In this document: piece after piece, positions 1 to 37,666 of the stretch | How positions within the stretch are numbered: position 1 is the first letter of the stretch | How the letters are laid out: each line of letters opens with the position of its first letter | UHGV virus genome: UHGV-0324630 | DNA from: a virus | Length of the DNA stretch: 37,666 bases | Strand: one strand, 5' to 3' | Position numbers and translations under genes: made by a program | The notes under the pieces: model-generated | What the model saw: the letters and a program-made list of their open reading frames with translations, nothing else | What the model was told of the DNA's origin: nothing | Database searches by the model: none

Positions 1-44
1 TCACGACACTGCTTATTGCTTTGATTTTATTCTTATCTTTCCCA

Positions 45-99
45 TGGTACCCGGAGCGGGACTTGAACCCGCACAGCGCGAACGCCGAGGGATTTTAAA
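45..99 (-). tRNA. Partial tRNA-Leu (UAA-type) 3' fragment, about 55 nt; probable prophage att core, not an intact tRNA gene
   Basis: Minus-strand reading gives ...TTTAAAATCCCTCGGCGTTCGCGCTGTGCGGGTTCAAGTCCCGCTCCGGGTACCA: long class-II variable arm, T-arm GGTTCAAGTCC, acceptor 3' strand and CCA. Matches my memory of E. coli leuZ from the anticodon loop to the CCA end. The 5' half (acceptor 5' strand, D-arm) is absent; sequence diverges at position 100. Confidence 0.7.
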
Positions 100-119
100 A
101 ACTATCAACCACCATTTAT

Positions 120-139
120 AAATCATAACCTTATGATTT
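120..139. repeat. Perfect inverted repeat AAATCATAA-cc-TTATGATTT between att core and int 3' end
   Basis: Read directly: 9-bp arms, 2-bp spacer. Could be an int terminator hairpin or an arm-type protein-binding site. Confidence 0.4.
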
Positions 140-205
140 TATTAACTTTGAAAATGGCTCTATACAACGCCATTTGAATCTATTGTCACTTTTTATCGCC
201 ACTTT

Positions 206-1207
206 TTACCCTCTATTGTCAAAAGGGTTCAATTCAACAGCAGCCTCTAAATGACCTGGAGCAAAATGCGCATAACGCATAGTCATTTTTATATCGCTAT
301 GCCCCAGTATTTTTTGCAACACAAGAATATTTCCGCCCCGCATCATAAAATGACTGGCAAACGTGTGACGTAGCACATGAGTTAATTGCCCATCAGGAAG
401 CTCGATCTTCGCTCTCTTAATTGCAGCGTCAAAAGCCTCATAACATGGTGAAAATAGCGCTCCTCGTTTTTTAGGAAGCATAGCTTGCAATTGAGGTGAA
501 ATCGGTACAGTGCGGTTCTTCTTTCCTTTAGTTTTAACAAATGTGATTCGACCGGGCAGTACTTGAGATTGCTTTAATCCTTCTGCTTCACTCCACCGAG
601 CACCAGTCGCAAGCCCAATACGGACAACAACCCCCAAATCTTTATTCCGTGACTCATCACACGCAATCAGAAGGCGTTCAATCTCATCTACATACAGAAA
701 CGCCAGTTCCTTTTCTTCCTCACGAAACTTGCGAATACCAGTCAGGGGGTTTTCACCAGACCACTCCCCAAGGCGCTTCAGTTCGGCAAAAACAGCATGT
801 AGATATGACTGCTCGCGATTAACGGTTGCTTCACTAAGTTTTTTCTTCCCCTTGGGATTCCATTCTCCTGATAGCCTTCTTTCCCGATAAGTAGCAAACA
901 TATTTTTGTCAAACTGAGAAGCAAATGGATCTCCCAGCCTGGAACAAATCGCCTCAAGTTTGACTTTGCGCTCTGCACCAGAGGACAAGGTTTTACCGTA
1001 CATCTCAAACCAACGAGCAATCAACTCAGAAAGACGAGGACCAGAACCATCTTGAAACTCGTCTCCAACTCTACTATTCATTAAACGGCGCTCATAAGAG
1101 AGCGCCTCACTTTTTGTCGCAAACTGTTTACGAATGCGTTTTCCCGATGCCCCGTAGGGATAACATTCGCAAAGCCATTTACCTGATGGAATCTTACGAA
1201 CCGACAT
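206..1207 (-). CDS. int: Tyrosine-type site-specific integrase (P2/P4 phage integrase family)
   Basis: 333-aa ORF; C-terminal catalytic region ...LRHTFASHFMMRGGNILVLQKILGHSDIKMTMRYAHF with the R..H..R..Y pattern typical of phage tyrosine recombinases; lies next to the tRNA-derived att core. Confidence 0.92.
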   Translation of the reverse strand: MSVRKIPSGKWLCECYPYGASGKRIRKQFATKSEALSYERRLMNSRVGDEFQDGSGPRLSELIARWFEMYGKTLSSGAERKVKLEAICSRLGDPFASQFDKNMFATYRERRLSGEWNPKGKKKLSEATVNREQSYLHAVFAELKRLGEWSGENPLTGIRKFREEEKELAFLYVDEIERLLIACDESRNKDLGVVVRIGLATGARWSEAEGLKQSQVLPGRITFVKTKGKKNRTVPISPQLQAMLPKKRGALFSPCYEAFDAAIKRAKIELPDGQLTHVLRHTFASHFMMRGGNILVLQKILGHSDIKMTMRYAHFAPGHLEAAVELNPFDNRG

Positions 1208-1212
1208 TTTAG

Positions 1213-1560
1213 TTACTTATCACATAAATCAAATGCAGCCTTAGTGACATCCCCCAGACTCTTTTTTAACCCTGGGGCGGCATCATTATCTAGCCAAAAT
1301 GGATTATTGTTATCTAACGGTAACGCACCAAATGTTTTACCTTTTATTCGAGCCAAACCTGTAAGTGCATATAACTTATTATCGTCAAAATTCATCACAT
1401 AAGGATTACCATCAAGACACTGTAATTGAACCTCATCAGTATTAAATGGCCATACCCCATTGAAACTCTCACGTTCAATAGTTTTAAAAGGCATTGCGAC
1501 GGCGGAAAAAGAAAACATAGATAAAAAAGTAACTAATAGTTGAACCTTTTTTACTTTCAT
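1213..1560 (-). CDS. Small secreted protein with N-terminal signal peptide, function unknown (cargo gene 5 nt upstream of int)
   Basis: 115-aa ORF; N-terminus MKVKKVQLLVTFLSMFSFSAVAMP is signal-peptide-like; two Cys in the mature part; GAGGT RBS 6 nt upstream; stop is 5 nt from the int start codon. Confidence 0.6.
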   Translation of the reverse strand: MKVKKVQLLVTFLSMFSFSAVAMPFKTIERESFNGVWPFNTDEVQLQCLDGNPYVMNFDDNKLYALTGLARIKGKTFGALPLDNNNPFWLDNDAAPGLKKSLGDVTKAAFDLCDK

Positions 1561-1589
1561 ATCATTACCTCAATTTAGCTCAAGTAAGA

Positions 1590-2240
1590 TTACAAATTAA
1601 AAAACGCCCTAGAAATGACACCGCCTACCAAAACCCCTACGCAGATAAAGAATATTATTTCTTTTGGATAAAGTCGGATTAATTCTGAAGCACGAAGTCG
1701 GACTTCTGGTAAGGTCGAACTCTCTGTGTGGCTTGATGCCGATTGTTGCTCTAACCACGACAATGCAGACTGTAACTGAGAACGAGTAAGATCGTTTAAA
1801 CGTCCTGTACCGAAATTGATATGGCAATACCGCAGAAGTTTTTGTCGAAGTCCACAGTCTTCACTGTTACGTAGTAATAAACTTACAAGAGCCTTACAGG
1901 CATCATGATCTTTACATCGCTCAAGCATTGCATGCAGAAAACTCTCCGCTGTTTTATATTGATTTACTGTCATATCATCAATACCAGCTACACCAATCTC
2001 CGCATGTACTTTTTGCCAAATAATAAACGCTTCAGTATTGCTAGCTTCTGCAATAGCAGCAACCAAGCTATTTAGCTCCTTACGCTGAGCCTTAAGCAAA
2101 GGGCGATCGTCATCATCATTATTCGAAGGGATTGCGATATTGACGGTATGAGAACCATCATATCGCTCTATCTGAATATTCTTTTCGTGAAAATCACGCC
2201 CAGCAACGCGATTGTTTGAACCGTTTGAGTTGACGGCCAT
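1590..2240 (-). CDS. Hypothetical protein with C-terminal transmembrane anchor; N-terminus shares an NNR[IV]AGRD[YF] motif with the upstream HTH protein
   Basis: 216-aa ORF; GGAGGTGA RBS; C-terminal hydrophobic stretch IIFFICVGVLVGGVISRAFF; N-terminal NSNGSNNRVAGRDFHE resembles the C-terminal ISGGNNRIAGRDYNE of the ORF at 2256..2660. Confidence 0.6.
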   Translation of the reverse strand: MAVNSNGSNNRVAGRDFHEKNIQIERYDGSHTVNIAIPSNNDDDDRPLLKAQRKELNSLVAAIAEASNTEAFIIWQKVHAEIGVAGIDDMTVNQYKTAESFLHAMLERCKDHDACKALVSLLLRNSEDCGLRQKLLRYCHINFGTGRLNDLTRSQLQSALSWLEQQSASSHTESSTLPEVRLRASELIRLYPKEIIFFICVGVLVGGVISRAFFNL

Positions 2241-2255
2241 GTCACCTCCCTACTA

Positions 2256-2660
2256 TCACCTACCCTTAGTTTCGTTATAGTCACGACCAGCGATACGGTT
2301 ATTACCACCAGAAATATTTAACTCACGTCCTGATGGCTGAGTTTCCTTTTCACTGATCGCACCTTTTAAAGCCCCAATCACCGCGTTTTTCACATCTAAC
2401 GAAGCTGCTCGAAAGCGAGTAATCAATTCCTGCTCATCATCGTTATAAGTTTCAGGTGAGTGAATTCCCAACACAACATACTGAACATCAAGGCCAAAAC
2501 GAGACAGCGCTGCCAAATACGCAGCATCAGGAAAGCTATCTCCTTTCTCATATCTAAGCTGAGTTAGCTTTTTGACTCCACCAATGTCGCTCATGGCAAC
2601 TTGACTAAGTCCCAATCTTTCCCTTTCCTCACGCAACCGCTGACCAATATCATTTTTCAT
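2256..2660 (-). CDS. XRE-family helix-turn-helix transcriptional regulator; probable lysogeny repressor (P2 C / 186 CI functional analogue)
   Basis: 134-aa ORF; N-terminal IGQRLREERERLGLSQVAMSDIGGVKKLTQLRYEKG is a typical XRE HTH; transcribed divergently from the RHH/Cox-like genes and toward int, as in P2-like immunity regions. Confidence 0.8.
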   Translation of the reverse strand: MKNDIGQRLREERERLGLSQVAMSDIGGVKKLTQLRYEKGDSFPDAAYLAALSRFGLDVQYVVLGIHSPETYNDDEQELITRFRAASLDVKNAVIGALKGAISEKETQPSGRELNISGGNNRIAGRDYNETKGR

Positions 2661-2669
2661 ACAAAAACC

Positions 2670-2698
2670 TTGACAGGTATCTTTTTTGATACCAAAAT
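2670..2698 (+). promoter_or_regulatory. Candidate rightward early promoter (TTGACA, 17-bp spacer, CAAAAT) with embedded operator-like inverted repeat GGTATC-tttttt-GATACC (2676..2693)
   Basis: Perfect -35 hexamer TTGACA at 2670-2675; weak -10 at 2693-2698; perfect 6-bp inverted repeat occupies the spacer; sits in the 75-bp repressor/RHH intergenic region. Confidence 0.35.
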
Positions 2699-2735
2699 GA
2701 TTTCACGAGCTATTAGATGATCACAATATACCACT

Positions 2736-2942
2736 ATGAAACAAGTTCTTCACGATACCAGATCACGCATTCCGCGTAACACCGCCACAGGTCCAAGACT
2801 GGCACTTCGGCTGTCCCTCGAGGAGCGAGCCGTCATTGATGAAATGGCAGCTAAAGAACAACGCTCATCCTCTAACATGGCGCGCATGATCTTCCTTCGC
2901 GGCCTAGAGCTAACCCAGAAAGAACAAAACAAATCTTCCTGA
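2736..2942 (+). CDS. Ribbon-helix-helix (CopG/Arc-like) small DNA-binding protein, first gene of the rightward early operon
   Basis: 68-aa ORF; RLALRLSLEERAVIDEMAAKEQRSSSNMARMIFLRGLE fits a beta-strand/helix/helix RHH pattern. Confidence 0.65.
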   Translation: MKQVLHDTRSRIPRNTATGPRLALRLSLEERAVIDEMAAKEQRSSSNMARMIFLRGLELTQKEQNKSS

Positions 2943-2958
2943 TCAGGAGGCTAGTGGG

Positions 2959-3162
2959 ATGTCAGGTATAACCATCAATATCAATGTGAATGCCCCCTAT
3001 GTATCCCTGCAGAAATATGCAGAGATAACAGGTATCCCTCTTAATACATGCAAAAAGATGTTGGCTGACGGTCGAATTATTATCCGCCCCAAACGCGCCA
3101 AAATGGAAAAGCCTGAAGTAAACCTTGTGGCGATGTTAAAAGACGCTTTGGCTAACAGCTAA
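2959..3162 (+). CDS. Cox/excisionase-like small HTH DNA-binding protein
   Basis: 67-aa ORF with strong AGGAGG RBS; YVSLQKYAEITGIPLNTCKKMLADGRI resembles the P2 Cox / AlpA-Xis HTH region (from memory). Confidence 0.65.
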   Translation: MSGITININVNAPYVSLQKYAEITGIPLNTCKKMLADGRIIIRPKRAKMEKPEVNLVAMLKDALANS

Positions 3163-3183
3163 AACAATGAACAGAGCACCATC

Positions 3184-3534
3184 ATGAAAAAAAACGCTAA
3201 TAATCCATACTCCAAATTTCGTAATGGCGTAGAACGCCATGTACACCACGTCGCTACCAGTGCATCACGTAGTAACAGTCGCTATAACCTGAACGAGACG
3301 CACGCAACACCGGATGGCCACGCTGTAAAACAAATCGGCGAACATGCCTGGCTGATTGAGAAAGCTGGAATCGTGGTCCACAAATGCCCACACAATCCGT
3401 TTACCGGAAACCGCATTTTTGCATTGAACTGCGGCGACAATCACTTCGGGCAGGATTTCACATTATACGAAGCACTTCGCACGGTTGATCGTCTGCTTCG
3501 CGGGCAAAGTTTTATTAAACAGGCTGATTTATAA
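3184..3534 (+). CDS. Hypothetical early protein
   Basis: 116-aa ORF in the early operon; no motif recognised. Confidence 0.55.
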   Translation: MKKNANNPYSKFRNGVERHVHHVATSASRSNSRYNLNETHATPDGHAVKQIGEHAWLIEKAGIVVHKCPHNPFTGNRIFALNCGDNHFGQDFTLYEALRTVDRLLRGQSFIKQADL

Positions 3535-3544
3535 CAGGTGCTTT

Positions 3545-3824
3545 ATGACCAAAGAGCATGCACAAGGTGTATTTATCCGTTTTATTGATTTTCGCGGTGA
3601 ACTGTTATTACGCGCATCAGCCATTGACGGAGTTGTTCCATCCGAAAAAAAACGCAGCTACTTACGTTTATCTGAACGGTACGCGCCTGACTGTGGAGCT
3701 TCCGTACCAGACCGTACGAGAAATCATTAGCGAAGCTGAAAAGGCACGTCAGGTTAATGGCGATGAACCCTATATCGAAATTATTTGTATGGATTCAGAA
3801 GCTGAAATTCAGAAAGCAGATTAA
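3545..3824 (+). CDS. Hypothetical early protein split between two frames at an A8 homopolymer (3645..3652); frameshifted gene or homopolymer sequencing error
   Basis: Frame A (ATG 3545, RBS AGGTG) reads MTKEHAQGVFIRFIDFRGELLLRASAIDGVVPSEKK then ends at 3730; the +1 frame continues ...NAATYVYLNGTRLTVELPYQTVREIISEAEKARQVNGDEPYIEIICMDSEAEIQKAD to 3824. Removing one A from the A8 run fuses them into a single ~91-aa ORF that fills the gap between flanking genes. Confidence 0.45.
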
Positions 3825-3835
3825 AGGGCGTTGCG

Positions 3836-4078
3836 ATGGGCAAAGAATATAAAACTCTCATTAACAAAGCACTTGAACGATTTTATTTTCGCTTAAGTGC
3901 ATCAGGCGCTCATGCTGAACGTGCAGCCCGTGACTCATTGACCAGGGCAATCCGGAGTTTGTATGACGTTGCTTTTTACGCTGATGATCTGGATGCACTT
4001 AACGAACTTTCCGAGCTGATCTGTGCCGCAGAATGCGGGGAACACATTGAACCATATAAGCTGGGGAATATCGCATGA
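3836..4078 (+). CDS. Hypothetical early protein
   Basis: 80-aa ORF; its stop overlaps the next start (ATGA). Confidence 0.55.
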   Translation: MGKEYKTLINKALERFYFRLSASGAHAERAARDSLTRAIRSLYDVAFYADDLDALNELSELICAAECGEHIEPYKLGNIA

Positions 4079-4188
4079 GTATATTTATCTCATGGCTTGT
4101 TCTGATTATTTCGGTGGCCTGCGCCATTGGGATTATGCGAATTATTCATTCAGTAAAAAAGATTGAACGCTTTTTCACTGACAAATAA
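4075..4188 (+). CDS. Small hydrophobic peptide (37 aa, single predicted TM helix); not in the supplied ORF track
   Basis: ATG at 4075 overlaps the preceding stop (ATGA); translation MSIFISWLVLIISVACAIGIMRIIHSVKKIERFFTDK, stop TAA 4186-4188. Confidence 0.4.
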   Translation: MSIFISWLVLIISVACAIGIMRIIHSVKKIERFFTDK

Positions 4189-4280
4189 CAGCTTAAACAA
4201 AACACCAGATTAAACCCGAAAACCTGAAAACTATCCGCATTCGCGGAGGTATTCGCACACGTAAATAACGGAGATATAAA

Positions 4281-4697
4281 ATGAACGCAAAAGAAAAAAA
4301 TATTATCAATACATTAAAAATAGTGTCAGCAGAGCAAGACAAGCTGTCCAGGGCAGCCCAGAAAGATAATCAACATATGGCAGCGCTTTACGCACTGACC
4401 ATCGCAATAGCCACCTCTGAAGCAGCCAAAGTTATTGAGGAACAGAGCAAAGAAATCGACACTCTTAAAACACAGTCAACAGTTGCAGCCATGAATCCGT
4501 CCAGCATTGGACGCTGCATTTATATTCTTGGTTCAGCAATGATGCTGCAATACACCATTATTGCCGAACTGCACGGCAAATACCTGATAACGCCTTACCA
4601 CACAAAAGAGTCAGAGCTTCTGACAAATCTCCGCCTGATAGAACGCTCTCAAGCTGTATTCATTGATGACGCGCAACGTGCCGTATTTAACGCATAG
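4281..4697 (+). CDS. Hypothetical early protein
   Basis: 138-aa ORF with GGAG RBS. Confidence 0.6.
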   Translation: MNAKEKNIINTLKIVSAEQDKLSRAAQKDNQHMAALYALTIAIATSEAAKVIEEQSKEIDTLKTQSTVAAMNPSSIGRCIYILGSAMMLQYTIIAELHGKYLITPYHTKESELLTNLRLIERSQAVFIDDAQRAVFNA

Positions 4698-4720
4698 GGT
4701 TACTGGACAAAGGGGGCGCA

Positions 4721-4924
4721 ATGGCAATTAAGCATTTTCCCGTCGTTCGCTTTACCTCCAGAGGGCGCGAATACGAGGTCGACGAACGCCTGATTACCAC
4801 TATCGACAAACATCGTTCGGAAAAGGATGCACACCACATCTACCTCACTGACGGCACTTACTTCTGCGCCACCAACGTGGCGCGAGTAAATCTTATCCGA
4901 CAGGTACAGGAGCCACGCAGATGA
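4721..4924 (+). CDS. Hypothetical small protein
   Basis: 67-aa ORF, AAGGGGG RBS, translationally coupled (ATGA) to the next gene. Confidence 0.55.
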   Translation: MAIKHFPVVRFTSRGREYEVDERLITTIDKHRSEKDAHHIYLTDGTYFCATNVARVNLIRQVQEPRR

Positions 4925-5187
4925 CCATTCTGGACTACATCGCTACTCATCCGGGGTGTAGCGGCGGAGAGATCGCCGCAGCACTGAATACCCCAACCAC
5001 AGCCATTAATGCTGAGTTACGCCGACTTTGGCGCGGCGGCTTAGTCATCAGAACAAACCGCAGCACAGGTGGTCGCGCTCGCAAAACAGGAGGCAAGGCT
5101 TCTTACCACGTAAACCCGATGCCGTTCGGGTGTAGCAATCCACTTACTCACATGTTTAACCAGCTACTGAAGGAAGCCAGAGCATGA
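4921..5187 (+). CDS. Small winged-helix-like DNA-binding protein (putative)
   Basis: 88-aa ORF; ILDYIATHPGCSGGEIAAALNTPTTAINAELRRLWRGGLVIR resembles a winged-helix recognition unit; ATGA coupling on both sides. Confidence 0.55.
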   Translation: MTILDYIATHPGCSGGEIAAALNTPTTAINAELRRLWRGGLVIRTNRSTGGRARKTGGKASYHVNPMPFGCSNPLTHMFNQLLKEARA

Positions 5188-5483
5188 GCACCATCAACCA
5201 CCAGAAGCTACGCGAACTGGCATTTGCCCTGCAACGAATGGCAACGCCTCAAAAATTACTGGCATTTCGCGCAATGCTCTCGCCGTCTGCTGTGCTGGCA
5301 CTGCTGGATCAGCTGGAGCACGCCAGAACCACGGCTCCAGCCATTCGCCTCACGCTCCATCATGAAATCGCTGATTTCTGCGCAACGCTGGGGGCACCTG
5401 GCGAACCGGAAACGCCGGAAGCAATGCAGCAAGAGCTGCTGCAACGCATCGATAACGTTTTTGATTTTTTTCTGAACCAGTAA
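5184..5483 (+). CDS. Hypothetical early protein
   Basis: 99-aa ORF, ATGA-coupled to the upstream gene. Confidence 0.55.
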   Translation: MSTINHQKLRELAFALQRMATPQKLLAFRAMLSPSAVLALLDQLEHARTTAPAIRLTLHHEIADFCATLGAPGEPETPEAMQQELLQRIDNVFDFFLNQ

Positions 5484-5605
5484 GAAACCAGAACATGCAC
5501 ACACAAAAAAACCGCTTGCCATGCCGCAATCGGTCAGGTTACATTTCCGCTGCACCTCATAAAACGGGTGCCGGGATTCTCAACCCGATACAGAGCAAAG
5601 CGCAT

Positions 5606-5626
5606 AACCGCGCTAGCGGTTTTTTT
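5606..5626 (+). terminator. Intrinsic terminator-like hairpin (AACCGC-gcta-GCGGTT followed by a T-run)
   Basis: GC-rich 6-bp stem, 4-nt loop, then about 7 T; 123 nt downstream of the stop at 5483. Confidence 0.5.
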
Positions 5627-5805
5627 GTGCGTACTGTATTGCCACGTCTTTTTCGCGTCAGAATTATGGCGGGGCGTACGGGGCCGACTTCGGTCGGGCC
5701 GGATTCTTTGCTCTCCGGTGTTGAGAACCCTGTACGTCTCGCCACCCCGAGATTCTCAACTCTGGATGGTGAGTTATTTCTATCACCGAGCAAAGAGGCC
5801 ACACC

Positions 5806-6036
5806 ATGGCAGACCGCAAACAGCACCGCGCTATCGCGGAGCGTCGTCACATCCAGACTGAAATCAACCGCAGACTTTCCCGCGCATCACGCGTCGCGCA
5901 AATCATGCACATCAATATGCTGCATGAGCGCAGCCACGCACTATCAAACATTTATTCCGCCTCTGTTTTCAGCTATCTGGCGGATGATCTGCACGAGTTT
6001 CAACAGCTCATCCAGCAGCAAAACAAACTCCATTAA
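5806..6036 (+). CDS. Hypothetical small basic protein upstream of the replication genes
   Basis: 76-aa ORF with AAGAGG RBS 7 nt upstream. Confidence 0.55.
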   Translation: MADRKQHRAIAERRHIQTEINRRLSRASRVAQIMHINMLHERSHALSNIYSASVFSYLADDLHEFQQLIQQQNKLH

Positions 6037-6108
6037 TTCCTGTTCCGGGCCTTTCCTGCACCTTGCGGCGGGAGGCCTTCGCACATCTGTAACAAGAGGA
6101 TTGCCGCA

Positions 6109-6474
6109 ATGATTCTCGCCAACGACTTTCTTGAATACCTGCTCAACACAGAACGTGATCTTGCCGCTCGCGTGCGTGATCGTTATGACATGTACCTGAA
6201 ATCCCTGCCTGTACCGCAGCTCGCTGACGGAAAGATTGTTATTGATGGTCGCTACATGATTGACAGCCACGAGGGAAATTACAGGCTTTACCGCATTGAA
6301 GGTGGCACCCCGACCGTTATTGGCATTTACCAGCGCCCATCCTCTGCAATCGTCGATGTGATTGCCGACAGCATCCGCATCACACATCGCCATGCCGACA
6401 CAGAAGACACCGTGCTGGAAATTCAGCGGCTGGCTACAGCCTGCCGCGACACCCTGAATGGCATGACGAAGTAA
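6109..6474 (+). CDS. Hypothetical protein preceding gpA
   Basis: 121-aa ORF with AGAGGA RBS. Confidence 0.6.
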   Translation: MILANDFLEYLLNTERDLAARVRDRYDMYLKSLPVPQLADGKIVIDGRYMIDSHEGNYRLYRIEGGTPTVIGIYQRPSSAIVDVIADSIRITHRHADTEDTVLEIQRLATACRDTLNGMTK

Positions 6475-6480
6475 ATCACT

Positions 6481-9303
6481 ATGACGGCAGAGTACATCAG
6501 GGACTGGCAACAACCGCGCCACGCAGTGGGGCGTGAAGGAACGGGGATCCCCGCTCCTGAATCTGCGCTTTCCTCCTGGCTGGATGCCTACCGGGCAGAG
6601 AACGAGCGCCGCCAGGAAATGGCTGATGCGGCGTTCTCCGCCACACCGCTGGGCAACCTGATTAATAAAAGCCTGGACGCACAGGAAAAACAGGACAAAG
6701 CCATCACACTGGCAGGAGACGCCAGAAAACAGGCACGCGGCGCGGTGGATGAAGCCATGGCCTCGCTGCGCCTGCTGCCGTCCTATTTGCGCGATCCACT
6801 TATTCGTCACCTCTCCTTCCTGCGCAAAAAACAGGAAGCCGATCGCCGGAAAGGCAAAAAGAGCTGGCAGGCAGAACGCTATGCACGCGGAACCCTGCGC
6901 AAGATATTCGATCGCATAAACCGCACCGACAGCCGCTGGCTGACACCGGGTTATCGCTCCCTTGCCGGACGCGAACGCCTGGACGATTTGCTTTACCTGC
7001 CGCAGCTCAACAAGCACCAGATACAGACGCTGGCTACCATGACGGCGGCGATGTTCAGCAGCACCTTCGAAAAACTCTGCGATGGTTTTGGCGCGACCGA
7101 TGGCGAGCTGACCATGGATGTAACCCTGAAGGCGTATCAGATGCTGGCCCGCATGGCGTTACACCTGCACGCCATGCCTCCACATTATGACGCACTGACA
7201 ACAGACAAAGACCGGAGGAACGAACCGGACACGGAGCTGCTGCCAGGCGCAATCCTTCGCCTGACCTGTGCGGAATGGTGGAAACGCAAACTGTGGCTGT
7301 TACGTTGTGAGTGGCGGGAAGAACAACTTCGCGCCGCCTGTCTGGTTTCCAGAAAAACATCGCCCTATCTGAGCCAGGACGCGTTAAGCGAGTTTCGCGC
7401 ACAGCGCGAGAAAACACGCGATTTCCTGAAAAGTTTCATGCTGGAAAACGAAGACGGGTTCACGATTGATCTCGAGACAGTGTATTACGCGGGAGTAAGT
7501 AACCCGGTTCACCGTAAGGCAGAAATGATGGCCACCATGAAGGGGCTGGAACTTCTGGCCGAAGCCCGTGGCGACAAAGCGGTGTTTCTGACTGTCACCT
7601 GCCCGTCAAAATACCACGCCACAACAGAGAACGGTCATCCGAATCCCAAATGGAACGGGGCCACCATGCGCGACTCCAGCGATTACCTGGTTAACACGTT
7701 TTTTGCGGCGGTCCGCAAGAAACTGAACCGCGACGGCCTGCGCTGGTATGGCATCCGCACGGTGGAGCCTCACCATGACGGCACCGTGCACTGGCATATG
7801 ATGGTCTTTGCTCATCCGGAAGAAATCGACACCATTGTGTCCCACACCCGTGATATTGCCATTCAGGAAGATCGTCACGAGCTGGGTGATGATATTACCC
7901 CACGCTTTAAGGCGGAGTACGTCGACGGCTCAAAAGGCACACCGACCAGCTACATCGCCACCTACATCGGGAAAAACCTGGACAGCCGTGCCGTGGATGG
8001 CATCGACCCGAAAACGGGCAAGCCACGCGTTGACCACGAAACCGGAAAATCAATGGCCGAGAGCGTGGAACGCGCCATCGGCTGGGCGCGCCTTCACCGG
8101 GTCCGCCAGTTCCAGTTTTTTGGTATCCCCTCCCGTCAGGTGTGGCGTGAGCTGCGTCGCCTTGCCAGCCAGATGGCACGCAACCCGGAAGGCCCACAAC
8201 GGCTGAAGGATGACGCAATGGATGCGGTTCTTGCTGCCGCTGATGCCGGATGTTTTGCCACCTACATAGAGAAACAGGGCGGCGTACTTGTTCCACGCAA
8301 GGACTACCTGGTTCGCACCGCCTACGACCTCGCAGATGAACTGAATGATTACGGCGAACAGAGCGTACAGATTTACGGGATCTGGTCACCACTCATCGGG
8401 GAATCCTCTCGTGTGTGCACGCATCCGGATAACTGGAAGCTGGTAAGACGTAAACCGGAAACGGAAGACAGCGCCCGCGAAAATGGTTTTGACCTTCAGG
8501 GCGGCCCTGCCGCCCCTTGGACTCGTGGCAATAACTGTCCCCGTGTACAGGAAACGGACAACAACGGGACAGAACAGCCGGAAGAACGGCCAGCACCGTG
8601 GCCGCAGCTCCCTGACGGCGTTGAAGTGAACGAATGGATGCGCTCACTGAAACGGCACGAACGCCGGGCGCTGATGCGTTCGCTTCGTGACAAACAGGCA
8701 AAAAACAGCAGTGATGAAATGCAGAGCTGGACACAGAGCCGCAAACAGCAGCGGCCTTTGCCTGATAACCACGAATTACTCGCTAAAGAATGGCGGGAGT
8801 CTGCTGAATCTCTCGGCCTGCATATCGGTGAACAACAGATGCAGCACCTGTTACGGGGCGGCAGTCTGTACGTTGACGGCAGCATCATTGCACCGCAGGG
8901 ATTTGAAATTATACGCAAACCGGATACCCGCCCGGACAGCCGAATCACGCAGCTCTGGCAGCGCCTGAGCCGTAATCACGGCGTAAGCAGCACGGAGATC
9001 CGCCATAACCCGGTCGCCAGCTATCTGGCACAGCTGGGGGCATCAGCCCCTGAAGCCGCCGCACGCCTGGCATCCACACTTCAGCAGGACCAGAACACCA
9101 TGAAAACACCCGTTACCGTGCTTTCTGACATGCTGCGCGCCATCCGCGACGCAGAGCACGCACAGAGAATCAGTGAAACCACTGAACGCGCCCGCCGCAA
9201 AGCAGACCTGCTGCGGGGTGGCCTGACCAGTGGAAACAATAAACAGACAGAAACGGGACTCACGAATCCCGTAAATGAGCAAAAAACGCGCAGCGATATA
9301 TGA
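6481..9303 (+). CDS. A: Rolling-circle replication initiation endonuclease (P2 gpA family), with a long C-terminal extension
   Basis: 940-aa ORF; HUH-type motif GTVHWHMMVFAHP and paired-tyrosine motif TSYIATYIGKN typical of P2 A-type Rep proteins. Longer than P2 gpA (about 760 aa by my memory). Confidence 0.9.
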   Translation: MTAEYIRDWQQPRHAVGREGTGIPAPESALSSWLDAYRAENERRQEMADAAFSATPLGNLINKSLDAQEKQDKAITLAGDARKQARGAVDEAMASLRLLPSYLRDPLIRHLSFLRKKQEADRRKGKKSWQAERYARGTLRKIFDRINRTDSRWLTPGYRSLAGRERLDDLLYLPQLNKHQIQTLATMTAAMFSSTFEKLCDGFGATDGELTMDVTLKAYQMLARMALHLHAMPPHYDALTTDKDRRNEPDTELLPGAILRLTCAEWWKRKLWLLRCEWREEQLRAACLVSRKTSPYLSQDALSEFRAQREKTRDFLKSFMLENEDGFTIDLETVYYAGVSNPVHRKAEMMATMKGLELLAEARGDKAVFLTVTCPSKYHATTENGHPNPKWNGATMRDSSDYLVNTFFAAVRKKLNRDGLRWYGIRTVEPHHDGTVHWHMMVFAHPEEIDTIVSHTRDIAIQEDRHELGDDITPRFKAEYVDGSKGTPTSYIATYIGKNLDSRAVDGIDPKTGKPRVDHETGKSMAESVERAIGWARLHRVRQFQFFGIPSRQVWRELRRLASQMARNPEGPQRLKDDAMDAVLAAADAGCFATYIEKQGGVLVPRKDYLVRTAYDLADELNDYGEQSVQIYGIWSPLIGESSRVCTHPDNWKLVRRKPETEDSARENGFDLQGGPAAPWTRGNNCPRVQETDNNGTEQPEERPAPWPQLPDGVEVNEWMRSLKRHERRALMRSLRDKQAKNSSDEMQSWTQSRKQQRPLPDNHELLAKEWRESAESLGLHIGEQQMQHLLRGGSLYVDGSIIAPQGFEIIRKPDTRPDSRITQLWQRLSRNHGVSSTEIRHNPVASYLAQLGASAPEAAARLASTLQQDQNTMKTPVTVLSDMLRAIRDAEHAQRISETTERARRKADLLRGGLTSGNNKQTETGLTNPVNEQKTRSDI

Positions 9304-9348
9304 AGCGCGCACAAAACAGGCAAAAACGGGATTTCAGAATCCCGTAAA
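9251..9348. repeat. Two copies of a ~25-bp dyad-containing repeat (AAACGGGA-N8-GAATCCCGTAAA); candidate parC-like centromere/operator
   Basis: Copy 1 at 9251..9275 (inside the gpA 3' end), copy 2 at 9324..9348 (parM upstream region); each holds an inverted repeat GGGAyT-N4-AATCCC; flanking A-rich context is also similar. Confidence 0.4.
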
Positions 9349-9379
9349 CGATTAATTAATCAACATAAGGAAAAGCGAC

Positions 9380-10339
9380 ATGAAAATTTGTATCGACGAC
9401 GGCTCCACCAACATCAAGCTGGCATGGACTGAGAACGGCGAACGCCGCAACGCCATCAGCCCGAACAGCTTCAAGTCGGAATGGTCTGCGCCGTTCGGTG
9501 GCACGCAGCCCGCGAACTACATGCTTGATGGCGTGCGCTATGGTTTTGATCCTGTCAGCGATCGCTTTGTCCAGACGACCGACACGCAATACCAATACAG
9601 CGATGTGAATGTCATTGCCATTCATCACGCGCTGGTCAAATCAGGCATCACGCCACAGGAGGTGGATGTGGTTGTCACCCTGCCACTGAGCGAGTATTTC
9701 GACACAAACGCACAGCCGGACATGGCCAACATCAACCGCAAAAAAGCGAACGTTATGCGCCCGGTGGAGTACCAGAACGGCAAAGCATTCACTATCCGTA
9801 ACGTACGGGTTATGCCTGAATCTATTCCGGCTGGCTTTAAAGCACTGGCTGACATGAGTCCGTTTGAATCCCTGCTGATTGTGGATTTAGGCGGAACCAC
9901 GCTGGATGTGGCAAAGGTTCAGGGACAACTGGCAGGTATCAGCCAGGTGTTTTGCGATCCACACGTAGGCGTTTCCCTGATGGCCGATGCAGTACTGTCG
10001 GTGATGGCCACTAACGGTATGCGTACCAGTCACCACATCGCCAATACCATTATCGAACATCGCCATGATGAAGCTTGGCTGCGCCAGCACATCCACAATG
10101 ACGCGCATTACGCCAGCCTGATGGCGGTTATTCGTGAAAAGGAAGAAACACTGAAACAACGCGTGATCCGCGCGCTGGCGGGTTTTTCGGGTTACGGGCG
10201 GGTGATGGTTGTCGGTGGCGGAGCGGAGATTGTGGCACCCGCTATCCGCGAAGCCTGCGGGGTTAATGCGACTTTCATCGCGGACGGGGTGCCACAGTTT
10301 GCTCTGGTTAATGGGCTGTACGCAATGGACAAGGAGTAA
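9380..10339 (+). CDS. parM: ParM/StbA-family actin-like ATPase (type II partition NTPase)
   Basis: 319-aa ORF; N-terminus MKICIDDGSTNIKLAW...ISPNSFKSEW...YQYSDVNVIAIHHAL and later PESIPAGF, IVDLGGTTLD, FSGY..VMVVGGGAE align closely with my memory of plasmid R1 ParM (MLVFIDDGSTNIKLQW...ISPNSFKREW...). Confidence 0.9.
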   Translation: MKICIDDGSTNIKLAWTENGERRNAISPNSFKSEWSAPFGGTQPANYMLDGVRYGFDPVSDRFVQTTDTQYQYSDVNVIAIHHALVKSGITPQEVDVVVTLPLSEYFDTNAQPDMANINRKKANVMRPVEYQNGKAFTIRNVRVMPESIPAGFKALADMSPFESLLIVDLGGTTLDVAKVQGQLAGISQVFCDPHVGVSLMADAVLSVMATNGMRTSHHIANTIIEHRHDEAWLRQHIHNDAHYASLMAVIREKEETLKQRVIRALAGFSGYGRVMVVGGGAEIVAPAIREACGVNATFIADGVPQFALVNGLYAMDKE

Positions 10340-10343
10340 ACCA

Positions 10344-10655
10344 ATGACGACACCAACCAGACGGATAAGTTTCTATCTGAAGCCCGCCGCCGTCAAGAAC
10401 GAAGGCGAAGCATGCGCCTGGCTGGACAGCCTTACACCAGAAGCCCGTAAAAACGGCCAACGCGTGGCTTTTCTGGCCGGGCTGGCGCTTCTGAAAATGA
10501 ATCCGGCAGAGGCTTACCGACTGGCAGCATGGGCTGACGATGAGGCGTTATCAGTGACACAAACCAGGACAGAACGCCCCCTGTCACAGCCAGTACCAAC
10601 CGCACAGATAACCAGTCAGATGGCCGGAAATATCAGGGCGTTATTTCCTGAATAA
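10344..10655 (+). CDS. parR: ParR-like centromere-binding adaptor (RHH family)
   Basis: 103-aa ORF from ATG 10344 (AAGGAG RBS); RISFYLKPAAVKNEGEACAWLDSLTPEARKNGQRVAFLAGLALLKMNP and C-terminal IRALFPE resemble R1 ParR (IAFKLNPDV...DSIPQGERSRLNRAALTAGLALYRQDP, LRSLFPKE) from memory. The longer track ORF from 10209 overlaps parM and is probably not the true start. Confidence 0.8.
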   Translation: MTTPTRRISFYLKPAAVKNEGEACAWLDSLTPEARKNGQRVAFLAGLALLKMNPAEAYRLAAWADDEALSVTQTRTERPLSQPVPTAQITSQMAGNIRALFPE

Positions 10656-10663
10656 CACAACGT

Positions 10664-10681
10664 CAGGGCGAGTTCGCCCTG
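10664..10681 (+). terminator. Stem-loop (CAGGGCG-agtt-CGCCCTG) just downstream of parR; possible terminator or stabiliser, no U-tract
   Basis: Perfect 7-bp GC-rich stem read directly from the sequence. Confidence 0.3.
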
Positions 10682-10718
10682 ATCTCCATCTCAGAACATA
10701 AACAAGAAGAGCGACTTA

Positions 10719-11102
10719 ATGAGCAAAATCAACTATCAGGCATTACGTGAACGTTATTCACCTGCACCAGTACCAAAATGCCCTATTTGCGGCGAAGAAA
10801 TGTCAATTCAGCGAATATCTGGAGCACAGGTTGTTTATGCCTGCTCCAGTTATGGTGATGATGGAGATTTCAAAGTTGGTCGAACTCTTGTCGACGAACA
10901 TTATGAAAAATCACGCGTAACAGTGTTGGATGTCGGGGCCCCTGAAGTATTGGCGCTACTTGATTGACTGGAAACCAAAGACAACCGAATCACTGAACTG
11001 GAAAAAATCGCCACTGACTATGCACTTAAATTCCAGAAAGCACAGGACGCATTAAAGTACGCCGCTTTGCTGCATAGCAGGACAGCGCAGCTAAAATACT
11101 AA
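10719..11102 (+). pseudogene. Zn-ribbon/coiled-coil small protein interrupted by an in-frame TGA at 10965..10967 (probable TGG to TGA nonsense change); 82-aa product if terminated
   Basis: ORF 10719..10967 (CPICGEEM...YACSS) stops at TGA, but the same frame continues protein-like for 44 more codons (LETKDNRITELEKIATDYALKFQKAQDALKYAALLHSRTAQLKY) to TAA at 11100-11102. Reading TGA as Trp gives a seamless ...LALLDWLETKDN... junction. Confidence 0.4.
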
Positions 11103-11192
11103 CTTAAAGCGGAAGATTAATACATGGTGAGTCGGGGTAATTTGTTTTTATCCCGACAAATAAACAAAAAAGTGGACTATCTCTGTAGTATC

Positions 11193-11723
11193 TTATTCAG
11201 CATCGTCTCGTGCAGTCTGTGCATACGTCACAACAACGCCCAATGCATTAGTTTTCTTTTCAACATAGATAATATTGTCATATTCATAGTTACCATACGG
11301 ATAGCAAATAAGAATATTTTTATGCAGTTCGGGATCATCAACAAACGCTCCGGAACAGCTTCTTGAACTACCAGATGTATACTCATACGGTGCAACATAT
11401 GATGATGTTACTCCTGGTAAAAAATAAGTCACCATCATAAGAGGGATAATCAGGAATATCCCTGTAAGAATGCAAGAGCCAGCATAAACCTTCAGGTATT
11501 CCGACAGTCCTTTCCAGCCACTTTGCTTCACTACCCCCCTCTTCACCAGAAACAAGGAGAAGAAAAAGGACATACCCATACTACACAAGATGTAATAATT
11601 GGATATACGCGAATTAAGATATGTAATCCTGTAGATATCTGCCCTCCACCAGTAAAAGAGGAAAATAATCCCTAGCACTGAAACAGTCATGCAAATCAAA
11701 TAAGGATATGAATCTTTCTTCAT
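11193..11723 (-). CDS. Integral membrane protein (about 4 TM helices plus a C-terminal soluble region), unknown function; AT-rich cargo gene at the position of the P2 tin/old accessory locus
   Basis: 176-aa ORF; hydrophobic segments LICMTVSVLGIIFLFYWW, YILCSMGMSFFFSLFLV, VYAGSCILTGIFLIIPLMMVTYFL; markedly AT-rich relative to the phage backbone. Confidence 0.65.
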   Translation of the reverse strand: MKKDSYPYLICMTVSVLGIIFLFYWWRADIYRITYLNSRISNYYILCSMGMSFFFSLFLVKRGVVKQSGWKGLSEYLKVYAGSCILTGIFLIIPLMMVTYFLPGVTSSYVAPYEYTSGSSRSCSGAFVDDPELHKNILICYPYGNYEYDNIIYVEKKTNALGVVVTYAQTARDDAE

Positions 11724-11795
11724 GTCTTGCGCTCATTAAAATTTCCCTGCTACGAACAAATTTACCATCCGTTTTTTGCGCAGAAAACAGCACGA

Positions 11796-11828
11796 TGCAC
11801 ACTGCACGATAGTGCACAAATTTGCACA
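11796..11828. repeat. Four helically phased TGCAC(A) repeats in the non-coding region between the cargo gene and portal gene (probable cos/packaging region)
   Basis: TGCAC at 11796, 11803, 11813, 11823, with a fifth at 11895; flanked by TTTTYTGCGC motifs at about 11773 and 11913. Confidence 0.3.
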
Positions 11829-12253
11829 ATTTTTTTGAACGACTTTTTACCCTTCCGCCCCGCATGGCGGCTGGATCCGTCAAGGATCCGTGCGTGCACA
11901 AAAAAAAGCGTTTTTTCTGCGCGCAGGTGACGGGGGAACAGCCCGCGTTTCAGGGGGTAAATAGCATTCCCTGAGCGATGTCGCAGCGACACAACAGAAT
12001 GGCTGTATTTCTCACGCTGAGCGTGAAAAAGACGTGAGGGCTTTTGATTTGATGGGGTAACAGATAAGGCCGCCAAAATCGCACTGAGGCGGCAGGAACA
12101 TGCAGTCAACGCGGTGGGATTGCGTAAGAGTCTGACCGTCGATGATGGCAATAAGCTGGAAGGCGTCGTGAAATTATCTGATTGATACAGGAGCTGGAGA
12201 GTCGGGGCATAAATTTTTTATGCCCCGGCGAAGCAGCAGACAAGCGAAGCGCG

Positions 12254-13300
12254 TCAGGCTGTGGGCTGAGTGTCTAACAGTGCGTAAGGGTTAAAGCGGA
12301 TCACCTCTTCGCCCAGCCAGTCATTGATGTGCTTCATGGCCTCCATGACGGGCATCAGCTCATTAATTGCGTAAACCCGCGCGGCCTTCTCCACATCACC
12401 AAACGCACTTTTTTCGCCCGGCATCGCCCCCATCAGTTGCGGTGGAACGCGGTGCGCAGCCAGCACATCATCACGGGATGCCGCCTTAACATTCATGAAC
12501 TCATCCTTTGCGGTGATCTGCTGGAACGGCAAAATTTGCACCCCTTCTTTGCCCCCGTTGGGCGCATGAATGAGCACGTTTTTAAACGCACCACCACCAC
12601 GTGCCCCCTGTAGCGTTTCTTTCAGTGAGTCCATGCTTTCGCGGTTTACCTGCGCTGCACCGATGTAGATGATGCACCCGGCGTGGGAGCCGTTGTCGTA
12701 GTACAGTTTTCTGAACATGTCCGCCGAATGAGACAGGCTGGCCGAGAGTAATGCACCAAGATATTCCGGCATGCCGTAGATTTCCTGGTTAATATCCGGA
12801 TTCATCAGGTGGCACACTTTGCCAGGGCGAAACTGAAACGCGTCCTTACCATCCTGCACATACCACCATGATTCAAGATCGCTTCCGCGTCGCATGTATT
12901 TCGCCAGGGCGTGCCGTAATTTAAGCGGTTCGCCGAGCATATTGCTTCGAAGCTCAAGGAATGCGTTACCGAACACAAACCAGTCCAGCGCCAGCGCCGA
13001 GAAATCCTGCCGGGAAAGCAGCGGGTGCGGGATGTAGCAACCGAGTAATACATTGCGCTTAAAGTAAAGCGCAGATTGATGCCAGGACGTTTGCCGGGCA
13101 GCTCTTGCCAGACCGTACCAGTCCACCGGGGTTTCATACCACCGCCCGTTATCAGCACAGTACATATTGTCCAGCAGGTCATGCCCGGTCAGGCGGTAAG
13201 GACCATCAAATGTGAATGCACTGAGCGATGATTCTTTCCTGAGCGCATCAGCGAGATCAATGCGTGAACTCATGCGCACTTTTTTATTTTTTCTGCTCAT
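12254..13300 (-). CDS. Q: Portal protein (P2 gpQ-like, PBSX-type portal family)
   Basis: 348-aa ORF directly downstream of and overlapping (TGATG) the large terminase gene on the minus strand; size and position match P2 Q. Confidence 0.88.
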   Translation of the reverse strand: MSRKNKKVRMSSRIDLADALRKESSLSAFTFDGPYRLTGHDLLDNMYCADNGRWYETPVDWYGLARAARQTSWHQSALYFKRNVLLGCYIPHPLLSRQDFSALALDWFVFGNAFLELRSNMLGEPLKLRHALAKYMRRGSDLESWWYVQDGKDAFQFRPGKVCHLMNPDINQEIYGMPEYLGALLSASLSHSADMFRKLYYDNGSHAGCIIYIGAAQVNRESMDSLKETLQGARGGGAFKNVLIHAPNGGKEGVQILPFQQITAKDEFMNVKAASRDDVLAAHRVPPQLMGAMPGEKSAFGDVEKAARVYAINELMPVMEAMKHINDWLGEEVIRFNPYALLDTQPTA

Positions 13301-15051
13301 CAGAACTCCATAACCGTGAAACGCTCGTTTTCTCCTTCGCCGCCAATCGGTTCGTTAATGACAGCAAGCATGGTTGCCCACGCAAGGTCGCCGTGGCTAA
13401 TCCCCCTCGCGCGGTCCGTTTCGTAAGTGATAAAGCCGCCCGGTGTTTTCACCTTACGCACGGCGTTAAAGGCCGCGACCAGCTCGCGTTCGGCGCGATC
13501 GTATTCCCACCGCCCGGCACGCATTATTTGCAGCATTTTCAGTACCAGCGACCGTTTTGATGACAGCGTGAAGGTGTACGGAATAGCTGCAGGGAAAAAC
13601 CGTTTCACTATCTGATAAACAGCCTCCCCGTTCCCGCCCGTCACATCAATGCCGATGTGTTCCACGTTGTAGCGATACGTGAACTCTTCAATGACTCTGG
13701 CCTGTTCTTCAAACTCCAGCCCCTGAACGCGTCGCGTCTCCACCGTTCGAAAACGGCCACCAGGAACAGCCGGAGGAACCACCACGGACACTGCACCGCT
13801 GTCGCCGTTTCCACTGCTGCCGTTTGCGTCATACCCAATCCATACCGGACGATTCCCCATCGGGCGGGGAGCAAAAGGTTTCCAGTCTTTCCAGTCGTCG
13901 TATCCGTCAACACCGCAGCCAATCAGGATATTCAGGTTAAATGCCGATTCCCCTTCGCGAACAAACTCACACATATAGAGATTGAGGAACTCGTCTTCGG
14001 TGTTTTCATCACGGATTTCGTCAATATCGGTGTGTTTCCAGCCGTGATTAACCACATCTTCCAGCGTGACAATTTGCCGCCACGTCCGGTCAGGGCAGAT
14101 AAGCCCGTTATGCAGCGTTTTCCAGTCCACAGAAAAACGCTGGCGTTTATGCGAGGCCTTTTTCTCGTTCCAGCGGTCGCCGTTCCAGTAGGCGTATGCC
14201 TCGTGCGTTTCGGTGGATGGCGTGGAGAAGTAGGTGCGCCGCAGTCCGCTGAGGGTTGCCATAGCGCCAGCCACCTTGCGCAGTTCAGCAAAGCGACTGA
14301 CCCAGAAAAATTCATCAAAATAAAAATTGCCCGTATAGGACTGTGCCGACGCAGCAGAAGTGCCGAGAAAATGCAGCTCTGCGCCGTTGGAGAGGATGAT
14401 TTTATCGCCCCCTTTCAGCTCCACATCAACTTCAGCCGCGGCCTTCTGAATAATGCTTTTAAACTGGAACGCCTGACGACGCGACGCAGACAAAAAAATC
14501 TGGTTACGCTGGTAAGGTTGCGCCACATCGTCACGCAGCGCCATCAGCAGTGCTTCCTGTGCAAAATACCAGGTCGCCCCAATCTGTCGGGATTTCAGGA
14601 TCATCCTGTTACGTATCCCGGCTTCCCTGCAAAGAGTCAGGGAGTCAAACCAGCCCCGCTGATGCCACTCCAGCCTGCTGATGATTTTTTCCCGCAGTGC
14701 GGCAATCTGTTCCGGCGTGAAATGATTTTTAAGTTTTTTCGCCCGGCCTTTCTTTCCTGTGGCCGTCGCATCCGGCTGGCCATCATGCATTTTTTTAAGC
14801 TGCCGGGTCAGCAGGTCTATTTCCTTGAAGTCACCACCTGTTTTATTCTGTTTTTCAGTAAGCTGGATGAGGCGCGCATCGATGGACTGCGTGACACGCT
14901 GCACGGGTGGCGTTTCATCCCACTGGTCGCGTTTTTTCCACGCATAAATCGTGTTCGGGTTTATTCCCATCAGACGTGAGATTTCTGCGGGCGGATAACC
15001 CTGCCAGTAAAGTTGCCGCGCACGCTGGCGCACAAAAGCGTCCTGAATCAT
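13300..15051 (-). CDS. P: Terminase large (ATPase) subunit, P2 gpP-like
   Basis: 583-aa ORF; N-terminal HTH-like segment (RARQLYWQGYPPAEISRLMGINPNTIYAWKKR) followed by an ATPase/nuclease-sized body; divergent from the scaffold/capsid operon as in P2. Confidence 0.9.
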   Translation of the reverse strand: MIQDAFVRQRARQLYWQGYPPAEISRLMGINPNTIYAWKKRDQWDETPPVQRVTQSIDARLIQLTEKQNKTGGDFKEIDLLTRQLKKMHDGQPDATATGKKGRAKKLKNHFTPEQIAALREKIISRLEWHQRGWFDSLTLCREAGIRNRMILKSRQIGATWYFAQEALLMALRDDVAQPYQRNQIFLSASRRQAFQFKSIIQKAAAEVDVELKGGDKIILSNGAELHFLGTSAASAQSYTGNFYFDEFFWVSRFAELRKVAGAMATLSGLRRTYFSTPSTETHEAYAYWNGDRWNEKKASHKRQRFSVDWKTLHNGLICPDRTWRQIVTLEDVVNHGWKHTDIDEIRDENTEDEFLNLYMCEFVREGESAFNLNILIGCGVDGYDDWKDWKPFAPRPMGNRPVWIGYDANGSSGNGDSGAVSVVVPPAVPGGRFRTVETRRVQGLEFEEQARVIEEFTYRYNVEHIGIDVTGGNGEAVYQIVKRFFPAAIPYTFTLSSKRSLVLKMLQIMRAGRWEYDRAERELVAAFNAVRKVKTPGGFITYETDRARGISHGDLAWATMLAVINEPIGGEGENERFTVMEF

Positions 15052-15205
15052 TGCTCCCCCTGAGTAATTACAGGAAGATTACCCGCGCGCGAAACCGTTC
15101 TCCTTAACCCCCTGTTCTGGCCGTTTTCTTACAACAAAAGGCCTTTGTATCAGCCTGTTACGCTTTGCCATCATGACTGAAGAACCAGTCAGAGGGGCAA
15201 AAACT

Positions 15206-16042
15206 ATGGCTAATGAAAAAAAGACATCCCGCAAAAAGTTTCGCGTGGCTGTCTCCGGATCAACTGTTGATGGCCGCGAAATCAGTCCGGTGCATCTGCG
15301 TGAAGCCGCCGAGAACTTCAACCCGGATGTTTACGCCGCCCGCGTGAACGTTGAGCACTATCTCTCGCCATGCCCGTCAAGCGAATTTTCCGCAATGGGC
15401 GATGTCACCGCGCTGAGTACGGAAGACATTACGGAAGGTCCGCTGGCCGGACGTACTGCGCTGTATGCAGAAATCGAACCGACCGAGCGCATGAAGCAGC
15501 TTGTCGCGGACGGCAAGAAAATCTATTCCAGTATCGAACTGCACCCGCAGTTCTCCGTTAACGGGCGCGCCTATCTGGTTGGGCTGGCGATGACCGACAC
15601 CCCGGCAAGCCTGGGCACTGAACGCCTGAAATTCACGGCACAGCAACGTCAGGCGGTGATGACGTTCAACAGTGTCCAGGGTGAAGCACCGCTTATCTCC
15701 GAAGCCATCGAGTCTGAAATCATCGAAATGGCAGAACAATGCCAGGAAGAAGGCACCCAGTGGTTTAACCGCGTAATGGGGATTATTGGCCGTGGCCGCA
15801 AAGCGGATGACGCCAGTTTCTCCCGTATTCAGGAAGCGGTGGAAGGCGTCGCAACGTCACAGGCCGACATTATCGACCGTTTTAATACGCTGGAAACCCG
15901 CCATCAGCAGGACAGCCAGAAAATCACGTCACTGACCACAGAGCTGACAGCACTGAAGGAGAAACTGCGCACGCAGGACGGCGATCCGCAGAACCGGTTC
16001 ACCGCAACGGGCGCAGCCTCCGACCAGCTGGCTGACTTCTGA
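15206..16042 (+). CDS. O: Capsid scaffolding protein, P2 gpO-like
   Basis: Start taken at ATG 15206 (MANEKKTSRKKFRVAVSGSTVDGREIS), preceded by a GAGGGG RBS; resembles the P2 gpO N-terminus (from memory). The track start at 15173 is probably upstream of the true start. Confidence 0.85.
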   Translation: MANEKKTSRKKFRVAVSGSTVDGREISPVHLREAAENFNPDVYAARVNVEHYLSPCPSSEFSAMGDVTALSTEDITEGPLAGRTALYAEIEPTERMKQLVADGKKIYSSIELHPQFSVNGRAYLVGLAMTDTPASLGTERLKFTAQQRQAVMTFNSVQGEAPLISEAIESEIIEMAEQCQEEGTQWFNRVMGIIGRGRKADDASFSRIQEAVEGVATSQADIIDRFNTLETRHQQDSQKITSLTTELTALKEKLRTQDGDPQNRFTATGAASDQLADF

Positions 16043-16064
16043 TAAGACAAAGGAGCAAATTTTT

Positions 16065-17117
16065 ATGAATCTGGTGATGTCAGATATTACCCGCAACAAG
16101 CTGGGTTGCTATATGGCGCAGCAGGCGTCGCTTAACAATATCCCGGTTTCTGCGCTGGTATCGAGATTTACCGTGGAACCCGCGGTGCAGCAGCGTTTTG
16201 AAAACGCCTCAAAGGACAGCACAGAATTAACGAAAAGAATTAACGTGATCGGCGTGACCGACCAGAAAGGCGAAAAAATCCTCCTGGACACCACAGGACC
16301 GATTGCGCGCACGAATACCAGTTATGACGGCACAAAACGCCGTAACCCGAATAACGTGGTTAATCTGAAAAACCGCAAATACCAGTGCGAACAGGTGAAC
16401 TACGACACGTTTATTTCGTATCCGCAGCTTGATGCCTGGTCGGCACACCCTGATTTTCAGTCCCGCATCAGCGCACAGATTGCCCGACAGGTGGCGCTTG
16501 ACCGCATCATGATCGGTTTCAACGGCACGTCTCACGCGGATGAGTCCAACTTCAGCACCAACAAGCTGCTTCAGGACGTTAACGTGGGCTGGCTGGAGCA
16601 CATCAGAACCGACGCCAGCGAACGCGTTATGAATGACGTGACGCTGACCTCCCGCAACATGGACAACACCGTGGCGCACGTGGGTAAGTATGCGAACGCT
16701 GATGCACTGGTACAGGACGCGCGTTCATCCCTGCTGGATGAATGGCACAAGGAAGCTGACGACCTCGTGGTGATTATGGGGCGCAACCTGTTTAACTCGC
16801 TGCGTCTGCCCGTGCTGAACAGCATCAGCGGCCAGAATCCCAATGCGGAATTACTTGCCGGGCAGCTCATCCTGTCATCGCGCACCATTGGCGGGCTGGG
16901 CGTGTTCCTTGCGCCGTTCTTCCCGGATGCAACGATGCTGATCACCTCGTTCAACAACCTGTCGATTTACTGGCAGAAAGGTTCAATGCGTCGTCTGATG
17001 AAAGACGAACCGGAATACAACCGTATCGCCACCTACCAGTCCATCAATGACGCTTATGTCGTTGAAGACTATGGCAAGTGCGCGATGGTCACTGGCCTGA
17101 AGTTCGCCGACAGCTAA
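16065..17117 (+). CDS. N: Major capsid protein, P2 gpN-like
   Basis: 350-aa ORF; motifs FTVEP, QKGEKI, KYQCEQVN, GFNGTS, VGWLE, LSIYW, DAYVVEDYG align with my memory of P2 gpN. Confidence 0.92.
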   Translation: MNLVMSDITRNKLGCYMAQQASLNNIPVSALVSRFTVEPAVQQRFENASKDSTELTKRINVIGVTDQKGEKILLDTTGPIARTNTSYDGTKRRNPNNVVNLKNRKYQCEQVNYDTFISYPQLDAWSAHPDFQSRISAQIARQVALDRIMIGFNGTSHADESNFSTNKLLQDVNVGWLEHIRTDASERVMNDVTLTSRNMDNTVAHVGKYANADALVQDARSSLLDEWHKEADDLVVIMGRNLFNSLRLPVLNSISGQNPNAELLAGQLILSSRTIGGLGVFLAPFFPDATMLITSFNNLSIYWQKGSMRRLMKDEPEYNRIATYQSINDAYVVEDYGKCAMVTGLKFADS

Positions 17118-17162
17118 TCAACTCACGGCGGGCATCATGCCCGCCTGTAACGGAGAGAAAAA

Positions 17163-17963
17163 ATGATTACTCCTGCACAGCAACACTGGCAGAACGTGAT
17201 GGCACAGCGCGCAGGCCGGGCGAATGAAGGCGTGGACCACGCCGCGCGTACCGCGCATGAAGAGGTGCTGTATCGTCTGCGTCTGGCACAGGCCCGGCTT
17301 AAGGGCGTACAGGCCAGAAGCGCGAAAGCCGCCATCAAAAAAGAGTTGTTGCCGGACTTTTCCGGCTGGATTGAGGGAACGCTGGAGGCTGACGGCGGGC
17401 AGCAGGACGAAGTGATTGCCACGCTGATGGTGTGGGCGATTGACTGCGGCGATCTTCCGCTTGCGCTGCGTATTGGCGCGTATGTGGTCCGTCACAACCT
17501 CATCATGCCGGATAACTTTGGCCGTACTGCTGCCACAGTGCTGACCGAAGAAATCTGCAACCCGGTACTGACGCAGGCCGGGACGGATGCCGACGCGGAT
17601 TTGTCCGCCTTTATCGAACCACTGGATACCCTCCGGGAGATTGTCACCGACCAGGACATGCCGGACGAAGTGCGCGCCAAATTATGCAAGGCGTGCGCCT
17701 TTGCCCGCCGTGGCCTGAGCGATGCGGACAGCATGGCCCTGTCACTGAAGCTGCTGCGCGAAGCAATGCACCTGAACCCGAACGCAGGTGTGAAACGCGA
17801 GATTGCAACCCTTTCCCGCGCCCTGAAAAAAGCCGATTCCGCAGCCGCACCAGAAGATGCCAGCACACCGCAGGCGCAGGACGAAAGCAGCAAAAGTAAA
17901 AAGACAACGCGGAAGCCTGCAACACGAAAAACCACCGCGACGCAGAAGGCGAAGCGCGGTTAA
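17163..17963 (+). CDS. M: Terminase small (endonuclease) subunit, P2 gpM-like
   Basis: 266-aa ORF following the capsid gene, with a basic C-terminal tail; position and size match gpM. Confidence 0.85.
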   Translation: MITPAQQHWQNVMAQRAGRANEGVDHAARTAHEEVLYRLRLAQARLKGVQARSAKAAIKKELLPDFSGWIEGTLEADGGQQDEVIATLMVWAIDCGDLPLALRIGAYVVRHNLIMPDNFGRTAATVLTEEICNPVLTQAGTDADADLSAFIEPLDTLREIVTDQDMPDEVRAKLCKACAFARRGLSDADSMALSLKLLREAMHLNPNAGVKREIATLSRALKKADSAAAPEDASTPQAQDESSKSKKTTRKPATRKTTATQKAKRG

Positions 17964-18064
17964 CGACTGACCCCGTCAGCGGGCGGCGTACGCGGTGTTC
18001 CGGTTTGACTCCGTGACCGTTTACACCGCGCACCCACCGCCCGATTTTTTCAGGAGTGAACCCC

Positions 18065-18559
18065 ATGAGTATGGTTGCCAGAACCAACCCCGGACCCGCA
18101 GAGGACGACATCACCGATACCGATGATGGTGATACCCGTATTTCAGCGGGTGCATTCTGGCCGGATATTGTGCTGCGTGAACTGCGTCTGGCGGTACGAC
18201 TGCCGGGCCGTGTGACCACCTCCCGCCTGCTGCATACCGCCACCGGGGCCGTGGCACACGTTACCCGCGAGCTGGAAGCGTGGCAGCAGGAACAGCAGGC
18301 GGCTGGCCATCAGACGCTGGCCGATGTTCCGGCACCCGTAATTAACGGAGAAAGCGTCAATCTCTGGCACTGGCGCAATGCGGTTTACACCGCCACACGC
18401 GCCCTGATTCTGGAGCGTTACCGCGATGCGGACACAACGGACAAGGGCGACCGCCGGGCGGACGCACTGGATATACAGACATCGGATTTGTGGCGCGATA
18501 TGAGCTGGGCCATCTCTGACATTCTGTGCCGCCCGCGAATCTTTGCGGAGTTGTGCTGA
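18065..18559 (+). CDS. L: Head completion/stabilisation protein, P2 gpL-like
   Basis: Start taken at ATG 18065 (AGGAG RBS 9 nt upstream); about 164 aa; position after gpM. Confidence 0.8.
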   Translation: MSMVARTNPGPAEDDITDTDDGDTRISAGAFWPDIVLRELRLAVRLPGRVTTSRLLHTATGAVAHVTRELEAWQQEQQAAGHQTLADVPAPVINGESVNLWHWRNAVYTATRALILERYRDADTTDKGDRRADALDIQTSDLWRDMSWAISDILCRPRIFAELC

Positions 18560-18759
18560 TGAAAGTGAAGGCACTGGAAGGCGACACCGTGGATTCGCTC
18601 TGTTTCCGGTACTACGGCACGACGCAGGGCGTCACCGAAAAGGTGCTGGATGCCAACCCCGGACTCTGTCAGCAGGTATTTCTGGACGCCGGGCAGGAAG
18701 TGGAGATGCCGGAGCCGGAGAAGAAGAAACGAGAAATGATTCAGTTGTGGGGGGAGTAG
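18559..18759 (+). CDS. X: Tail protein X (P2 gpX-like, LysM-like small protein)
   Basis: ATG at 18559 overlaps the gpL stop; MKVKALEGDTVDSLCFRYYGTTQGVTEKVLDANPGL resembles P2 gpX (MKTFALQGDTLDAICVRYYGRTEGVVETVLAANPGL, from memory). Confidence 0.8.
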   Translation: MKVKALEGDTVDSLCFRYYGTTQGVTEKVLDANPGLCQQVFLDAGQEVEMPEPEKKKREMIQLWGE

Positions 18760-18761
18760 CA

Positions 18762-19085
18762 GTGAGCACCATTCAAACAGGGATCACAGAGCAGGTTATT
18801 GCGTGGCTCTTTGACCACCTGCCAACGGTGTATGCAGTAGGCGCGGCGGTCAGCATTTCCGCGCTGATGAGTCTTTATGACGGACGAACTCTGGTTCAGA
18901 CCGTAACGGGATCGCTGGCGTGCGGCGTTCTTGCCATGGCCGTGGCCGGGTCGTTGCGCTTCTTCGGTTTTCCTGAAGATGCCGTGACGTTTATCGGCGC
19001 ATCAATCGGTTTTATGGGTGCAGAGAAAGCACGCGACAAGGTTATTGCGGCCTTTAATCGCAGGGTGAAGGAGAAGGACGAATGA
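18762..19085 (+). CDS. Holin (P2 gpY-like position)
   Basis: GTG start with GGGGGA RBS; about 107 aa with hydrophobic helices (VIAWLFDHLPTVYAVGAAVSISALM; GSLACGVLAMAVAGSL) and a charged C-terminus; the long N-terminal extension in the track (from 18543) overlaps gpL/gpX and is rejected. Confidence 0.7.
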   Translation: MSTIQTGITEQVIAWLFDHLPTVYAVGAAVSISALMSLYDGRTLVQTVTGSLACGVLAMAVAGSLRFFGFPEDAVTFIGASIGFMGAEKARDKVIAAFNRRVKEKDE

Positions 19086-19474
19086 GCAACACATTTAAAT
19101 TCAGCAGCCGGAGCGAAAAGAATTTGCAGGGCGTAAATCCTGATCTGGTGAAAGTGACCCGACGGGCACTGGAAATCTCGGAAGTGGATTTTGGTATCAC
19201 CGAAGGGTTGCGCAGCCGTTACCGCCAGAAGCAACTGGTGGCCACGGGTAAGAGCCAGACCATGAACAGCCGCCACCTTACGGGGCATGCCGTGGATGTT
19301 GTGGCTTATATCGGCAGCCAGGTGTCATGGGAATGGCCGCTGTACGAAAAAATCGCAGCAGCATTCAGACAGGCCAGCCGGGAACTGAATATTCCGGTGG
19401 AATGGGGCGGCGACTGGAAGACCCTGAAAGACGGACCGCATTTTCAGTTACCACACGGAGCCTATCCGGCATGA
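19082..19474 (+). CDS. Endolysin, L-alanyl-D-glutamate peptidase (M15/VanY-like zinc peptidase)
   Basis: 130-aa ORF; HLTGHAVDVVAY ... WGGDW ... DGPHFQL fits the H-x6-D ... H zinc-binding pattern of M15 peptidase endolysins. Confidence 0.8.
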   Translation: MSNTFKFSSRSEKNLQGVNPDLVKVTRRALEISEVDFGITEGLRSRYRQKQLVATGKSQTMNSRHLTGHAVDVVAYIGSQVSWEWPLYEKIAAAFRQASRELNIPVEWGGDWKTLKDGPHFQLPHGAYPA

Positions 19475-19878
19475 AGCTCTGGCCCACGCTGGGCGTCGCT
19501 TTCCTTCTGATTGCCGCATGGGGAACATCCATGCGTCTGTCGTGGTCGCTGGGCCGGGAGAACGCCAGAAACGAAGCGCAGGCCAGCACCCTGAAAAGTA
19601 CCGTCGACACCCTGAATATCATCAGCGCCGGGGTACAGGATATGCAGCAGGTGCTGGCACAACTCCGCGTGGAAAATCAGCAACGCAATCAGGACGGAGA
19701 GGCCAGACGTGAACAGCTACGCAACGATATTGCAAAAGATGAATGCGCCCACGCTTTGCCTGATGCTCGTTTTACTGACAGGTTGCGCAGGCACGCTGAA
19801 CGCGCCACGGCCAGCGCCGTCAGTCCGGCTTATACCGCAGACGCTGACCATACCGGTAACGCCGCCCCCCTTCCCTGA
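19471..19878 (+). CDS. i-spanin (Rz/LysB-like): N-terminal TM anchor plus coiled-coil periplasmic domain
   Basis: ATG 19471 overlaps the endolysin stop (ATGA); MKLWPTLGVAFLLIAAWGTS then a charged, Q/R-rich helical region. Confidence 0.7.
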   Translation: MKLWPTLGVAFLLIAAWGTSMRLSWSLGRENARNEAQASTLKSTVDTLNIISAGVQDMQQVLAQLRVENQQRNQDGEARREQLRNDIAKDECAHALPDARFTDRLRRHAERATASAVSPAYTADADHTGNAAPLP

Positions 19879-20029
19879 CACTCCCACATGGGGAAATCTC
19901 GGTATATGGGGCGACCGCCTTCTGGATGCACTGGAAACCTGTAACGCGGATAAACGGGCCATTGAATTACTGGAGCAGCGCAGACTGCAACGACTGAACA
20001 ACGAGGACAACAGCCATGCTGAAAACTGA
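19739..20029 (+). CDS. o-spanin (Rz1/LysC-like outer-membrane lipoprotein) in the +1 frame, overlapping the i-spanin 3' end and the gpR start
   Basis: MNAPTLCLMLVLLTGCAG has a lipobox (LLTGC); proline-rich mature region; starts inside the i-spanin gene. Confidence 0.65.
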   Translation: MNAPTLCLMLVLLTGCAGTLNAPRPAPSVRLIPQTLTIPVTPPPFPDTPTWGNLGIWGDRLLDALETCNADKRAIELLEQRRLQRLNNEDNSHAEN

Positions 20030-20483
20030 TTCCCTGCGTGAAGCCATGACCCGTTCATGTCGATGGTGTCACGCCAACCCGGAGAAATTCACCATTTTCG
20101 TGGAGAGCGGCAACATTGAAACGACCGGAGAAACTCCCTCGTTTGTTTACCGCTATCAGATGGTGATGTTTGTCATGGATTACGCCGGGGAGCTGGACGA
20201 CCTCACGCTGCCGCTGCTGGCGTGGTTATCCGAAAATCAGCCACAGTTGTTGCTCAACCCTGAGCGTAATCAGGACATCAAATTCTCCGCCGTTATCAAT
20301 GACGATGACAGCGCCGATCTCCTGTTTACGCTCCCCCTGCGGGAACGCGTTCGCATCACGCGCAGCAGTCAGGGCACACCGCAGGCAGAACACCTGCCGG
20401 AGCCAAAACCCCGTCTGCCCTCTTCCGAAGGCGACTGGTCGCATGTATTCCAGGATGTGACGTGGGGTGAAAGCGATGGATAA
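20016..20483 (+). CDS. R: Tail completion protein, P2 gpR-like
   Basis: 155-aa ORF, same length and position as P2 gpR. Confidence 0.8.
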   Translation: MLKTDSLREAMTRSCRWCHANPEKFTIFVESGNIETTGETPSFVYRYQMVMFVMDYAGELDDLTLPLLAWLSENQPQLLLNPERNQDIKFSAVINDDDSADLLFTLPLRERVRITRSSQGTPQAEHLPEPKPRLPSSEGDWSHVFQDVTWGESDG

Positions 20484-21111
20484 GGCATTCACCCGCGTGG
20501 ATGAAACCTTTGAGGCCATCCGCGACAGCCTGAATCAGCAGGCCATCAATAACATCGCCAGAAAGCTGGCACAGGATTTACGTCGCGCCCAGCAGGCACG
20601 TATCCGGTCACAGAAAGCGCCGGACGGGACCGCATGGACACCACGCAAACGCCGTGTAACCCGGATACAGGAACGCATTCGCTTTATCTGGAATAACGAA
20701 GCACGCACGCTGAAAAACTGGCATCACGACACGGGGAAATACGGGCGAACCATCACCGGGTGGGATGAGGATAAAAACAACATCCGCACGTTTTACCGGG
20801 ATGACATCGACCGCTTTCTGGAAATACGCACCCGGCGCATCAACCAGGACAGCACAAAGCGCGTCCCCATGTTCGTAAAACTGCGCACCGCCCGCTACCT
20901 GAAAGCCCGTGCAGATGCTTCCGGTGTGACGGTGGGTTACAGCGGCGTGGCCGCACGTATTGCCCGCGTTCATCAGTTCGGTGAGCGCGATCAGGTTGCG
21001 CCGGGCATTTTCACCGATTACCCGGTACGTGAGTTGCTGGGTATCAGCCAGGCAGATGAGCGCCTGATTTATAACACGGTGCTGGGCCGGATTGCGGAGG
21101 CTGTACGGTGA
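20476..21111 (+). CDS. S: Tail completion / virion morphogenesis protein, P2 gpS-like, apparently with a ~60-aa central insertion
   Basis: N-terminal ...QQARIRSQKAPDGTAWTPRKR and C-terminal MFVKLRTARYLKARAD...ARIARVHQFGERD resemble the gpS family; 211 aa from ATG 20476 versus about 150 aa for P2 gpS (from memory). Confidence 0.75.
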   Translation: MDKAFTRVDETFEAIRDSLNQQAINNIARKLAQDLRRAQQARIRSQKAPDGTAWTPRKRRVTRIQERIRFIWNNEARTLKNWHHDTGKYGRTITGWDEDKNNIRTFYRDDIDRFLEIRTRRINQDSTKRVPMFVKLRTARYLKARADASGVTVGYSGVAARIARVHQFGERDQVAPGIFTDYPVRELLGISQADERLIYNTVLGRIAEAVR

Positions 21112-21689
21112 GCGCAGAACTCATGCGACTGCTGAGCAATATCATCCGCACCGGGATCATCTCTGAAGTTGATGAGAAGTCCTGGCGCGTGCGCGTTCGC
21201 AGCGGCGAACTGGAAACAGGCTGGTTGCGCTGGAACACCACGCGCGCGGGAGCCTTCAATGTGTGGCTGCCGCCATCACCAGGCGAACAGGTGGCAATTG
21301 CCTGCATTGGCGGCAACCCGGAAACCGCCATGATAATTGGCAGCCTGTGGAGTGATGCCAATCCGGCCCCCGGCAAAAGCCTGAAAGAAATCGTGGTCAG
21401 CGCGCCGGACGGCGCGGTGTTCCGCTACGACGCGGACGCAGGCGCACTGAGTGCCAGCGGCATGAAAACGGCCACTTTGCAGGCATCCGTCAGCGTGAAA
21501 CTGGATACGCCCGTCGTGGAATGCACAAACCTTCTGAAAACAGCCGAGATTGACGTCACAAAAGGGGGAAAGATGAGCGGCAATATCACGCACAGTGGCG
21601 GCGATTTCACCTCAAACGGCATCACAGTGCATACGCATAAGCACGGTGGCGTTAAAGGTGGCAGCGATTCGACAGGAGGCCCGCAGTGA
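21108..21689 (+). CDS. V: Baseplate assembly protein V (spike), P2 gpV-like
   Basis: GTG start with GGAGG RBS; IIRTGIISEVDEKSWRVRV...GEQVAIACIGG...VECTNLLKTAEIDVTKGGKMSGNITHSGGDFTSNGITVHTHKHGG aligns with P2 gpV from memory. Confidence 0.88.
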   Translation: MSAELMRLLSNIIRTGIISEVDEKSWRVRVRSGELETGWLRWNTTRAGAFNVWLPPSPGEQVAIACIGGNPETAMIIGSLWSDANPAPGKSLKEIVVSAPDGAVFRYDADAGALSASGMKTATLQASVSVKLDTPVVECTNLLKTAEIDVTKGGKMSGNITHSGGDFTSNGITVHTHKHGGVKGGSDSTGGPQ

Positions 21690-22036
21690 CAACCCGCTAC
21701 ACAGGAATGAACCAGGACGGAACGGGAAACCTGAACGATATGGAGCACCTGAAACAGTCAGTCAGGGACATCCTGACCACCCCGCTGGCAAGCCGGGTTA
21801 TGCGACGGGAATATGGCAGCCTTGTGCCTGATTTGATTGACGAACCCATGAATAACACCACGCGTCTGCAATGCATGAGTGCTGCCGTGATTGCACTGAC
21901 ACGATGGGAACCCCGCATTGCCCTGGATGCCATCGACGTTGTCTGGAAAGCGGGAGGCCGCGCCGGGGTGACGCTGTCGGGCACTGTCATGCAGACCATG
22001 CAGAATGTTGAATTAACCATCACGCTGAGGGAGTAA
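21686..22036 (+). CDS. W: Baseplate wedge protein W, P2 gpW-like (gp25-like)
   Basis: MTTRYTGMNQDG...SRVMRREYGSLVPDLIDEP resembles P2 gpW (MTARYLGMNRSDG...SRVMRRDYGSL) from memory. Confidence 0.88.
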   Translation: MTTRYTGMNQDGTGNLNDMEHLKQSVRDILTTPLASRVMRREYGSLVPDLIDEPMNNTTRLQCMSAAVIALTRWEPRIALDAIDVVWKAGGRAGVTLSGTVMQTMQNVELTITLRE

Positions 22037-22039
22037 ATC

Positions 22040-22936
22040 ATGCCCGCCGTTGACCTTTCACAGTTACCGGAACCCGCCATCATCGCGGAGCCTGACTTTG
22101 AAGCAATTCTGGCTGACACAAAGGCCATGATGATTGCGGCTTATCCCGCCGAACAGCGTGAAGCCGTCTCCGCCGCGCTGGAACTGGAATCAGAACCACT
22201 GAACGTTATCGCTCAAACCATGTCTTTTCGTGAAATGCTGTTACGCCAGCGGGTCAATGAGGGTGCACGCGCCTGCATGTTAAGCCACAGCGTCGGGACA
22301 GACCTGGACAACCTCGCGGGCAATATGAACACAAAGCGCCTGGTTATCACTCCGGCAACGGATACCACCGACGCGGTGATGGAAAGCGACACCTCGCTGA
22401 GACTGCGGGCGCAACGGGCGTATGACGGTCTGAGTGTTGCTGGCCCGTCAGGCGCATACGAGTATTTTGCACGCAGCGCCAGCGGTCTGGTACGCGACGC
22501 GCGAGCCATCAGCCCGTCTCCGGCCAACGTGACGGTTTCCATTCTGTCCACTGAAGGCGACGGCACAGCAACGGAGGCGTTGCTTAATACCGTTCGCGCC
22601 GTTCTGAATGCAGAGGATACCCGCCCGGTGGCCGACCGCCTGACGGTACAGAGCGCCAGAATCGTGACATGGCGGCTGAATGCAAAACTGTTCTTTTACC
22701 CCGGCCCGGAATCCGAACCTATTCTGGCTGCGGCGGAATCGTCGTTCAGGAAGTGGCTGGCTGAGCAGGGGCTTATCGGTCAGGACGTGGCGCTGTCAGC
22801 CATTGCTGCCGCACTGCATGTGCACGGCGTGCAACGCGTGGAGATAATCGAACCCACACAGAATATGGCCATCAGCGACATACAGGCGGCGCGCTGTGAG
22901 TCATTCACCATCAGCGAAGGTGGGCGTAATGAGTAA
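22040..22936 (+). CDS. J: Baseplate protein J, P2 gpJ-like
   Basis: 298-aa ORF with GAGGGAG RBS; position and length match gpJ. Confidence 0.88.
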   Translation: MPAVDLSQLPEPAIIAEPDFEAILADTKAMMIAAYPAEQREAVSAALELESEPLNVIAQTMSFREMLLRQRVNEGARACMLSHSVGTDLDNLAGNMNTKRLVITPATDTTDAVMESDTSLRLRAQRAYDGLSVAGPSGAYEYFARSASGLVRDARAISPSPANVTVSILSTEGDGTATEALLNTVRAVLNAEDTRPVADRLTVQSARIVTWRLNAKLFFYPGPESEPILAAAESSFRKWLAEQGLIGQDVALSAIAAALHVHGVQRVEIIEPTQNMAISDIQAARCESFTISEGGRNE

Positions 22937-23456
22937 TTCACTGTTACCGCCATCAGCCAGCAGTTTCATGCGTTGTGCCGAAGCCGTCGGGACACGCATT
23001 ACAGACATTCCGGTAGACCTCAACACGCTGTGGTCGCCGGATACCTGCCCGGTGCATCTGCTGCCTTATCTCGCCTGGGCATTTTCCGTTGACCGCTGGG
23101 ATCGCAACTGGCCGGAAGAGACAAAGCGACAGGTGATTCGTGATGCATGGCTGATACACCGACACAAGGGAACCATCAGCGCACTGCGCCGGGCCATTGA
23201 GCCGCTGGGATATCTCATTCGTGTGTCTGAGTGGTGGGAGTTCGACGGCGAACCCGGAACATTCAAGGTTGATGTTGGCACGCTGGACAGTGGTGTGACC
23301 GAGGAAATGTATCTGGAAATGGAACGGCTGATTGCCGATGCCAAACCCGCAAGTCGCCACCTTATCGGCCTGAACATTATCCAGGACATTCCTGGCTATC
23401 TGTATACAGGCGGTGTGGTCTGTGATGGTGATGTTATTACTGTTTATCCCGGATAA
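22929..23456 (+). CDS. I: Baseplate/tail protein I, P2 gpI-like
   Basis: Start taken at ATG 22929; ...LWSPDTCPVHLLPYLAWAFSVDRWDRNWPEETKRQVIRDAWLIHRHKGTISALRRAIEPLGYLIRVSEWWE closely resembles P2 gpI from memory. Confidence 0.85.
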   Translation: MSNSLLPPSASSFMRCAEAVGTRITDIPVDLNTLWSPDTCPVHLLPYLAWAFSVDRWDRNWPEETKRQVIRDAWLIHRHKGTISALRRAIEPLGYLIRVSEWWEFDGEPGTFKVDVGTLDSGVTEEMYLEMERLIADAKPASRHLIGLNIIQDIPGYLYTGGVVCDGDVITVYPG

Positions 23457-23466
23457 GTGAGAAACA

Positions 23467-26124
23467 ATGAGCACGAAATTTAAAACCGTTATCACTACTG
23501 CCGGAGCCGCGAAGCTGGCAGCCGCCACTGTCCCCGGCGGGAAAAAAGTAACTCTGTCTGCAATGGCCGTGGGTGACGGTAATGGCAAATTGCCGGTGCC
23601 GGATGCCGGTCAGACGAAACTGGTGCATGAGGTCTGGCGTCACGCTCTGAATAAAGTCAGCGTGGATAACAAGAATAAAAACTATATCGTGGCTGAACTG
23701 GTTGTACCGCCAGAAGTGGGCGGCTTCTGGATGCGTGAGCTGGGTCTGTATGACGATGCCGGAACACTGATTGCGGTCGCTAACATGGCGGAAAGCTATA
23801 AACCTGAACTCGCTGAAGGCTCCGGGCGCGCGCAGACCTGCCGCATGGTTATTATTGTCAGCAACGTGGCGTCCGTTGAGCTGAGTATTGATGCCAGCAC
23901 AGTGATGGCGACGCAGGATTACGTCGATGACAAAATCGCAGAGCATGAGCAATCCCGCCGCCATCCTGACGCCACGCTGACAGAAAAAGGTTTTACTCAG
24001 TTAAGTAGCGCAACAAACAGCACCAGTGAAGAGCTGGCGGCAACGCCAAAGGCAGTAAAAGCAGCCTATGACAATGCTGAAAAACGTATGCAGAAAGACC
24101 AGAACGGTGACGATATTCCAGATAAGGGCGCTTTTCTGGACAATGTTGGCGTTACCAGCCTGACGTTTATGAAAAACAATGGCGAAATGCCGCTTGATGC
24201 TGACTTGAATACATTTGGTCCCGTTAAGGCTTATCTTGGCATCTGGTCTAAAGCAACATCCACCAACGCAACACTGGAGAAAAATTTCCCGGAAGATAAT
24301 GCTGTCGGTGTGCTTGAGGTTTTTGCAGCTGGCAATTTTGCAGGCACGCAACGTTTTATCACGAGAGACGGCAATGTATACATGCGTAAACTCGCCAATA
24401 AGTGGAATGGCACTGATGGTCCGTGGGGCGTATGGCGTCACACTCAATCAGCTACCCGCCCTTTGAGTACGACTATAGACCTGAATACGCTTGGAGCCGC
24501 TGAGCATCTTGGTTTATGGCGTAACAGTAGCTCGGCTATAGCTTCATATGAACGCAATTATCCAGAGGAAGGCGGCTTTGCTCAGGGGACGCTTGAGATC
24601 CTCGAAGGCGGGAATTATGGAAGAACGCAACGTTATACCACTCGTCGTGGGAATATGTACGTTCGCTGCCTTGCGGCAAGCTGGGATGCATCAAATCCGC
24701 AGTGGGAACCGTGGTTAAGAGTCGGTCATCAGTCAGAGAGCCGTTATTACGAAGGTGATTTGAATGTTCTAACCGACCCCGGTATTTACAGTGTTACAGG
24801 AAAGGCGACAAACGGTCCGATGCTGGACGCTGCTGGGGCGACATTGCTTGGGATACTGGAAGTAATCAGGCGTTTTGATGGTGTATCTGTCTGGCAGCGT
24901 TACACAACCACAGGAAAATCAGAAACCACACAGGGGCGCACTTTTGAGCGCGTCTACGCCGGGAGCACATGGACCGAATGGCGAGAAGTGTATAACTCCT
25001 TTTCGTTGCCCCTGAATATGGGGATCGGTGGCGCAGTGGCAAAACTCACCAGCCTGGACTGGCAGACCTACGATTTTGTGCCGGGCAGTCTGATAACCGT
25101 TCGGCTTGATAACATGACCAATATTCCCGACGGTATGGACTGGGGCGTCATTGATGGCAACCTGATAAACATCGCTGTTGGTCCGAGTGATGATTCCGGT
25201 ACGGGGCGCTCAATGCATGTATGGCGCAGCACTGTAAGTAAAGCGAATTACCGCTTTTTTATGGTTCGCATTTCAGGAAATCCGGGAAGCCGCACGATTA
25301 CGACAAGACGTGTGCCAATTATCGACGAAGCTCAGACATGGGCGGCGAAACAGACATTCAGCGGTGGTCTTTCTGGCGAACTATCCGGCAATGCTGCTAC
25401 AGCAACAAAGCTGAAAACGGCAAGGACAATTAACGGCGTAAAATTTGACGGCTCGGCAAATATTGAAGCGTTTCCGCCAGGTGTTCCGCTGCCGTGGCCA
25501 TCAGATACTGTGCCGTCTGGTTACGCCCTGATGCAGGGACAGACTTTTGATAAATCTGCATACCCGAAACTTGCAGTCGCTTATCCGTCAGGCGTGATCC
25601 CGGATATGCGTGGCTGGACAATCAAGGGCAAACCCGCCAGTGGTCGGGCCGTATTGTCTCTGGAACAGGACGGCATTAAATCGCACACCCACAGTGCCAG
25701 CGCATCCAGTACGGATTTGGGTACGAAAACCACATCGTCGTTTGATTACGGTACTAAATCAACGAATAACACAGGTGCACATACCCACAATGTATCTGGT
25801 ACTGCAAATAGTGCTGGCGCACATACTCATACCGTTCCATTAAGGAGACCAAACAGTGGCGGTATGAATTTCGACTGGCTGGATGGTGCATCAAGTGGCA
25901 CGGTGGTGGGGAATGGAACTGTGCCTTCTTCTGGCGCACATACCCACTCAGTATCAGGTACCGCTACAAGTGCTGGGGCACATGCACACACTGTTGGTAT
26001 TGGCGCTCATACGCACTCTGTTGCGATTGGTTCACATGGACACACCATCACCGTTAACGCTGCTGGTAACGCGGAAAACACCGTTAAAAACATCGCATTT
26101 AATTATATTGTGAGGCTTGCATAA
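23467..26124 (+). CDS. H: Tail fibre protein, P2 gpH-like N-terminus with a divergent C-terminal receptor-binding region carrying His-rich GAHTH repeats
   Basis: 885-aa ORF; conserved N-terminus [40 protein letters not shown]; C-terminal repeats [22 protein letters not shown] / [40 protein letters not shown]. Confidence 0.88.
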
Positions 26125-26741
26125 TGGCATTCAGAATGAGTGAACAATCACGTACTGTAAAAATTTATAACCTGCTGGCCGGAACTAATGAGTTTATTGG
26201 TGAAGGTGACGCATATATTCCACCTCATACAGGGCTGCCAGCCAATTCTACAGATATCGCCCCACCGGAAATTCCTGCTGGCTTTGTGGCAGTTTTTAAC
26301 AGTGAAAATGAATCGTGGAATATTGTTGAAGACCATCGTGGTAAAACGGTCTATGACGTGGCATCGGGGGACGCGTTGTTTATTTCTGAACCCGGACCGC
26401 TACCAGAGAATGTCACCTGGTTGTCGCCAGCAGGGGAGTATCAGAAGTGGGACGGCGTATCCTGGGTGAAGGATGAGGAAGCAGAAAAACTGTTTCGGAT
26501 ACGGGAAGCGGAAGAGAAAAAGGCAAGGTTGATCCAGGAAGCAACAGATAACATCGCAATTCTGCAGGATGCAGTTAATCTTGAAATAGCAACAAACGAG
26601 GAAAATTCACAACTGGATTCCTGGAGAAAATACAGAGTATTAGTGAGTAGAATTGACACCAGTACAGCTCCGGATATCGTATGGCCAGAGCTGATGAATC
26701 AGGGTTATGTGCGGGAGGACGAGCAGATAACTTCAGACTGA
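26124..26741 (+). CDS. G: Tail fibre assembly chaperone (Tfa/gpG-like)
   Basis: 205-aa ORF, ATG overlaps the H stop (TAATG); sits directly after the fibre gene. Confidence 0.8.
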
Positions 26742-27268
26742 AATTTAGTGATGAATGTTGAATCATCTGGAATATCATGCAATACCAATGCATGAGCACC
26801 TATTGTGACATTGTTTCCTATACGCACTTTGCCACCAAGAATGGTGGCATTACAACCAATGGTCACATTATGTCCTATAACAATATCCATATCATTAAAA
26901 TCACCACGCAGCCCAATAGTTACCCCTGGTTTTATTGAACAATTTTCACCGATTGTTACTTTGTGACCGATAACAACACTGTTGAGATAAGAAATATCAA
27001 AGCCTTTCCCTATATTTACAGTTAAAGGGACTGTTACATTATATTTATCAAGAATGAAACGTTCTATTTTCCCCGCAATCTTCCGACAGTATCCGCCTTT
27101 ATCAAAAAGGTATTTGGCTATGCGCCACCAAAATAAATAACGAACTCTTCTATGTTTTATTGCGCGAACAATTGCCTTTCGCCAGGAGAAAGGACGCTCG
27201 CTACCGATTACTTCATAGTGAATACAATCTTTAAGTTCATTAATATTCATATCTCTATTATTCAGCAT
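26705..27268 (-). CDS. Hexapeptide-repeat (left-handed beta-helix) acyl/acetyltransferase; AT-rich cargo gene at the position of the P2 Z/fun locus
   Basis: 187-aa ORF; tandem hexapeptide repeats [21 protein letters not shown]...[34 protein letters not shown] typical of LacA/Maa/WbbJ-type transferases; convergent with and overlapping the tfa 3' end. Confidence 0.8.
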
Positions 27269-27391
27269 AAGATAATCATGTGACCAATTATTGTAATAAT
27301 TTTAATGGTATGTTTCTACTGGCTATCCAGCGTGTCTGATGTCCAGTAACAAATCGTTAACACTGGTGCAATCAAATGGTGAGTGTTAAGA

Positions 27392-27431
27392 CTGGCCACT
27401 TATTACCAGGTATGAGGGTATGAGTGGCCAG
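27392..27431 (-). terminator. Stem-loop (9-bp stem CTGGCCACT/AGTGGCCAG) immediately downstream of gpU on the minus strand; no clear U-tract
   Basis: Perfect 9-bp inverted repeat with about 22-nt loop, read directly. Confidence 0.3.
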
Positions 27432-27438
27432 CATTAAA

Positions 27439-27933
27439 TCAGAACAGCCCTTTAACTGAACTGGCCGCGCTGTTAAGGGATGATGTCACTTTATCTTTGA
27501 AGCCGGACAGCATATCGCTGAACGATGAGGATTGCAGGCGCTCCCGCAAATCCTCATCACAGCGTTCAAGGGTCAGTGAAAATTCTATCTTTTTCGCCTT
27601 ACCGTAGCGATCAAACTCGGAACGGGTCGTATTCGTTTCGGTCAGGACATACATGCCGTAAATCTGCCCGACGCCATCAATAAGAGGCCAGGGGCGTCCT
27701 GTATACGCCTGCGTGGTCAGCAGCGACAGCGACACTTCGCCACCTGTAATTTCAGGATAAAGCACACCAGAAAGAACGATGCGATCATCACCTGCACCGA
27801 TATACTGCCAGCTTGCTGAACGGTTAACGCGTTCATTTTTCACATGCCGCCAGCTTTTGTTTTGCTGTAACTGCTGATGCGGCAGCGTGCGCAGCTCAAA
27901 AACAAACATGCCGTAGATCATCATCATGGCCAT
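27439..27933 (-). CDS. U: Tail protein U, P2 gpU-like
   Basis: MAMMMIYGMFVFELRTLPHQQLQQNKSWRH...VLYPEITGG...WPLIDGVGQIYGMYVLTE resembles P2 gpU from memory. Confidence 0.85.
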   Translation of the reverse strand: MAMMMIYGMFVFELRTLPHQQLQQNKSWRHVKNERVNRSASWQYIGAGDDRIVLSGVLYPEITGGEVSLSLLTTQAYTGRPWPLIDGVGQIYGMYVLTETNTTRSEFDRYGKAKKIEFSLTLERCDEDLRERLQSSSFSDMLSGFKDKVTSSLNSAASSVKGLF

Positions 27934-27939
27934 GACTCC

Positions 27940-30783
27940 TCAATCTTTATCGTAAAAACTGCCACGCCCGGCACGGGCGCGCCGTTCCATTTCTGCCCTG
28001 ACCATTTCACCGACCAGTTTCGCCAGTTCGCGGGGATTCTGCGTAACAACGTTATGCAGATGAACATGAATTTCACCACCAAATCCGGAGGCAACAGGCT
28101 CCCGGTTACGGGAAGTTACAGGAACTGATGCCACTGGAGATCGTATGGCCTCCGCCACCGGGCGGGAGCTGGCCGCAACAACAGGGACCAGCGCCGGAGG
28201 CAGCGGAGCCGGGACCACGGGTGTGATATTAATTGCGGGGGCAGGCTTACTGACCTGCGCAATCTTCCGCTCCTGCCACTCTCCACGAACAGCAAGTGCG
28301 CGGGGCAGGTTCTTAAAGACAATATCGCCGGGGCCAATGCGTTTTTTCGTCTCATCAACCAGCTTACCTGTGTTATCAGCAATTTTGCTGAGTCTGCGTA
28401 GCGTCCCGGTATTGCTGTCTGTGAGCGGTTTGTTGTCTTTGGGTTTATTACCTCCGGTGCCATTGCCATTTTCCACAGGCTTCGGCGGATTGATTTTCGC
28501 CAGGTCACCCTGAAGCAAGGCAACCTTGTCCTGAAGAATGGCCGCACGCTGTGCGTCTTCGATTTTCTTGCGCGCTCTTTCCGCTTCATCCGGAAGGACG
28601 CCAAGTTTTTCAAGTATCCACGCCAGCGTATCCAGTAGCATTTTTGCAGGTGTCAGAACAAGCTGTAACGCACCGCCAAGAACGTTACCGAATATCTCGC
28701 CAGCACTGGTACATTTATCCAGCGTTTCCTTGCTGGACTCCATCGGTGACAGCAGCGATTTAAACCAGTTAAACACCTGGCTGATCCCGCTTCCGATTGT
28801 GTCAAAAACAGGACCAAACCGTTCAAAGGTTTCGCGCAACGGGGTCAGCCTTTCCATAATCCCGCTGAACACCCCGGCAAAAAATGCCCTGATGGGATCC
28901 CAGTATTTCCAGATAAGAACGGCAGCTCCGGCAAGCGCAGCCACGATAAGACCAACCGGACTGAACAGCGCCCCGATAGCGCCTCCCAGTAAAGAAACGG
29001 AACCCGTCACCATTCCCCACAGCGCAGGCAACACCCTGACGACATTCATTGACCGGGTAAGAATGTCAAAACCAAGACGCAGGGTGGCCAGCTTCCCGTA
29101 AAGCACCCCAATAACCAGCGACAACGAGCCAATCGTTGCAGTCATTGCCAGCAACGCACCGCCTGCTATCAGTAGCTGGCGCGTCAGTACCGGATGGGCC
29201 TGCGCCAGCGAGGTGATTTTTTCAAGCACCCGCGTGAGCCACTGCGTGACAGAACGCAGCGGACCGTCAACCAGATCACTGATGCGAATACGAAGACCTT
29301 CCCATGCGCTGTCGAGATTTTTCAGGTCCCCATCAAGATTATCGGCCATTACTTTTGCGACGCGATCGGCCTCTCCCCTTGCCCCCTGCAATTCTCTGGT
29401 CAGTTTTTGCAGCTCTCCTGAACCAGCCGCCGCAACAAGCGTCTGCAAACCAACGAACGCCTCTTCTCCGGCGATGTCCTTGAAGAAGGAAACCTGGTCC
29501 ACCTGTCCGTATTTTTGTGTCGCCTTATAGAGATCAAGCAGCACATCCTCCATCGGGCGCATTTTGCCTCTGGCGTCAGCAACTGACACCCCCAGCTCTT
29601 TCAGTGCATCAGCCGCAGCTTTTGGCGGTGATGCAAGGCGGGACAGACTTGCGCGCATGGCCGTACCAGCATCGCTTCCGCGAAGACCATTATTGGCAAG
29701 CATCCCGGCCATGGCTGCCGCTTCTTCAAGACTGATACCAAGTTTTGCGGCAACCGGACCGGTATACTTCATGGTTTCGCCCAGCGCGCGTAAATCAGTA
29801 TTGGTCCGGGTGAATGCTGCTGTCAGCGTATCGCCAACACGGTCCATTTGATCGGCTGTCAGGTTGAACTGTGTGAGGATATTGGAGCCTATATCAGCCG
29901 TCTCGCCGAGTTCGACGCCACCTGCCAGCGCCATATTAAGAACACCGGGCAATGCGGCCTGAATGGCCTGCGGAGTAAAACCAGCCATTGCCAGAAAGCT
30001 CTGCCCACTGGCGGCATCACTCGCAGTAAACTGTGTTTCAGAGCCAAGTTTTAACGCCTGCTCACGCAGCGCCTTAAACTGCGGGCTGTTTTTGTCGATT
30101 CGCGTCAGTGCCTGAACACGGGACATCTCTTTGCCGAACCCGATCGCAGGCTGCAAAAAACGCCCGGCAGCATAGCCGCCCGCCGTTGCCGCACCAATTG
30201 CCAGCGCACCACCTGTTTTCAGTTTTCCCGCTGTTTCCTGCGCGCGCGAATACCGCTCACGCGCCCGTGTTACACGCGCAAGCGCCTGCCGTTCGCGTTC
30301 AAGCTGGTTGTTGTACTGTTCGGTGCGTCTGATGGCCTGCTGGATGGTGTTATCGCTGCCTGTCAGGGAAATGCCGTGGCGTTTCAGCTCTCCGCCAAGC
30401 TCCCGCATTTTCTGAATTTCCCGTGTGCGCGATTCATTCAGGCGTTCAAGCCGGGTGCTTAACTGCTGCATCAGCTTTTGTTGTTTTTCGCTGAGCACTG
30501 TACCCGTGCGTTGTAACTGATTAAGGGCGTTAAGCTGGCGTCGTGCTTTCAATATGCCAGCATCCGCTTTACTGACAGCGTCACGGGCGCGCTCAAATGA
30601 ACGCGCCTGACGCTCGAGATTTTTGATCGCCCCCTGCGTTCGCTGGATGGAGTCACCAAACTGCCCCATCAGGCGGCGGGCGTTTTCGGCAGGCCGGGTC
30701 AGCCTGTCAACGGCGCTGAAAGCGACCCGGATGTCAAGAGTCTTCATTGTCTGCATTCCCGCTGCGAAGTGCCGCCCGCTCAC
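27940..30783 (-). CDS. T: Tail tape measure protein, P2 gpT-like
   Basis: 947-aa ORF; long coiled-coil N-terminal half, Gly/Ala-rich hydrophobic central segments, position between E/E' and U. Confidence 0.88.
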   Translation of the reverse strand: MSGRHFAAGMQTMKTLDIRVAFSAVDRLTRPAENARRLMGQFGDSIQRTQGAIKNLERQARSFERARDAVSKADAGILKARRQLNALNQLQRTGTVLSEKQQKLMQQLSTRLERLNESRTREIQKMRELGGELKRHGISLTGSDNTIQQAIRRTEQYNNQLERERQALARVTRARERYSRAQETAGKLKTGGALAIGAATAGGYAAGRFLQPAIGFGKEMSRVQALTRIDKNSPQFKALREQALKLGSETQFTASDAASGQSFLAMAGFTPQAIQAALPGVLNMALAGGVELGETADIGSNILTQFNLTADQMDRVGDTLTAAFTRTNTDLRALGETMKYTGPVAAKLGISLEEAAAMAGMLANNGLRGSDAGTAMRASLSRLASPPKAAADALKELGVSVADARGKMRPMEDVLLDLYKATQKYGQVDQVSFFKDIAGEEAFVGLQTLVAAAGSGELQKLTRELQGARGEADRVAKVMADNLDGDLKNLDSAWEGLRIRISDLVDGPLRSVTQWLTRVLEKITSLAQAHPVLTRQLLIAGGALLAMTATIGSLSLVIGVLYGKLATLRLGFDILTRSMNVVRVLPALWGMVTGSVSLLGGAIGALFSPVGLIVAALAGAAVLIWKYWDPIRAFFAGVFSGIMERLTPLRETFERFGPVFDTIGSGISQVFNWFKSLLSPMESSKETLDKCTSAGEIFGNVLGGALQLVLTPAKMLLDTLAWILEKLGVLPDEAERARKKIEDAQRAAILQDKVALLQGDLAKINPPKPVENGNGTGGNKPKDNKPLTDSNTGTLRRLSKIADNTGKLVDETKKRIGPGDIVFKNLPRALAVRGEWQERKIAQVSKPAPAINITPVVPAPLPPALVPVVAASSRPVAEAIRSPVASVPVTSRNREPVASGFGGEIHVHLHNVVTQNPRELAKLVGEMVRAEMERRARAGRGSFYDKD

Positions 30784-31263
30784 GCCAGCTAACCACTTCG
30801 CCGGGCGTCATCATGAAGATTTCGGCGGGCGACCAGTTAAAAATGGCGGCAATATCCGCCACCAGATCTTCGATGTGCTCAAAGCACACCAGGGTGATTA
30901 CGCTGCCGTCTCCTGCACGCTCTTCGCGCCAGAGTCTGGCTCGCTCATAAAATTTACAGCCACAGCGCACAACTGAATAAAATCGCGTGACGACATTTTT
31001 TTAATCATCACTTCATCCAGTCGTGGCGAGGTCACGCGAGGCAACAGCGTGAACATGGTATCCGCTTTCAGATTCAGCACATCAGACAGCGACAGACCAC
31101 GCAGGGATCCAGCCTGCTCAATAGCCCCGGTGATCTCCACATACGTGATTTTTTCGCCACCACGCTCAATTGGTCGGGTCAGTTTTACGCCACGCTCGCT
31201 GGTTTCTTTCACAGTGTCAGCAACGACCGTATTTTCGGTATCGATGTTTTTCGTCACTTTCAT
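30734..31263 (-). CDS. Tail assembly chaperone gpE+E' (predicted -1 programmed frameshift product)
   Basis: The -1 frame is open from inside the A7 run to 30734 and overlaps the tape measure start, the classic G/GT, E/E' arrangement. Confidence 0.6.
30898..31263 (-). CDS. E: Tail assembly chaperone gpE
   Basis: 121-aa ORF downstream of the tube gene; its 3' end holds an A7 slippery run and overlaps a -1-frame ORF (E'). Confidence 0.8.
   Translation of the reverse strand: MKVTKNIDTENTVVADTVKETSERGVKLTRPIERGGEKITYVEITGAIEQAGSLRGLSLSDVLNLKADTMFTLLPRVTSPRLDEVMIKKMSSRDFIQLCAVAVNFMSEPDSGAKSVQETAA
30996..31002 (-). promoter_or_regulatory. Candidate -1 ribosomal frameshift (slippery) site: A7 on the coding strand (AUU AAA AAA AUG)
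   Basis: Seen directly as T7 on the plus strand; the -1 frame carries a TAA just upstream and is open only from within the A-run. Confidence 0.5.
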
Positions 31264-31317
31264 CAGGAAACTCCTTTCAGTCAGAGGCGACGCACTGCGC
31301 CGCCTGCATATTACTTA

Positions 31318-31830
31318 TCAGCCAAGCCCGAGCGCGGAACGGATGCGATCGGGCACAATGTCCTTGCCGTCCTTCCGGTAAATGAAGTTCAGCAGGTCAA
31401 TCTCCCACAACGGGCGATCGTTAACACTCAGCTTGTAGTAGGTGTTTTTAATGGCGTAAGTGTGTGATGTGGCTTCGCCCTGTTTGGCTTCCCCCATATC
31501 AATTTCCGTCACACGTCCGCGCATTTCGACTTCATACAGGTCGCTTTCATCATCGGTGTAGTATTCACCCGCAAAACGCAGTAGCGTGCCGTCAATCGTG
31601 CCGCCATACTTCAGGAACAGCTCACGAACTGCGCCCCCCATGACAAAGCTCGCATCAAGCGCGGAGTCGTCCAGACCGAGATCAATACTTACCGCCCCCA
31701 TCATGCCACCACCCCGGTAGCTGTCGGTTTTGCGCGTCAGTTTAGGCAGGGTGACGGACGTCACCTTACCCACTTCGTTTTCACCATCCACAAACAGCGT
31801 AAAAAAGCGAAGATGTTTTGGTACAGCCAT
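31318..31830 (-). CDS. FII: Tail tube protein, P2 gpFII-like
   Basis: 170-aa ORF immediately downstream of the sheath gene on the minus strand. Confidence 0.88.
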   Translation of the reverse strand: MAVPKHLRFFTLFVDGENEVGKVTSVTLPKLTRKTDSYRGGGMMGAVSIDLGLDDSALDASFVMGGAVRELFLKYGGTIDGTLLRFAGEYYTDDESDLYEVEMRGRVTEIDMGEAKQGEATSHTYAIKNTYYKLSVNDRPLWEIDLLNFIYRKDGKDIVPDRIRSALGLG

Positions 31831-33014
31831 CAGGCACCTCCCAGCACCGCAAATGCGGGACCAAAGAATTCATCAGTAAACGACTGGTAAAGCTCCATGT
31901 CTTCCAGCGGAGGAACGGGCGTATATTTGTAGCGAATACGCACACGCCCCTGACGTAAATTCGTGGTGCTGTTATCCACGATGTCATACCAGCACTCCGC
32001 GCCAATCAGTTTCCCGGCAGTAACCAGTGAATCCAGTTTTGCCCTGATGGCACTGATAACATCCTTCACGTTCGCAGGCGTCAGTGGACTGTCGATGGTT
32101 TCAAACTGCGCTTCCGCAATTGAATCAGCCAGCACCTGTGCAGTTCGGGTATACACCTCAAAGATGTAGGCGTTCGTTTCCGGTGTGCGGTTGCCCCAGA
32201 AGCGGAACCCGTTGCGACGAATAATGGTCGTGATTTCTTTGTTGTTGAGGCTGTTGGCATCGCTGTCTTCGGCCTGCAACGACCAGAACACATGCCTGGA
32301 CATCCCCAGCACATTTTTAACCGGAACATTGGACAGTGATTTGTGCCATCCCTGCTCATGGTCAATGTACGCACGAAGGCCGCACGCATAGGCAGGCGCG
32401 GGGAACGTTTCGTTTTTGCCACTTTTCGGGTTGTAGGCGATGAAGTCCGGCCATAAGAGCATCACCTCACGTTCATTGAATTTCTGGCGGTAGGTAATCG
32501 CCTCAGCCATCGTGTTACAGCCGTGACATGAGGCATACACAAACGCGCGCAGTTTACCCGCAATCACGCACAGGGATTTTGTTACCGCCTCCGTATCCAG
32601 CTCCGGCGCGGCCAGAATACGCGGACGGTATCCGATGCTTTCATCCTGCTCTGCAACAAGCAGCGCATACATCCCCGTATAGCTGCCGTCAGATTCAGAA
32701 CCACCGATAACCAGTTGATCCTGCGTTTTTCCGTCTTCTTCTTTGTGTTCAGCCACGCGAACGACGATCACCTTTGTGCTCACCTGGTCTGCGATGGCCT
32801 TAAGCGCACGATAAAGCGTCCCCGTTGTTCCGCATTTTCCCAGCACGTCATTGACGCGGGTCAGCAGTGTGGGCTTGTTCAGCGGGAACAGCTCCGCGTC
32901 CGCATCATCCGCCATTGCCACGATACCGATAACACTGGAATCAACATCATTAATCGCTGTTACCAGGTCGGTACTTTCCGTAACACGGGCACCATGAAAA
33001 CGAGTTTCACTCAT
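31830..33014 (-). CDS. FI: Contractile tail sheath protein, P2 gpFI-like
   Basis: 394-aa ORF; size and position match P2 FI (about 396 aa). Confidence 0.9.
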   Translation of the reverse strand: MSETRFHGARVTESTDLVTAINDVDSSVIGIVAMADDADAELFPLNKPTLLTRVNDVLGKCGTTGTLYRALKAIADQVSTKVIVVRVAEHKEEDGKTQDQLVIGGSESDGSYTGMYALLVAEQDESIGYRPRILAAPELDTEAVTKSLCVIAGKLRAFVYASCHGCNTMAEAITYRQKFNEREVMLLWPDFIAYNPKSGKNETFPAPAYACGLRAYIDHEQGWHKSLSNVPVKNVLGMSRHVFWSLQAEDSDANSLNNKEITTIIRRNGFRFWGNRTPETNAYIFEVYTRTAQVLADSIAEAQFETIDSPLTPANVKDVISAIRAKLDSLVTAGKLIGAECWYDIVDNSTTNLRQGRVRIRYKYTPVPPLEDMELYQSFTDEFFGPAFAVLGGA

Positions 33015-33171
33015 AGCTTCAGCCCCTTGTATCCGTTAAATGATTCGGCAACAATCATCACCCACCACGCGCGTAATCTCACCCCTGCGCCGTTCTCCCG
33101 ACCCGGCGACAACAAAAAGCAGTAACCCCCTCCGCACGCACATGCGACCATGCCGCACAGGGAGGGAACAG

Positions 33172-34281
33172 ATGACCGATACCACCATGCAATTGCTCAG
33201 TCAGGGCACAGACCCCGTGAAAATGCCGGATTTTGATATTCTCGCGGAGGGTAAAACGCTGTCAGGCGTGGCAGAGCGCCTGATGAGCCTGTCACTGACC
33301 GACAACCGGGGATTTGAGGCGGACCAGCTCACCATCACGCTGGATGATGCGGATGGTCAGTTGCAGCTACCGCCACGGGGCGCGCGCCTGACGGTTCTCA
33401 TTGGCTGGAAAGGAGAACCGCTGACAGAAAAAGGCACTTACATTGTTGATGAAATCGCTCACGAAGGACCGCCGGACAGGCTGACTGTTTCAGCCAGAAG
33501 CGCAGATTTTCGGGATGAATTTAACGTTAAACGTGAAGTGTCCTGGCATGATGTGACCGTTGAGCGCGTGGTATCCGCCATCGCTCATCGGTATGGTCTG
33601 AAACCGCAAATCAGCGAAATGCTGATGGATATCGAAATCGACCACGCCGACCAGACCGAAGAAAGCGACATGTCCTTCCTCACGCGCATGGCGGAAATGC
33701 TGGGCGCAATCACCACGGTAAAAAGCGGTAACCTGTTATTCATCATGCCCGGCGGTGGCGTGAACGCACAGGGCCAGCCGTTGCCCTCGTTCGCCATCAC
33801 ACGCAGCAGCGGCGATCGCCATCAGTTCCGCATTGCTGACCGCGAAGCGTATACGGGGGTACGCGCTTACTGGCTTGATCTTAATTACGGGAAAAAGAAA
33901 AAAGTCAGCGTGAAACGCCGCAAACCGCCAAAACCCAAAAAGGAGAAAAGCAGCAGCCGTGAAGGTGATTATATGGAAGGCGCAGAAGGCAATGTGTTTG
34001 TGTTACGCAAGACTTATCAGAACGAGCAGGCAGCAAGACGCGCAGCGGCGGCAAAGTGGCAGCAGCTACAACGCGGAGCCGCATCATTTTCCATCACGCT
34101 GGCGCGTGGACGTGCAGAACTCTACCCCGAAATGCATGGCACGGTAACAGGATTTAAAAGCGAGATTGATAATCAGGACTGGATTATTGCAAAAGCCGAG
34201 CACACTATTGATGACAGTGGCTTTACCACACAGCTTGAGCTTGAAGCAAAAATCCCGGAATGGATAGCGGAAACAGAATGA
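33172..34281 (+). CDS. D: Tail/late control protein D, P2 gpD-like
   Basis: Start taken at ATG 33172 (GGAGGG RBS); about 369 aa. The track's upstream extension from 33040 overlaps the sheath-gene upstream region and is rejected. Confidence 0.88.
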   Translation: MTDTTMQLLSQGTDPVKMPDFDILAEGKTLSGVAERLMSLSLTDNRGFEADQLTITLDDADGQLQLPPRGARLTVLIGWKGEPLTEKGTYIVDEIAHEGPPDRLTVSARSADFRDEFNVKREVSWHDVTVERVVSAIAHRYGLKPQISEMLMDIEIDHADQTEESDMSFLTRMAEMLGAITTVKSGNLLFIMPGGGVNAQGQPLPSFAITRSSGDRHQFRIADREAYTGVRAYWLDLNYGKKKKVSVKRRKPPKPKKEKSSSREGDYMEGAEGNVFVLRKTYQNEQAARRAAAAKWQQLQRGAASFSITLARGRAELYPEMHGTVTGFKSEIDNQDWIIAKAEHTIDDSGFTTQLELEAKIPEWIAETE

Positions 34282-34680
34282 GCAAATTAGATGTATTGAC
34301 TCAAACCAGAACTGACACACTCACAGCACAGTGCCAGACCCAATCTGGCAGCCCGCTTTGTGCCTAGAGCAGGTGTTGCTTATGTAACAGTTAATCCACG
34401 GATAGTGGTCATGAATGCTGGTTGAAGTTGTATTGCCATGAGTGGTCAATTAGGGACTCACTTATTATCGCGTGCTCACCATTGATGGGTAAGATCATGC
34501 ATTTCGGCTACTGTACTTCGCGAATCCTCCACACACAGGCAACACCTGATTTAAGAACAGAGGGAGATGATGACGCAAGGAAGATTTATTATCGTGCATG
34601 TGGCAGATGATCTTTTAGCTGCCGGAGTGATAAATTACACCTATTTTCGATAAGTGTTTTTGTTATAGAACATTAATTTC

Positions 34681-35820
34681 GTGGGAAACAATAAAGTGAA
34701 ATTAGGAAGAAATGATAAGTGCTGGTGTAATTCAGGACTTAAGTATAAAAAGTGCCATCTTGGTCGAGACCGTGAAACTCCGGTATCCAAAGCCGAGGCA
34801 CTGAAATTTTCAAAGTCTCTCTCGCAGAGAAAGGCATGTTATGCGCCAGCATCCATGCACGAAGATTGTGATAAACGCATCGTTCAGGCGCATACGATAT
34901 CTAAGAGCAGTAGCCTTAAGGCGATCGCCGACTCCAGCAATCACGTCATGGGGGTGATAATGAACTTAGCAAGCCTGATGAGAAACAACGGAAAATGGCT
35001 TCCCGAGAAGATCGGTATCAATCAGGCATCCACTTTTACAGGATTTTGTGCAGTTCATGACAGAATCTTGTTTTCATGCCTAGAGAACGAAAAATTTACA
35101 GGCACGGACGAGCAGTGCTTTGCCTTAATGTTTCGTTCATTGTCTAAAGAAATTTACGCCAAAGAAGGGGGAGTGCTATCTTCCGATTTTGCTAAAAATG
35201 CCGATAAAGGAAAGCTACAAGTTGAACAGTATTATATTCAGAAATTAATCGACCAGCACCAAAGTGGCTTAAATGCAGCAATAATTGAATTAAATAATCT
35301 TAAAACTAGCCTCGACCGCATCCTACTTAGCAGGCAATTTTCAGAAATTGAAAGTGTTATCTTCACTTTTGCAGAGCCTTTACCAATTGTAGTTTCGTCA
35401 ATTCTTTCACCGGAGAGGGATTTCGATGGGACCAAAATTCAGGATTTGAGCGATCTTACAGTGTCGGCGGAACAAGTATGTTTCAATGCTTTTTCCTGCG
35501 GAGGTAAGGGATATGTAGTGTTCAGTTGGCTGAGAACTTCAACAATTATCAGACGTTTTATACGGACACTAATTAAGATCCCGGCTAACAGGATGTTCAA
35601 TACCCTTCTGTATTTTTTCTTCACAAAGGCCGAAAATACATATTCATCCCCTGAGTGGTGGGACAGGCTCAGTGATAAACAGCGAGAGAATATCGGCAAC
35701 ATGATTATGTCAGGGGTTGAATTTTTTGGCAGACCTACATCACAGGTTGATCATTCCGTTGATTATAACGCCGCTGCACTTGAAGAGATAACATGCAGCA
35801 ACAACGAAATTTGCAGCTGA
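34681..35820 (+). CDS. Uncharacterised protein with N-terminal SEC-C-like zinc-binding motif (C-W-C-x8-C-H); AT-rich cargo gene inserted between gpD and ogr
   Basis: 379-aa ORF (GTG start, start uncertain; alternative GTG at 34696); N-terminal KCWCNSGLKYKKCH; rest unrecognised; strongly AT-rich with about 400 bp and about 290 bp non-coding flanks. Confidence 0.65.
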   Translation: MGNNKVKLGRNDKCWCNSGLKYKKCHLGRDRETPVSKAEALKFSKSLSQRKACYAPASMHEDCDKRIVQAHTISKSSSLKAIADSSNHVMGVIMNLASLMRNNGKWLPEKIGINQASTFTGFCAVHDRILFSCLENEKFTGTDEQCFALMFRSLSKEIYAKEGGVLSSDFAKNADKGKLQVEQYYIQKLIDQHQSGLNAAIIELNNLKTSLDRILLSRQFSEIESVIFTFAEPLPIVVSSILSPERDFDGTKIQDLSDLTVSAEQVCFNAFSCGGKGYVVFSWLRTSTIIRRFIRTLIKIPANRMFNTLLYFFFTKAENTYSSPEWWDRLSDKQRENIGNMIMSGVEFFGRPTSQVDHSVDYNAAALEEITCSNNEICS

Positions 35821-36109
35821 ATGTTTACATGCTGTTAGAAAAAGCGGGCTGAACAATCATTTCGGGATTGTAACAGATAAGATGGCACTGCCCGCTTGCT
35901 TCCCGATATGTACCTCAGCCAATAAACTTATGTAAGCAACCGATTTCCATTTATGCGGAGGTTATCAAAGTTGTTGGAGTTGCGAACTTCCGCTCTTCGC
36001 ACAAAGCGTACCGCTAGGTTTGATTGTATTCTGGCTGCGCAAACTGTCAGTTGGAGTCTGAGCTATTACAACTTAGAATAGCGGCAGCACCACGTTAAGG
36101 GAGGTCGCT

Positions 36110-36370
36110 ATGTTCCGTTGTCCGCTTTGTGGCGCATCTGCCCGAATCCGCACCAGTCGTCCGGAAAACGATTCAAACACTGTGCGGCAAAAGTATTACC
36201 AGTGTAACAACCTGGAATGCGGCGTATGCTTCTCAACACTGGAAGCTTTCCATAAATTCACATCAAAACACGCCTCCGGCGTTCACTCTTCGGAAGGTAT
36301 CCCGTGGCATGAGCTGCCAGCTTCACACAGGGGAAACAATCAGATGAGTTTGCCTTTACCTCAGAATTAA
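36110..36370 (+). CDS. ogr: Ogr/Delta-family zinc-finger late-gene transcription activator
   Basis: MFRCPLCGASARIRTSR...QKYYQCNNLECGVCFSTLE matches the P2 Ogr pattern (MFHCPLCQHAAHARTSR...RYHQCQNVNCSATF, from memory): C-x2-C ... C-x4-C zinc finger. Confidence 0.85.
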   Translation: MFRCPLCGASARIRTSRPENDSNTVRQKYYQCNNLECGVCFSTLEAFHKFTSKHASGVHSSEGIPWHELPASHRGNNQMSLPLPQN

Positions 36371-36561
36371 CAGGCAGAATTGCCGGAGTAACAAAAAAAC
36401 GATAGATTACCCGCGGGTGCCTTTCGGCTGATGGTCGGAGGGAATACCCGAAGGCCGGATGTGGAAAGGCCCCGGAAAACATTTCTGTTTAACCGAGGCC
36501 CTAACATATCTACCTTAAGCAAGTGATAGGTTAGCGCCTCTCCAACAAAGGAGCAAGCGCT

Positions 36562-36702
36562 ATGTCGCAAAAATCGCTTACGGCCATCACGTTCTGCGTG
36601 ACGGTAATCCTCATCATCTGGATGCTACACGGTTCGCTGTGTGAAATACGGATGAGCTTCTGGGGAGCGGAGTTTGCGGCGTTCTTACAGTGTAAGCAGT
36701 AA
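36562..36702 (+). CDS. Hok/Gef-family type I toxin (small membrane toxin)
   Basis: 46-aa ORF with AAAGGAG RBS: MSQKSLTAITFCVTVILIIWMLHGSLCEIRMSFWGAEFAAFLQCKQ; N-terminal TM helix then the SLCEIR motif characteristic of Hok/SrnB/PndA; not in the ORF track (below 60 aa). Confidence 0.8.
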   Translation: MSQKSLTAITFCVTVILIIWMLHGSLCEIRMSFWGAEFAAFLQCKQ

Positions 36703-36790
36703 GGAAACCGCGACGGGGGAGCAATCCCCCGTCAATCGGTTGCTAAGGTTGGCTGAAGTGGCACCCTATCTCACAGACATGAACAACAAA

Positions 36791-36822
36791 CCCGCAGCGT
36801 AAGAACTGCGGGTTTTCTTTTT
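36791..36822 (+). terminator. Intrinsic terminator (CCCGCAG-loop-CTGCGGG then TTTTCTTTTT) ending the hok-like transcript
   Basis: 7-bp GC-rich stem followed by a U-rich tract, read directly. Confidence 0.6.
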
Positions 36823-36890
36823 GGAACTATCACTAGCTAGTGTACCGTTAACGGCACATAATGCTCGCACAACAAACCTGTTAAAAGAGA

Positions 36891-37172
36891 TTACTCAGCA
36901 TTCTCCTGCTTCCATTGCCGGATCATTTCATCGGTAACATCACCCTCATAACATACCACGTCATACCCTCCATTACGGCTATATGCACTGCGTCCACCAC
37001 ATCTACTACCATTCCTTGCATGATTAAAAGGACACGCACAATTGCCTGGATAAGATTCAATGGATTCTTTAATTATTTCTTTTTTGATCTGAGCATCAGA
37101 CTTTCCTGTTGCTGCATATCCACTAAAAGATACTAAACAAAGGCAGATTGCCATTAATAAACCACATCGCAT
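36891..37172 (-). CDS. Small secreted cysteine-rich protein (signal peptide), unknown function; AT-rich
   Basis: Start taken at internal ATG (MRCGLLMAICLCLVSFSGYAA signal-like N-terminus); mature part has 5 Cys; true start uncertain (track ORF extends to 37286). Confidence 0.45.
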   Translation of the reverse strand: MRCGLLMAICLCLVSFSGYAATGKSDAQIKKEIIKESIESYPGNCACPFNHARNGSRCGGRSAYSRNGGYDVVCYEGDVTDEMIRQWKQENAE

Positions 37173-37453
37173 ACCGATACACTCTATTACTAACCAATCA
37201 TAGCCCACATCATAAAATCGAGATGAGGAGCACAATACCTTTAACAAGAAGGTGTCATAACGATAATATGTCGTGCAATTCATCAAAAAAAAGATCTATA
37301 TCAAAGAGATAGAACTCTTATCAGTGCTTCAGACATCGGCATTCGAGGCAGCAGAAAAACAGTAAATCTGACGAATTTGCCTTTTCCCAAGATGTTGTCA
37401 GATTAAAAAGATAGATTAGCGCAGGTACCTGTTGGTGGATTGCAGGAGGAAAA

Positions 37454-37558
37454 ATGAAGTCGAGTGGAAAAATCCCAGAAAAATTTTTGTTTAACAGAGG
37501 TCCTGGTTCACTATGCGAAATACGGAGGAGCTGCAGAAGAATTCTGCTTCATCCTTAG
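37454..37558 (+). pseudogene. Degenerate second hok-like copy: retains the GSLCEIR-encoding segment but lacks the hydrophobic N-terminal helix
   Basis: 34-codon ORF MKSSGKIPEKFLFNRGPGSLCEIRRSCRRILLHP; nucleotide similarity to the first hok copy (ggttcactatgcgaaatacgg vs ggttcgctgtgtgaaatacgg) with three synonymous third-position differences. Confidence 0.3.
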
Positions 37559-37644
37559 AGTTTAAACAGCACGTGCACTACCATTGTTTCTGCATATCGC
37601 CACACCATCGCCACTCTACCGCCATTGCACAAAATACAAATACG

Positions 37645-37666
37645 AAAAAACCACCCGAAGGTGGTT
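37645..37666. terminator. Hairpin AACCACC-cgaa-GGTGGTT preceded by A6 at the window edge; terminator-like (U-tract on the minus strand; plus-strand tail cut off by the window)
   Basis: Read directly; window ends inside the 3' arm. Confidence 0.35.

Follow-up and report, generated by a model that had tools for sequence, protein, structure and literature searches.

The stretch of DNA that we analysed, 37,666 nucleotides long and hereafter called the window, starts on its minus strand with the 3' part of a host tRNA gene and the spacer that belongs to it; a palindrome, a cluster of short repeats and a tyrosine integrase gene follow, and further parts of the same site lie at the window's right end. 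By coordinates and strand, the features are:

1..44, minus strand: the 3'ETS-leuZ part of a 121-bp block shared with the host; identical to K-12 3'ETS-leuZ (annotated as ncRNA b4759) and present in strain 631 at attL as well as attR
45..99, minus strand: the last 55 nt of leuZ tRNA-Leu(UAA)
93..99, minus strand: anticodon loop TTTAAAA, where identity begins on the left and strands are probably exchanged
100..110, minus strand: phage-specific sequence adjoining the core, reverse complement GGTTGATAGTT; putative core-type Int half-site on the phage side
120..139, no strand: perfect 9+9 palindrome AAATCATAA-CC-TTATGATTT, between the core and the arm sites
181..206, minus strand: two tandem 13-bp units, putative near-arm Int sites; reverse complements AAAAGTGGCGATA (194..206) and AAAAGTGACAATA (181..193)
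195..202, minus strand: strongest near-arm 8-mer, ATCGCCAC on the plus strand, reverse complement GTGGCGAT; has comparative support
182..189 and 215..222, minus strand: near-arm variant copies of RTGGCGRY, each differing at two positions
212..222, minus strand: third, weaker copy, reverse complement TTGACAATAGA, within the final int codons (FDNR); repeats 179..188 exactly over 10 nt
206..1207, minus strand: tyrosine integrase of 333 aa with Pfam Int_N and Phage_integrase domains, transcribed towards the att site
2959..3162, plus strand: Cox-like excisionase/repressor (phrog_575, 'Cox-like excisionase and repressor', E=1.2e-27)
37596..37625, minus strand: three far-arm copies in 11-nt phase, putative Int sites; ATCGCCAC, ATCGCCAC and ACCGCCAT on the plus strand, reverse complement ATGGCGGT-aga-GTGGCGAT-ggt-GTGGCGAT
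37645..37666, minus strand: phage-borne copy of the 3'ETS-leuZ terminator hairpin and T-run, the last 22 nt of the 121-bp block

The first-pass annotation had read the minus strand of 45..99 as the 3' part of a tRNA-Leu that runs from the anticodon loop to CCA and then diverges; the match to leuZ of K-12 and strain 631 proved exact and single in the window, starting at the first base of the loop, with tRNA identity ending at position 100. That the tRNA is incomplete here is borne out by ARAGORN, which recognised no tRNA anywhere in the window, and by an Rfam scan of positions 1..400 at E<=10, which returned no tRNA and whose sole match was a 17-nt, T-arm-like one to tmRNA; run on the full attR of strain 631, the two programs again detected no tRNA, and the spacer matched no Rfam family. 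No second copy of the 55-nt core was found across the window with up to three mismatches allowed. The core had, however, been drawn too short at 55 nt: the block of identity between phage and host measures 121 bp, comprising window 1..99 and wrapping into 37645..37666, and holds the 55 nt from the 3' end of leuZ plus 66 nt of 3' external transcribed spacer including the terminator.

The window corresponds to positions 2163433..2201098 of the strain 631 chromosome, with 2 mismatches in 37666 bases. There the glyW-cysT-leuZ tRNA operon lies intact just outside the window, and the 3' end of leuZ, its last gene, is 45 bp beyond window position 37666, which places the complete tRNA at the other prophage end, as had been presumed; in the coordinates of the strain 631 region (L001), leuZ occupies 8303..8389 and the 121-bp repeat stands at 8335..8455 and 46001..46121. 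The second core copy expected to the right of the window is therefore present in strain 631 but not wholly outside, its last 22 nt falling within the window. K-12 provides the empty site: its attB, in the leuZ-yecA region, equals the left side of attL joined to the right side of attR, with the switch within the 121-bp block, and the empty-site allele suggested for comparison does exist. A gene fragment by int, a regenerated tRNA, a flanking repeat and an empty allele are thus all present, and on sequence grounds the locus is a tRNA-gene attachment site of a tyrosine-integrase prophage. It is of an already-known kind, an ordinary P2/HP1-type prophage attachment in leuZ. The RefSeq annotation of the identical region lists P2-like gene content (a P2-family capsid, GPO scaffold, terminase, portal, and tail sheath and tube) and, also in P2 order, a gpA-type replication endonuclease and ogr.

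The length of the window, 37666, is exactly one period of the attL-attR repeat; as a circle it would therefore carry a single complete attP and no second core. This equality of lengths, and the seamless joining of the window's tail and head into the 121-bp block, make it a serious if tentative possibility that the window represents a circular attP form, or a cycle in an assembly graph, rather than a prophage end, with one uninterrupted core in which 37645..37666 is joined to 1..99. The cut point also falls within the repeat rather than at its edges, as an arbitrary linearisation of a cycle would give; on the other hand, the same bases match a contiguous slice of the strain 631 chromosome with those 2 mismatches. 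Sequence alone cannot tell the circular from the prophage form, and the anatomy and mechanism are equal under both.

The integrase is 58% identical to that of HP1 over its full length (E=2e-139), and its best match in the PDB is 1AIH, the catalytic domain of HP1 integrase (E=4.6e-75). HP1, a Haemophilus influenzae phage of the Peduoviridae (NC_001697), likewise transcribes int towards an adjacent attP; its annotated attP, by the int 3' end, has a core, TTTAAAATCCCTCG, that is identical to the window's and starts at the anticodon loop of tRNA-Leu(UAA). Both phages carry a long copy of host tRNA-operon sequence, but the host and operon differ, the HP1 block running into a whole tRNA-Lys(UUU) and the window's into the 3'ETS-leuZ spacer and terminator. 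For HP1, Hauser & Scocca and Hakimi & Scocca reportedly located strand exchange in the anticodon stem-loop and footprinted the sites of Int and IHF.

In the window, the identities bound the presumed crossover to the first base of the anticodon loop or to the right of it, and we can only infer its exact position. Relatives from Enterobacter, Kosakonia, Buttiauxella and Edwardsiella keep TAGTT or TTAGTT directly 5' of TTTAAAA amid otherwise variable sequence, and 100..110 is a probable core-type Int half-site on the phage side. In a relative from Xenorhabdus (L009), which uses tRNA-Phe, identity begins only at AAAATCCCC; this hints that exchange may take place in the 3' half of the loop or in the stem and not across the whole loop.

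The inverted repeat at 120..139 is perfect over 9+9 bases, as the first-pass annotation had it. Its arms ATCATA and TATGAT are kept in seven of eight relatives and in E. coli variants, with variation in the four central bases (AGGT, AACT, TGAT, TTCT, ACTT); because the arms are conserved across genera and the centre is not, it is probably a site for IHF or an accessory protein, and the earlier suggestion of IHF binding in this region is accordingly a plausible one for the palindrome. The IHF consensus WATCARNNNNTTR fits 120..139 with one mismatch on each strand, in AT-rich DNA, and its ATCA and TTA positions are kept in relatives. The protein that binds the palindrome is, we infer, probably one that bends DNA or has an accessory role, IHF being the leading candidate. 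IHF sites are not typically perfect palindromes. Dimeric HTH proteins typically bind sites of perfect dyad symmetry like this one, in which 6-bp arms are conserved around 4 central base pairs that are free to vary; this, and the one position at which the IHF consensus is missed, speak for an operator bound by a dimeric regulator of the phage or the host, or else for a secondary Int site, readings that we nevertheless think rather unlikely. The palindrome sits between the core and the arm sites, where the bending sites of the lambda and P2/186 attPs lie, and the pattern ATCATA-N4-TATGAT has no further occurrence in the window, the immunity region included. IHF sites are also part of the 186 attP (PMC7498355). 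In HP1 attP, unlike the window, the pattern is not evident. As a terminator the palindrome was rejected, its RNA hairpin being AT-rich and without a T-run, and an ATGATTT heptamer that it has in common with the switch region was considered no more than chance would give.

Two pairs of direct repeats, TCTATTGTCA (179..188 and 212..221) and CACTTTTTA (187..195 and 200..208), had been proposed as arm-type sites near the int 3' end. Both are present at these coordinates, but the register differs: they are fragments of one tandem 13-nt unit, TATTGTCACTTTT / TATCGCCACTTTT, at 181..206, and the arm-site unit is AAAAGTGRCRATA (reverse complement), or RTGGCGRY. The proposed sites coincide with probable Int sites; the 8-mer at 195..202 had not been called, and the three far-arm copies had been missed. 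The function of the third near-arm copy is doubtful because it overlaps codons for the conserved C terminus of Int (FDN) and is changed in strain EC21Z-048, where it reads TTGATAAT; for 212..221, the reading in an E. coli variant is TCTATTATCA.

Region 100..260 was simulated 20000 times under a first-order Markov model: 3.8% of the simulations contained a 10-nt direct repeat, 0.8% contained two families of 9 nt or more, and 0.7% contained a 9+9 inverted repeat whose spacer did not exceed 6; by themselves the repeats are therefore only moderately unusual, and it is the comparative evidence that carries the argument. Whole-window counts of TATYGYCA and AYYGYCAY exceed those in shuffles everywhere, probably through coding sequence, and local clustering and comparison were used instead. 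The 3.8% figure is one reason to ask whether the TCTATTGTCA and CACTTTTTA pairs are non-functional, arising by chance or as by-products of coding in AT-rich DNA; the 212..221 copy encodes the conserved FDNR and is degenerate in EC21Z-048, and relatives outside E. coli are without a second site of the GTGACAAT type. We regard this as unlikely, as both repeats keep the register of a tandem 13-nt unit, the other half of which is the well-supported GTGGCGAT site, many relatives have an A-run just before the motif, and the two families of at least 9 nt occur together in just 0.8% of simulations.

Most of the IMG/VR relatives end at the int stop, and few gave att sequence. Sites of the GTGGCGAT type adjoin the int stop in many relatives; outside E. 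coli a single near-arm site is conserved, and in more distant relatives the int stop has a tandem pair of copies at an interval of 11 nt. On the far arm, E. coli variants keep the motifs while the spacers change, the motif is not found in K-12 attB, and the same arrangement recurs roughly 20 nt beyond the terminator in relatives L004, L011, L068, L071 and L122. Relative to the core, NTGGCGRY stands at -103 and at +140, +151 and +162 in the window, at -101 and at +150 and +161 in L122, and at -112 and -101 and at +192, +203 and +258 in HP1; HP1 thus resembles the window in having repeats on both arms, one of them about 101-103 bp from the core, and differs in its far-arm sites, which span +192..+258 as against +140..+162.

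About 55 residues of Int lie N-terminal of Pfam Int_N; no Pfam arm-binding domain was matched, and the signature in this segment co-varies with the repeat motif. Integrases with CECYPxGAxG pair with GGCGA-type repeats, and those with CQCFPYGRDG with GGCAGC-type repeats. Over residues 60-325, L004, of the GGCAGC class, is closest to L011 (88%) and L006 (86%), of the GGCGA class, so that the association between motif and N terminus does not just reflect one clade. The RTGGCGRY repeats on both arms are, we conclude, probable arm-type sites of Int, the pairing of protein and site being itself putative.

The phage also encodes a Cox-like protein (2959..3162), a probable recombination directionality factor (RDF), and operators of P2-like RDFs are direct repeats one helical turn apart, with five Apl operators at the 186 attP and six cox-boxes at the P2 attP (PMC7498355, PMC3936717). 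It is nonetheless highly improbable that the 11-bp-phased repeats, especially those at 37596..37625, are operators of this protein rather than Int arm sites: an identical 8-mer is found on both arms, and the motif co-varies with the Int N terminus and is common to HP1 and to integrases of 45-58% identity. P2-like RDF operators, moreover, recur between the early promoters, whereas the switch region (2661..2735) is without the motif; a search of this immunity/switch region for the arm motif or for any 10-11-bp phased repeat gave nothing convincing, nor did an operator array of the cox-box or Apl type turn up here.

We therefore favour, with a probability of roughly 0.85, the reading that 1..221 and 37596..37666 form the attachment site of a 37.7-kb temperate phage of the P2/HP1 family that inserts in leuZ. 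The phage would integrate into leuZ bringing a 121-bp copy of host sequence, and Int would act where this block begins on the left, exchanging strands in the 7-nt anticodon loop or right beside it. In the integrated state, the 5' half of leuZ from the host would be followed by a 3' half, spacer and terminator from the phage, forming attL just past the right end of the window, and the original host 3' half would be left beside int as a dead fragment, attR, at window 1..99. Int would be heterobivalent, its N-terminal ~55 residues binding the RTGGCGRY sites: on the int-proximal arm a strong one at 195..202 with variants at 182..189 and 215..222, and on the distal arm the three 11-bp-phased copies. 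The palindrome would be bound by a bending or accessory protein, most plausibly IHF, and the Cox-like protein would direct excision. Directly observed in this explanation are the sequence identities, the ends of the prophage, the existence of an empty site and of an intact tRNA at the opposite end, the homology and layout shared with HP1, and the conservation and co-variation of the motif.

The phage copies the functional 3'ETS-leuZ RNA and its terminator in addition to the tRNA end, so lysogeny preserves and duplicates a known small-RNA regulator: 3'ETS-leuZ is an RNA that pairs with RyhB. Since the 121-bp block holds the whole of 3'ETS-leuZ, a lysogen has a second copy of it. Immediately downstream of int, and on its strand, comes the displaced attR copy; a simple terminator scan at attR recognised no terminator between int and the tRNA fragment, so int transcription could run on through this copy, which would then form the 3' end of the message; the same scan missed the known leuZ terminator, however, and is therefore weak evidence on read-through from int. 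It is a speculative idea, and one to which we give little credence, that the attR copy is transcribed in this way and released, and that lysogeny thereby raises the dose of 3'ETS-leuZ and shifts the threshold of the RyhB (iron) response and also that of RybB (envelope stress). The int mRNA would then end at the same leuZ terminator whether the phage is free or integrated, in contrast to the sib arrangement of lambda.

The analysis fixes the true boundaries of a prophage that is common in E. coli, with the window as the whole att-to-att unit: at least 80% of window 1..1300 is found in 526 of 5426 complete E. coli genomes (~10%), O157 and O121 STEC among them, the O157:H7 and O121 genomes carrying it at 99.8% identity. 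The clean pairing, in natural variation, of Int N-terminal signature (CECYPxGAxG versus CQCFPYGRDG) and arm motif (GGCGA versus GGCAGC) could guide re-targeting or specificity swaps among HP1/P2-type integrases.

Other elements occupy this site or resemble it. The P2-like prophage Sp13 of E. coli O157:H7 Sakai is shortened and defective, in contrast to the full-length 37.7-kb genome of the window. Sp13 and other STEC prophages or integrative elements have been placed at leuZ, and the parts of these reports available to us name the site without its att anatomy (PMC8190617, PMC8767318, PMC7067040). Coliphages 186 and P2 share with the window the phage family and the module order att - int - repressor - cox/apl, and their attPs combine Int core and arm sites with IHF sites and RDF operators (PMC7498355, PMC3936717). 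Their target sites and motifs differ, however, and the window's Int is only ~39% identical to P2-type integrases, as against ~52-56% to those of the PSP3/SopEPhi type. The attP of lambda (P1, P2 / P'1-P'3, H sites) resembles the layout proposed for the window in its heterobivalent Int, in arm sites that stand in tandem on one arm at a spacing of about one helical turn, and in a bending site between core and arm sites, over a span of ~240 bp compared with ~290 bp here; it differs in its unrelated integrase subfamily, its non-tRNA target and its common core of 15 bp rather than 121 bp. The lambdoid phage mEp390, of a different phage family and with a different integrase, has an annotated attP that is 91.8% identical to window 3..99, covering the leuZ 3' part and spacer, and therefore uses the same host site.

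The minus strand at 45..99 (TTTAAAATCCCTCGGCGTTCGCGCTGTGCGGGTTCAAGTCCCGCTCCGGGTACCA) matches exactly the 3′-terminal 55 nt of E. coli leuZ, the gene for tRNA-Leu(UAA), beginning at base 1 of the 7-nt anticodon loop; it is present once in the window, even with three mismatches allowed. Neither ARAGORN over the whole window nor an Rfam scan of 1..400 (E ≤ 10) detected a tRNA, so no intact gene was found overlapping 45..131, and the truncated tRNA-Leu 3′ fragment of the first-pass annotation is confirmed. The whole window matches the chromosome of E. coli strain 631 with two mismatches (NZ_CP040263.1, 2163433..2201098, minus strand), where it is a P2-like prophage between glyW-cysT-leuZ and yecA whose genes include int, a repressor, a gpA-type replication endonuclease, portal, terminase, a P2-family capsid, tail genes and ogr. 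Intact leuZ ends there 45 bp past position 37666, at the other prophage end and outside the window, as predicted. The leuZ-yecA interval of E. coli K-12 is the empty site: it matches attL (the junction with intact leuZ) leftward and attR (the 1..99 side, adjoining int) rightward, with the switch inside a block shared by both. Of 5426 complete E. coli genomes, 526 contain at least 80% of positions 1..1300, a region that the 25 best-matching genomes each carry at ≥99.8% identity. STEC genome papers place Sp13 of O157 Sakai at leuZ, along with shared prophages in O121 and an integrative element in O145 (PMC8190617, PMC8767318, PMC7067040). Unrelated phages (mEp390, Fostie, ZF40, vB_EcoM-569R10 and others; hits H28-H36) also have homology to 1..99, that is, the leuZ 3′ part and spacer, and in one lambdoid phage this stretch is annotated attP; leuZ is therefore a target shared by several integrase types.

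The first-pass interpretation is thus correct in essence, with four corrections: the extent of the shared block, the window as one att period, the register of the arm-type sites and their far-arm copies. In strain 631 the attL and attR copies are identical not over a 55-nt core but over 121 bp, from TTTAAAA via the tRNA 3′ end and for 66 nt more, finishing in the hairpin AACCACCTTCGGGTGGTTTTTT. These 66 nt are annotated in K-12 as the 67-nt ncRNA 3′ETS-leuZ, which has a Rho-independent terminator at its end and pairs with the small RNA RyhB (PMC6191717). In the window, this block and the adjacent arm are divided as follows:

1..44, initial part of the 3′ETS-leuZ spacer
37596..37625, far-arm motif, three copies in 11-nt phase
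37645..37666, 3′ETS-leuZ terminator

A second core copy had been expected to the right of the window; instead, 37645..37666 are the last 22 nt of the block, and the window is exactly one att period. Because it is exactly as long as the attL-attR repeat period and its two ends connect seamlessly into one unbroken block inside the repeat, as they would in a circularised phage genome or a cycle in the assembly, the window may just as well represent the circular attP form or an assembly-graph cycle, with one core and without a second copy. Both arms around a single core also occur in chromosomal or viral contigs of relatives (L071, 3538..3800; L122 and L123, 2508..2900), attP-like junctions that suggest tandem lysogens or circular forms. 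The whole of 3′ETS-leuZ and its terminator lie within the phage-borne, host-identical block, so that each lysogen has two copies, one of them immediately 3′ of int and in its orientation.

Pfam assigns Int_N and Phage_integrase domains to the integrase (Int; 206..1207, minus strand), which shares 58% identity along its entire length with that of Haemophilus phage HP1; its best PDB match is the HP1 catalytic domain (1AIH, E=4.6e-75). The annotated HP1 attP (251..694) directly adjoins the 3′ end of int, as in the window, and comprises in succession, in int sense, two tandem CTGGCGRT motifs, the core TTTAAAATCCCTCG, a whole tRNA-Lys gene and more motif copies (CTGGCGAC-aaa-GTGGCGGT, then ATGGCGAT). 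This core is also that of the window, and begins the 3′ part of a tRNA-Leu.

Motif positions in three attP regions, counted from the first T of the core; the near arm is int-proximal
Window: near arm -103; far arm +140, +151, +162
HP1: near arm -112, -101; far arm +192, +203, +258
L122 (relative, 71% Int identity): near arm -101; far arm +150, +161

Given the Int homology and this common layout, the window element represents the HP1-type recombination module in E. coli, and the object is an ordinary one: an att site of known prophage type and known location, whose HP1 homologue has been well studied.

Both direct-repeat pairs and the perfect 9+9 palindrome (120..139) of the first-pass annotation were found exactly where it placed them; against simulated sequences of the same composition they are uncommon, not extreme (3.8% for a 10-nt direct repeat, 0.8% for two families of repeats ≥9 nt long, 0.7% for a 9+9 inverted repeat). 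The two families turn out to be fragments of one 13-nt unit repeated in tandem, TATTGTCACTTTT / TATCGCCACTTTT (181..206), or AAAAGTGGCGATA AAAAGTGACAATA in int sense. As arm-type sites, the repeats do belong to comparatively supported candidates, but in the register of the 13-nt unit, and the far-arm copies had been missed. The copy at 212..221, though present, is doubtful as a site: it lies within conserved FDN codons, and one other E. coli variant has only a degenerate version.

Among E. coli variants with no more than ~87% identity in the flanking DNA, the motifs persist while the intervening spacers vary. Relatives from other genera (L004, L011, L068, L071, L122) have the same layout ~20 nt beyond the tRNA-operon terminator, and L042, L047, L074 and L050, whose Ints are 45-57% identical, have two tandem motif copies, 11 nt apart, at the stop codon. 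Each of two motif classes is paired with its own signature within Int residues 1 to ~25:

GGCGA-type repeats, Int signature CECYPxGAxG: window, L003, L005, L006, L009, L011, L117, L120
GGCAGC-type repeats, Int signature CQCFPYGRDG: L004, L008, L010, L121-L123

Over residues 60-325, the L004 Int is closest to those of the GGCGA-class L011 (88%) and L006 (86%), against 75-78% within its own class, so a single clade does not account for the association. The pairing is good comparative evidence for recognition of the repeats by the Int N-terminal domain. Excisionase operators in 186 and P2 are likewise direct repeats one helical turn apart (PMC7498355, PMC3936717), but such a role for the phased repeats is disfavoured, since the motif occurs on both arms, is missing around the early promoters, at which P2-like RDF operators recur, and co-varies in class with the Int N-terminus. 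In L004 (3508..3930), L011 (3526..3960) and L068 (Enterobacter soli, Hafnia, Symbiopectobacterium), a related int reaches att from the opposite side, in the order int, three tandem arm repeats, then terminator, spacer and intact leuZ (all reverse-complemented), cysT and glyW.

The palindrome arms ATCATA and TATGAT are kept in Escherichia, Enterobacter, Kosakonia, Buttiauxella and Edwardsiella, around a variable 4-nt centre and in otherwise poorly conserved DNA; ATCATA-N4-TATGAT is unique within the window. Its position between core and arm sites, and its match to WATCARNNNNTTR with one mismatch on either strand, fit a candidate IHF bending site; binding by a dimeric regulator is a possible alternative. 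TAGTT, on the phage side just 5′ of the core, is also conserved among relatives and is likely a phage-side core-type half-site. An imperfect direct duplication of core-proximal phage sequence (91..117, GATTTTAAAAACTATCAACCACCATTT, versus 135..175, GATTTTATTAAC...CTATACAACGCCATTT) may be a core-like site, either vestigial or secondary.

attP and attB become identical at base 1 of the anticodon loop, which in attB is flanked by the anticodon stem GGGA/TCCC. Strand exchange across this loop would be the simplest model, and was reportedly found in HP1. A Xenorhabdus relative (L009, 3517..3700; 68% Int identity) adjoins a tRNA-Phe 3′ fragment, and identity begins there only at AAAATCCCC (junction TTTTAAAATCCCC; the tRNA-Phe loop would be TTGAAAA), so exchange may take place in the loop's 3′ half and the neighbouring stem. 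The tRNA-Phe location implies that the family can use a second tRNA sharing AAAATCCC. Integration would swap the leuZ 3′ half, spacer and terminator for a phage copy identical except for a terminator T-run one T shorter, so that tRNA-Leu(UAA) and the spacer RNA are predicted to remain expressed from attL. The displaced leuZ copy, at attR, comes after int in the same orientation.

Elsewhere in the prophage, a slot beside ogr looks variable and defence-hotspot-like: its occupant is a YecA-family gene in the window (34681..35820), one of the SIR2 family in strain EC21Z-048 and, in strain A17, a different gene classed as hypothetical (compared loci L083, 1..1251, and L084, 1..1419). RefSeq annotation of the identical region places a Hok/Gef-family toxin gene near the right end (36562..36702), and ParM and a plasmid-partition/stability gene (9380..10655) adjoin the replication endonuclease gene of this P2-like prophage. 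Two genes between int and the repressor (1213..2240) look like lysogenic-conversion cargo:

1213..1560, DUF2511 protein with a signal-like N-terminus
1590..2240, 216-aa protein with a hydrophobic C-terminus

What the first reader, a model, noticed from the sequence alone, without database searches (positions are those of the whole stretch)
1213..1560. Secreted small protein gene translationally coupled 5 nt upstream of int
A signal-peptide-bearing 115-aa protein with two cysteines is encoded in the repressor-int operon with only 5 nt between its stop and the int start. This is lysogen-expressed cargo with an exported product, possibly a lysogenic conversion or envelope-modifying factor. It may belong to a known periplasmic DUF family (YebY-like is my unverified guess).
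Basis: inference. Interest (0 to 1): 0.35.

Follow-up and report, generated by a model that had tools for sequence, protein, structure and literature searches.

The report
Prophage-encoded periplasmic YebY-like protein
The gene is real and encodes a small exported protein of the known but poorly understood YebY/DUF2511 family, carried in the lysogeny operon of a P2-like E. coli prophage (CP-933T/Sp13 type) and already detected in EHEC proteomes; what it does for the lysogen is still unknown.

Summary
Observation confirmed. ORF 1213..1560 (-) encodes 115 aa with a Sec signal peptide (cleavage after A22) and two cysteines. Its stop lies 5 nt before the int ATG.

- Pfam DUF2511 scores above the gathering cut-off.
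- The PDB sequence search hits YebY (7N0J), with W37, C48 and C113 aligned.
- An AlphaFold model matches only YebY (TM 0.83) and MlbQ.

The gene is phage cargo. It occurs in 507 of 5,426 complete E. coli genomes, always in a P2-like (Xuanwuvirus) prophage at leuZ/yecA. It equals Z2967 (CP-933T) and ECs2618 (Sp13).

Diverged DUF2511 genes sit between repressor and int in other P2-like prophages, including PSP3/186-like and those of Morganella, Serratia, Klebsiella and Erwinia. dN/dS is about 0.1.

Published proteomics detect Z2967 in uninduced O157:H7 lysate and in culture supernatant, with SignalP calling it SPI. int has no Shine-Dalgarno, so translational coupling is plausible.

Function is untested. 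My best guess is periplasmic superinfection exclusion, analogous to but not homologous with K139 Glo (about 0.4). The main rival is modulation of host YebZ copper import.

The family, the annotation and the genomic context were already on record, so interest is modest.

The parts
1213..1560 (-). DUF2511/YebY-family gene (115 aa precursor including the TAA stop); identical to WP_000865208.1, EDL933 Z2967 and Sakai ECs2618
   Evidence: ORF; Pfam DUF2511; phrog_2950 E 9e-40; RefSeq annotation; dN/dS about 0.1
1495..1560 (-). Sec (SPase I) signal peptide, residues 1-22, predicted cleavage AVA|MP
   Evidence: Sequence features; A22 invariant; published SignalP SPI for Z2967
1216..1494 (-). Mature 93-aa domain (10.4 kDa, pI 4.7) with W37, C48 and C113 as in YebY; invariant clade-specific block Y54-VMNFDDN-61
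   Evidence: Alignments; AlphaFold pLDDT above 95 over the domain; Foldseek YebY TM 0.83
1567..1571 (-). Shine-Dalgarno GAGGT of the DUF2511 gene
   Evidence: Duplex energy with the anti-SD -6.9 kcal/mol
1208..1212 (-). 5-nt spacer (CTAAA) between the DUF2511 stop and the int ATG; int has no Shine-Dalgarno, so this is the likely site of termination-reinitiation coupling
   Evidence: Sequence; int upstream duplex energy -1.0 kcal/mol; relatives with 4-5-nt gaps also lack an SD, while the relative with a 27-nt gap has one
206..1207 (-). Tyrosine integrase (333 aa), last gene of the lysogenic operon
   Evidence: Pfam Int_N plus Phage_integrase; phrog_1
1590..2240 (-). orf216: Flk_N-like protein with a C-terminal transmembrane anchor (phrog_5825), co-resident cargo of the same operon
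   Evidence: NCBIfam Flk E 8.6e-16; PHROG; Pfam Flk_N on homologues; Sakai annotation 'membrane protein'
2256..2660 (-). HTH (cI/C-type) repressor, first gene of the lysogenic operon; Sakai ECs2620 by position; Z2969 inferred from its 134-aa length
   Evidence: HTH families; Sakai annotation 'phage repressor protein'; Z2969 (134 aa) detected in the proteome
2661..2735 (.). Divergent control region between the repressor and the Arc-like/Cox-like early genes
   Evidence: Plus-strand TTGACA-17-CAAAAT promoter-like site at 2670-2698. The lysogenic promoter on the minus strand was not resolved by the scan; it is inferred from the layout.
1..99 (-). att repeat: 55 nt of the 3' end of tRNA-Leu (leuZ; window 45-99) plus 44 nt downstream. 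The second copy lies next to the intact tRNA, just beyond the right end of the window.
   Evidence: 100% match over 99 bp; no intact tRNA in the window; host context leuZ ... yecA

Best explanation
Shown:
- The gene encodes a Sec-exported, soluble, about 10.4-kDa periplasmic protein with the YebY/DUF2511 fold: a four-stranded antiparallel sheet packed against helices. The two cysteines occupy the positions that form the C48-C113 disulfide in YebY.
- It is a conserved resident of the lysogenic operon (repressor to int) of a P2-like (Xuanwuvirus, CP-933T/Sp13-type) prophage.
- It is made in uninduced lysogens.

Inferred:
- It is transcribed with the repressor from the lysogenic promoter.
- Ribosomes finishing it re-initiate 5 nt downstream on the SD-less int.

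Inferred mechanism (probability about 0.4). It acts in the periplasm as a small binding protein that protects the lysogen by superinfection exclusion, interfering with the DNA-injection stage of incoming P2-like phages, for example by binding the tape-measure or tail-tip proteins. This would be a functional analogue, not a homologue, of the periplasmic Glo protein at the same position in Vibrio phage K139, and of the Ltp lipoproteins in Gram-positive phage lysogeny modules. Confidence in identity, fold, localisation and expression is about 0.95. The number given for this entry is for the function.
For: Identity and fold:
- Pfam DUF2511 scores 28.4 bits (GA 21).
- YebY 7N0J is hit at E 0.0027 by single sequence and 3e-36 by profile; MlbQ scores 3e-5.
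- The AlphaFold model has pLDDT 88.5. Foldseek finds only YebY (TM 0.83) and MlbQ.

Expression and export:
- The identical protein is present in strain 86-24.
- Z2967 (MW 12858.4, pI 6.17, equal to the computed 12858.7 and 6.17) was detected in 10 of 11 replicates of the low-MW SEC fraction, abundance rank 73.
- It was also found in EHEC supernatant, with SignalP calling it SPI.

Operon residency across P2-like phages:
- Xuanwu-type relatives at 63-69% identity keep cI-Flk_N-DUF2511-int.
- Morganella (40%), Serratia (43%) and PSP3/186-like (26-28%) prophages keep cI-DUF2511-int.
- In the phage collection, tblastn with this protein and with PSP3 gp28 hit only about a dozen records. The two whose taxonomy was checked (PSP3, 520873) are Peduoviridae; most of the rest are 28-31 kb.

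Purifying selection: dN/dS about 0.1.

Positional analogy to exclusion factors:
- K139 has cI-orf2-glo-int, with Glo annotated as periplasmic and involved in phage exclusion.
- Glo is described as a soluble periplasmic Sie protein, and ltp as a prophage-expressed injection blocker in the lysogeny module.

Precedent for binding: both characterised family members act extracytoplasmically. MlbQ is proposed to bind the lantibiotic NAI-107 directly. YebY reduces import by the membrane importer YebZ.
Against: - There is no experimental exclusion phenotype for any DUF2511 protein.
- There is no sequence or profile similarity to Glo and no PADLOC hit.
- The argument for exclusion is positional and by analogy only.
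- The protein diverges more slowly (63-69%) than the repressor (33-53%) in relatives. It is therefore not tied to immunity specificity, and it shows no obvious diversifying pattern.
- The only functional data in the family concern copper uptake and lantibiotic binding.
- P2 and 186 themselves were not hit by tblastn with either DUF2511 query, so the protein is not essential to P2-like lysogeny.
Confidence: 0.4

Rival explanations
1. YebY mimic. The phage protein acts on the host copper-import machinery (the CopD-type importer YebZ and/or the CopC-type YobA), as chromosomal YebY does. It would change copper entry in the lysogen, and with it copper-dependent MarR/mar signalling or copper toxicity.
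For: It has the same family and fold, with the same W37/C48/C113 framework. YebY co-expression diminishes YebZ-dependent copper uptake. YebZ-YebY fusions exist, implying physical association. The host families carrying the phage-type gene are among the families listed as encoding YebY homologues.
Against: Identity to E. coli YebY is only 29-32%, and the protein sits in a separate deep clade. The residues shared with YebY look structural, and the invariant clade-specific hairpin YVMNFDDN differs from YebY's YVINPSTL. The genetic context is never copC/copD. Every lysogen already has its own yebY.
Confidence: 0.18
2. MlbQ-like immunity. The protein sequesters a peptide antibiotic (bacteriocin, microcin or host antimicrobial peptide) in the periplasm and so raises the lysogen's tolerance.
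For: MlbQ is the only other structural neighbour. It is proposed to confer self-resistance by directly binding the lantibiotic NAI-107. The mature protein is acidic (pI 4.7), which suits binding of cationic peptides.
Against: There is no lipoprotein anchor and no associated ABC transporter or bacteriocin genes in the window. Lantibiotics rarely cross the Gram-negative outer membrane (general knowledge). No ligand is known.
Confidence: 0.08
3. Secreted effector. The protein is a genuine type II secretion substrate released by EHEC onto epithelial cells and acts outside the bacterium as a virulence or colonisation factor.
For: Z2967 was found in EHEC supernatant in the presence of epithelial cells, was absent from the T2SS mutant supernatant, and has a BastionHub T2SS score of 0.994.
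Against: This is screening-level presence/absence data. The same list contains classic periplasmic proteins (MalM, UshA, RNase I), which suggests leakage. The gene family sits in prophages of Klebsiella, Citrobacter, Erwinia, Rosenbergiella, Morganella and Serratia, and in environmental E. coli. That range argues against an EHEC-specific effector.
Confidence: 0.07
4. Leader ORF. The reading frame matters mainly as an upstream ORF that sets int translation by coupling, and the protein product itself is dispensable.
For: The gap to int is 5 nt and int has no Shine-Dalgarno. Relatives with 4-5-nt gaps also lack one.
Against: Purifying selection acts across the whole protein, with a conserved signal-peptide architecture. 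The protein is abundant. In Erwinia-type phages the gene is separated from int by two other genes. In PSP3-type and Morganella phages the gaps are 16-24 nt.
Confidence: 0.03
5. Conserved host gene rather than phage cargo.
For: E. coli has a chromosomal family member (yebY).
Against: The gene is present in only 507 of 5,426 complete genomes. It lies inside a prophage bounded by a 99-bp att repeat at leuZ. It is lost together with Sp13 in strain Xuzhou21. It is 29-32% identical to yebY. Its GC content is 35-37%.
Confidence: 0.01

Closest known systems
E. coli YebY (PDB 7N0J; Pfam PF10709/DUF2511), third gene of the yobA-yebZ-yebY copper-uptake operon
   Same: Same Pfam family and same fold (Foldseek TM 0.83, rmsd 2.1 A). 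The length is nearly the same, with W37, C48 and C113 at the same residue numbers. Both have an SPase I signal peptide and a soluble, monomer-sized periplasmic product.
   Different: Identity is 29-32% and the clade is separate. The YebY 'EVG' insertion is absent. Distinct invariant motifs are present (YVMNFDDN, FW at 88-89). It is encoded in a phage lysogeny operon rather than after copC/copD. There is no evidence of any link to copper.
PSP3 gp28 (orf28) and the DUF2511 genes of 186-like, Morganella and Serratia P2-like prophages
   Same: Same family, same size, a signal peptide, and the same slot between the immunity repressor and int of a P2-like phage. This context was already noted by Hadley et al. 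2021 (PMC8689200).
   Different: Identity is only 26-43%. Those phages lack the Flk_N-like membrane protein that accompanies the gene in the Xuanwuvirus-type module. None has a known function.
Glo of Vibrio phage K139
   Same: P2-like phage with identical operon logic (cI - orf2 - glo - int). Glo is a small soluble periplasmic protein with an N-terminal signal peptide, a cysteine near each end of the mature chain, and a stop abutting the int start. It is annotated as involved in phage exclusion.
   Different: There is no detectable homology (BLASTP E 7.7; hhalign probability 9%, signal peptides only). The Glo fold was not examined here.
MlbQ (PDB 2MVO/6QFP), lantibiotic self-resistance lipoprotein of Microbispora
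   Same: DUF2511 fold with the disulfide at the equivalent position; an extracytoplasmic binding protein.
   Different: MlbQ is a lipoprotein with a long linker, is encoded with ABC transporters in a lantibiotic cluster, and comes from an actinobacterial host. Identity is 22-24%.
Ltp/Sie2009-type superinfection-exclusion proteins of Gram-positive temperate phages
   Same: Ltp is an exported protein encoded within the lysogeny module, expressed in the prophage state, that blocks DNA injection. Placement between int and the repressor, and the Sie2009 example, are from my own knowledge.
   Different: They are unrelated in sequence and fold, are membrane-anchored, and have a demonstrated phenotype, which this protein lacks.

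Membership tests
DUF2511 / YebY family (Pfam PF10709) | Match to the family HMM above Pfam's gathering score | tested here: met
   28.4 bits against a cut-off of 21, E 2.3e-6, profile positions 2-87 of 87. The precomputed Pfam hit is on nearly all close homologues.
DUF2511 / YebY family (Pfam PF10709) | N-terminal signal peptide, extracytoplasmic location | tested here: met
   n/h/c regions and AVA|M cleavage site; invariant A22; published SignalP SPI and detection in supernatant for the identical Z2967. Fractionation was not done here.
DUF2511 / YebY family (Pfam PF10709) | Two strictly conserved cysteines that form the stabilising disulfide (C48-C113 in YebY) | tested here: met
   C48 and C113 are the only cysteines and align with the YebY and MlbQ cysteines. 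The bond itself cannot be tested with these tools.
DUF2511 / YebY family (Pfam PF10709) | Conserved tryptophan at the start of the folded domain (W37 in YebY, W71 in MlbQ) | tested here: met
   W37 is invariant in the 49-sequence alignment.
DUF2511 / YebY family (Pfam PF10709) | Fold: four-stranded antiparallel sheet plus helices, as in 7N0J and 2MVO | tested here: met
   AlphaFold pLDDT 88.5, above 95 over the mature domain. Foldseek: 7N0J E 5.6e-6, TM 0.83; MlbQ E 4e-4; next hit E 1.
AZY-operon YebY orthologues (copper-import modulators) | Encoded directly after copD/yebZ and two genes after copC/yobA | tested here: not met
   The neighbours are the repressor, a Flk_N-like protein and int. 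A true AZY-type homologue (P0046) shows CopC-CopD-YebY.
AZY-operon YebY orthologues (copper-import modulators) | Orthologue-level similarity to YebY | tested here: not met
   29-32% identity; separate deep clade in the NJ tree.
AZY-operon YebY orthologues (copper-import modulators) | Diminishes YebZ-dependent copper uptake | not testable with these tools
   Needs ICP-MS or reporter assays. The phenotype is described for YebY in PMC11923076.
MlbQ-type lantibiotic immunity lipoproteins | Lipoprotein signal peptide (lipobox cysteine) and linker | tested here: not met
   There is no cysteine before residue 48; the signal is SPase I type.
MlbQ-type lantibiotic immunity lipoproteins | Located in a lantibiotic or ABC-transporter immunity cluster | tested here: not met
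   Prophage lysogeny operon; no such genes in the window.
K139 Glo-type periplasmic superinfection exclusion | Small exported protein encoded between the repressor and int of a P2-like phage | tested here: met
   K139 layout cI-orf2-glo-int against cI-orf216-DUF2511-int here.
K139 Glo-type periplasmic superinfection exclusion | Homology to Glo | tested here: not met
   BLASTP E 7.7; hhalign probability 9%, signal peptides only.
K139 Glo-type periplasmic superinfection exclusion | Exclusion of superinfecting phage | not testable with these tools
   Needs plating and injection assays.
Catalogued anti-phage defence systems (PADLOC-DB) | Match to any defence-protein model | tested here: not met
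   No hit at E up to 1 for this protein or for orf216.

The most novel reading that the evidence does not exclude
Phage-borne DUF2511 proteins could be an unrecognised, widespread class of soluble periplasmic superinfection-exclusion factors of P2-like phages in Enterobacterales. Alternatively, they could be prophage-encoded YebY mimics that retune host copper import and mar-dependent antibiotic tolerance. Either reading would also give the first clear biological handle on what the YebY/MlbQ fold binds.
Probability: 0.3. Interest if true: 0.6.

Novelty: new member of a known kind. Interest (0 to 1): 0.33.

Why it matters
The protein is made in a large share of clinically important E. coli. It is in about 9% of complete genomes, including O157:H7, O121 and O111 STEC. 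It is abundant enough to rank 73rd in a low-molecular-weight lysate fraction.

Relatives occupy the same lysogeny-operon slot in many P2-like prophages of Salmonella, Klebsiella, Citrobacter, Serratia, Morganella and Erwinia. Conservation across such diverged phages, with dN/dS about 0.1, implies a real fitness role for the phage or the lysogen.

If the role is exclusion, it would be a new defence fold. If it is copper or mar modulation, it would be a new type of lysogenic conversion affecting antibiotic tolerance. Either way the experiments are cheap.

As it stands, the family assignment, the annotation and the genomic context were already on record, so the finding mainly consolidates what is known.

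Tried and rejected
- Homology to K139 Glo was rejected (BLASTP E 7.7; hhalign probability 9%). K139 orf2 against orf216 also shows no similarity.
- Defence-system models (PADLOC) give no hit. NCBIfam gives no hit for the 115-aa protein.
- A Foldseek search of viral predicted structures (BFVD) gives nothing at E <= 0.001. The viral library did not help, even though PSP3 gp28 is a homologue.
- The species-representative genome scan returned only one locus, in Rosenbergiella. The prophage is rarely present in representative genomes, so context statistics had to come from IMG/VR loci and exact-protein look-ups.
- Independent moron-style expression was not supported. There is no minus-strand terminator between the repressor and int. 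The only minus-strand promoter-like sites are weak (9 of 12 matches), and the region holds fewer such sites than shuffled sequence does (3 against 6.2). An own promoter is neither shown nor excluded.
- A required functional pairing with the Flk_N-like orf216 was rejected. The Morganella, Serratia and PSP3-type modules have DUF2511 without it. Gene order is swapped in Erwinia-type modules.
- The opposite orientation of the tail sheath-to-U block looked like a prophage rearrangement. It is the same in phage 520873, so it is a lineage feature.
- The Cys-Cys distance in the model could not be measured because model coordinates are not exposed.

Full report
**1. The observation**

The minus strand carries an ATG ORF at 1213..1560 encoding 115 aa.
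- Its TAA stop (1213-1215) is followed by CTAAA (1208-1212) and then the int ATG (1207-1205). The 5-nt gap is exact.
- The protein has only two cysteines, C48 and C113.
- The N-terminus (MKVKK / VQLLVTFLSMFSFS / AVA|MP) has a positively charged n-region, a hydrophobic core (Kyte-Doolittle 11-residue maximum 2.15) and an A-x-A site. No cysteine is present that could make a lipobox.
- In homologues the signal peptide varies freely, but alanine at -1 (A22) is invariant.
- A GAGGT Shine-Dalgarno lies at 1567-1571 (-6.9 kcal/mol with the anti-SD).

The gene is the third of four tightly spaced minus-strand genes: HTH repressor 2256..2660, orf216 1590..2240, this gene, and int 206..1207. The gaps are 15, 29 and 5 nt. 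No minus-strand terminator-like site lies between them.

**2. It is a real, selected, expressed gene**

Selection:
- Among 17 close alleles from IMG/VR loci, 24 codons are polymorphic and 17 of these are purely synonymous.
- The most divergent close pair gives dN/dS 0.096. Against a Rosenbergiella orthologue dN/dS is 0.08.

Identity with a known EHEC protein:
- The window is 100% identical to a prophage in E. coli strain 631, where the protein is WP_000865208.1, 'DUF2511 domain-containing protein'.
- The same accession is annotated in O157:H7 strain 86-24.
- The gene is 100% identical in Sakai, where it is ECs_2618 inside 'prophage Sp13, P2-like phage'.
- In EDL933 it corresponds to Z2967 of CP-933T. 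The published mass and pI of Z2967 (12858.4 Da, 6.17) equal the values computed for the window protein (12858.7, 6.17).

Published detection:
- Pieper et al. 2011 (PMC3210124, Table S7) found Z2967 in strain 86-24 lysate only in the low-molecular-weight size-exclusion fraction. It was present in 10 of 11 replicates, at abundance rank 73 in that fraction.
- Z2969, which at 134 aa has the same length as the repressor here, was detected too.
- A 2026 secretome study (PMC12962677) lists Z2967 as SignalP 'SPI'. It was present in EHEC supernatant with epithelial cells and absent from the T2SS mutant.

**3. Family and fold**

Sequence evidence:
- Pfam DUF2511 (PF10709) is matched over the whole profile at 28.4 bits (cut-off 21).
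- PHROG 2950 (unknown function) is matched at E 9e-40.
- A plain sequence search of the PDB hits E. coli YebY (7N0J) at E 0.0027. W37, C48 and C113 align with the YebY residues of the same numbers.
- A 49-sequence profile raises this to 3e-36 and also finds MlbQ at 3e-5.

Structural evidence:
- An AlphaFold2 model built on that alignment has mean pLDDT 88.5, above 95 across the mature domain.
- It shows strands at 25-29, 43-49, 52-57 and 62-65, and helices at 68-77 and 103-113.
- Foldseek against the PDB returns only YebY chains (E 5.6e-6, TM 0.83, rmsd 2.1 A) and MlbQ (E 4e-4). The next hit has E about 1.

Published biochemistry:
- Hadley et al. 2021 (PMC8689200) showed that YebY is periplasmic and monomeric. 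They concluded from gel mobility, thermal stability and C48/C113 mutants, and then from the crystal structure, that it has a C48-C113 disulfide.
- They also showed that it closely resembles MlbQ.

All family-defining features that can be tested here are met.

**4. It is phage cargo, and a recurrent one**

Distribution in E. coli:
- The gene is in 507 of 5,426 complete E. coli genomes, once per genome as a rule.
- The prophage lies between leuZ and yecA.
- It is bounded by a 99-bp direct repeat made of the last 55 nt of tRNA-Leu plus 44 nt. Window 1-99 is one copy.
- Strain Xuzhou21 lost ECs2617-ECs2626 together with Sp13.
- GC content is 35-37% over the gene, about 45% in int and above 50% in late genes.
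- The closest isolated phage is Escherichia phage 520873 (Peduoviridae, Xuanwuvirus). The gene is frameshifted and unannotated in that record.

Conservation of the module:
- Diverged relatives from Rosenbergiella and three IMG/VR contigs keep the whole module Cox/Arc | repressor - Flk_N-like - DUF2511 - int.
- In these, DUF2511 is 63-69% identical, int 74-78%, orf216 57-66% and the repressor 33-53%.
- Klebsiella prophages have the same order.
- Erwinia and one metagenomic contig have repressor - DUF2511 - Flk_N - orf - int.
- More distant DUF2511 clades lie directly between the repressor and int, without the Flk_N gene. These are Morganella at 40%, Serratia at 43%, and the PSP3/SEN1/186-like type at 26-28%, which is very common in Salmonella and E. 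coli.
- A homologue of the host type sits after CopC-CopD, as expected.

Phylogeny and prior notice:
- A neighbour-joining tree of mature domains gives three deep groups: the host YebY type, the PSP3 type, and the Xuanwu/Serratia/Morganella type.
[quoted passage not shown] The context is therefore not new, but nobody has studied it.

**5. Coupling to int**

- int has no Shine-Dalgarno (-1.0 kcal/mol), whereas orf216 (-13.1) and the DUF2511 gene (-6.9) do.
- Relatives with 4-5-nt gaps also lack one (0.2, -1.0, -2.8).
- The single relative with a 27-nt spacer has GAGGG (-6.1).

This internal comparison supports termination-reinitiation coupling in the window. It is an inference, and it is not a family-wide feature, because gaps are 16-24 nt in other clades and the gene is not adjacent to int in Erwinia-type phages.

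**6. What it does**

Nothing is known experimentally.

The established facts are:
- It is an abundant, soluble, exported protein.
- It has a disulfide-type framework.
- It is expressed in the prophage state.
- It is conserved in the lysogeny operon of many P2-like phages.
- It is under purifying selection.
- It is independent of the accompanying Flk_N-like membrane protein.

Both characterised family members act outside the cytoplasm. MlbQ is proposed to bind a lantibiotic directly, and YebY reduces import by the YebZ importer.

The strongest analogy is positional. Vibrio phage K139, also P2-like, has cI - orf2 - glo - int. Glo is a soluble periplasmic protein involved in phage exclusion. In Gram-positive phages, Ltp is an exported, prophage-expressed injection blocker encoded in the lysogeny module.

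I therefore rank the candidate roles as follows:
- Periplasmic superinfection exclusion: about 0.4.
- YebY mimic acting on host copper import: about 0.18.
- Peptide-antibiotic sequestration: about 0.08.
- True T2SS effector: about 0.07.
- Mere leader ORF for int: about 0.03.
- The remainder is for an unanticipated periplasmic role.

Glo is not a homologue, and PADLOC has no model for this protein.

**7. Verdict**

The element is a member of a known family in a known, if unexplored, genomic context. It is already annotated in RefSeq and already seen in two proteomic data sets. It is worth a simple exclusion and copper experiment, but it is not a surprise to a specialist.

Noticed in passing
window 2256-2320 (-) and 2190-2240 (-): The C-terminal tail of the repressor (...ISGGNNRIAGRDYNETKGR) and the N-terminus of the next protein, orf216 (MAVNSNGSNNRVAGRDFHEKN...), share a motif, G-x-(N)-NR-x-AG-R/Q-D-F/Y-x-E-N. 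Both copies are kept in diverged relatives (L004, L049, L050) whose repressors are only 37-53% identical. This may be a shared recognition or oligomerisation tag, or a trace of a split gene. It is unexplained.
   Followed up: partly
window 1590-2240 (-): orf216 is a Flk_N-like protein (NCBIfam Flk E 8.6e-16 over residues 37-166; Pfam Flk_N on homologues) with a C-terminal membrane anchor. It is carried in the lysogeny operon, and it swaps order with the DUF2511 gene in Erwinia-type relatives. Its function in a phage is unknown.
   Followed up: partly
window 2736-2942 (+) versus 2750-2887 (-): The plus-strand 68-aa ORF matches PHROG 3431 'Arc-like repressor' (E 1e-28). RefSeq E. coli records instead annotate a 45-aa hypothetical protein on the opposite strand at the same place. 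The phage 520873 record annotates the Arc-like gene. This is probably a wrong-strand call in the genome annotations.
   Followed up: partly
window 1-99; L062 1835-1933: A 99-bp direct repeat flanks the prophage. It consists of the last 55 nt of tRNA-Leu (leuZ) plus 44 nt downstream. The window begins with one copy and ends exactly where the other begins, so ARAGORN finds no tRNA in the window.
   Followed up: yes
window 34681-35820 (+), 36562-36702 (+), 9380-10655 (+): The prophage carries its own 379-aa 'YecA family protein' while being integrated next to host yecA. It also carries a Hok/Gef toxin gene and ParM plus a partition protein, which are plasmid-like maintenance genes in a P2-like prophage.
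   Followed up: no
L002 (NC_049344.1, phage 520873), whole lysogeny region: In the reference phage record, int is split into two CDSs, and orf216 and the DUF2511 gene are frameshifted and unannotated. Frameshifts across several neighbouring genes look like sequencing errors. Because of this, the phage database under-reports the gene.
   Followed up: partly
window 27439-33014 (-) versus 23467-26741 (+) and 33040-34281 (+): The tail sheath, tube, tape-measure and U genes are on the opposite strand to the tail-fibre genes and gene D, unlike P2. Phage 520873 has the same arrangement, so it is a lineage feature and not a rearrangement of this prophage.
   Followed up: partly
window 26705-27268 (-): A 'transferase' gene lies just after the tail-fibre assembly gene. 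At about this position phage 520873 instead has a second tail-fibre cassette and a DNA invertase. The site looks like a variable host-range or cargo position.
   Followed up: no

Follow-up and report, generated by a model that had tools for sequence, protein, structure and literature searches.

What reads the palindrome that lies between the repressor gene and the early genes of this prophage, and from where is the repressor itself transcribed? The window, that is the whole 37,666-nt stretch of DNA analysed here, is a P88-like (Xuanwuvirus, Peduoviridae) E. coli prophage that is found in 524 of 5426 complete E. coli genomes (~10%), O157:H7 among them. A leftward XRE-type repressor gene diverges here from an operon that opens with a ribbon-helix-helix (RHH) gene and continues with a cox-like gene. 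The 75-bp gap between them, its TTGACA hexamer and the adjoining palindrome were all found at the coordinates given in a preliminary description of this DNA. That description held the binder of the palindrome and the promoter of the repressor to be undecidable by eye. Comparison of related loci now largely answers both questions, pointing to the repressor as the reader and to an extended -10 as its promoter.

The nearest classified phage is Escherichia phage 520873 (Xuanwuvirus, NC_049344), with 95.6% nucleotide identity over 2200-3600. Its record offers the same three genes as the window, by name only: RefSeq calls gp04-gp06 'transcriptional regulator', 'Arc-like repressor' and 'Cox-like excisionase and repressor', and a literature search on its switch returned no operator, promoter or experimental work. 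As is typical of a Peduoviridae switch, int, the repressor gene and an early operon divergent from it lie side by side in a P2-like genome. The early operon departs from the Cox/Apl-first order of this family in that it starts with the RHH gene and has the Cox homologue second, an order constant in every relative examined. The locus serves a common P2-family prophage as its lysis-lysogeny switch, ordinary apart from the RHH gene preceding cox. This extra gene ahead of Cox is a previously undescribed twist.

Table. Features of the switch region and genes referred to in the text (window coordinates).
Feature	Coordinates	Strand	Basis or remark
int	206-1207		
Immunity repressor gene, 134 aa	2256-2660	-	ORF; start codon CAT at 2658-2660
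Candidate weak operator O2, AATATCATTTTTCATACA	2645-2662		13/18 to O1; 31 bp to its left, over the repressor start codon
Intergenic region, 75 bp	2661-2735		Read from sequence
Early promoter Pe, -35 TTGACA	2670-2675	+	Sequence, promoter scan
Operator O1, GGTATC-TTTTTT-GATACC, predicted XRE repressor site filling the Pe spacer	2676-2693		Comparative
Pe, -10 CAAAAT, 4/6	2693-2698	+	17 bp past the -35
Conserved non-coding element, TTAG-nn-GATCACAATATACCACT	2713-2735		Overlaps Pc -10 and early Pe transcript
Candidate repressor promoter Pc, extended -10 TGgTATATT	2733-2725	-	Relaxed scan, conservation, HP1/HP2 PL layout
RHH protein gene, 68 aa, first early gene	2736-2942	+	ORF
Pc, weak -35-like GTGAAG, 3/6	2753-2748	-	Inside the RHH gene
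Cox-like protein gene, 67 aa, second early gene	2959-3162	+	ORF
gpA replication protein gene	6481-9303		Pfam Phage_GPA, 1.9e-131

The leftward protein is probably XRE-type, as had been proposed. Residues 5-55 gave consistent Pfam matches, all below cut-off, to HTH_31 (23.2 bits, cut-off 27), HTH_19 (20) and HTH_3 (19.1), and the protein matches phrog_8 at 2.5e-14 and the N-terminal domain of P22 C2 at E 0.011. In an alignment of 10 relatives its C-terminal half is short, helical and conserved, with a conserved tail. No Pfam match to Peptidase_S24 was obtained for the 134 residues, and the protein does not fall into the self-cleaving LexA/lambda-CI class.

The first rightward protein had been described as an RHH protein. 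This is borne out by its match to phrog_3431 ('Arc-like', 1e-28), by the match of its family profile to the TacA RHH antitoxin 6ajm (E 0.024, covering the strand and helix A) and by HMMER relatives whose scores of 27.9 and 36 bits exceed the gathering threshold of 26 for Pfam RHH_5. Other HMMER relatives match RHH_7, NikA or TacA1. RHH profiles thus recognise the strand-helix-turn-helix pattern (turn G/x-x-S/T/N) that marks the superfamily. Direct Pfam matches of the protein to RHH_1 and RHH_5 (E 0.075) are below cut-off, a single-sequence PDB search gave no match, and Arc itself is only marginally similar (hhalign E 0.019). The AF2 monomer is one long helix (pLDDT 74), which is uninformative for an obligate dimer fold. 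With a dN/dS of 0.07-0.09, the ORF is, as judged from its substitutions, a real gene under purifying selection.

The second rightward protein had been called Cox/Xis-like, and its assignment as a winged HTH protein of this type is upheld by phrog_575 (1.2e-27), by 45% identity to HP2 Cox (BLASTP, E 3e-18) and by fold matches. Identity to HP1 Cox is 26% (BLASTP, E 6e-6), and HP1 Cox falls in phrog_575 too (E 6.9e-16). The AF2 model is β-α-α-β-β-α at moderate confidence (pLDDT 66). Its top Foldseek matches in the PDB, with weak E-values, are Pukovnik Xis 4j2n (prob 1.00, TM 0.58/0.70), P2 Cox 4lhf (prob 0.99) and RdfS. The Xis/Cox-like winged HTH fold and the homology to HP1 Cox both place the protein in this family. 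Pfam gave no match, and a single-sequence PDB search returned chance lectin matches only. The gene is under purifying selection (dN/dS 0.06). By these sequence and model comparisons, the protein is an HP1-type Cox homologue, a member of the recombination directionality factor (RDF)/repressor family. RHH and Cox co-occur without exception in the subfamily examined.

A promoter scan of 2200-3600 found a single sigma-70-like site, TTGACA-17-CAAAAT (10/12). The palindrome therefore does sit inside the spacer of the sole good promoter, as previously noted. The same account spoke of a consensus -35/-10 spacer; the -35 is perfect, but the -10 matches at only 4/6 positions and is not consensus. Relatives carry CAGAAT, CATAAT, AATAAT or TAAATT at equal spacing. 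The palindrome is composed of GGTATC (2676-2681), T6 (2682-2687) and GATACC (2688-2693), and the 18-bp sequence occurs once in the window (0 mismatches). Perfect inverted repeats with 6-bp arms occur in 16.6% of the 75-nt slots and 1.2% of the 20-nt slots of the window, and arms of at least 6 nt in only 3.8% of random 30-mers drawn from it. Taken alone, then, the palindrome is moderately unlikely by chance, and it is the comparative evidence that lifts it above chance. The comparison set consisted of 147 loci with the RHH-Cox pair, with 46 distinct upstream regions. Across these 46 regions a TTGAC[AT]-like -35 always lies 68-70 nt from the RHH ATG, and a palindrome is centred in the 17-bp Pe spacer.

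The identity of the palindrome changes with the repressor. The RHH+Cox pair adjoins at least eight heteroimmune XRE repressors, each type with its own palindrome in the same spacer. At least eight palindrome families were counted: GGTAT-N8-ATACC, GGTACTC-N4-GAGTACC, AGGAA-N6-TTCCT, GGAA-N6-TTCC, GAGATC-N4-GATCTC, CTTGACCA-N6-TGGTCAAG, TATTTGCAGA-N2-TCTGCAAATA and ATGAGAA-N6-TTCTCAT. Every one of them pairs with its own repressor recognition helix. In E. coli VL46 the RHH and Cox genes are 95% identical to those of the window, yet the repressor is different and the site is GGAAgttttgTTCC. Conversely, repressors of Gilliamella and Pectobacterium that are 53-63% identical to that of the window share the recognition helix GVKKLTQLxYEKG, and their loci carry TTGAC[AT]+GGTATA-N6-TATACC beside a Ner-like gene, without RHH or Cox. 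Because the palindrome tracks the recognition helix and persists in the absence of RHH and Cox, we identify it, on comparative grounds, as the predicted operator O1 of the leftward XRE repressor and not of RHH or Cox. A dyad-symmetric operator that overlaps the lytic promoter and covaries with the recognition helix is what characterizes an XRE/CI-type repressor, and O1 shows these traits. Additional half-sites at 2727, 2754 and 3031 were considered as operators and rejected because they do not covary with immunity type: GATACC at 2754-2759 reads GACACC in locus L003, whose operator equals that of the window, and GGTATC at 3031 is identical in the type-B locus L002.

Other readings of the palindrome were weighed against this one. 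An RHH protein commonly represses the promoter of its own gene, and here the palindrome sits within the promoter of the RHH gene; its half-site GGTAT also resembles the GGTATATTGT box, found on the minus strand of a conserved element described below. The palindrome could thus be the operator of RHH or Cox, with Pe autoregulated on the lytic side as Arc does at Pant. This is improbable, since the RHH β-strand is identical across differing palindromes and shows no covariation with them: the DNA-reading strand NPTPMRLS is seen with at least three palindromes and GPRLALRLS/GQRLALRLS with three. Near-identical Cox proteins likewise accompany unrelated palindromes, and GGTAT-N8-ATACC is present in loci that have neither gene. 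Hardly more credible is a role as RNA, with a hairpin in the repressor mRNA's 5′ leader acting on stability or translation in place of a protein site. Given the predicted Pc, such a hairpin would span transcript nt 26-43, 15 nt before the start codon; folding of the leader yields -11.9 kcal/mol (z = -2.0), and where the left half-site has G changed to A (GATATC), the RNA would form a G-U pair. However, the stems are short and A/T-rich, the palindrome is always at the centre of the Pe spacer, and the half-site is strictly linked to the recognition helix across four genera (53-63%-identical repressors) while its spacer varies. A second copy of the same half-sites, three helical turns off, also speaks against it. 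Finally, the frequency of 6-bp-arm repeats in 75-nt slots would allow a chance inverted repeat of A/T-rich intergenic DNA, but we give this almost no credence: a relative at 87% identity keeps the palindrome perfectly between diverged flanks, and the other immunity types all carry a different palindrome at this very spot.

The second copy is the candidate weak operator O2. Many relatives have type-specific second sites 30-33 bp to the left of O1, perfectly formed in types AGGAA and TTGCA. In the window O2 is degenerate, and its sequence is explained in part by coding constraint on the conserved N-terminal codons of the repressor. Its distance of 31 bp, or three helical turns, would probably permit cooperative binding and some autoregulation of the repressor.

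As judged from scanning and conservation, the repressor is most likely transcribed from the extended -10 that directly precedes the RHH start codon. A relaxed scan ranked TGgTATATT first on the minus strand. Among 14 aligned representatives, 13 retain TATATT (L002 has TACATT) and 13 retain the TG, the base between TG and -10 being variable. The predicted Pc faces Pe, and this layout equals that of the annotated PL of HP1 and HP2. A rival on the minus strand, TTGTGA-18-AATCAT (2726-2697), was discarded as weaker and unconserved beyond E. coli.

The Pc -10 lies within a 23-nt conserved element. Identity over 2713-2735 is 87% among the 14 representatives, which cover all immunity types and come from loci found by protein homology but aligned by anchoring on the element motif itself; the operator region stands at 53% and the RHH codon positions, at 73/79/56%, are also below the element. 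The element travels with the RHH-Cox pair, and one Dickeya locus has the pair without it. A stretch of 12 nt, ATATACCATTAT, is common to the element and to HP2, where it lies between PR and PL. These comparisons make 2713-2735 a probable binding region for Cox and/or RHH. The RHH gene has no Shine-Dalgarno sequence, and conservation of the element could come in part from RHH translation initiation. The HP1 Cox-box consensus is GGTMAWWWWA, which served only as a lead. Proteins of the HP1 Cox type bind phased direct repeats at the lysogenic promoter as well as at att, and excision requires them. Just one conserved box, ACAATATACC, was observed at Pc, and inspection of the att arms by eye, with the attR core outside the window, gave no convincing shared repeat for Cox boxes. 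Our best guess, by analogy, is that Cox would recognise ACAATATACCAyTAT in the manner of HP1/HP2, with RHH as an autoregulator of the early operon.

The switch may then operate as follows. A repressor dimer on O1 would exclude RNA polymerase from Pe and keep the prophage silent. Transcription from Pc, 2-10 nt upstream of the RHH start, would run leftward through the repressor, a 216-aa membrane protein, DUF2511 and int. The Pe and Pc transcripts would overlap by ~10-15 nt, so that repression of Pe would also lift interference on Pc. Upon loss of the repressor, Pe would express RHH and then the HP1-type Cox. RHH and/or Cox would bind the 23-nt element over the Pc -10, shutting off synthesis of repressor and integrase and turning down Pe, and Cox together with Int would direct excision. 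We regard this whole predicted arrangement, with O1 for the repressor, Pe, the facing Pc, and RHH/Cox at the 23-nt element, as fairly probable.

The labour may be divided more sharply. RHH might be a Cro-like repressor of Pc (and Pe), leaving Cox as excisionase only, a tentative reading for which we note that the RHH gene holds the position of cox in HP1/HP2, as the first gene with the PL/Pc -10 right before its ATG, and that RHH and Cox are strictly linked within the subfamily. The core GTG-GAT-CAC / TGATCA of the conserved element could also be a fitting site for an RHH dimer. Dimers of this superfamily read repeated operator subsites with an inserted two-stranded sheet. Against the reading, the repeat pattern typical of RHH tetramers was not found, and the 12-nt stretch shared with HP2, a Cox-only phage, points to Cox as its reader. 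Two functions united in each of P2 Cox, 186 Apl and HP1 Cox would be split here, RHH repressing through the 23-nt element and Cox being a pure excision factor or part of a hetero-complex, in the service of at least eight swapped cassettes; this remains a speculative view that we hold to be possible and no stronger.

Among known switches, those of HP1 and HP2 are close to the window. All have a divergent repressor and early operon adjoining int, and repressor palindromes at the early promoter (GGGTCA..TGACCC in HP1/HP2); the predicted promoters of the window are laid out as in HP1/HP2, facing each other with the lysogenic -10 a few nt before the first early ATG and the -35 within the gene. The window differs in having RHH as the first early gene before cox, in the size of its repressor (134-aa XRE against the 191-aa HP1 CI), in having one predicted early promoter against their two (PR1/PR2), and in its operators. 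The earlier remark that two small proteins stand where P2 has Cox alone holds against P2, HP1, HP2, K139 and P88. By analogy with P22, the RHH protein would be expected to reduce transcription from its own promoter. P22 immI (mnt, Pant, arc, ant) likewise has a small RHH protein as the first operon gene, divergent from a repressor gene; in the window, however, the divergent repressor is an HTH and not an RHH protein, and the downstream gene encodes an RDF and not an antirepressor.

P2 has the order int, repressor, early operon; its promoters converge and repression is mutual (PMC3448106, PMC3936717). P2 and P88 share this gene order with the window, for which converging promoters are predicted. 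P88 is the type species of the genus to which the window belongs; from DUF4761 on, the two have a common backbone, in which the 'derepression' protein is 95% identical. However, P88 has a P2-type C and a Cox of the Pfam family Phage_COX, as P2 does, whereas the Cox of the window is in the separate family phrog_575, and neither P2 nor P88 has an RHH gene. P2 C binds direct repeats (PMC2995052), while the predicted operator of the window is a palindrome. A repressor of the P2 C type (about 99 aa, two direct repeats) was ruled out on this account. In 186 the promoters also face each other, with the repressor on inverted repeats at pR, and the product of its first early gene, Apl, represses the switch promoters and also acts as excisionase, binding direct repeats ~10-11 bp apart (PMC7498355). 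Facing promoters and an inverted-repeat operator are both predicted in the window, but there is no CII-like gene next and RHH precedes the RDF.

As to induction, no LexA-controlled Tum-like gene as in 186 was seen in the window. LexA boxes were found neither at the switch nor upstream of the derepression gene, and the only CTGT-N8-ACAG in the window lies within gpA, at chance level. The epsilon-like 'derepression' protein was considered as a cognate antirepressor, a proposal weakened because P88 pairs its 95% identical protein with an unrelated P2-type C.

The switch of the window leaves the present understanding of phage switches unchallenged. It belongs, however, to a prophage present in roughly one in ten complete E. 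coli genomes, O157:H7 included, and is itself little known. At least eight pairs of recognition helix and palindrome on a constant chassis amount to a testable operator code that could help to type the immunity of P2-family prophages and could supply orthogonal repressor/operator parts. The linked RHH-Cox pair, in turn, offers a natural experiment on why P2-family phages normally fuse Cro-like and excisionase functions in one protein.

The switch region is laid out in the table below, and the open reading frames, intergenic region, TTGACA and palindrome read from the sequence lie exactly where the preliminary description had placed them. Promoter prediction on both strands of 2200-3600 returned a single promoter-like site, TTGACA, 17 bp, CAAAAT. 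This rightward early promoter, Pe, would start transcription near 2705. The claim of a consensus -35/-10 pair holds for the perfect -35 but not for the -10.

Features of the switch region and prophage backbone (ribbon-helix-helix, RHH)
Feature	Position	Strand	Remark
tRNA gene, 3' part (attL)	about 44-99	-	beside int
int	206-1207
Repressor ORF, 134 aa	2256-2660	-	start codon CAT 2658-2660
O2, second site, AATATCATTTTTCATACA	2645-2662		degenerate, 13/18 match to O1
Intergenic region, 75 bp	2661-2735
Pe -35, TTGACA (6/6)	2670-2675	+	consensus scan
O1, GGTATC-TTTTTT-GATACC	2676-2693		perfect palindrome
Pe -10, CAAAAT (4/6)	2693-2698	+	consensus scan; 17 bp past -35
Conserved element, TTAG-nn-GATCACAATATACCACT	2713-2735		final 23 nt ahead of RHH ATG
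Candidate Pc extended -10, TGgTATATT	2733-2725	-	relaxed minus-strand scan; single good candidate
Candidate Pc -35, GTGAAG	2753-2748	-	poor; within RHH gene
RHH gene, 68 aa	2736-2942	+	first rightward ORF
Cox-like gene, 67 aa	2959-3162	+	second rightward ORF
gpA-type replication gene	6481-9303

Because the region is a mosaic, comparison can say which protein reads the palindrome, O1. Using the RHH protein as probe, 147 loci with 46 distinct upstream regions were gathered from IMG/VR, E. coli genomes, metagenome assemblies and GTDB genomes. In these 46 regions a distance of 68-70 nt separates the RHH ATG from a TTGAC[AT]-like -35, which is followed by a 17-bp spacer centred on a palindrome and then an xAxxxT hexamer. 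The palindromes fall into at least eight families: GGTAT-N8-ATACC (variants GGTATC..GATACC, CTGGTAT..ATACCAG and GATATTCA..TGAATACC), GGTACTC-gatt-GAGTACC, AGGAA-N6-TTCCT, GGAA-N6-TTCC, GAGATC-tatt-GATCTC, CTTGACCA-N6-TGGTCAAG, TATTTGCAGA-tt-TCTGCAAATA and ATGAGAA-N6-TTCTCAT. Each goes with a separate repressor recognition helix (e.g. GVKKLTQLRYEKG, GVRKQAQLNYEKG, VSTRTWGKYERG, VSRETWGKYERG, CSRNAQAMYERD), and the RHH and Cox proteins, RHH DNA-reading strand included, are unchanged across families. In E. coli VL46 both early genes are 95% identical to those of the window, the repressor is different and the spacer carries GGAAgttttgTTCC. Conversely, Gilliamella and Pectobacterium repressors with 53-63% identity and an identical helix are found at loci that keep TTGAC[AT] followed by GGTATA-N6-TATACC; there the rightward gene is Ner-like, without RHH or Cox. 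In many types a weaker second version of the type-specific site covers the repressor start codon, three helical turns (30-33 bp) leftward of O1; in the window this site, O2, is degenerate.

Since the palindrome follows the recognition helix and persists in loci lacking both RHH and Cox genes, we predict that it is the operator of the leftward repressor. Binding by RHH or Cox, neither of which covaries with it, is contradicted by the same observations. In principle the palindrome could instead act as an RNA hairpin in the repressor leader, but a hairpin would not account for the correspondence between palindrome and recognition helix, the second set of half-sites three turns to the left or the constant placement in the Pe spacer. 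Taken alone, the palindrome is not very improbable: its 18-mer occurs once in the window, where perfect inverted repeats with 6-bp arms (spacers 0-10) fill 16.6% of 75-nt slots and 1.2% of 20-nt slots. A chance origin is nevertheless excluded by the comparative data. With the operator in mid-spacer, repressor bound at O1 would keep RNA polymerase off Pe by simple occlusion.

In loci of the AGGAA-N6-TTCCT type (L135, L140, L148 and similar IMG/VR loci), the repressors encoded upstream of the RHH gene are extended at the N terminus by 9 residues (MSNKKEELLFL). The codons of this extension make up a perfect second operator, AGGAATAATAATTCCT, at a distance of 32 bp from O1; operator and coding sequence are superimposed.

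The extended -10 on the minus strand is the predicted repressor promoter, Pc. Among 14 aligned representatives TATATT is kept in 13 (TACATT in L002, a locus of different immunity type), as is the upstream TG (CG in the Edwardsiella locus L166); the base separating them varies. The predicted geometry is that of the annotated lysogenic promoter PL of HP1 and HP2, where the -10 precedes the first early ATG by five or six nt and the -35 falls within that gene. Pc would start near 2718 and face Pe, the transcripts briefly overlapping, as described for P2, 186 and HP1 (PMC3448106, PMC7498355). O1 and O2 would fall within the Pc leader, which would allow autoregulation.

Over the 23-nt element, identity among representatives of every immunity type (E. 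coli, Yersinia, Arsenophonus, Edwardsiella, metagenomes) is 87%, compared with 73/79/56% for RHH codon positions and 53% for the operator region. Both the predicted Pc -10 and the opening 10-30 nt of the Pe transcript overlap the element, and it is the obvious candidate target of the lytic-side regulators. In HP2, a phage with Cox but no RHH, twelve bases of the element (ATATACCATTAT in Yersinia-type loci) are found again between the early promoter, PR, and PL; HP1 carries them with one mismatch. Because of this stretch, and of the HP1 Cox box, Cox would be a slightly better candidate reader than RHH. In favour of RHH, its gene occupies the exact place that cox has in HP1, and autoregulation is typical of RHH proteins. 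The two genes are strictly linked in the subfamily, including Dickeya, Edwardsiella and metagenomic relatives (57-73% Cox identity), so comparison cannot separate their roles.

Profile, PHROG and model matches support the proposed XRE, RHH and Cox/Xis-like assignments. The repressor is predicted to have an N-terminal XRE-type HTH: residues 5-55 match Pfam HTH_31, HTH_19 and HTH_3, all under gathering scores, phrog_8 matches at 2.5e-14, and among solved structures the P22 C2 N-terminal domain is the closest (E 0.011). No peptidase domain was found in its 134 residues. Its C-terminal tail, GGNNRIAGRDYNE (2262-2300, -), is kept across heteroimmune types from E. coli to Arsenophonus and Ectopseudomonas (also L048, L057, L073, L074). 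As GSNNRVAGRDFHE (2180-2225, -) the motif begins the next operon gene, whose 216-aa product is Flk_N-like and has a C-terminal membrane anchor. Different codons are used at the two places, and conservation is therefore at the protein level; these peptidase-less repressors may share the motif as the docking site of whatever inactivates them.

A dN/dS of 0.07-0.09 against two relatives indicates that the RHH ORF is a real gene. Its product belongs to phrog_3431 ('Arc-like repressor'); direct Pfam RHH matches are sub-threshold, and a profile of six family members matches the RHH antitoxin TacA (6ajm, E 0.024) over the strand and first helix. Exhaustive HMMER searching gave only 51 representative clusters, the distant ones exceeding the Pfam RHH_5 cut-off or matching RHH_7, NikA or TacA1. 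The AF2 monomer model was uninformative. Automatic annotation frequently misses the gene, shortens it or puts it on the wrong strand, as in L166 and E. coli RefSeq records; in VL46 the PGAP annotation is a partial pseudogene running the opposite way, and in L164 gene callers begin at an internal Met. A large protein database consequently holds only 9 clusters. The 67-aa protein falls in phrog_575 with the characterised HP1 Cox (26% identity; 45% to HP2 Cox), and its structure model (pLDDT 66) best matches Pukovnik Xis and P2 Cox.

Escherichia phage 520873 (Peduoviridae, Xuanwuvirus) shares 95.6% identity with the region, and its RefSeq record labels the three genes 'transcriptional regulator', 'Arc-like repressor' and 'Cox-like excisionase and repressor'. 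Of 5426 complete E. coli genomes, 524 carry this kilobase, usually at >=99% identity; many of them are O157:H7. The 520873 record shows yecA beside attL, consistent with integration into the leuZ tRNA cluster; the attR core is absent from the window. ARAGORN reports no tRNA at attL because only the duplicated 3' segment is there. Repeats of ATCGCCAC near both ends, at 194-205 (ttatcgccact) and 37595-37625 (atatcgccacaccatcgccact), may be arm-type integrase sites.

Just upstream of gpA, Rfam isrK (63 bits; 5552-5626, +), C4 antisense RNA (78.5 bits; 5662-5749, +) and a 76-aa ORF (5806-6036, +) above the Pfam 'Derepression' cut-off (31.9 vs 27 bits) form a putative P4/P1/N15-like RNA-controlled anti-immunity module. 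The 76-aa protein is 95% identical in P88, whose P2-type C repressor is unrelated, so its target may be other than the prophage's own repressor. The homologue of 520873 gp08 and P88 gp05 (phrog_3800, 92 aa) is broken into two ORFs that overlap (3545-3730 and 3558-3824, +) by one extra base, relative to both phages, at an A8 run (about 3644-3651); either the gene has become a frameshifted pseudogene or the base is a homopolymer sequencing error.

Overall, the architecture is that of the HP1, P2 and 186 switches, and the repressor/operator part is ordinary. P88, the type species of the genus, carries P2-type C and Phage_COX instead, and the whole immunity cassette is therefore exchangeable on the backbone. 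More distant phrog_575 Cox genes stand alone (HP1, HP2, K139, Yersinia phage 31.17, Klebsiella phages). In the literature searched we found no description of a constant RHH gene that opens the early operon in front of an HP1-type Cox, nor of a constant RHH-Cox pair joined to many heteroimmune repressor/operator cassettes.

Follow-up and report, generated by a model that had tools for sequence, protein, structure and literature searches.

A heritable one-base expansion of an A run that probably inactivates a small early gene in a P88-like prophage of Escherichia coli

Described systems and the layout of the locus

Homopolymer frameshift pseudogenes, which PGAP labels 'frameshifted', carry a one-base expansion of a run in an otherwise conserved and selected ORF. 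In contingency loci (Haemophilus, Neisseria, Campylobacter, and some phages), slipped-strand mispairing in a homopolymer shifts the reading frame and produces +1 and −1 variants. In transcriptional slippage systems (Thermus dnaX with A9, Shigella mxiE with T9, IS elements with A8–A9, and poly(A) rescue in endosymbionts), a run joins two overlapping frames; the out-of-frame arrangement is conserved, and the runs usually have ≥9 nt (PMC1088944). In prfB-type +1 frameshifting, the frame entered downstream is shifted by +1 from that of the start codon. The split gene described here has traits in common with each of these systems. From homopolymer frameshift pseudogenes it differs in nothing material, and its one mild peculiarity is the repeated occurrence of the change in several lineages, with persistence in small clades. 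The gene is very probably a pseudogene, formed when a genuine and heritable A7 to A8 insertion by replication slippage inactivated a small accessory early gene. The frameshift is already known, being flagged in RefSeq, and is an ordinary pseudogenising mutation.

The whole stretch of DNA that was analysed (the window, 37,666 nt) is a P2-like prophage of the P88/Sp13 group (genus Xuanwuvirus) carried by E. coli strain 631 (CCUG 73937, CP040263). The prophage is integrated beside yecA. A 124-nt direct repeat (99% identical) flanks it, between yecA and a tRNA-Leu/Cys/Gly cluster. The repeat lies at the window ends (1–99 and 37642–37666) and at 4303–4426 and 41969–42092 of L009. With this repeat at both flanks, the window spans almost exactly one attL-to-attR prophage and runs essentially from one att repeat to the other. 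The features around the split gene are as follows.

3184..3534, + strand: DUF4761 gene, the upstream neighbour; it starts with its own in-frame A8 (3187–3194), used as a control tract
3545..3824, + strand: frameshifted early-operon gene of 92 codons, phrog_3800, probable pseudogene here (profile match; PGAP 'hypothetical protein, frameshifted', EST51_RS10925, in RefSeq strain 631)
3545..3730, + strand: ORF of 61 aa expected to be translated from the native start (exact product also called in 6 other contigs)
3645..3652, + strand: A8 homopolymer; the ancestral state in this allele is an in-frame A7 (single-base gap against an intact relative; census)
3651..3824, + strand: native C-terminal coding part, residues 36–92 plus stop, now in the +1 frame (purifying selection; strands 4–6 and both helices)
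3836..4078, + strand: DUF4754 gene, the downstream neighbour; it normally begins 11 nt past the stop of the focal gene

The original prediction was of an early gene split across two frames at an A8 run, with the two parts filling the slot between the neighbouring genes. Both points were confirmed: the A run at 3645–3652 has exactly 8 bases, and the split gene occupies the space between the DUF4761 gene and the DUF4754 gene. Frame 0 runs from ATG 3545 to TAG 3728–3730. It reads MTKEH...SEKK (MTKEHAQGVFIRFIDFRGELLLRASAIDGVVPSEK) and then continues out of frame as K-R-S-Y-L..., so that its 61-aa product consists of 35 native residues followed by 26 aberrant residues. From 3558 onwards, the +1 frame is open. 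Its native C-terminal part extends from AAC 3651–3653 to TAA 3822–3824 and contains ...NAATYVYLNGTRLTVELPYQTVREIISEAEKARQVNGDEPYIEIICMDSEAEIQKAD. This part lacks its own start signal; the sole upstream ATG in frame is at 3558. Separate expression of the +1 ORF from ATG 3558 was considered and rejected: the ORF would begin with out-of-frame sequence inside the N-terminal coding region, and the upstream AAAGAG is just 1 nt away from this ATG, an improper Shine-Dalgarno spacing.

Deletion of one A gave a single ORF of 279 nt. The predicted restoration of one ORF by an 8A to 7A change therefore held, and its length is 92 aa and not about 91 aa. In the in-frame A7 state, GAA AAA AAC encodes Glu34-Lys35-Asn36, and the extra A is a frameshift mutation. 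The restored junction is ...SEKNAATY..., with a single Lys, and not ...SEKK-NAATY; the junction peptide of the full-length 92-aa protein is ...VVPSEKNAATYVYLNGTR. In the A8 state, about 105 nt of untranslated mRNA precede the DUF4754 gene.

The intact gene and the predicted effect of the insertion

The restored protein matched phrog_3800 with E = 4e-59, with residues 1–92 aligned to profile positions 1–95 of 95. This full-length match shows that the two open frames are not a chance pair. Apart from the extra A, the gene was identical to the intact 279-nt gene of close relatives (WP_000159462.1), among them strain 160-11H1. A codon alignment of nine alleles gave dN/dS of 0.07–0.6 in both halves in the fused frame, and 49 of the 95 variable sites in it were at third codon positions. 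The proposal that both frames looked protein-like was thus borne out by the family match and by purifying selection on both halves.

An AlphaFold model built with 21 homologues (mean pLDDT 83) showed a single compact domain in which five strands are followed by a long helix, strand 6, and a second, short helix. In this model, the tract sits in the β3-β4 loop. According to the model, a product cut after residue 35 would keep strands 1–3 and lose strands 4–6 and both helices. Since only three strands would be kept, the A8 allele most likely loses its function. As for what that function is, a Pfam search with the restored protein gave no family, and a Foldseek search against the PDB gave no match at E ≤ 0.001. 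Among viral models, all Foldseek matches were small, uncharacterised β-rich proteins, which offered no functional lead.

Other lesions were seen in the family. Six other members (P0039, P0043, P0047, P0066, P0068, and P0085) were frameshifted elsewhere in the gene, for example by loss of one G in CAGGTT or of one A in GAAATC. Such shifts move the C-terminus into the frame of a small ORF that lies at 3757–3852 in the window (...LMAMNPISKLF...QIKGRCDGQRI). With lesions at these other sites, the gene has been broken in several ways across genomes.

Tract length, authenticity, and recurrence of the A8 allele

The original prediction proposed a comparison of tract length in related prophages, and this comparison identified A8 as a rare variant. 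Among about 670 complete E. coli genome records with the allele, about 660 had A7 (98.7% of copies), 7 had A8, and 2 had A6. The A8 records comprised 6 exact 72-mer matches and 1 with a SNP. All seven complete-genome A8 copies, from strain 631 and six others, were flagged 'frameshifted' by PGAP. The gene was uninterrupted in 12 of the 12 full-length phage records, and the orthologues were single uninterrupted ORFs, not the two separate genes with independent starts that would have spoken against a split gene. The tract itself was not conserved across alleles. Its position is in a variable loop, where tract length tracks the local codons, as in the following states.

A7: GAA AAA AAC/T, the window-type allele
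A8, in frame: GAA AAA AAA, type phage P88
A5: Chuche and P88_4B11
A4: phage 520873

The P88 type forms a second allele class ('...AQAEKKAVTH...') with an in-frame A8 at the corresponding site (L013–L016, gene 1501–1780; P0102 compared with P0027). A frameshifted A9 form of this class was seen in 24 or more draft contigs, which represent at least two prophage backgrounds; this count includes any clonal duplicates. In complete genomes, 7 of 7 copies of the second class were in frame and A9 was absent. Apparent 'A5' variants of the tract (P0048 and L017–L020) were rejected as real alleles; they come from short deletion-prone contigs in which the neighbouring A run is shortened too.

These deletion-prone contigs also bear on whether the A8 of strain 631 is itself a homopolymer sequencing or assembly error, with the strain truly carrying A7 and an intact gene. 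Homopolymer miscalls are common in long-read assemblies, and several A8 carriers are recent assemblies whose method is not stated. CDE6306 has another frameshifted gene in its prophage, and the indel is the sole difference between JB2 and T28R. However, strain 631 was assembled by Unicycler as a hybrid of Illumina MiSeq and Nanopore MinION reads (PMC7249450), so a miscall in an 8-base homopolymer is unlikely. The prophage is also present, again with A8, in strain E5 (broiler, USA), which was sequenced independently; over 37,666 nt, this copy departs from the window by 1 SNP and 0 gaps. The exact half-ORF products were found in more than 20 further contigs. They occur, for instance, in one NCTC reference genome and one older draft genome, and in assemblies of isolates and metagenomes made from short reads. 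Among the short-read carriers of A8 are SRR21919972 and several isolate and metagenome contigs. Moreover, A8 is common to small groups of closest relatives, and random errors would not yield such groups. Judged by the assembly method and the concordant independent assemblies, the A8 of strain 631 appears to be real. The option of a sequencing error, which the original prediction had listed, is thus quite improbable.

A third genome with the same prophage, FCI1, had A7 and 0 SNPs. All its differences from the window were deletions, at window positions 28788 and 30042–30044 in addition to the tract, and one of them, a CCC to CC change, frameshifts the tail tape-measure gene. In the flank of the FCI1 prophage, yecU was frameshifted too. 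With deletions only, one of which breaks the tape-measure gene, the A7 of FCI1 is either an assembly error or a reversion. FCI1 looks like a deletion-prone assembly, which suggests caution in using it as an 'intact' reference.

The origin of A8 was investigated with a neighbour-joining (NJ) tree built on the 860 nt surrounding the gene and with nearest-neighbour searches. Two pairs of A8 and A7 genomes, JB2 (A8) with T28R (A7) and ADIZ01 (A8) with 160-11H1 (A7), had 0 SNPs in the 860 nt. FCI1, T28R, and TUM9812 carried A7 at 0–4 SNPs in 860 nt, and the A8 carriers CDE6306 and ERR4014442 lay on separate branches of the tree. Small groups made up of A8 carriers alone were also present: 631, E5, and SRR21919972; CFIAFB20180511 and CAVP819; and 51489 and NCTC LR134238. 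Their countries and hosts differ. The scatter of A8 in the tree and the zero-SNP pairs point to expansion at least about six times, followed by stable inheritance. A single A8 origin spread by recombination was considered, but zero-SNP A7/A8 pairs in distant backgrounds favour several origins. Several independent origins are the simpler reading; for the commonest haplotype of the gene, a single origin with recombination is a less likely alternative.

The A8 run of the neighbouring DUF4761 gene served as a control. This gene starts ATG AAA AAA AAC (3187–3194), so that its A8 is in frame, and CGC follows as at the focal tract. Among 504 complete-genome records, the control tract was A9 once (E. 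coli 55989) and A7 once (O157 AR-0427). Off-length tracts were thus found in 2 of 504 records for the control and in 9 of 670 for the focal tract, a difference that was not significant (Fisher p = 0.13). The focal tract behaves as any A run of such length; selection against variants may be slightly weaker in it. The window has two other A8 runs, at 11900–11907 and 37285–37292, which gives 4 in total where base composition predicts about 0.6.

The preferred explanation for the split gene is the slippage insertion with loss of the gene. Replication slippage in the homopolymer would have added one A (A7 to A8). The insertion shifts the frame after Lys35, and translation from the native start then gives the 61-aa product. 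This product would keep the first three β-strands of the six-strand, two-helix domain, by which the gene would be inactivated. The A8 variants persist in prophage lineages, probably with no meaningful recoding to restore the product. Independent slips in several prophage lineages can be attributed to the 7–8 base A run being a mutational hot spot, and the persistence of the variants to the gene being dispensable to the lysogen. Since the phrog_3800 gene has been lost repeatedly by slippage without obvious cost, we infer that it is dispensable for lysogen maintenance; it is probably dispensable for phage spread as well.

Recoding, phase variation, and the surrounding prophage

The full-length protein could in principle still be made from the A8 allele by programmed recoding, either by +1 ribosomal frameshifting on A AAA AAA or by transcriptional slippage. 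Re-pairing of tRNA-Lys in the +1 direction, from AAA 3647–3649 to AAA 3648–3650, would regenerate the wild-type sequence exactly, and long A runs are known sites of RNA polymerase slippage (PMC1088944). However, about 99% of the orthologues are single ORFs that need no shift, and the tract is not conserved across alleles. The region around the tract was searched for stimulatory features. No slow, rare, or stop codon follows the slippery site, the next codons being AAA and CGC. No correctly spaced Shine-Dalgarno element was found; the sole GGAG (3629–3632) is 12 nt upstream, a −1-type spacing, and is absent in other alleles. The 88 nt after the tract folded no better than shuffled sequences (z = −0.18), and no Rfam element matched in 3300–4100 at E ≤ 1. 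The locus thus differs from prfB, as it has neither an in-frame stop or hungry codon nor a Shine-Dalgarno-like element 3 nt upstream, and the shift is not conserved. Frameshifting by −1 on A AAA AAA was also considered; it leads into the third frame and was rejected because that frame is closed.

Rescue at the level of transcription would need RNA polymerase to delete one A in the poly(A) run of the mRNA. In a systematic reporter study, deletion slippage by E. coli RNA polymerase was undetectable on the poly(A) runs that were assayed, and runs shorter than 8 A's gave no activity whatever (PMC6260861). The deletion needed here is of the kind that the polymerase did not detectably make in that study, and in this the locus differs from the known slippage systems. 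Genome-wide avoidance of slippery runs is evident from about 9 nt (PMC1088944). Transcriptional slippage is expected at A/T runs of about 9 nt or more with a conserved out-of-frame state, whereas the tract here has 8 nt and its out-of-frame state is a rare variant found in about 1% of copies. Programmed +1 frameshifting, another option of the original prediction, found no support, as orthologues are single ORFs and the stimulatory features are lacking. Recoding in either form is extremely improbable.

Phase variation was the remaining option. In this reading, the early gene is a contingency gene toggled by reversible slipped-strand changes, perhaps with a polar effect on the downstream replication genes. 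Variants of ±1 have arisen repeatedly, in six or more lineages, and they affect both allele classes (A7 to A8 or A6 in one, A8 to A9 in the other); the second class has its A9 form in the at least 24 draft contigs noted above. The A8 alleles keep an open downstream frame without secondary damage, which suits young pseudogenes but also a reversible switch, and the A7 of FCI1 is a possible revertant. Contingency loci, however, commonly show both states, whereas here a single length accounts for almost all complete-genome copies. The tract (7–8 A) is short for an efficient switch, and many alleles of the gene have A4–A5 in its place. A8 is stably common to prophages from different countries and hosts. 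Variants of ±1 are about as frequent in the neighbouring in-frame A8 run, and the second allele class is in frame throughout the complete genomes.

The results support slippage as the mutational mechanism, as the slipped-strand option had it, and argue against a contingency switch, given the dominance of A7, the lack of tract conservation, and the similar control tract. A contingency gene of this kind has a low probability, about as low as that of a sequencing error. The narrower proposal of a low-frequency switch, in which A7 to A8 or A8 to A9 changes reversibly silence the phrog_3800 protein, is less probable still. If it were true, translation would be uncoupled about 100 nt ahead of the next gene, which might lower the expression of the downstream replication genes and so tune prophage inducibility, and transcriptional slippage on the A9 form might give partial rescue.

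With inactivation by slippage as the preferred reading, the RefSeq 'frameshifted' flag at this locus would stem from a genuine mutation passed on by inheritance, not from faulty assembly. The value of this is mainly in annotation hygiene: the two open frames should be annotated neither as two genes nor as a recoding event. As a by-product, a small conserved early gene of P88-like phages (phrog_3800) was documented.

The rest of the prophage was also surveyed. All structural and replication genes of the strain 631 prophage are intact. Two further accessory genes are decayed, at about 10719–11090 (+ strand) and 11193–11768 (− strand), between the ParM-like genes and the portal gene; these coordinates were transferred from the E5 annotation. 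They are an ead/Ea22-like remnant with an internal stop and a 'frameshifted' hypothetical protein. Both are common to the E5 and FCI1 copies and are thus older lesions. Two decayed accessory genes beside an intact core fit normal erosion of prophage genes. In the E5 annotation, plasmid-like cargo with ParM-type segregation/partition genes follows the replication gene (about 9380–10655). Near the right end (about 34680–36700, E5 annotation) are a second YecA-family gene, an Ogr/Delta-like zinc-finger gene, and a Hok/Gef toxin gene.

Follow-up and report, generated by a model that had tools for sequence, protein, structure and literature searches.

The gap of about 320 bp between the early operon and the replication genes (positions 5484-5805 of the window, the whole 37,666-nt stretch of DNA analysed) most probably holds a P4/P1-type RNA immunity module: two phage small RNAs together with their target sites. 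The switch is the same as that of P1, P7 and P4, placed here ahead of an anti-repressor-like gene and the replication genes, and is a previously unannotated example of a known system. The host element is a P2-like (P88-like) prophage of Escherichia coli O157:H7 that has its own protein repressor (2256-2660). Matches to the stretch occur in 1296 of 5426 complete E. coli genomes, and the block from about 5500 to 5805 is conserved as a unit behind differing upstream genes, as in P88 and Shae_phiSM. RefSeq leaves this conserved stretch unannotated, and some GenBank phage records place hypothetical CDSs over it; the present analysis assigns it a function. The features are as follows.

5495-6112, + strand: eta-like reading frame of 205 codons, from the ORF list, stop-free in relatives
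5516-5545, + strand: promoter-like site TTGCCA-18-TACATT from the promoter scan, with a start near 5552
5552-5626, + strand: IsrK/P4-SeqA-like small RNA, about 75 nt (Rfam RF01394)
5577-5584, + strand: a1 box UUCUCAAC, complementary to a'
5592-5600, + strand: b1 box AGAGCAAAG, complementary to b'
5606-5626, + strand: intrinsic terminator, AACCGC-GCUA-GCGGUU then U7, at the 3' end of the Rfam isrK model
5662-5749, + strand: C4/P4-CI-type antisense RNA (Rfam RF01695)
5704-5714, + strand: b' specificity loop of C4, UCUUUGCUCU, carried by hairpin 2 and able to pair with both b1 and b2
5720-5727, + strand: a' specificity segment of C4, GUUGAGAA, in the single-stranded linker 3' of hairpin 2
5753-5760, + strand: a2 target box, complementary to a'
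5788-5796 (element 5788-5798), + strand: b2 target box GAGCAAAGA, overlapping the Shine-Dalgarno (SD) sequence of the epsilon-like gene
5806-6036, + strand: gene for a P4-epsilon-like "derepression" protein of 76 aa (Pfam PF25738), the first gene under b2
6047-6078, + strand: GC-rich spacer hairpin, downstream of the epsilon-like gene and ahead of orf121
6109-6474, + strand: orf121, presumed to depend on the switch
6481-9303, + strand: replication endonuclease gene A (Pfam Phage_GPA, E = 2e-131)

An Rfam scan, which the original prediction had proposed, returned two curated families in the gap, isrK and C4 antisense RNA, both on the + strand, full-length and above gathering. Specifically, the isrK model (RF01394, an Hfq-binding RNA) scored 63 bits against a gathering threshold of 50 (E = 2e-11, model positions 1-77 of 77) and the C4 model (RF01695) 78.5 bits against 45 (E = 6e-14, positions 1-87 of 87). 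For comparison, the C4 model gives 68.8 bits for P1 c4 and 74.9 bits for P4 CI. The c4-a1b1 motif (RF03163) reached 15.9 bits in the window, below its gathering threshold of 46.7, versus 44.1 bits in P4 and 51 in P1; the a1/b1 boxes are present here and are better described by the isrK model. None of the Rfam riboswitch and attenuator models matched, all scores being sub-threshold (e.g., manA-II, 18 bits versus 100), and the sub-threshold scores of CRISPR-DR33, STnc410, manA-II and Hrs13 were treated as noise. With the same models, P2 and 186 matched neither isrK nor C4. Thus, one option of the original prediction, a small RNA, was on the right track, the region encoding two RNAs of curated families; the antisense logic linking the repeats had been missed.

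The structured, repeat-containing region described in the original prediction was recovered with every listed element within a few bases of its predicted place. In the first repeat unit, GGATTCTCAAC occupies 5574-5584 and GAGCAAAG 5593-5600; inverse copies follow at 5706-5714 (CTTTGCTC(T)) and 5720-5727 (GTTGAGAA), and the third unit comprises TTCTCAAC at 5753-5760 and GAGCAAAG(A) at 5788-5796. The internal terminator appears as a terminator-like hairpin with a T7 run at 5606-5626, and the GC hairpin CCGAC-UUCG-GUCGG lies at 5684-5697. The clustering of the repeats exceeds chance: TTCTCAAC has four copies on both strands of the 37.7 kb (1.15 expected), three of them within 184 bp, and GAGCAAAG has six (1.73 expected), three within 203 bp. 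These repeats are antisense loop/target pairs, with a1/b1 in the IsrK-like RNA, a'/b' in C4, and a2/b2 downstream. The boxes a1/a'/a2 and b1/b'/b2 are complementary through exact matches of 8-9 nt; the second target set, a1/b1, lies upstream of C4 on the same predicted transcript.

The predicted C4 RNA has a 17-bp closing stem, a UUCG hairpin (5684-5697) and a second hairpin (5698-5719). Its minimum free energy structure is the family consensus, in which b' occupies the loop of the second hairpin and a' the 3' single-stranded linker. The mature species is predicted to span approximately 5668-5746, based on alignment with the annotated 77-nt P1 c4, and its tRNA-like acceptor stem and GCCACC 3' end align with the annotated ends of that RNA. 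For the C4 segment, the folding energy is -47.6 kcal/mol (z = -4.9) on the + strand versus -34.7 kcal/mol (z = -2.6) on the - strand. In 15 relatives, pairing is complete (100%) at each of the 27 internal pairs, and three of these pairs show compensatory changes. The IsrK-like RNA (fold z = -2.7) comprises two 5' hairpins, with a1 in the loop of the second, then single-stranded b1 and the intrinsic terminator; its three hairpins are likewise 100% paired in the 15 relatives, in which the terminator stem is invariant. An inverted repeat (5499-5519 / 5612-5632) flanks the sRNA gene, and its long-range pairing might act as an anti-terminator.

Covariation was counted in 15 P88-like relatives over the four helices a'-a2, b'-b2, a1-a' and b1-b', which together comprise 34 positions. 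Their backbone is conserved, whereas the six boxes vary in concert and keep their complementarity. The four box helices were 91-100% paired, versus 26-55% when the partner was slid, and both sides changed at 19 of the 34 positions; the observed covariation score was reached by none of 500 shuffles. Co-variation occurred at four of eight positions in a1-a' (up to four pair types) and at four of eight in a'-a2. Both-side changes were found at six of nine positions in b1-b' (100% paired) and at five of nine in b'-b2 (99% paired). Outside the terminal pair, the departures were seven G-U pairs and two non-pairs; as they are mostly G-U, the pattern fits RNA pairing. Folding and comparison of relatives, checks that the original prediction had also suggested, gave a stable C4 fold and boxes that co-vary and stay complementary.

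A protein-binding array had been suggested as well, in which a sequence-specific protein would bind the repeats as DNA, for instance as operators or as iterons close to the replication genes, and the RNA-family matches would be incidental. Concerted change of direct and inverted 8-9-mers would also be expected of co-evolving operators, and the inverted repeat flanking the sRNA gene could be read in the same way. We nevertheless consider this explanation very improbable. The two covariance-model matches are independent and at gathering level, the boxes coincide precisely with the loop and linker of a conserved RNA fold with compensatory stem changes, departures from pairing are predominantly G-U (7 versus 2), and the fold energy is strongly strand-asymmetric. 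Furthermore, the SD of the following ORF is in every case covered by b2, the box types are not matched by a co-varying DNA-binding protein, the neighbouring proteins being 92-95% identical across types, and in P1, P7 and P4 the homologues have been proven to be RNAs.

The 5516-5545 site is a candidate promoter, matching the consensus with a weak -10 hexamer, TACATT. This hexamer is invariant in 15 of 15 relatives and the whole site in the 13 that are close; L029 and L125 diverge at the two bases that follow TTGCC and over most of the spacer. The site is the counterpart of P4 PLE and P1 P1c4: at the equivalent position, P4 carries TTGCCT-18-TATAGT and P1 the annotated P1c4. A second promoter-like site, at 5639-5667, was rejected as the C4 promoter because its start falls inside C4 and its -35 hexamer is unconserved (TCGCCA in P88). 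The promoter scan detected no promoter-like site between 5668 and 6600. A plain inter-operon terminator or leader, with the early operon terminated at 5606-5626 and no regulatory part for the other structures, would account for the presence of a good intrinsic terminator 120 nt beyond the last early gene. It is scarcely credible as a full explanation: it leaves unexplained the conserved promoter-like site, the C4 fold, the six co-varying boxes, and the conservation of the block as a unit behind the different upstream genes of P88 and Shae_phiSM.

The closest system by gene context is the experimentally defined immunity region of P4, in which both Rfam families recur upstream of epsilon with order and strand unchanged, and the a/b boxes occupy equivalent places. 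In both, a promoter of the same form lies just upstream, a1 is in the loop of the second 5' hairpin, a long ORF (eta or eta-like) runs from upstream of the promoter through the RNA genes, and an epsilon homologue and then a replication gene follow. In P4, b2 lies on the SD of kil, the first downstream ORF, whereas in the window it lies on the SD of the epsilon-like gene, which is itself the first gene after b2. The two also differ in that P4 is a satellite and the window belongs to a full-size P2-like phage; that the eta-like frame passes through the epsilon-like gene in a different reading frame and is coupled to orf121, whereas P4 eta ends at epsilon; and that the replication protein is a rolling-circle nickase, gpA, rather than the alpha primase-helicase. 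Moreover, orf121 is without a P4 counterpart, showing no similarity to P4 ORF151 or ORF106.

The P1 record annotates a1, b1, c4, a2, b2, icd and ant at nearly the same spacings as in the window, and P1 b2 ends 10 nt before icd, the same geometry as here. In P1 immI (c4-icd-ant) and its P7 counterpart, the module forms a second immunity layer beside a protein repressor, as it would in the window. By contrast, the upstream part matches c4-a1b1 in P1 and isrK in the window, and the controlled genes are icd and the Ant antirepressor in P1 versus, presumably, the epsilon-like and replication genes in the window. In a three-way DNA alignment of the window, P4 and P1, only the C4 part aligns; the upstream parts were compared by eye and through Rfam.

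The third related locus, in the Salmonella prophage Gifsy-1, also encodes an IsrK family RNA with a promoter (promoter-like in the window) and a terminator, which is leaky in Gifsy-1 (PMC4825925). Downstream of isrK is a C4-like, processed species of about 80 nt, STnc1160, that is complementary to IsrK, and in both loci an ORF crosses the C4 segment and its stop overlaps the next start as AUGA (PMC4825925). Gifsy-1 is lambdoid whereas the window is P2-like, and the upstream ORF (uORF) has 45 codons versus about 148-205 in the window. The gene controlled in Gifsy-1 encodes a Rha/AnrP-type antirepressor that switches on a Q-like antiterminator (PMC4825925). In the published model, IsrK is the activator and the C4-like segment is read as part of a translated uORF, without a demonstrated repressor role for the C4-like RNA (PMC4825925).

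It is possible, albeit somewhat unlikely, that the window works as such a positive switch only. In that case, the read-through RNA would fold on itself (a1/b1 with a'/b') and sequester the ribosome-binding site, the short IsrK-like RNA would open this fold in trans and turn on the epsilon-like gene, and C4 would act in cis and not be diffusible. The Gifsy-1 locus has been shown to work in this way, IsrK activating orf45/anrP translation 100-fold or more (PMC4825925). Consistent with this, the a1/b1-a'/b' covariation is as strong as that of a'/b'-a2/b2, and the frame through C4 is open in the window as orf45 is in Gifsy-1. However, the C4 fold is very stable and tRNA-like (z = -4.9), the window's C4 scores higher (78.5 bits) than P1's own trans-acting c4 (68.8 bits), and processed STnc1160, of about 80 nt, exists in Gifsy-1 too. 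In addition, the P4 CI RNA, from the closest relative by context, is a diffusible immunity factor. The positive switch and repression by C4 are not mutually exclusive.

The first gene that C4 would control starts with an ATG at 5806, and its SD, AAGAGG (5793-5798), lies inside or beside b2. The product scored 31.9 bits against PF25738 ("Derepression protein"; gathering 27), was 32% identical to P4 epsilon over 50 aa in BLASTP (E = 6e-9), and is named "derepression protein" in RefSeq; a profile search of genome contigs for epsilon-like proteins yielded four loci only. The epsilon-like protein is 95% identical between the window prophage and P88, whose repressors are without detectable similarity. 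Because of this identity despite unrelated repressors, the protein may not be an anti-repressor acting on its own phage's repressor, and binding and inactivation of a P2-type immunity repressor are in doubt. NCBIfam gave no match for the 205-codon ORF, the epsilon-like gene or orf121. The gap thus sits in the leader of an epsilon-like/orf121/gene A operon, as the original prediction of a leader controlling replication genes would have it; the prediction had overlooked the first controlled gene and a conserved reading frame. By analogy with the related phages, orf121 and gene A are presumed to depend on the switch. A strong spacer hairpin lies at the equivalent place in four divergent lineages, with unrelated sequences, and that of the window (6047-6078) is possibly a translation-sensitive pause or terminator, a role that we infer. 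Over 5780-6060, C outnumbers G, a bias that a Rho loading site could show.

The functional steps proposed for this prophage draw on homologues: those of the lysogen and of C4 on P1 c4-icd-ant, P4 seqA-cI-seqC-kil/eta-epsilon-alpha and Gifsy-1 isrK-orf45-anrP, and those involving the eta-like frame on its conserved openness and on P4 eta. In a lysogen, the constitutive promoter at about 5516-5545 would produce mainly the short IsrK-like RNA and some read-through RNA. The latter would be processed to stable C4, with RNase P generating the 5' end and an exonuclease the 3' end. C4 would pair with a2/b2 and block translation of the epsilon-like gene, and the untranslated, C-rich leader would be exposed to Rho-dependent termination, so that orf121 and gene A would be off; both the Rho dependence and the control of gene A are predicted by analogy. 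The a1/b1 boxes of the IsrK-like RNA would compete for the same C4 loops, and the IsrK:C4 ratio would therefore set a threshold, as IsrK does in Gifsy-1.

The original prediction found no convincing ORF in the region, yet an ORF at 5495-6112 crosses it and is open in all relatives examined. This eta-like frame begins upstream of the sRNA promoter, 11 nt beyond the stop codon of the early gene before it. Along its course it covers the IsrK-like RNA, C4 and a2/b2, then all of the epsilon-like gene, which is read in a different frame, and the spacer; its TGA (6110-6112) and the orf121 ATG (6109-6111) overlap as ATGA. No stop interrupts the frame in the 15 relatives or in five divergent lineages. 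Of 84 further loci, 82 keep it open with an ATGA end; of the two exceptions, one is an incomplete contig and the other (L134) has its stop 18 nt beyond the next ATG. When the epsilon-like gene was resampled synonymously, the probabilities of the frame being open were 0.081, 0.012, 0.063, 0.031 and 0.027 in the five divergent lineages, and its openness across that gene was judged significant. In some lineages, two of the three frames ahead of C4 are open; the strong part of the evidence therefore comes from the epsilon overlap, the spacer and the ATGA only. No obvious SD sequence precedes the ATG at 5495. The AUG at the 5' end of C4 (5666) was rejected as the start of the conserved frame: it is out of frame in L131 and L146, where the long frame is open from further upstream, and the frame from it is closed in P1 by a TAA in b', whereas it is open in the window.

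Judged from its sequence, the 5495-6112 frame is the positional counterpart of P4 eta, with which it shares a Pfam profile, a start upstream of the sRNA promoter and a path through the RNA genes in the corresponding frame. P4 eta is a 214-codon ORF (8812-8168) with MMM start codons and matches PF10554 (Phage_ASH) strongly, PF10554 being a translation of the eta frame. The eta-like frame scored 18.6 bits against this profile, below the gathering threshold of 26, in a match over residues 16-108, which correspond to the RNA module. It is improbable that the 205-aa product is a functional "Ash family" protein and the region mainly protein-coding. A frame open in all relatives, its annotation as a CDS in some GenBank records and the weak PF10554 match would fit this explanation. 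However, nucleotide conservation follows RNA structure and not codons, the boxes varying freely while stems are kept; the predicted peptide changes wholesale where the epsilon-like gene diverges between lineages; and the Pfam score is below threshold. As translation of the frame is already part of the explanation that we favour, only the function of the product is at issue.

In P4, translation of eta reportedly prevents premature termination of transcripts that start upstream, and it is this translation that is said to matter, not any known activity of the eta product. We tentatively suggest, as a conceivable though not the likelier case, that the eta-like frame is truly translated on transcripts from the early lytic promoter and provides a "bypass lane" past the IsrK terminator, C4, a2/b2 and the post-epsilon hairpin, with re-initiation at orf121/gene A via the ATGA. 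Such transcripts would contain the ATG at 5495; ribosomes on the frame would melt the terminator, C4 and the a2/b2 duplex, stop at the ATGA (6109-6112) and so pass translation on to orf121 and gene A. Lytic transcripts would thus be insensitive to the RNA immunity, as eta-like translation would melt these structures. If so, two small RNAs with their targets, an anti-repressor-like protein and an overlapping "conduit" ORF in another frame would all be encoded in a single segment, and the origin of a transcript would decide whether the replication genes obey or ignore RNA immunity. The conserved overlapping frame is a testable case of translation-dependent escape from such immunity.

With the C4-based switch as the preferred reading, the P88 group of P2-like phages has a second, RNA-based immunity layer ahead of the epsilon-like and replication genes that P2 and 186 are without. 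A survey of P4-like satellites found that only delta had clear homologues in P2-like phages (PMC8628076); the RNA cassette and the epsilon-like gene add to this picture. P2-like helpers and P4-like satellites share the cassette, and RNA-level cross-immunity would be possible where their loop types match.

P1/P7 heteroimmunity is determined by co-varying loops and targets (PMC12197685). By analogy, the co-varying a and b boxes probably define immunity specificity here, and their types may keep co-resident prophages orthogonal. Loop diversity is a plausible reason why poly-lysogens such as O157:H7 hold several modules without cross-talk, and the loop/target combinations amount to a natural set of orthogonal RNA repressor-target pairs. 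Among five Xuanwuvirus relatives, almost all differences fall within the six boxes and define four mutually consistent specificity types. In a wider survey of 119 IMG/VR loci carrying the C4 core, complementary a2 and b2 boxes were present at fixed offsets in 92, with a2 at +22/23 nt from C4 in most loci, and 65 loop combinations occurred. No combination of the epsilon class was common to other classes in this survey; the class itself comprised 10 combinations, built from seven b' types and seven a' types, and in all about 11 combinations are present in this class of phages.

When the whole window was scanned against Rfam at the curated thresholds, exactly two matches were obtained, both on the + strand and both inside the gap at 5484-5805. 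The predicted structured region does exist, and a system of a familiar type accounts for it: the gap holds an RNA immunity module of the C4/CI-IsrK/SeqA family that had gone unannotated. The elements listed in the original prediction were all found, in place or a few bases off. Its context had been under-described: it lies in a P2-like phage, where it immediately precedes an epsilon-like gene and gene A. The features of the locus are as follows, the six boxes being upstream targets (a1, b1), C4 specificity segments (a′, b′) and downstream targets (a2, b2).

5184-5483: early ORF, 99 aa, directly before the gap
5516-5545: promoter-like site TTGCCA-18-TACATT, predicted start coinciding with position 1 of the isrK model
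5552-5626, + strand: isrK (RF01394), 63 bits against a gathering score of 50
5577-5584, + strand: a1, UUCUCAAC, complementary to a′, in the loop of the second IsrK hairpin
5592-5600, + strand: b1, AGAGCAAAG, complementary to b′
5662-5749, + strand: C4 antisense RNA (RF01695), 78.5 bits against a gathering score of 45
5704-5714, + strand: b′, loop of the second C4 hairpin
5720-5727, + strand: a′, GUUGAGAA, single-stranded linker 3′ of the second C4 hairpin
5753-5760, + strand: a2, UUCUCAAC, complementary to a′
5788-5796, + strand: b2, GAGCAAAGA, complementary to b′
5806-6036: epsilon-like ORF, 76 aa, directly after the gap
6109-6474: orf121, 121 aa, next after the 76-aa ORF
6481-9303: replication endonuclease (gene A), P2 gpA family, 940 aa (Pfam Phage_GPA, E = 2e-131)

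The C4 segment folded into the family consensus, with a 17-bp closing stem, the previously noticed GC hairpin CCGAC-UUCG-GUCGG and a second hairpin. The energy of this fold was -47.6 kcal/mol (z = -4.9), and that of the opposite strand was 13 kcal/mol worse. The intrinsic terminator that had been predicted forms the 3′ end of the IsrK-like RNA; that the region is a plain terminator is poorly supported. Of the roles originally proposed, a leader/attenuator, a small RNA or a protein-binding array, the small RNA is borne out by the two Rfam matches, and a leader acting on the replication genes would fit as well. A second promoter-like match just upstream of C4 (TTGCCA-17-AATTAT, 5639-5667) was not conserved in P88-type relatives, has its predicted start inside the C4 stem, and is probably due to chance. 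Separately, a 21-nt inverted repeat of 90% complementarity joins 5499-5519 with 5612-5632 (also 5504-5532, - strand). Its arms are the A-tract upstream of the sRNA promoter and the 3′ arm of the IsrK terminator with its U-tract and flank. The flanks vary by lineage with complementarity kept (ACACAC/GUGCGU in the window, CACGUA/UACGUG in the divergent relatives L029 and L125), and the left arm, read on the - strand, is also a terminator-like hairpin with U7. Possible roles of this pairing are a leftward terminator or an alternative fold restricted to early-promoter transcripts.

Two 8-mers were strongly clustered: TTCTCAAC had four copies on both strands of the 37.7-kb window (1.15 expected window-wide) and GAGCAAAG had six (1.73 expected), with three copies of each lying within about 200 bp. 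In an alignment of the window with four Xuanwuvirus phages, the backbone was near-invariant and nearly all differences fell inside the six boxes, where they were mutually consistent and defined four specificity types in five sequences. Pairs were then counted in alignment A2, which comprises 15 distinct P88-like sequences. Helices within IsrK and within C4 were 100% paired, and inter-segment pairing was 91.7% for a′-a2, 99.3% for b′-b2, 90.8% for a1-a′ and 100% for b1-b′. Sliding one partner by 1 to 3 columns reduced inter-segment pairing to 26-55%. In each inter-segment helix, 4 to 6 positions were altered in both partners and as many as four pair types were seen, and the observed covariation score was reached by none of 500 shuffles. 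Excluding the terminal a-box pair, the departures from Watson-Crick pairing comprised seven G-U pairs versus two non-pairs. The clustered repeats could be read as protein-binding sites, the array of the original prediction, but this is poorly supported: the G-U-biased departures, the unequal folding of the two strands and the placement of boxes in loops argue for RNA-RNA pairing over protein-binding DNA repeats.

A wider survey, based on a pattern for the conserved C4 core, yielded 119 usable IMG/VR loci. In 92 of these, complementary a2 and b2 boxes lay at constant distances (+22/23 and about +53 to +57 nt). The survey recorded 65 distinct b′/a′ combinations. Loci with an epsilon-like first downstream gene had 10 combinations, drawn from seven types of b′ and seven of a′; 705R2 supplied an eleventh. 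No combination of this class was shared with the lambdoid or P4-like classes in the survey. The distinct combinations indicate that the loops behave as interchangeable specificity determinants. Heteroimmunity of P1 and P7 likewise rests on loop specificity (review PMC12197685); Citron and Schuster 1990 is cited for it in passages of PMC12197685 and PMC2864571. In some IMG/VR contigs the complete C4 module is present as two or three tandem copies that recur about every 656-659 nt (L019 4711-5402; L032 9728-11072), each with its own b′/a′ combination followed by a Rha/antirepressor-like N-terminus.

The 76-aa ORF matched Pfam PF25738 'Derepression protein' with 31.9 bits (gathering score 27) and was 32% identical to P4 epsilon over 50 aa (pairwise E = 6e-9). 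Because of this match, P4 was scanned for the same RNAs. Its immunity region contained isrK at 8692-8615 (60.8 bits) and then C4 at 8507-8420 (74.9 bits), the same two families in the same order as in the window, upstream of epsilon and the alpha replication gene. The P4 C4 match is the CI RNA; a and b boxes occupy equivalent places, with b2 on the AGGAGG of the 65-aa kil ORF. P4 SeqA RNA is a structural homologue of IsrK, and CI RNA, processed out of an untranslated transcript, pairs with seqA and seqC, causing premature termination, so that the replication genes stay silent in the lysogen (PMC4825925). The phage P1 record annotates the same layout (a1, b1, c4, a2, b2, icd, ant), b2 ending 10 nt before icd, with the note 'repression of icd ant translation'. 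In contrast, scans of the early and replication regions of P2 and 186, the classical relatives of the prophage, gave no C4 or isrK match, indicating that the P88 lineage carries the module as an accessory cassette. The module also occurs in P4-like satellites, in P1/P7 and in many lambdoid prophages, Stx phages among them.

By analogy with P1, P4 and Gifsy-1, transcription from the promoter at 5516-5545 would be constitutive, with partial read-through of the IsrK terminator and maturation of C4 by RNase P. In the window, b2 overlaps the Shine-Dalgarno AAGAGG (5793-5798), 7 nt before the ATG at 5806, and C4 pairing at a2/b2 would block epsilon-like translation. Rho-dependent polarity would then affect orf121 and gene A; the leader at 5780-6060 has a C>G skew, and a promoter scan found no promoter-like site for gene A over 5668-6600. 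The a1/b1 boxes of the IsrK-like RNA would titrate C4, and early-promoter transcripts may escape through translation of the eta-like frame. In the Salmonella prophage Gifsy-1, IsrK activates translation 100-fold or more (PMC4825925). Structure switching in cis by IsrK and repression in trans by C4 may each contribute.

Between the window and P88 (L002 5282-5512), the epsilon-like proteins are 95% identical and the C4 loops differ. No similarity was detectable between the immunity repressors, 134 aa in the window (2256-2660) and 93 aa for P88 C (L002 1170-1451). Such conservation despite dissimilar repressors is unlike an anti-repressor specific for its cognate repressor, and the epsilon-like protein may act on something other than the phage's own repressor. 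P88 also has a Cox protein.

The gap had been described as lacking a convincing ORF. The 205-codon eta-like frame at 5495-6112 was chance-like at first look, yet it is kept open in relatives: none of 15 had a stop across IsrK, C4 and a2/b2. The frame also spans the whole epsilon-like gene, in another frame, and the 72-nt spacer, and its terminal ATGA overlaps the start codon of the gene that follows. Both properties are kept in L029 and L125, in which the epsilon-like protein shares only 33-40% identity and a different gene follows, and indels between lineages preserve the frame. Among 84 further loci retrieved with an epsilon-like profile, 82 were open and ATGA-ended; one exception was a truncated contig, and the other, in Trabulsiella, was open with its stop 18 nt past the next ATG. 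With the epsilon-like protein fixed and synonymous codons resampled by the phage's own codon usage, the probability of a stop-free frame in five divergent lineages was 0.081, 0.012, 0.063, 0.031 and 0.027. The other alternative frame had 1-4 stops, as expected. In each of the eight lineages examined, an in-frame ATG precedes the sRNA promoter; except in P88 and L125, it lies 6-11 nt past the preceding gene's stop (six lineages). A purely coding reading of the region is poorly supported.

The window ORF matched Pfam PF10554 'Phage_ASH' weakly, over residues 16-108, exactly the RNA module. The P4 ORF 8812-8168 (L127) matched it strongly; three consecutive Met codons give predicted products of 197-199 aa, and we take this ORF to be eta. 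Forti et al. (J Bacteriol 1999) reportedly placed the start of eta upstream of PLE, with kil as its last part, and transcripts that start at the upstream promoter PLL are reported to be protected from Rho-dependent termination by translation of eta, which makes them immunity-insensitive. We read the window frame as a positional counterpart of P4 eta; unlike the latter, it crosses the epsilon-like gene in a different frame and is coupled to orf121. The PF10554 'Ash protein family' is a conceptual translation of the seqA, cI and seqC RNA region in the eta frame and is distinct from epsilon (PF25738). Thus the 'epsilon' marker of a satellite-detection study that employed PF10554 (PMC8628076) picks out the RNA immunity region. 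A GC-rich hairpin (6047-6078) lies in the spacer that separates the epsilon-like gene from orf121. Strong hairpins of unrelated sequence occur there in four lineages, the window included, and in the three others a short U-containing tail follows. The hairpin may terminate transcription in a translation-sensitive way or stabilise the mRNA 3′ end, and translation of the eta-like frame could melt it.

The 701-bp segment 5400-6100 was 100% identical to a prophage adjoining yecA in many E. coli O157:H7 genomes and was matched in 1296 of 5426 complete E. coli genomes. The nearest phages are P88-like Peduoviridae of the genus Xuanwuvirus. The gap has no RefSeq annotation, whereas hypothetical CDSs cover it in some GenBank phage records; for EDL933, C4 and isrK were only listed among the Rfam families found in an EHEC study (PMC5331693). 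The P88 CDS AIZ95121.1 (L003 418-606, - strand) is antisense to C4 and probably spurious, and the + strand 205-aa CDSs in GenBank records L004 and L006 (356-973) are the eta-like frame. An enterobacterial P88-like module with an epsilon-like gene 87% identical was found in L133 (NZ_JBQPOM010000071.1), a Firmicute assembly labelled Vagococcus sp., and is likely contamination. Finally, the prophage encodes a ParM-type plasmid segregation ATPase (9380-10339) and a RefSeq-annotated partition/stability protein (about 10344-10655), which suggests that it might persist as a plasmid.

Follow-up and report, generated by a model that had tools for sequence, protein, structure and literature searches.

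In this study, we show that a P88-like prophage (Xuanwuvirus, P2 family) of Escherichia coli carries an intact type II (ParMRC) DNA-segregation module, and that this cassette belongs to the core of the P88-like branch, passed on vertically and not captured recently as cargo. The evidence lies in the identity of both proteins, in catalytic motifs that are intact, in purifying selection and deep synteny, in a ParM clade of the phages' own and in paired sites conserved upstream of parM. Concerning its function, we lean towards a working ParMRC system on extrachromosomal, replicating phage circles, a reading to which we give somewhat better than even chances. The window, i.e. the whole stretch of 37,666 nucleotides analysed here, is a 100% match to E. 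coli strain E5. It lies in a complete P2-type prophage (int...ogr) inserted between yecA and tRNA-Leu (leuZ), in agreement with an earlier note on this DNA which had read it as an integrated P2-like prophage.

The parMR genes and their distribution

Gene A (6481..9303, + strand) encodes a P2-type replication endonuclease of 940 aa (Pfam Phage_GPA, 1.9e-131) and is the direct upstream neighbour of parM (9380..10339, + strand). The parR gene (10344..10655, + strand) starts 4 nt past the stop codon of parM, preceded by a Shine-Dalgarno sequence of its own. Both open reading frames exist exactly where the earlier note had put them, and its placement of the cassette, straight after gene A and ahead of cos/portal in the spot where P2 keeps accessory genes, was correct as well. 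A GC-rich hairpin (TCAGGGCGA-GT-TCGCCCTGA, inverted repeat I20, 10663..10682) follows 8 bp past the parR stop codon. It scores as terminator-like on the minus strand only and, in a putative + strand role, might be where the transcription unit ends. The prophage also encodes a Hok/Gef toxin, a homologue of the second R1 stability locus.

ParM (319 aa) is assigned by Pfam, phmmer and PHROG as the actin-fold ATPase forming the segregation filament. Its N-terminal part (residues 1-157) matches Pfam StbA_N (3.8e-82), residues 159-316 match the Pfam ParM C-terminal domain (1.3e-68), and the protein belongs to PHROG 691, 'partition protein' (8e-91). With phmmer, residues 2-316 match R1 ParM (PDB 1mwk, E=2.3e-92). 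The phosphate-1 (DDGSTNIK), phosphate-2 (DLGGTTLD), adenosine (VGGGAE) and E148-equivalent (MPESIPAG) motifs are identical to those of R1 ParM; the ATPase motifs are intact. Each of the 81 related loci encodes a ParM of 319 aa. With a dN/dS of 0.055 and 141 of 195 polymorphic sites at third codon positions, parM is under purifying selection.

ParR (103 aa), the putative centromere-binding adaptor, matches Pfam PF10784 (Plasmid_stab_B, 2.2e-24) and PHROG 2515 (5e-58). A single-sequence search of the PDB gave no pairwise match for ParR; a 7-sequence profile including the window ParR matched the pB171 ParR/StbB structure 2JD3 over the whole N-terminal domain (4e-15). The two proteins had been called clear homologues of R1 ParM and ParR, which is true of ParM, and of ParR at profile level only, not pairwise. 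The identity of the cassette as a ParM/ParR type II partition system is nevertheless borne out by Pfam, phmmer and profile searches, in which both proteins match the ParM/StbA and ParR families.

In ParR, a ribbon-helix-helix N-domain (residues ~1-65) is joined by a variable linker (66-92) to the NIRALFPE motif at the C-terminus; the AlphaFold monomer model is of low confidence (pLDDT 56). Constraint is seen in the N-domain (pN/pS 0.16-0.19) and the C-terminal NIxxLFPE motif (0.09-0.19 at the C-terminus), and the linker evolves almost neutrally (~0.75). Wherever ParR seemed truncated, the contig ended there; a recombination breakpoint is located within parR following codon 18. The C-terminal N-x3-LFP motif is common to IncL/M ParR, and the C-terminus of phage D6 StbB shows the close variant N-x4-LP. 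The middle 'I-S-S-V-L-P' segment found in plasmid, D6 and other phage-lineage ParRs is missing from the phage ParR.

A simple consensus scan, which a weak or factor-dependent promoter could escape, found no sigma-70-like site of at least 8/12 ahead of parM in either E. coli or Serratia; those of the remaining lineages are weak and implausibly placed. In the parC of an IncL/M plasmid, a 10/12 promoter sits between the repeat clusters. No + strand terminator was detected between gene A and parM. Since no promoter is recognisable and no terminator follows gene A, parMR is most likely read together with the early replication operon, with gene A as the probable source of transcription; the timing of expression would then probably be coupled to this operon.

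Among 5426 complete E. coli genomes, the cassette occurs in 1308 (about a quarter). A gene A of the same type is found in 1319 genomes, ~99% of which carry the cassette, so that its description as an oddity of a single prophage was overstated: it is essentially universal in the P88 lineage. The earlier note had set such universality against partition if paired with a demonstrated non-partition role; the universality is real, no role of any kind has been demonstrated, and the searchable literature yielded no experimental data on the role of the cassette in the phage. Near-identical cassettes are present in phage P88, phiSM and others, and the cassette is already annotated in RefSeq/GenBank (ParM, 'plasmid partitioning/stability protein'). 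It sits at the edge of a variable accessory region. Hafnia, Plesiomonas, Serratia and Enterobacter have P2-like prophages with the same order, gpA–parM–parR–cargo–portal, their ParMs being 62%, 63%, 58% and 54% identical, respectively, to the ParM of the window. In a neighbour-joining tree, the five P2-like-prophage ParMs form one clade, outside of which the R1, IncL/M, D6, ICE and integrated-plasmid ParMs are found. Within 50,697 phage records, R1-type ParM is confined to D6, a P1-like plasmid-prophage, and the P88-like phages. It is absent from P2, 186 and similar phages, as had been supposed for canonical P2-like phages.

Paired palindromes upstream of parM

Two 38-nt direct repeats precede parM, each with a 20-bp palindrome of the consensus ACGGGAyT-N4-AATCCCGT. 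Repeat 1 of this putative parC (9241..9278, palindrome ACGGGACTCACGAATCCCGT at 9253-9272) lies within the 3' end of gene A, and the start of the region singled out in the earlier note, 9251, coincides with it. Repeat 2 (9314..9351, palindrome ACGGGATTTCAGAATCCCGT at 9326-9345) has its palindrome 35 bp ahead of the parM start. The two palindromes are 73 bp apart (~7 helical turns). The motif has 2 sites in the whole window versus 0.08 expected by chance, and no further repeat arrays were found near the cassette or elsewhere in the window. The phage offers only two candidate sites for ParR, compared with ten iterons in R1 parC, which counts against the preferred reading. In 115 of 118 IMG/VR loci, the exact motif adjoins parM. 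Hafnia and Plesiomonas have a homologous GGG-N10-CCC core at the same position; the sites are spaced 73 bp in E. coli, 73 bp in Hafnia and 72 bp in Plesiomonas, and the DNA between them has diverged. Serratia and Enterobacter, with more divergent ParR N-termini, have different paired repeats at this position. The parC of an IncL/M plasmid likewise has two repeat clusters 73 bp apart, with 10-bp iterons unlike the phage palindromes. Between repeat 2 and the parM ribosome-binding site, a conserved box (ATTAATCAA, 9355..9363, + strand) is identical in E. coli, Plesiomonas and Hafnia, where the surrounding DNA is different. To judge from these sequence features, the two palindromes are likely the centromere, with ParR as the putative binding protein.

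Alternatively, ParM and ParR might work through a site elsewhere, the palindromes being tandem terminators which stop leftward antisense transcription into gene A. With their T-rich flanks, the E. coli palindromes do fit minus-strand intrinsic terminators of about -10 kcal/mol (8-bp stem, 4-nt loop, T-rich tail; -10.2 and -10.4 kcal/mol, z -2.0 and -2.6), the 38-nt repeat unit corresponds to hairpin plus T-tail, and three unrelated phages have the identical 20-mer as a clear terminator. However, hairpin stability is not kept in Hafnia and at Plesiomonas site 1 (z -0.07 to -0.5), although core and spacing are, and rightward of the sites the first 1.8 kb are free of minus-strand genes. The lack of any other repeat array, the different paired repeats of Serratia and Enterobacter and the location upstream of parM, which is the canonical parC position, also argue against terminators, and we regard this explanation as unlikely.

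Role of the cassette

The preferred reading, a ParMRC system working on replicating phage circles, can be put as follows. ParR dimers would bind both palindromes via their ribbon-helix-helix N-domains, and the C-terminal peptide of ParR (…NIRALFPE) would capture the ends of ParM filaments. ATP-driven polymerisation of ParM between two ParR-bound copies would push the DNA molecules apart, as in plasmid R1. Expression would be confined to the free circle under copying by gpA, post-infection or upon induction, and be off in the repressed integrated state. Extrachromosomal phage circles would be kept separated or positioned, and secured for both daughter cells, until integration or packaging. Lytic development of P2-type phages is short, which counts against a gain from daughter-cell segregation. 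Of the three roles proposed in the earlier note (stable episome, incompatibility with incoming plasmids, use of the filament in lytic replication or virion assembly), the third, in the form of a replicative extrachromosomal phase, fits best.

The first of these roles would make the element a facultative plasmid-prophage, a low-copy circular episome replicated by gpA and carried over many generations, with ParMRC and Hok/Sok as maintenance kit and with integration as just one lysogenic state out of two. The two R1 stability loci, parMRC and hok, do have homologues on the prophage, D6 as the sole other phage with R1-type ParM is a true plasmid prophage, and the circular 'plasmid' record NZ_CP148288.1 (34,461 bp) is a complete P88-like genome closed across attP. 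Yet this record starts exactly at the att core, as would be expected of a prophage that an assembler had split off upon excision or induction, and it may be such an assembly product and not a plasmid that is maintained. Of the 1456 cassette copies in complete E. coli genomes, 1454 are chromosomal, and not one of 442 genomes sharing an integrase type has a contiguous attP, which leaves an episomal stage without direct support. The integrase is retained in all P88-like members, and no promoter is detectable for parMR under early-operon repression. A stable episome, for which there is this one 34.5-kb circular record, is thus at most rare, and we consider a facultative plasmid state distinctly improbable.

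The second role would be that of a weapon, the ParR and/or chromosomal centromere of the lysogen disturbing the partition of incoming ParMRC plasmids or superinfecting P88-like phages. Partition-mediated incompatibility is a known phenomenon, and targets are plentiful, with at least 5000 enterobacterial plasmid records encoding a ParM ~52% identical to the phage ParM. But tblastn with ParR (E<=1e-3) found no similarity to an ordinary plasmid ParR in the matched plasmid records examined (6 of 7, all but H38), each of which has a near-identical (>=95%) P88-type ParM. The palindrome motif is peculiar to the phage cassette and differs from the IncL/M iterons, no promoter that would act in the lysogen was detected, and PADLOC gave no defence-family matches. 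Conservation throughout a deep clade is also more in keeping with a core function of the phage than with an arms-race gene, which makes incompatibility a very slim prospect. An inert passenger, i.e. a plasmid cassette captured by recombination and no longer used, might be suspected from the location at the edge of the accessory region and the breakpoint in parR, and is effectively refuted already by the selection on parM, intact ORFs in all loci examined, the five-genus synteny with a single phage ParM clade and the near-constant association with the same gene A type.

Comparison with known systems

R1/R100 ParMRC (parA/stb), the prototype type II system, shares with the phage cassette a ParM alignable over its full length (E=2e-92) with identical ATPase motifs, a ParR of Pfam PF10784, and the order cis-site, parM, parR with cis sites in two blocks upstream of parM. 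It is plasmid-borne, whereas the phage cassette sits in an integrating P2-type phage. The R1 centromere (parC) consists of ten 11-bp iterons, in contrast to the two 20-bp palindromes of the phage candidate, and the promoter within the R1/R100 centromere has no detectable counterpart in the phage cassette. The phage ParM forms a separate clade from R1/R100 ParM, and the phage ParR is too diverged from R1/R100 ParR for a pairwise match. To the ribbon-helix-helix adaptor of pB171 (StbB, 2JD3) it is likewise linked by the profile and not by a significant pairwise match, being shorter (103 aa) and without the 'I-S-S-V-L-P' segment. Phage D6 StbA/StbB includes an R1-type ParM with 48% identity to the window ParM, and its GenBank note reads 'similar to phage P88 StbA protein'. 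D6 (P1-like) is maintained as a plasmid, so partition is self-explanatory there, and its ParM groups with plasmid ParMs outside the P2-like clade.

By analogy, the closest precedents are SrpMRC of the SXT/R391 ICEs and AlpAC of the Corynebacterium glutamicum prophage CGP3. SrpMRC is likewise a type II module on a normally chromosome-integrated element, and it stabilises the transient excised, rolling-circle-replicating form and is co-expressed with the excision/replication regulon (Carraro et al. 2015, PMC4489591). The same target and a coupling to the early operon are what we propose for the phage. The toxin-antitoxin companion is hipAB with SrpMRC and hok in the phage. SrpM is a remote relative of R1 ParM, and no ParR domain can be recognised in SrpR. 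The SXT/R391 host element is conjugative, whereas the phage is a virus; function has been demonstrated for SrpMRC, that of the phage cassette is a proposed one. AlpAC/alpS resembles the phage cassette as an actin-like filament with a DNA adaptor from an integrated prophage. It is induced early and needed for efficient replication of circular phage DNA, and its adaptor has its binding sites ahead of the operon (Donovan et al. 2015, PMC4446434); the phage palindromes, as putative ParR sites, precede parM. AlpC is a very distant actin-like protein and not an R1-type ParM, the adaptor gene comes first as opposed to parM-parR, and host and phage type are different. By comparison with these two systems, the benefit of the cassette to P88-like phages might be inheritance, as for SrpMRC, or efficient replication and positioning, as for AlpAC.

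ParM, ParR and the prophage that carries them

The gene parM (9380..10339, + strand) encodes a protein of 319 aa which is covered end to end by two Pfam domains, StbA_N (residues 1-157, 3.8e-82) and the ParM C-terminal domain (residues 159-316, 1.3e-68). The protein matches PHROG 691, 'partition protein' (8e-91), and its residues 2-316 align with the crystallised ParM of plasmid R1 (PDB 1mwk and others, E=2.3e-92). In R1 ParM the catalytic roles of the phosphate-1, E148, D170 and adenosine motifs are established. Residue-by-residue alignment reveals all four to be identical in the two proteins, i.e. DDGSTNIK (phosphate 1), MPESIPAG with the equivalent of the catalytic glutamate E148, DLGGTTLD (phosphate 2, with the equivalent of D170) and VGGGAE (adenosine). 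Judged by its sequence, the window ParM has intact nucleotide-binding and hydrolysis motifs of an actin-fold ATPase. The earlier note had named a ParM homologue in this ORF and had proposed a look at its actin-fold residues; the domain matches and the motifs bear it out.

The gene parR (10344..10655, + strand, 103 aa) begins 4 nt past the parM stop and is preceded by GGAG. Its product matches Pfam PF10784 'Plasmid stability protein' (StbB/ParR, 2.2e-24) and PHROG 2515 (5e-58). As a single query against the PDB it found no match, and a profile of seq­uences from seven ParRs including that of the window matched the ParR of plasmid pB171 (2JD3, 'StbB protein') at 4e-15, in agreement with the identity first proposed for this ORF. 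A tblastn search with ParR returned no plasmid relatives beyond P88-like inserts. An AlphaFold2 monomer model from a 23-sequence alignment has a mean pLDDT of 56, an unformed N-terminal strand and a predicted helix at residues 86-100; such low confidence is expected when an obligate dimer is folded as a monomer.

Over 81 related loci ParR occurs in 51 protein variants (four 'truncated' ones are, all four, contig ends). Residues 1-18 are almost invariant, the remainder of the N-terminal domain falls into two main alleles, the linker (residues 66-92) is hypervariable, and the last residues, (K/G)NI(R/Q)x(L/F)FP(E/K/D), are conserved. The values of pN/pS follow this division, with 0.16-0.19 in the N-domain, ~0.75 in the linker and 0.09-0.19 in the C-terminal motif. 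Among P88-like ParRs N-I-x-x-(L/F)-F-P is invariant at the extreme C-terminus; an N-x3-LFP ending is common to the phage ParR and an IncL/M plasmid ParR, and StbB of D6, a P1-like plasmid prophage, ends in the close variant N-x4-LP. The C-terminal peptide of R1 ParR binds ParM (PDB 4A62, which is among the PDB matches of the window ParM). The pattern of variation is as expected of an adaptor that would consist of a DNA-binding domain, a flexible tether and a ParM-binding peptide. In P88-like variants nucleotide identity drops from ~98% to ~65% just past parR codon 18 (after 10398). This drop marks a recombination breakpoint inside parR, where the variable accessory part of the genome begins to adjoin.

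The cassette is 100% identical to that of Escherichia coli strain E5 and 97.7% identical to that of temperate phage P88 (Peduoviridae, Xuanwuvirus). The E5 prophage runs from integrase, repressor and cox-side early genes through gene A, parM, parR and a short variable region to portal and terminase, head, lysis, tail, D and ogr. It holds the P2-type gene set (int, C, cox, A ... Q, P, O, N, M ... tail genes, D, ogr) and is inserted between yecA on one side and the leuZ-cysT-glyW tRNA genes on the other. Gene A (6481..9303, + strand) encodes a P2 gpA-type replication endonuclease of 940 aa (Phage_GPA, 1.9e-131). The window is essentially the complete P2-type E5 prophage, and the annotated E5 region agrees with the view of the earlier note that the cassette lies in an integrated P2-like prophage, right behind the replication gene, where P2 carries accessory genes.

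Beside ogr (36110-36370) an ORF of 46 aa (36562..36702, + strand) encodes a Hok/Gef-family toxin (Pfam HOK_GEF, 3.7e-7), which is found also in phage P88 (gp52) and in a circular P88-like record; Rfam at gathering threshold detected no Sok RNA. With parMR and the Hok/Gef toxin the prophage holds relatives of both stability loci of R1, parMRC and hok/sok. In the early region Rfam places isrK (5552-5626, + strand, 63 bits) and a C4 antisense RNA (5662-5749, + strand, 78.5 bits); the two matches lie at the start of, or within, an Ash-family ORF (5495..6112). These RNAs look like a c4-type antisense immunity/anti-repressor module of P1/P7 in a P2-like phage. Between late gene D and ogr sits an ORF of 379 aa (34681-35820, + strand; 'YecA family protein' in RefSeq) with an N-terminal SEC-C metal-binding motif (Pfam 2e-8), which phage P88 does not have at this place and which apparently is prophage cargo.

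Downstream of parR follow a shortened ead/Ea22-like ORF (10719-10967, + strand; Pfam 1.7e-17, internal stop according to PGAP) and a predicted membrane protein of 176 aa (11193-11723, - strand; phrog_1416, frameshifted in the E5 annotation). The cargo in this slot between parR and cos/portal differs among other P88-like phages. Directly after parR, a P2-like prophage of Serratia carries a HicA/HicB toxin-antitoxin pair (contig L091, 8450-9084) and one of Enterobacter a KAP-family NTPase (contig L092, 7411-8757), so that parMR adjoins a defence/cargo hotspot in all lineages.

Distribution, descent and selection

Near-identical cassettes are present in phages P88, P884B11, PhiR44_2, Chuche, 520873, 503458, vB_EcoM-569R5/705R2 and Citrobacter phage phiSM, and in 203 stretches of IMG/VR. 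Among 5426 complete E. coli genomes 1308 (about one quarter) carry the cassette, and 1454 of its 1456 places in these genomes are chromosomal. Gene A of this type (coverage >=80%) occurs in 1319 genomes, so the cassette is practically universal in this phage lineage. In a tblastn search of 50,697 phage records R1-type ParM was confined to P88-like phages and D6; P2, 186 and other classical members had none. Plasmids contribute at least 5000 records with a ParM ~52% identical to that of the window and only six with a ParM >=95% identical; these six comprise one entire phage and five records that are either large replicons or chromosomal pieces probably assigned wrongly.

The assignment to the ParM/ParR family is secure and already in public annotation. 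RefSeq uses the names 'plasmid segregation protein ParM' and 'plasmid partitioning/stability family protein', and the GenBank record of D6 contains the entry 'similar to phage P88 StbA protein'. Systems of this kind, including their use by integrated elements, have published precedents. In the phiSM paper parM is merely named as a 'fitness' cargo gene (PMC6456863), and a full-text literature search found no functional work on parMR of P88 or phiSM.

More distant ParM homologues are found in P2-like prophages of Hafnia (62% identity), Plesiomonas (63%), Serratia (58%) and Enterobacter (54%), and all four genera keep the layout gpA ... parM-parR ... accessory genes ... portal-terminase. Homologues of 50% identity or less belonged, in those checked, to an ICE (Dickeya) and an integrated plasmid (Mangrovibacter). 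Inside an integrated conjugative element of the Dickeya chromosome (contig L093, 6001-7373), near TraG_N, TraU and an integrase, lies a ParM/ParR pair (ParM 49%), a further case of type II partition genes on an element integrated in a chromosome. When 109 ParMs were placed in a neighbour-joining tree, computed without bootstrap and with genomic context known for a minority of leaves, the five prophage ParMs formed a single clade, and those of R1, IncL/M, D6, the ICE and the integrated plasmid fall outside. Prophage synteny, the ParM clade and the plasmid comparisons together indicate that the cassette is long-standing and vertically inherited in one branch of the P2 family. A recent capture was considered and rejected in view of the layout shared by P2-like prophages and the separate ParM clade.

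ParM has a length of 319 aa throughout the 81 related loci. Of 195 polymorphic sites in parM, 141 are at third codon positions, and mean dN/dS is 0.055. On the question of whether the cassette is in use, the evidence from these substitution patterns says yes.

Candidate centromere and expression

Two direct repeats of 38 nt (9241-9278 and 9314-9351) lie upstream of parM, and the interval first marked for the cassette, with its left edge at 9251, coincides there with the first of them. Each contains a palindrome of 20 bp, ACGGGAyT-N4-AATCCCGT, at 9253-9272 within the end of gene A and at 9326-9345, 35 bp ahead of the parM start; the spacing is 73 bp. The motif occurs in the window at these two sites only (0.08 matches expected), and in 115 of 118 IMG/VR loci the exact motif adjoins parM. 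An iteron-type centromere was ruled out, as Tandem Repeats Finder detected no iteron array in the whole window, repeat searches detected none in 8900-10800 and 10600-12300, and only the two palindromes stand out.

We favour the reading of the paired palindromes as a candidate ParR-binding centromere (parC) over that as terminators, given their canonical parC position upstream of parM. ParR is a putative ribbon-helix-helix (RHH) adaptor, and RHH proteins often occupy sites of this type as dimers of dimers. Upstream regions were compared by MAFFT alignment, a fixed-offset comparison being misleading owing to indels. The homologous sites of Hafnia and Plesiomonas keep a GGG-N10-CCC core with A-rich flanks at spacings of 73 and 72 bp, and the intervening DNA is unconserved across E. 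coli, Hafnia and Plesiomonas. These three lineages also keep the ParR N-terminus TRR(I/V)SFYL. Serratia and Enterobacter, the ParRs of which are more divergent, share a long inverted repeat, GGGAAC.A.ATAGAAAAAT, in the equivalent position. The parC of an IncL/M plasmid likewise has two repeat clusters, 73 bp apart.

That the palindromes are minus-strand intrinsic terminators and nothing else is improbable in our estimation, even though both E. coli hairpins are stable, with -10.2 and -10.4 kcal/mol (z -2.0 and -2.6), and T-rich tails come after them. Three unrelated viral contigs, L095 (7312), L130 (5388) and L200 (1313), contain the exact 20-mer ACGGGATT-N4-AATCCCGT as well, and at least in L095 and L200 it clearly belongs to an intrinsic terminator, with a GC-extended stem or an A-rich leader and then a T-run. 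Against a terminator, the Hafnia sites and Plesiomonas site 1 fold no better than shuffled sequences (z -0.07 to -0.5), and no leftward gene that could be terminated is nearby.

Concerning expression, a tool scan of 9000-12300 found no sigma-70-like promoter, and a relaxed scan upstream of parM found no sigma-70 site of >=8/12 in E. coli or Serratia; in the other phage lineages only weak, implausibly placed matches appeared there. Consensus scans, which a weak promoter could escape, thus gave no sign of an autoregulated promoter of the cassette's own inside parC. The parC of an IncL/M plasmid differs from the phage cassettes in this respect, a 10/12 sigma-70 promoter lying between the two clusters of repeats. 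No terminator on the + strand separates gene A from parM, and by eye there is no P2 late-promoter box (TGT-N12-ACA) in 9200-9380. With no promoter, + strand terminator or late box found, the simplest reading of these consensus scans is that parMR is expressed by read-through from the gpA early operon. Read-through would limit expression to times of early-operon derepression, after infection or induction, and this would be the period in which the phage genome is a free replicating circle. In replication of the P2 type, gpA starts rolling-circle synthesis, and the monomeric double-stranded circles that result serve as packaging substrate too; we assume by analogy that this mode holds for P88.

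Proposed partition of phage circles and other roles

We propose that ParMRC acts on the extrachromosomal circles of the phage. ParR would bind both palindromes on each circle, the ParR C-termini would capture ParM filaments, and the filaments, elongating between circles, would drive these apart. Either phage DNA would thereby be kept, until integration or packaging, in both daughter cells whenever an infected or induced cell is still dividing, or replicating genomes would be positioned for efficient replication. As a whole, we regard this explanation as probable on balance, with modest confidence.

The earlier note had offered episomal maintenance, incompatibility towards plasmids and a use in lytic replication or virion assembly as possible roles. 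We think it unlikely, if conceivable, that P88-like phages pass through, or can persist in, a facultative, actively partitioned plasmid-like stage, in which ParMRC would segregate the circles replicated by gpA and Hok would police them. A stable lifestyle as plasmid prophage appears slightly less probable still. In its favour, one circular record of PLSDB/RefSeq, NZ_CP148288.1 ('plasmid pZ1323PEC0009-2', 34,461 bp), is a complete P88-like genome closed across attP. However, the start of the record falls exactly on the att core, the point at which chromosomal copies are broken (beside pdxB in several records), and the record is therefore no proof of plasmid maintenance; the assembler may have resolved an excised or induced prophage here, and not a plasmid. 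Moreover, none of the 442 genomes with an integrase of this type has a contiguous attP, and all but two of the 1456 cassette copies are chromosomal. An extrachromosomal prophage, as in a phage-plasmid of the P1, N15, SSU5 or D6 type, was not recognised, the window copy being integrated at yecA/leuZ and the 34.5-kb circular record being single and ambiguous.

A weapon of incompatibility against plasmids is a very improbable role. In tblastn ParR shows no similarity to plasmid ParRs outside P88-like inserts, the palindrome site is phage-specific and differs from plasmid iterons, no promoter for expression in the lysogen was detected, and there is no match to a defence family. PADLOC returned no match for ParM, for ParR or for either of the next two ORFs downstream, and a known anti-phage defence system was rejected on this ground. 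Finally, selection and synteny both refute inert cargo, which retains next to no probability.

Three features of the system were not found described in the literature searched: the ParM clade that is specific to phages and kept in several Enterobacterales genera, the candidate centromere consisting of a palindrome pair at a fixed 73-bp spacing and, as it appears from the promoter scans, the exchange of the autoregulated promoter for a phage early operon. ParMRC is the textbook plasmid-segregation machine, and a close relative of it is a conserved core of an integrating virus in about one quarter of sequenced E. coli. The cassette is widespread, and a specialist would not be astonished. Should the proposal hold, a tailed phage would for the first time be shown to use an R1-type ParMRC, and the cassette could explain how such phages avoid loss or dilution during their extrachromosomal phase. 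If the plasmid-like stage were true of P88-like phages, whose relatives occur in Hafnia, Plesiomonas, Serratia and Enterobacter, a large branch of the P2 family, supposed to be strictly integrating, would consist of facultative phage-plasmids, and actin-driven DNA movement would be tied to the outcome of lysogenisation or induction. A dispensable cassette would be informative as well, given the strong purifying selection. The system is tractable: P88 and phiSM are inducible and form plaques on E. coli K-12-compatible hosts, and reagents and mutants for R1 ParM are ready-made.

Partition systems of integrated elements provide the closest comparisons. For srpMRC of the SXT/R391 ICEs, retention in both daughters has been shown; this system is paired with a toxin-antitoxin (PMC4489591), a partner for which the Hok/Gef toxin is the counterpart in the present prophage. 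For AlpAC of prophage CGP3, genome positioning for efficient replication has been shown (PMC4446434). The AlpAC genes are induced early and the adaptor binds upstream of its own operon; early expression is likewise proposed for phage parMR. If the cassette works, the principle that integrated elements need partition while excised would extend from the SXT/R391 ICEs and CGP3 to the P2 family.

Follow-up and report, generated by a model that had tools for sequence, protein, structure and literature searches.

A pair of dyad repeats upstream of parM as the probable ParR-binding locus of P88-like phages

Results and Discussion

Two repeats directly upstream of parM in the virus genome UHGV-0324630 (UHGV collection; read over a stretch of 37,666 nucleotides, hereafter "the window") probably constitute the cis-acting ParR-binding locus, that is, a parC-type centromere, of a type II ParMRC cassette carried by P88-like phages of the P2 family. 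This assignment rests on comparison of sequences, namely, on the anatomy and conservation of the repeats, their modular linkage to parM, and their co-variation with the type of ParR. The sequence-only reading had proposed a ParR-bound centromere or operator at this position, and the linkage, the conservation, and the co-variation with ParR speak for it. Textbooks present ParMRC as the minimal machine for DNA segregation, and in the current model, the end of a ParM filament is captured by a ring of many ParR dimers assembled on an array of iterons. A site consisting of two dyads would be an architectural variant of the known parC kind, and a new one as far as literature searches on partition loci of P88 or Xuanwuvirus go, which returned nothing relevant and no published description of the sites.

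Anatomy of the repeat pair

The window represents an E. coli prophage of the P88-like type (P2 family), in which gpA is directly followed by a parM-parR pair of the R1 type. The genes for an R1-type ParM and an RHH ParR follow immediately 3′ of the repeat pair, which corresponds to the order parC-parM-parR. The features of the region are as follows (strand given where one applies):

6481-9303, plus strand: gpA, replication endonuclease, 940 aa (PF05840, 1.9e-131)
9230-9352: A-tracts phased at 10-10.5 bp across both sites; intrinsic curvature predicted from a sequence proxy
9241-9278: distal 38-nt repeat unit (direct-repeat family D1) with A-rich leader, 16-bp site, and GTAAA tail, inside the last gpA codons
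9255-9270: core site of the distal unit, GGGACTCACGAATCCC (GGG-N10-CCC), made up of two iteron-like half-sites in inverted orientation; −125 relative to the parM ATG
9279-9313: 35 bp separating the units, with the gpA stop, GCGCGC...GCGCGC, and ATGAGC-16-TATATG, which weakly resembles a promoter
9314-9351: proximal 38-nt repeat unit (family D1), intergenic
9328-9343: proximal core site GGGATTTCAGAATCCC, GGG-N10-CCC, at −52 from the parM ATG
9350-9361: 12-bp perfect palindrome GATTAATTAATC, of which ATTAATCAA is conserved in outgroups
9367-9372, plus strand: Shine-Dalgarno sequence AAGGAA of parM, read from the sequence and kept in relatives
9380-10339, plus strand: parM, actin-like segregation ATPase, 319 aa (PF06406, 3.8e-82; PF21523, 1.3e-68; phrog_691)
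10344-10655, plus strand: parR, RHH adaptor, 103 aa (PF10784, 5.5e-24)

The initial claim had been of two ~25-bp repeats with the inverted repeat GGGAyT-N4-AATCCC, straddling the gpA stop and present in only two copies. All of this held. The 25-mers lie exactly at 9251-9275 and 9324-9348 (plus strand), and both contain the inverted repeat; the arms of the proximal copy are perfect over 8 bp (ACGGGATT/AATCCCGT, 4-nt spacer), whereas those of the distal copy have one mismatch. The distal copy corresponds to codons 924-932 of the 940-codon gpA (ORF 6481-9303), the proximal copy is intergenic, and the stop codon TGA (9301-9303) lies between them. The extended pattern AAACGGGAyT-N4-AATCCCGTAAA occurs exactly twice in the window, compared with an expectation of 0.00 (no match in 100 dinucleotide-preserving shuffles), and allowing up to three mismatches does not yield any further match in the 37,666 bases. 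Exact AATCCCGT half-sites were not found elsewhere in the window, and those with one mismatch are near chance level (38 found vs 29 expected).

The repeat unit is longer than first described. It comprises 38 nt, and the two units are direct repeats with 82% identity, 73 bp apart from start to start. The essential element of each is the 16-bp GGGAYT-N4-AATCCC, which in the wider clade is reduced to GGG-N10-CCC; its two half-sites, inverted relative to each other, have their triplet centers 13 bp apart, and one site follows the other at a distance of 73 bp. Within the P88 family, the 35 bp between the units vary more than the sites do. The region is also marked by the phasing of its A-tracts; the Fourier power of AA dinucleotides at a period of 10.5 was not reached by any of 2000 shuffles or of 1502 slices of the window. 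This phasing is absent from the Hafnia and Plesiomonas loci described below, as judged by the same AA-periodicity analysis. The palindrome at 9350-9361 is possibly a −10 element or the site of another protein.

The sites travel with parM

Cassettes of the P88 family were sampled by ParM alone, ignoring the dyad, which yielded 51 distinct upstream regions. Both sites were present in all 51, and perfect at both positions in 39; the spacing in these 39 was 73 (38 regions) or 72 (one region). In a metagenome sample, 50 of 51 upstream regions of the family contained both sites. Among 38 variants of the site, GG/CC is invariant. Even at a decayed locus (L067), the sites were retained beside a truncated parM. 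Dyad matches also occur in viral contigs without parM (L004, L044, L049, L063, and L071/L092), where they are single, unrelated hairpins; thus, the 20-mer alone is not diagnostic, but the pair beside parM is.

The breakpoints between related loci show with which gene the sites move. In L057, whose replication protein is only 31% identical to gpA, the left edge of the distal repeat is where similarity to the window begins, and both sites are intergenic; in L082, which also has an unrelated replication gene, similarity likewise begins at this edge. The last ~22 codons of gpA in the window are, judging from this module boundary, contributed by the par module. At a third locus (L024), similarity begins at the proximal unit, with IS-type ORFs just 5′ of it. 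These arrangements bear on whether the sites serve replication or regulation of the phage instead of ParR, be it as the origin or nick site of gpA or as a target of Cox, Ogr, the C repressor, or a host factor. In P2, gene A contains the origin, the distal copy here lies within the 3′ end of this gene, and the locus as a whole is situated where early genes give way to accessory ones, all of which would suit such a role. However, the sites remain with parM where gpA has been swapped (L057), P2-like phages that combine a related gpA with a different type of ParR (L126, L184, and L186) lack them, they track the type of the ParR β-strand, and the motif is found nowhere else in the phage genome. An origin or another regulatory site of the phage was, thus, rejected, as it is parM, not gpA, that the sites accompany, and we consider this explanation very unlikely.

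Conservation extends to diverged lineages. In L268, parM has a synonymous divergence of 0.46 from that of the window, and identity of the upstream region is 78%; yet 23 of 24 core positions are unchanged, whereas bases of the outer arms have changed. The ParMs of the Hafnia (L181) and Plesiomonas (L183) phages are only 61-62% identical to that of the window, and their upstream regions show 52-59% identity in a forced alignment, with flanks that are not alignable. Both nevertheless possess a GGG-N10-CCC pair, at −128/−55 (Hafnia, 73-bp spacing) and −131/−59 (Plesiomonas, 72-bp spacing), compared with −125/−52 in the window. For each lineage, the probability that such a pair arises by chance within 200 nt does not exceed 3.5e-5. 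The GGG clade, nonetheless, consists of only three independent lineages: a query with the Plesiomonas ParR returned only itself, the Hafnia ParM retrieved nothing from viral contigs, the Plesiomonas ParM retrieved one locus, which belongs to the other clade, and a scan of metagenomes for new lineages of the clade recovered only P88-family cassettes and plasmid types.

The dyads could also be regarded as hairpins, acting either as intrinsic terminators on the minus strand or, within the gpA-parM transcript, as a structure affecting RNA stability or regulation. On the minus strand, both copies were scored as terminator-like, their 8-bp stem leading into TTTTTGCC or TTCTGTCT, and RNA hairpins of −9 to −10.7 kcal/mol are predicted for either strand (z-scores of −2.1 to −3.3). 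However, no gene on the minus strand reads into the dyads, a terminator-like site is already present just 3′ of parR (10682-10663), and on the plus strand, no U-tract follows the dyads. Neither has pairing been maintained. The fraction of paired cells is 89.5% vs 88.2% in shuffles, with four compensatory vs 32 unpaired cells; L268 has lost outer stem pairs, and the Hafnia and Plesiomonas loci keep only a 3-4-bp GGG/CCC stem with a 10-nt loop, most z-scores being near background, and yet position and spacing of the sites are conserved there despite the loss of the hairpin. A search of Rfam 15 over 9241-9351 did not give any covariance-model match up to E = 1. Because hairpin potential is not conserved, the terminator and the RNA reading both fail; context, unmaintained pairing, loss of the hairpin in the outgroups, and the Rfam result led to their rejection, and we regard them as exceedingly improbable. 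The sole Rfam match within 8900-9700 (8934-9070) is unrelated and below threshold.

The sites co-vary with the DNA-reading strand of ParR

Assignment of ParR to the RHH proteins rests on Pfam and on a profile match to ParR/StbB of pB171 (2JD3, E = 0.002); in a low-confidence AlphaFold2 model of the monomer (13-sequence alignment; pLDDT 55.7), the β-strand is not formed. The start codon of parR is ATG 10344, whereas the mechanical ORF list places it at TTG 10209.

The repeat pair was present in eight of eight cassettes whose ParR has the β-strand TRR(I/V)SFYL and in none of 56 with other strands. The same was true for other strands in an additional metagenome sample (0/20), and L271 was negative too. 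RRK-type ParRs, in turn, are accompanied by TCTC iterons at a spacing of about 11 bp. The sequence of the repeats, therefore, co-varies with the DNA-reading strand of the cognate ParR, as expected of an R1-type parC. Comparison with homologous cassettes, which the sequence-only reading had put forward as a check, was thus favorable: the sites follow parM and recur in diverged lineages, and the homologous cassettes devoid of the repeat (those of Serratia/Enterobacter phages and of plasmids) have both another ParR strand and other repeats, which is co-variation rather than refutation. The pairing of ParR strand and repeat type across phage and plasmid cassettes provides a small natural data set on the specificity of RHH-DNA recognition; it also bears on likely incompatibility groups.

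That ParR alleles with as little as 40-53% identity share the same dyads could be held against binding by ParR. This argument was rejected because divergence is confined to the linker. Between 94% and 40% identity, the RHH domain and the C-terminal tail are invariant, specifically, the 50 N-terminal residues and the C-terminal NIRALFPE. A fixed RHH domain and tail, connected by a variable linker, fit a DNA site and a ParM partner that are both fixed.

Comparison with known partition loci and repressor operators

The locus shares with parC of R1/NR1 its position upstream of parM-parR, its division into two blocks, and the homology of the proteins (ParM, PF06406/PF21523; RHH ParR, PF10784). Iterons of the R1 type (AAAACCCAAAA and CAAACCCAATA, from parC as read in L150/L152) resemble the half-sites GAATCCCGTAAA, AAACCCAAAAAC, and AAAACCCGAAAT, with which they have a CCC core in an A-rich context in common. 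The curvature predicted here by a sequence proxy matches that reported for R1 parC (PMC2241845). The latter consists of 10 direct 11-bp iterons, each bound by one ParR dimer, with five iterons on either side of a 39-bp promoter core (PMC2241845). In contrast, the window contains two pairs of inverted half-sites with no clear promoter between them; a tandem array of direct 11-bp iterons, as in R1-type parC, was absent, the two 38-nt repeats being all that was found. The earlier remark that there are fewer copies than in the R1 array is, thus, accurate (four half-sites vs 10 iterons). The proteins differ as well (ParM about 47% identical; ParR strand TRRISFYL here vs KRRTIAFKL in R1), and so do the hosts, an integrating phage here and a plasmid in the case of R1.

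The closest plasmid ParMs (47-53% identity) are those of enterobacterial plasmids with TCTC iterons, relatives of the system to which pB171 ParR/StbB (PDB 2JD3) belongs. Gene order and protein families agree, but these plasmids have 4-11 TCTC iterons at a spacing of about 11 bp, in two clusters flanking a TTGACA/TATAAT promoter, their ParR strand is RRK(I/L)xFY(L/I), and none of them contains the GGG-N10-CCC pair. The RHH ParR of pSK41 also binds repeated DNA upstream of its operon and forms a segrosome (PMC5016525); compared by description, its parC differs in that contiguous 10-bp repeats are wrapped around a ParR superhelix, as opposed to two isolated dyads.

Operators of RHH repressors (Arc/Mnt, CopG, and omega) are short dyads as well, each probably occupied by two RHH dimers, and cooperative binding is possible where sites share one face of the helix. 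In this respect, the sites of the window, short and dyad-symmetric, are similar. However, those proteins are pure regulators of transcription lacking a motor-binding tail, whereas ParR here keeps the conserved C-terminal tail that binds ParM.

This likeness leads to the question whether the sites are a transcriptional operator only, by which ParR or another repressor autoregulates parMR, the partition site being elsewhere or partitioning having been lost. Two dyad-symmetric sites are indeed typical of RHH operators and not of iteron arrays, R1 ParR is an autorepressor (PMC2241845), and at the Hafnia locus, the −35 element of a good candidate promoter (TTCATT-18-TATATT, score 10.0) falls within the proximal site. 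The window, however, does not offer a convincing promoter to control. Within 200 nt upstream of parM, the best σ70 match by PWM scored 1.8 (background mean 6.0); matches between the repeat blocks scored 0.9-1.8, a candidate overlapping the proximal site was also weak, and none of the PWM candidates lies at a common position in all three lineages. This weakens the operator half of the original proposal. Moreover, no other repeat cluster fit to be a centromere was found in or around the cassette, and both ParM (pN/pS of 0.02-0.12, indicating strong purifying selection) and the ParM-binding tail of ParR are strongly constrained, from which it follows that the linkage of motor, adaptor, and DNA is in use and that a cis site is needed. 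In all characterized type II systems, operator and centromere are the same DNA (PMC5016525). A purely regulatory function is, hence, unlikely, if somewhat less so than the alternatives discussed above.

A probable sparse centromere and its possible role in the phage

For a parC-type centromere, the half-sites suggest the following mode of action. Each 16-bp site consists of two inverted half-sites, each similar to an R1 iteron with its CCC core and A-rich context. At every GGG/CCC triplet, one ParR dimer would insert its TRRISFYL β-ribbon into the major groove, so that each site would hold two dimers and the locus four. As 73 bp correspond to seven helical turns, both sites would be on the same face of the helix, and the phased A-tracts (in the P88 family) would allow the bound dimers to be gathered into a compact complex. 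Such a complex would offer the conserved NIRALFPE tails of ParR to a ParM filament at its growing end, and the filament would then push the DNA. From sequence features of this kind, we infer binding by ParR, its stoichiometry, looping of the DNA, and activity as a centromere or an operator. The geometry of binding is conjectural, since the half-sites are 13 bp apart and inverted and not 11 bp apart and direct as in R1. The ParR ring contains about 12 dimers per turn (PMC5016525). Given this number and the 10 iterons of R1, a ring that captures filaments appears doubtful with four half-sites. ParR binding may additionally repress transcription of parMR; this step is less secure because a convincing promoter is not visible and parMR may simply be transcribed by read-through from the early operon of the phage.

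The cassette is present in 1,304 of 5,426 complete E. coli genomes (about a quarter), and 1441 of its 1443 occurrences in E. coli are chromosomal. The host element, thus, integrates into the chromosome, which leaves the need for a centromere itself unexplained and counts against the centromere reading. We are not aware of any role that a partition system plays in a P2-like phage that integrates. It is conceivable, albeit doubtful, that a dyad centromere of four half-sites suffices for DNA movement by ParMRC and that it serves P2-like phages in positioning or segregating genomes that are replicating or have not yet been integrated (or a plasmid-like carrier state), as opposed to plasmid inheritance in the classical sense. 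If this were true, a quarter of E. coli strains would carry a normally silent chromosomal centromere together with an actin-like motor. The conserved two-dyad cassette allows a direct test of the minimum number of sequence-specific ParR contacts required for a working centromere, and of whether curved DNA can replace iteron number; with a cis site defined, the role of the partition system in P2-like phages becomes testable.

A functional analogy is offered by the prophage CGP3 of Corynebacterium, where AlpC reportedly forms actin-like filaments and the adaptor AlpA binds specific sites on the phage DNA (alpS), the system being implicated in transport and replication of phage DNA and not in plasmid inheritance (PMC4446434, PMC5539076). 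The likeness does not go beyond function; proteins and sites are unrelated in sequence to those described here, and the host is Gram-positive.

The upstream region of parM contains two direct repeats

The sequence-only reading had placed two ~25-bp dyad repeats at 9251–9275 and 9324–9348, straddling the stop codon of gpA. Both were found exactly there (sequences as read from the window):

9251–9275, distal 25-mer copy, AAACGGGACTCACGAATCCCGTAAA
9324–9348, proximal 25-mer copy, AAACGGGATTTCAGAATCCCGTAAA
6481–9303, gpA ORF, stop codon at 9301–9303

A search tolerating as many as three mismatches found the degenerate 25-mer only twice in the 37,666-base window and never in 100 dinucleotide-preserving shuffles. 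The supposed length was too short: although the 25-mers are present, the actual direct repeats are 38 nt long (9241–9278 and 9314–9351; 82% identical), with a start-to-start distance of 73 bp. From the extent of the gpA ORF it follows that the distal copy occupies codons 924–932 of 940, that the stop codon indeed falls between the copies, and that the proximal copy is intergenic, with the parM ATG (9380) 52 bp downstream. According to Pfam and PHROGs, gpA is of the P2 family (PF05840), ParM is R1-type (PF06406 and PF21523), and ParR/StbB is an RHH protein (PF10784) likely starting at the ATG at 10344 (103 aa); a profile of ParR alleles matched the solved pB171 ParR/StbB (2JD3, E = 0.002).

Downstream of the proximal site, and before the Shine-Dalgarno sequence of parM, lies a perfect 12-bp palindrome, GATTAATTAATC (9350–9361); its ATTAATCAA portion is kept at the equivalent place in phages of Hafnia and Plesiomonas. 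Possible roles are a −10 element or a binding site of another protein.

The sites are conserved and travel with parM

Comparison with the parM upstream regions of homologous cassettes had been proposed as a check. When 80 viral loci were picked by their ParM protein alone, without use of the dyad, both 16-bp sites (GGGAYT-N4-AATCCC) were present in 51/51 distinct upstream regions; in a metagenome sample, the proportion was 50/51. Both sites of 39 of the 51 ParM-picked regions were perfect matches to GGG-N10-CCC, spaced by 73 (n = 38) or 72 bp (n = 1), and the remainder were one base off in a GGG or CCC triplet. Most variation fell on the four central bases (TCAG/TAAA, CACG/CACA) and the outermost arm positions. 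Even in the lineage L268/L269, whose parM has diverged from that of the window by 0.46 at synonymous positions (pN/pS 0.04) and whose upstream 160 nt are 78% identical, 23 of the 24 GGGAYT/AATCCC positions were unchanged; the outer AC/GT arm bases had changed. Overall, pN/pS of parM was 0.02–0.12.

When viral contigs were scanned, the dyad turned up at 120 loci, 109 of which contained parM; the few matches without parM were single, unrelated hairpins. Loci L057 and L082 become similar to the window at the left end of the distal 38-nt unit, and L057 has both of its sites between genes. In L024, similarity starts only at the proximal unit, directly downstream of IS-type ORFs, one of which was judged by eye to be IS66 Orf2-like. 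In L067 (~8709–8900, reverse-complement orientation), parM is deleted after about 17 codons, and both sites are intact. L067 and L024 are decayed cassettes, and the repeats are part of the par module. In L057, the replication protein is just 31% identical to gpA. Together, these observations disfavor a gpA-linked function, such as that of an origin.

Distant prophages retain the arrangement, not the hairpin

In P2-like prophages of Hafnia (L181) and Plesiomonas (L183), ParM is about 62% identical to that of the window, and the upstream regions are, in a forced alignment, 59% and 52% identical, respectively. In each, GGG-N10-CCC occurs exactly twice upstream of parM (chance of such a pair ≤3.5e-5, from shuffles of each 200-nt region).

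Site pair relative to the parM ATG (distal/proximal, spacing)
Window: −125/−52, 73 bp
Hafnia (L181): −128/−55, 73 bp
Plesiomonas (L183): −131/−59, 72 bp

The inner ten bases differ from those of the window (e.g., GGGACAACAAAAACCC). Conservation concerns the G/C triplet pair, its 10-bp separation, the ~7 helical turns between the sites, and their position relative to parM. Terminator-like matches had prompted the view that the dyads are a terminator or hairpin, and the hairpins of the window do fold at −9 to −10.7 kcal/mol. This view was rejected, however: no minus-strand genes read into the dyads, no U-tract follows them on the plus strand, and they have no Rfam match. Among 38 site variants, pairing was not selected (89.5% of cells paired versus 88.2% in shuffles; 4 compensatory versus 32 unpaired cells), and the Hafnia and Plesiomonas sites, having mostly lost their hairpin potential, scarcely fold.

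No plus-strand terminator was found between gpA and parM, which makes read-through of parM from the early operon plausible. The 8800–11200 interval has more terminator-like matches than expected (12 versus 3.2), and most of them are on the minus strand; one just 3′ of parR (10682–10663, minus strand) may end leftward transcription from the portal/terminase side. Upstream of gpA, the early region gave Rfam matches above the gathering score to isrK (5552–5626, plus strand, 63 bits) and C4 antisense RNA (5662–5749, plus strand, 78.5 bits).

The site pair co-varies with the DNA-binding strand of ParR

When the ParR β-strand was compared with the upstream pair in 64 diverse cassettes, the pair was present in 8/8 with the strand TRR(I/V)SFYL, representing three lineages (P88 family, Hafnia, and Plesiomonas), and in 0/56 with other strands; it was also absent from another 20 metagenomic cassettes whose ParR belongs to other types. 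In plasmid cassettes, the strand RRK(I/L)xFY(L/I) goes with TCTC iterons spaced by ~11 bp, which form two clusters on either side of a recognizable TTGACA/TATAAT promoter. P2-like phages of Serratia and Enterobacter (L126, L184, L186, and L271; strand NRKISFYL) have a different arrangement in the 160 nt upstream of parM. There, an 18-nt inverted repeat (GGGAACGAAATAGAAAAA ... TTTTTCTATTTC) surrounds a GC-rich dyad, a GCCGTTTAAACGGC palindrome is located at −47, and the Serratia loci contain direct TTTCATGACC repeats.

Within the P88 family, ParR alleles are 94% to 40% identical in otherwise near-identical cassettes; residues 1–50 (RHH) and the C-terminal NIRALFPE are invariant and divergence is confined to the linker. 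ParR is known to consist of an N-terminal RHH that binds DNA and a C-terminal tail that binds ParM (PMC5016525), and the pattern fits this division. Because divergence sits in the linker, differing alleles can share a single site and a ParM that hardly varies; its confinement there also suggests an intragenic hot spot of recombination or diversification at residues ~60–95 of parR (10344–10655).

A putative centromere without an iteron array

Loci L150 and L152 encode a ParR N-terminus (MMDKRRTIAFKLNP) that we take to be that of R1/NR1. Their parC contains 11-bp iterons (e.g., AAAACCCAAAA, CAAACCCAATA, and TAAACCCACTT) in two clusters flanking a TTGACA-containing core, in agreement with published R1 parC, a strongly curved 159-bp region of 5+5 iterons and a 39-bp promoter core, which binds about one dimer per iteron in a U-shaped complex (PMC2241845). 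Half-sites of the window (GAATCCCGTAAA) and the outgroups (AAACCCAAAAAC and AAAACCCGAAAT) resemble these iterons, so the best interpretation of each 16-bp site is a pair of inverted, iteron-like half-sites. Unlike R1-type parC, the window locus lacks the defining iteron array. The 10.5-bp AA periodicity at 9230–9352 is the highest in the window and was reached by 0/2000 shuffles and 0/1502 slices; curvature is therefore predicted. The signal recurs in the Serratia/Enterobacter clade (A-tract phasing significant in L184 and L186, the two examined) and is absent from the Hafnia and Plesiomonas loci.

One ParR RHH dimer per GGG/CCC half-site would amount to four per locus. With both sites on one helix face, and the DNA presumably bent in the P88 family, bound ParR could form a compact complex offering its tails to the end of the ParM filament. 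Either four specific contacts would be sufficient, or they would merely nucleate further, non-specific loading of ParR over the ~110-bp segment. ParR may also autoregulate the cassette. That the sites act as an operator only is not favored: Hafnia does have a good promoter candidate, with its −35 element within the proximal site, but the window has no convincing σ70 promoter (best score 1.8 versus a background mean of 6.0) and no other centromere candidates, and both ParM and the ParM-binding tail of ParR are constrained.

No description of the locus was found in the published literature, although subscription journals were thinly covered and absence is not proof. As the kind of element and its place are as expected, the finding would hold no great surprise for a specialist; what is noteworthy is a putative centromere that departs from the iteron-array design, is kept in three phage lineages, and is very widespread in E. 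coli.

Distribution

Escherichia phage P88 and further Xuanwuvirus and P2-like phages share 95–98% identity with the window. Of 5,426 complete E. coli genomes, 1,304 contain the 9230–9700 region, with up to three copies each; among its 1,443 occurrences, 1,441 were chromosomal. A 34.4-kb record deposited as a circular plasmid (L270, NZ_CP148288.1) contains the entire genome of a P88-like phage (integrase, Cox, gpA, parMR, structural genes, and Hok/Gef). Either it captures an excised or replicating phage, or it is evidence for a state resembling that of a plasmid. Enterobacterial parMR cassettes also occurred in assemblies labeled Vagococcus, Streptomyces, Clostridiales, and Lachnospiraceae (L124, L151, L152, and L166), probably owing to contamination or mis-binning; ParM of L124 is 98% identical to that of the window, the R1 type is represented by L151 and L152, and another plasmid type by L166.
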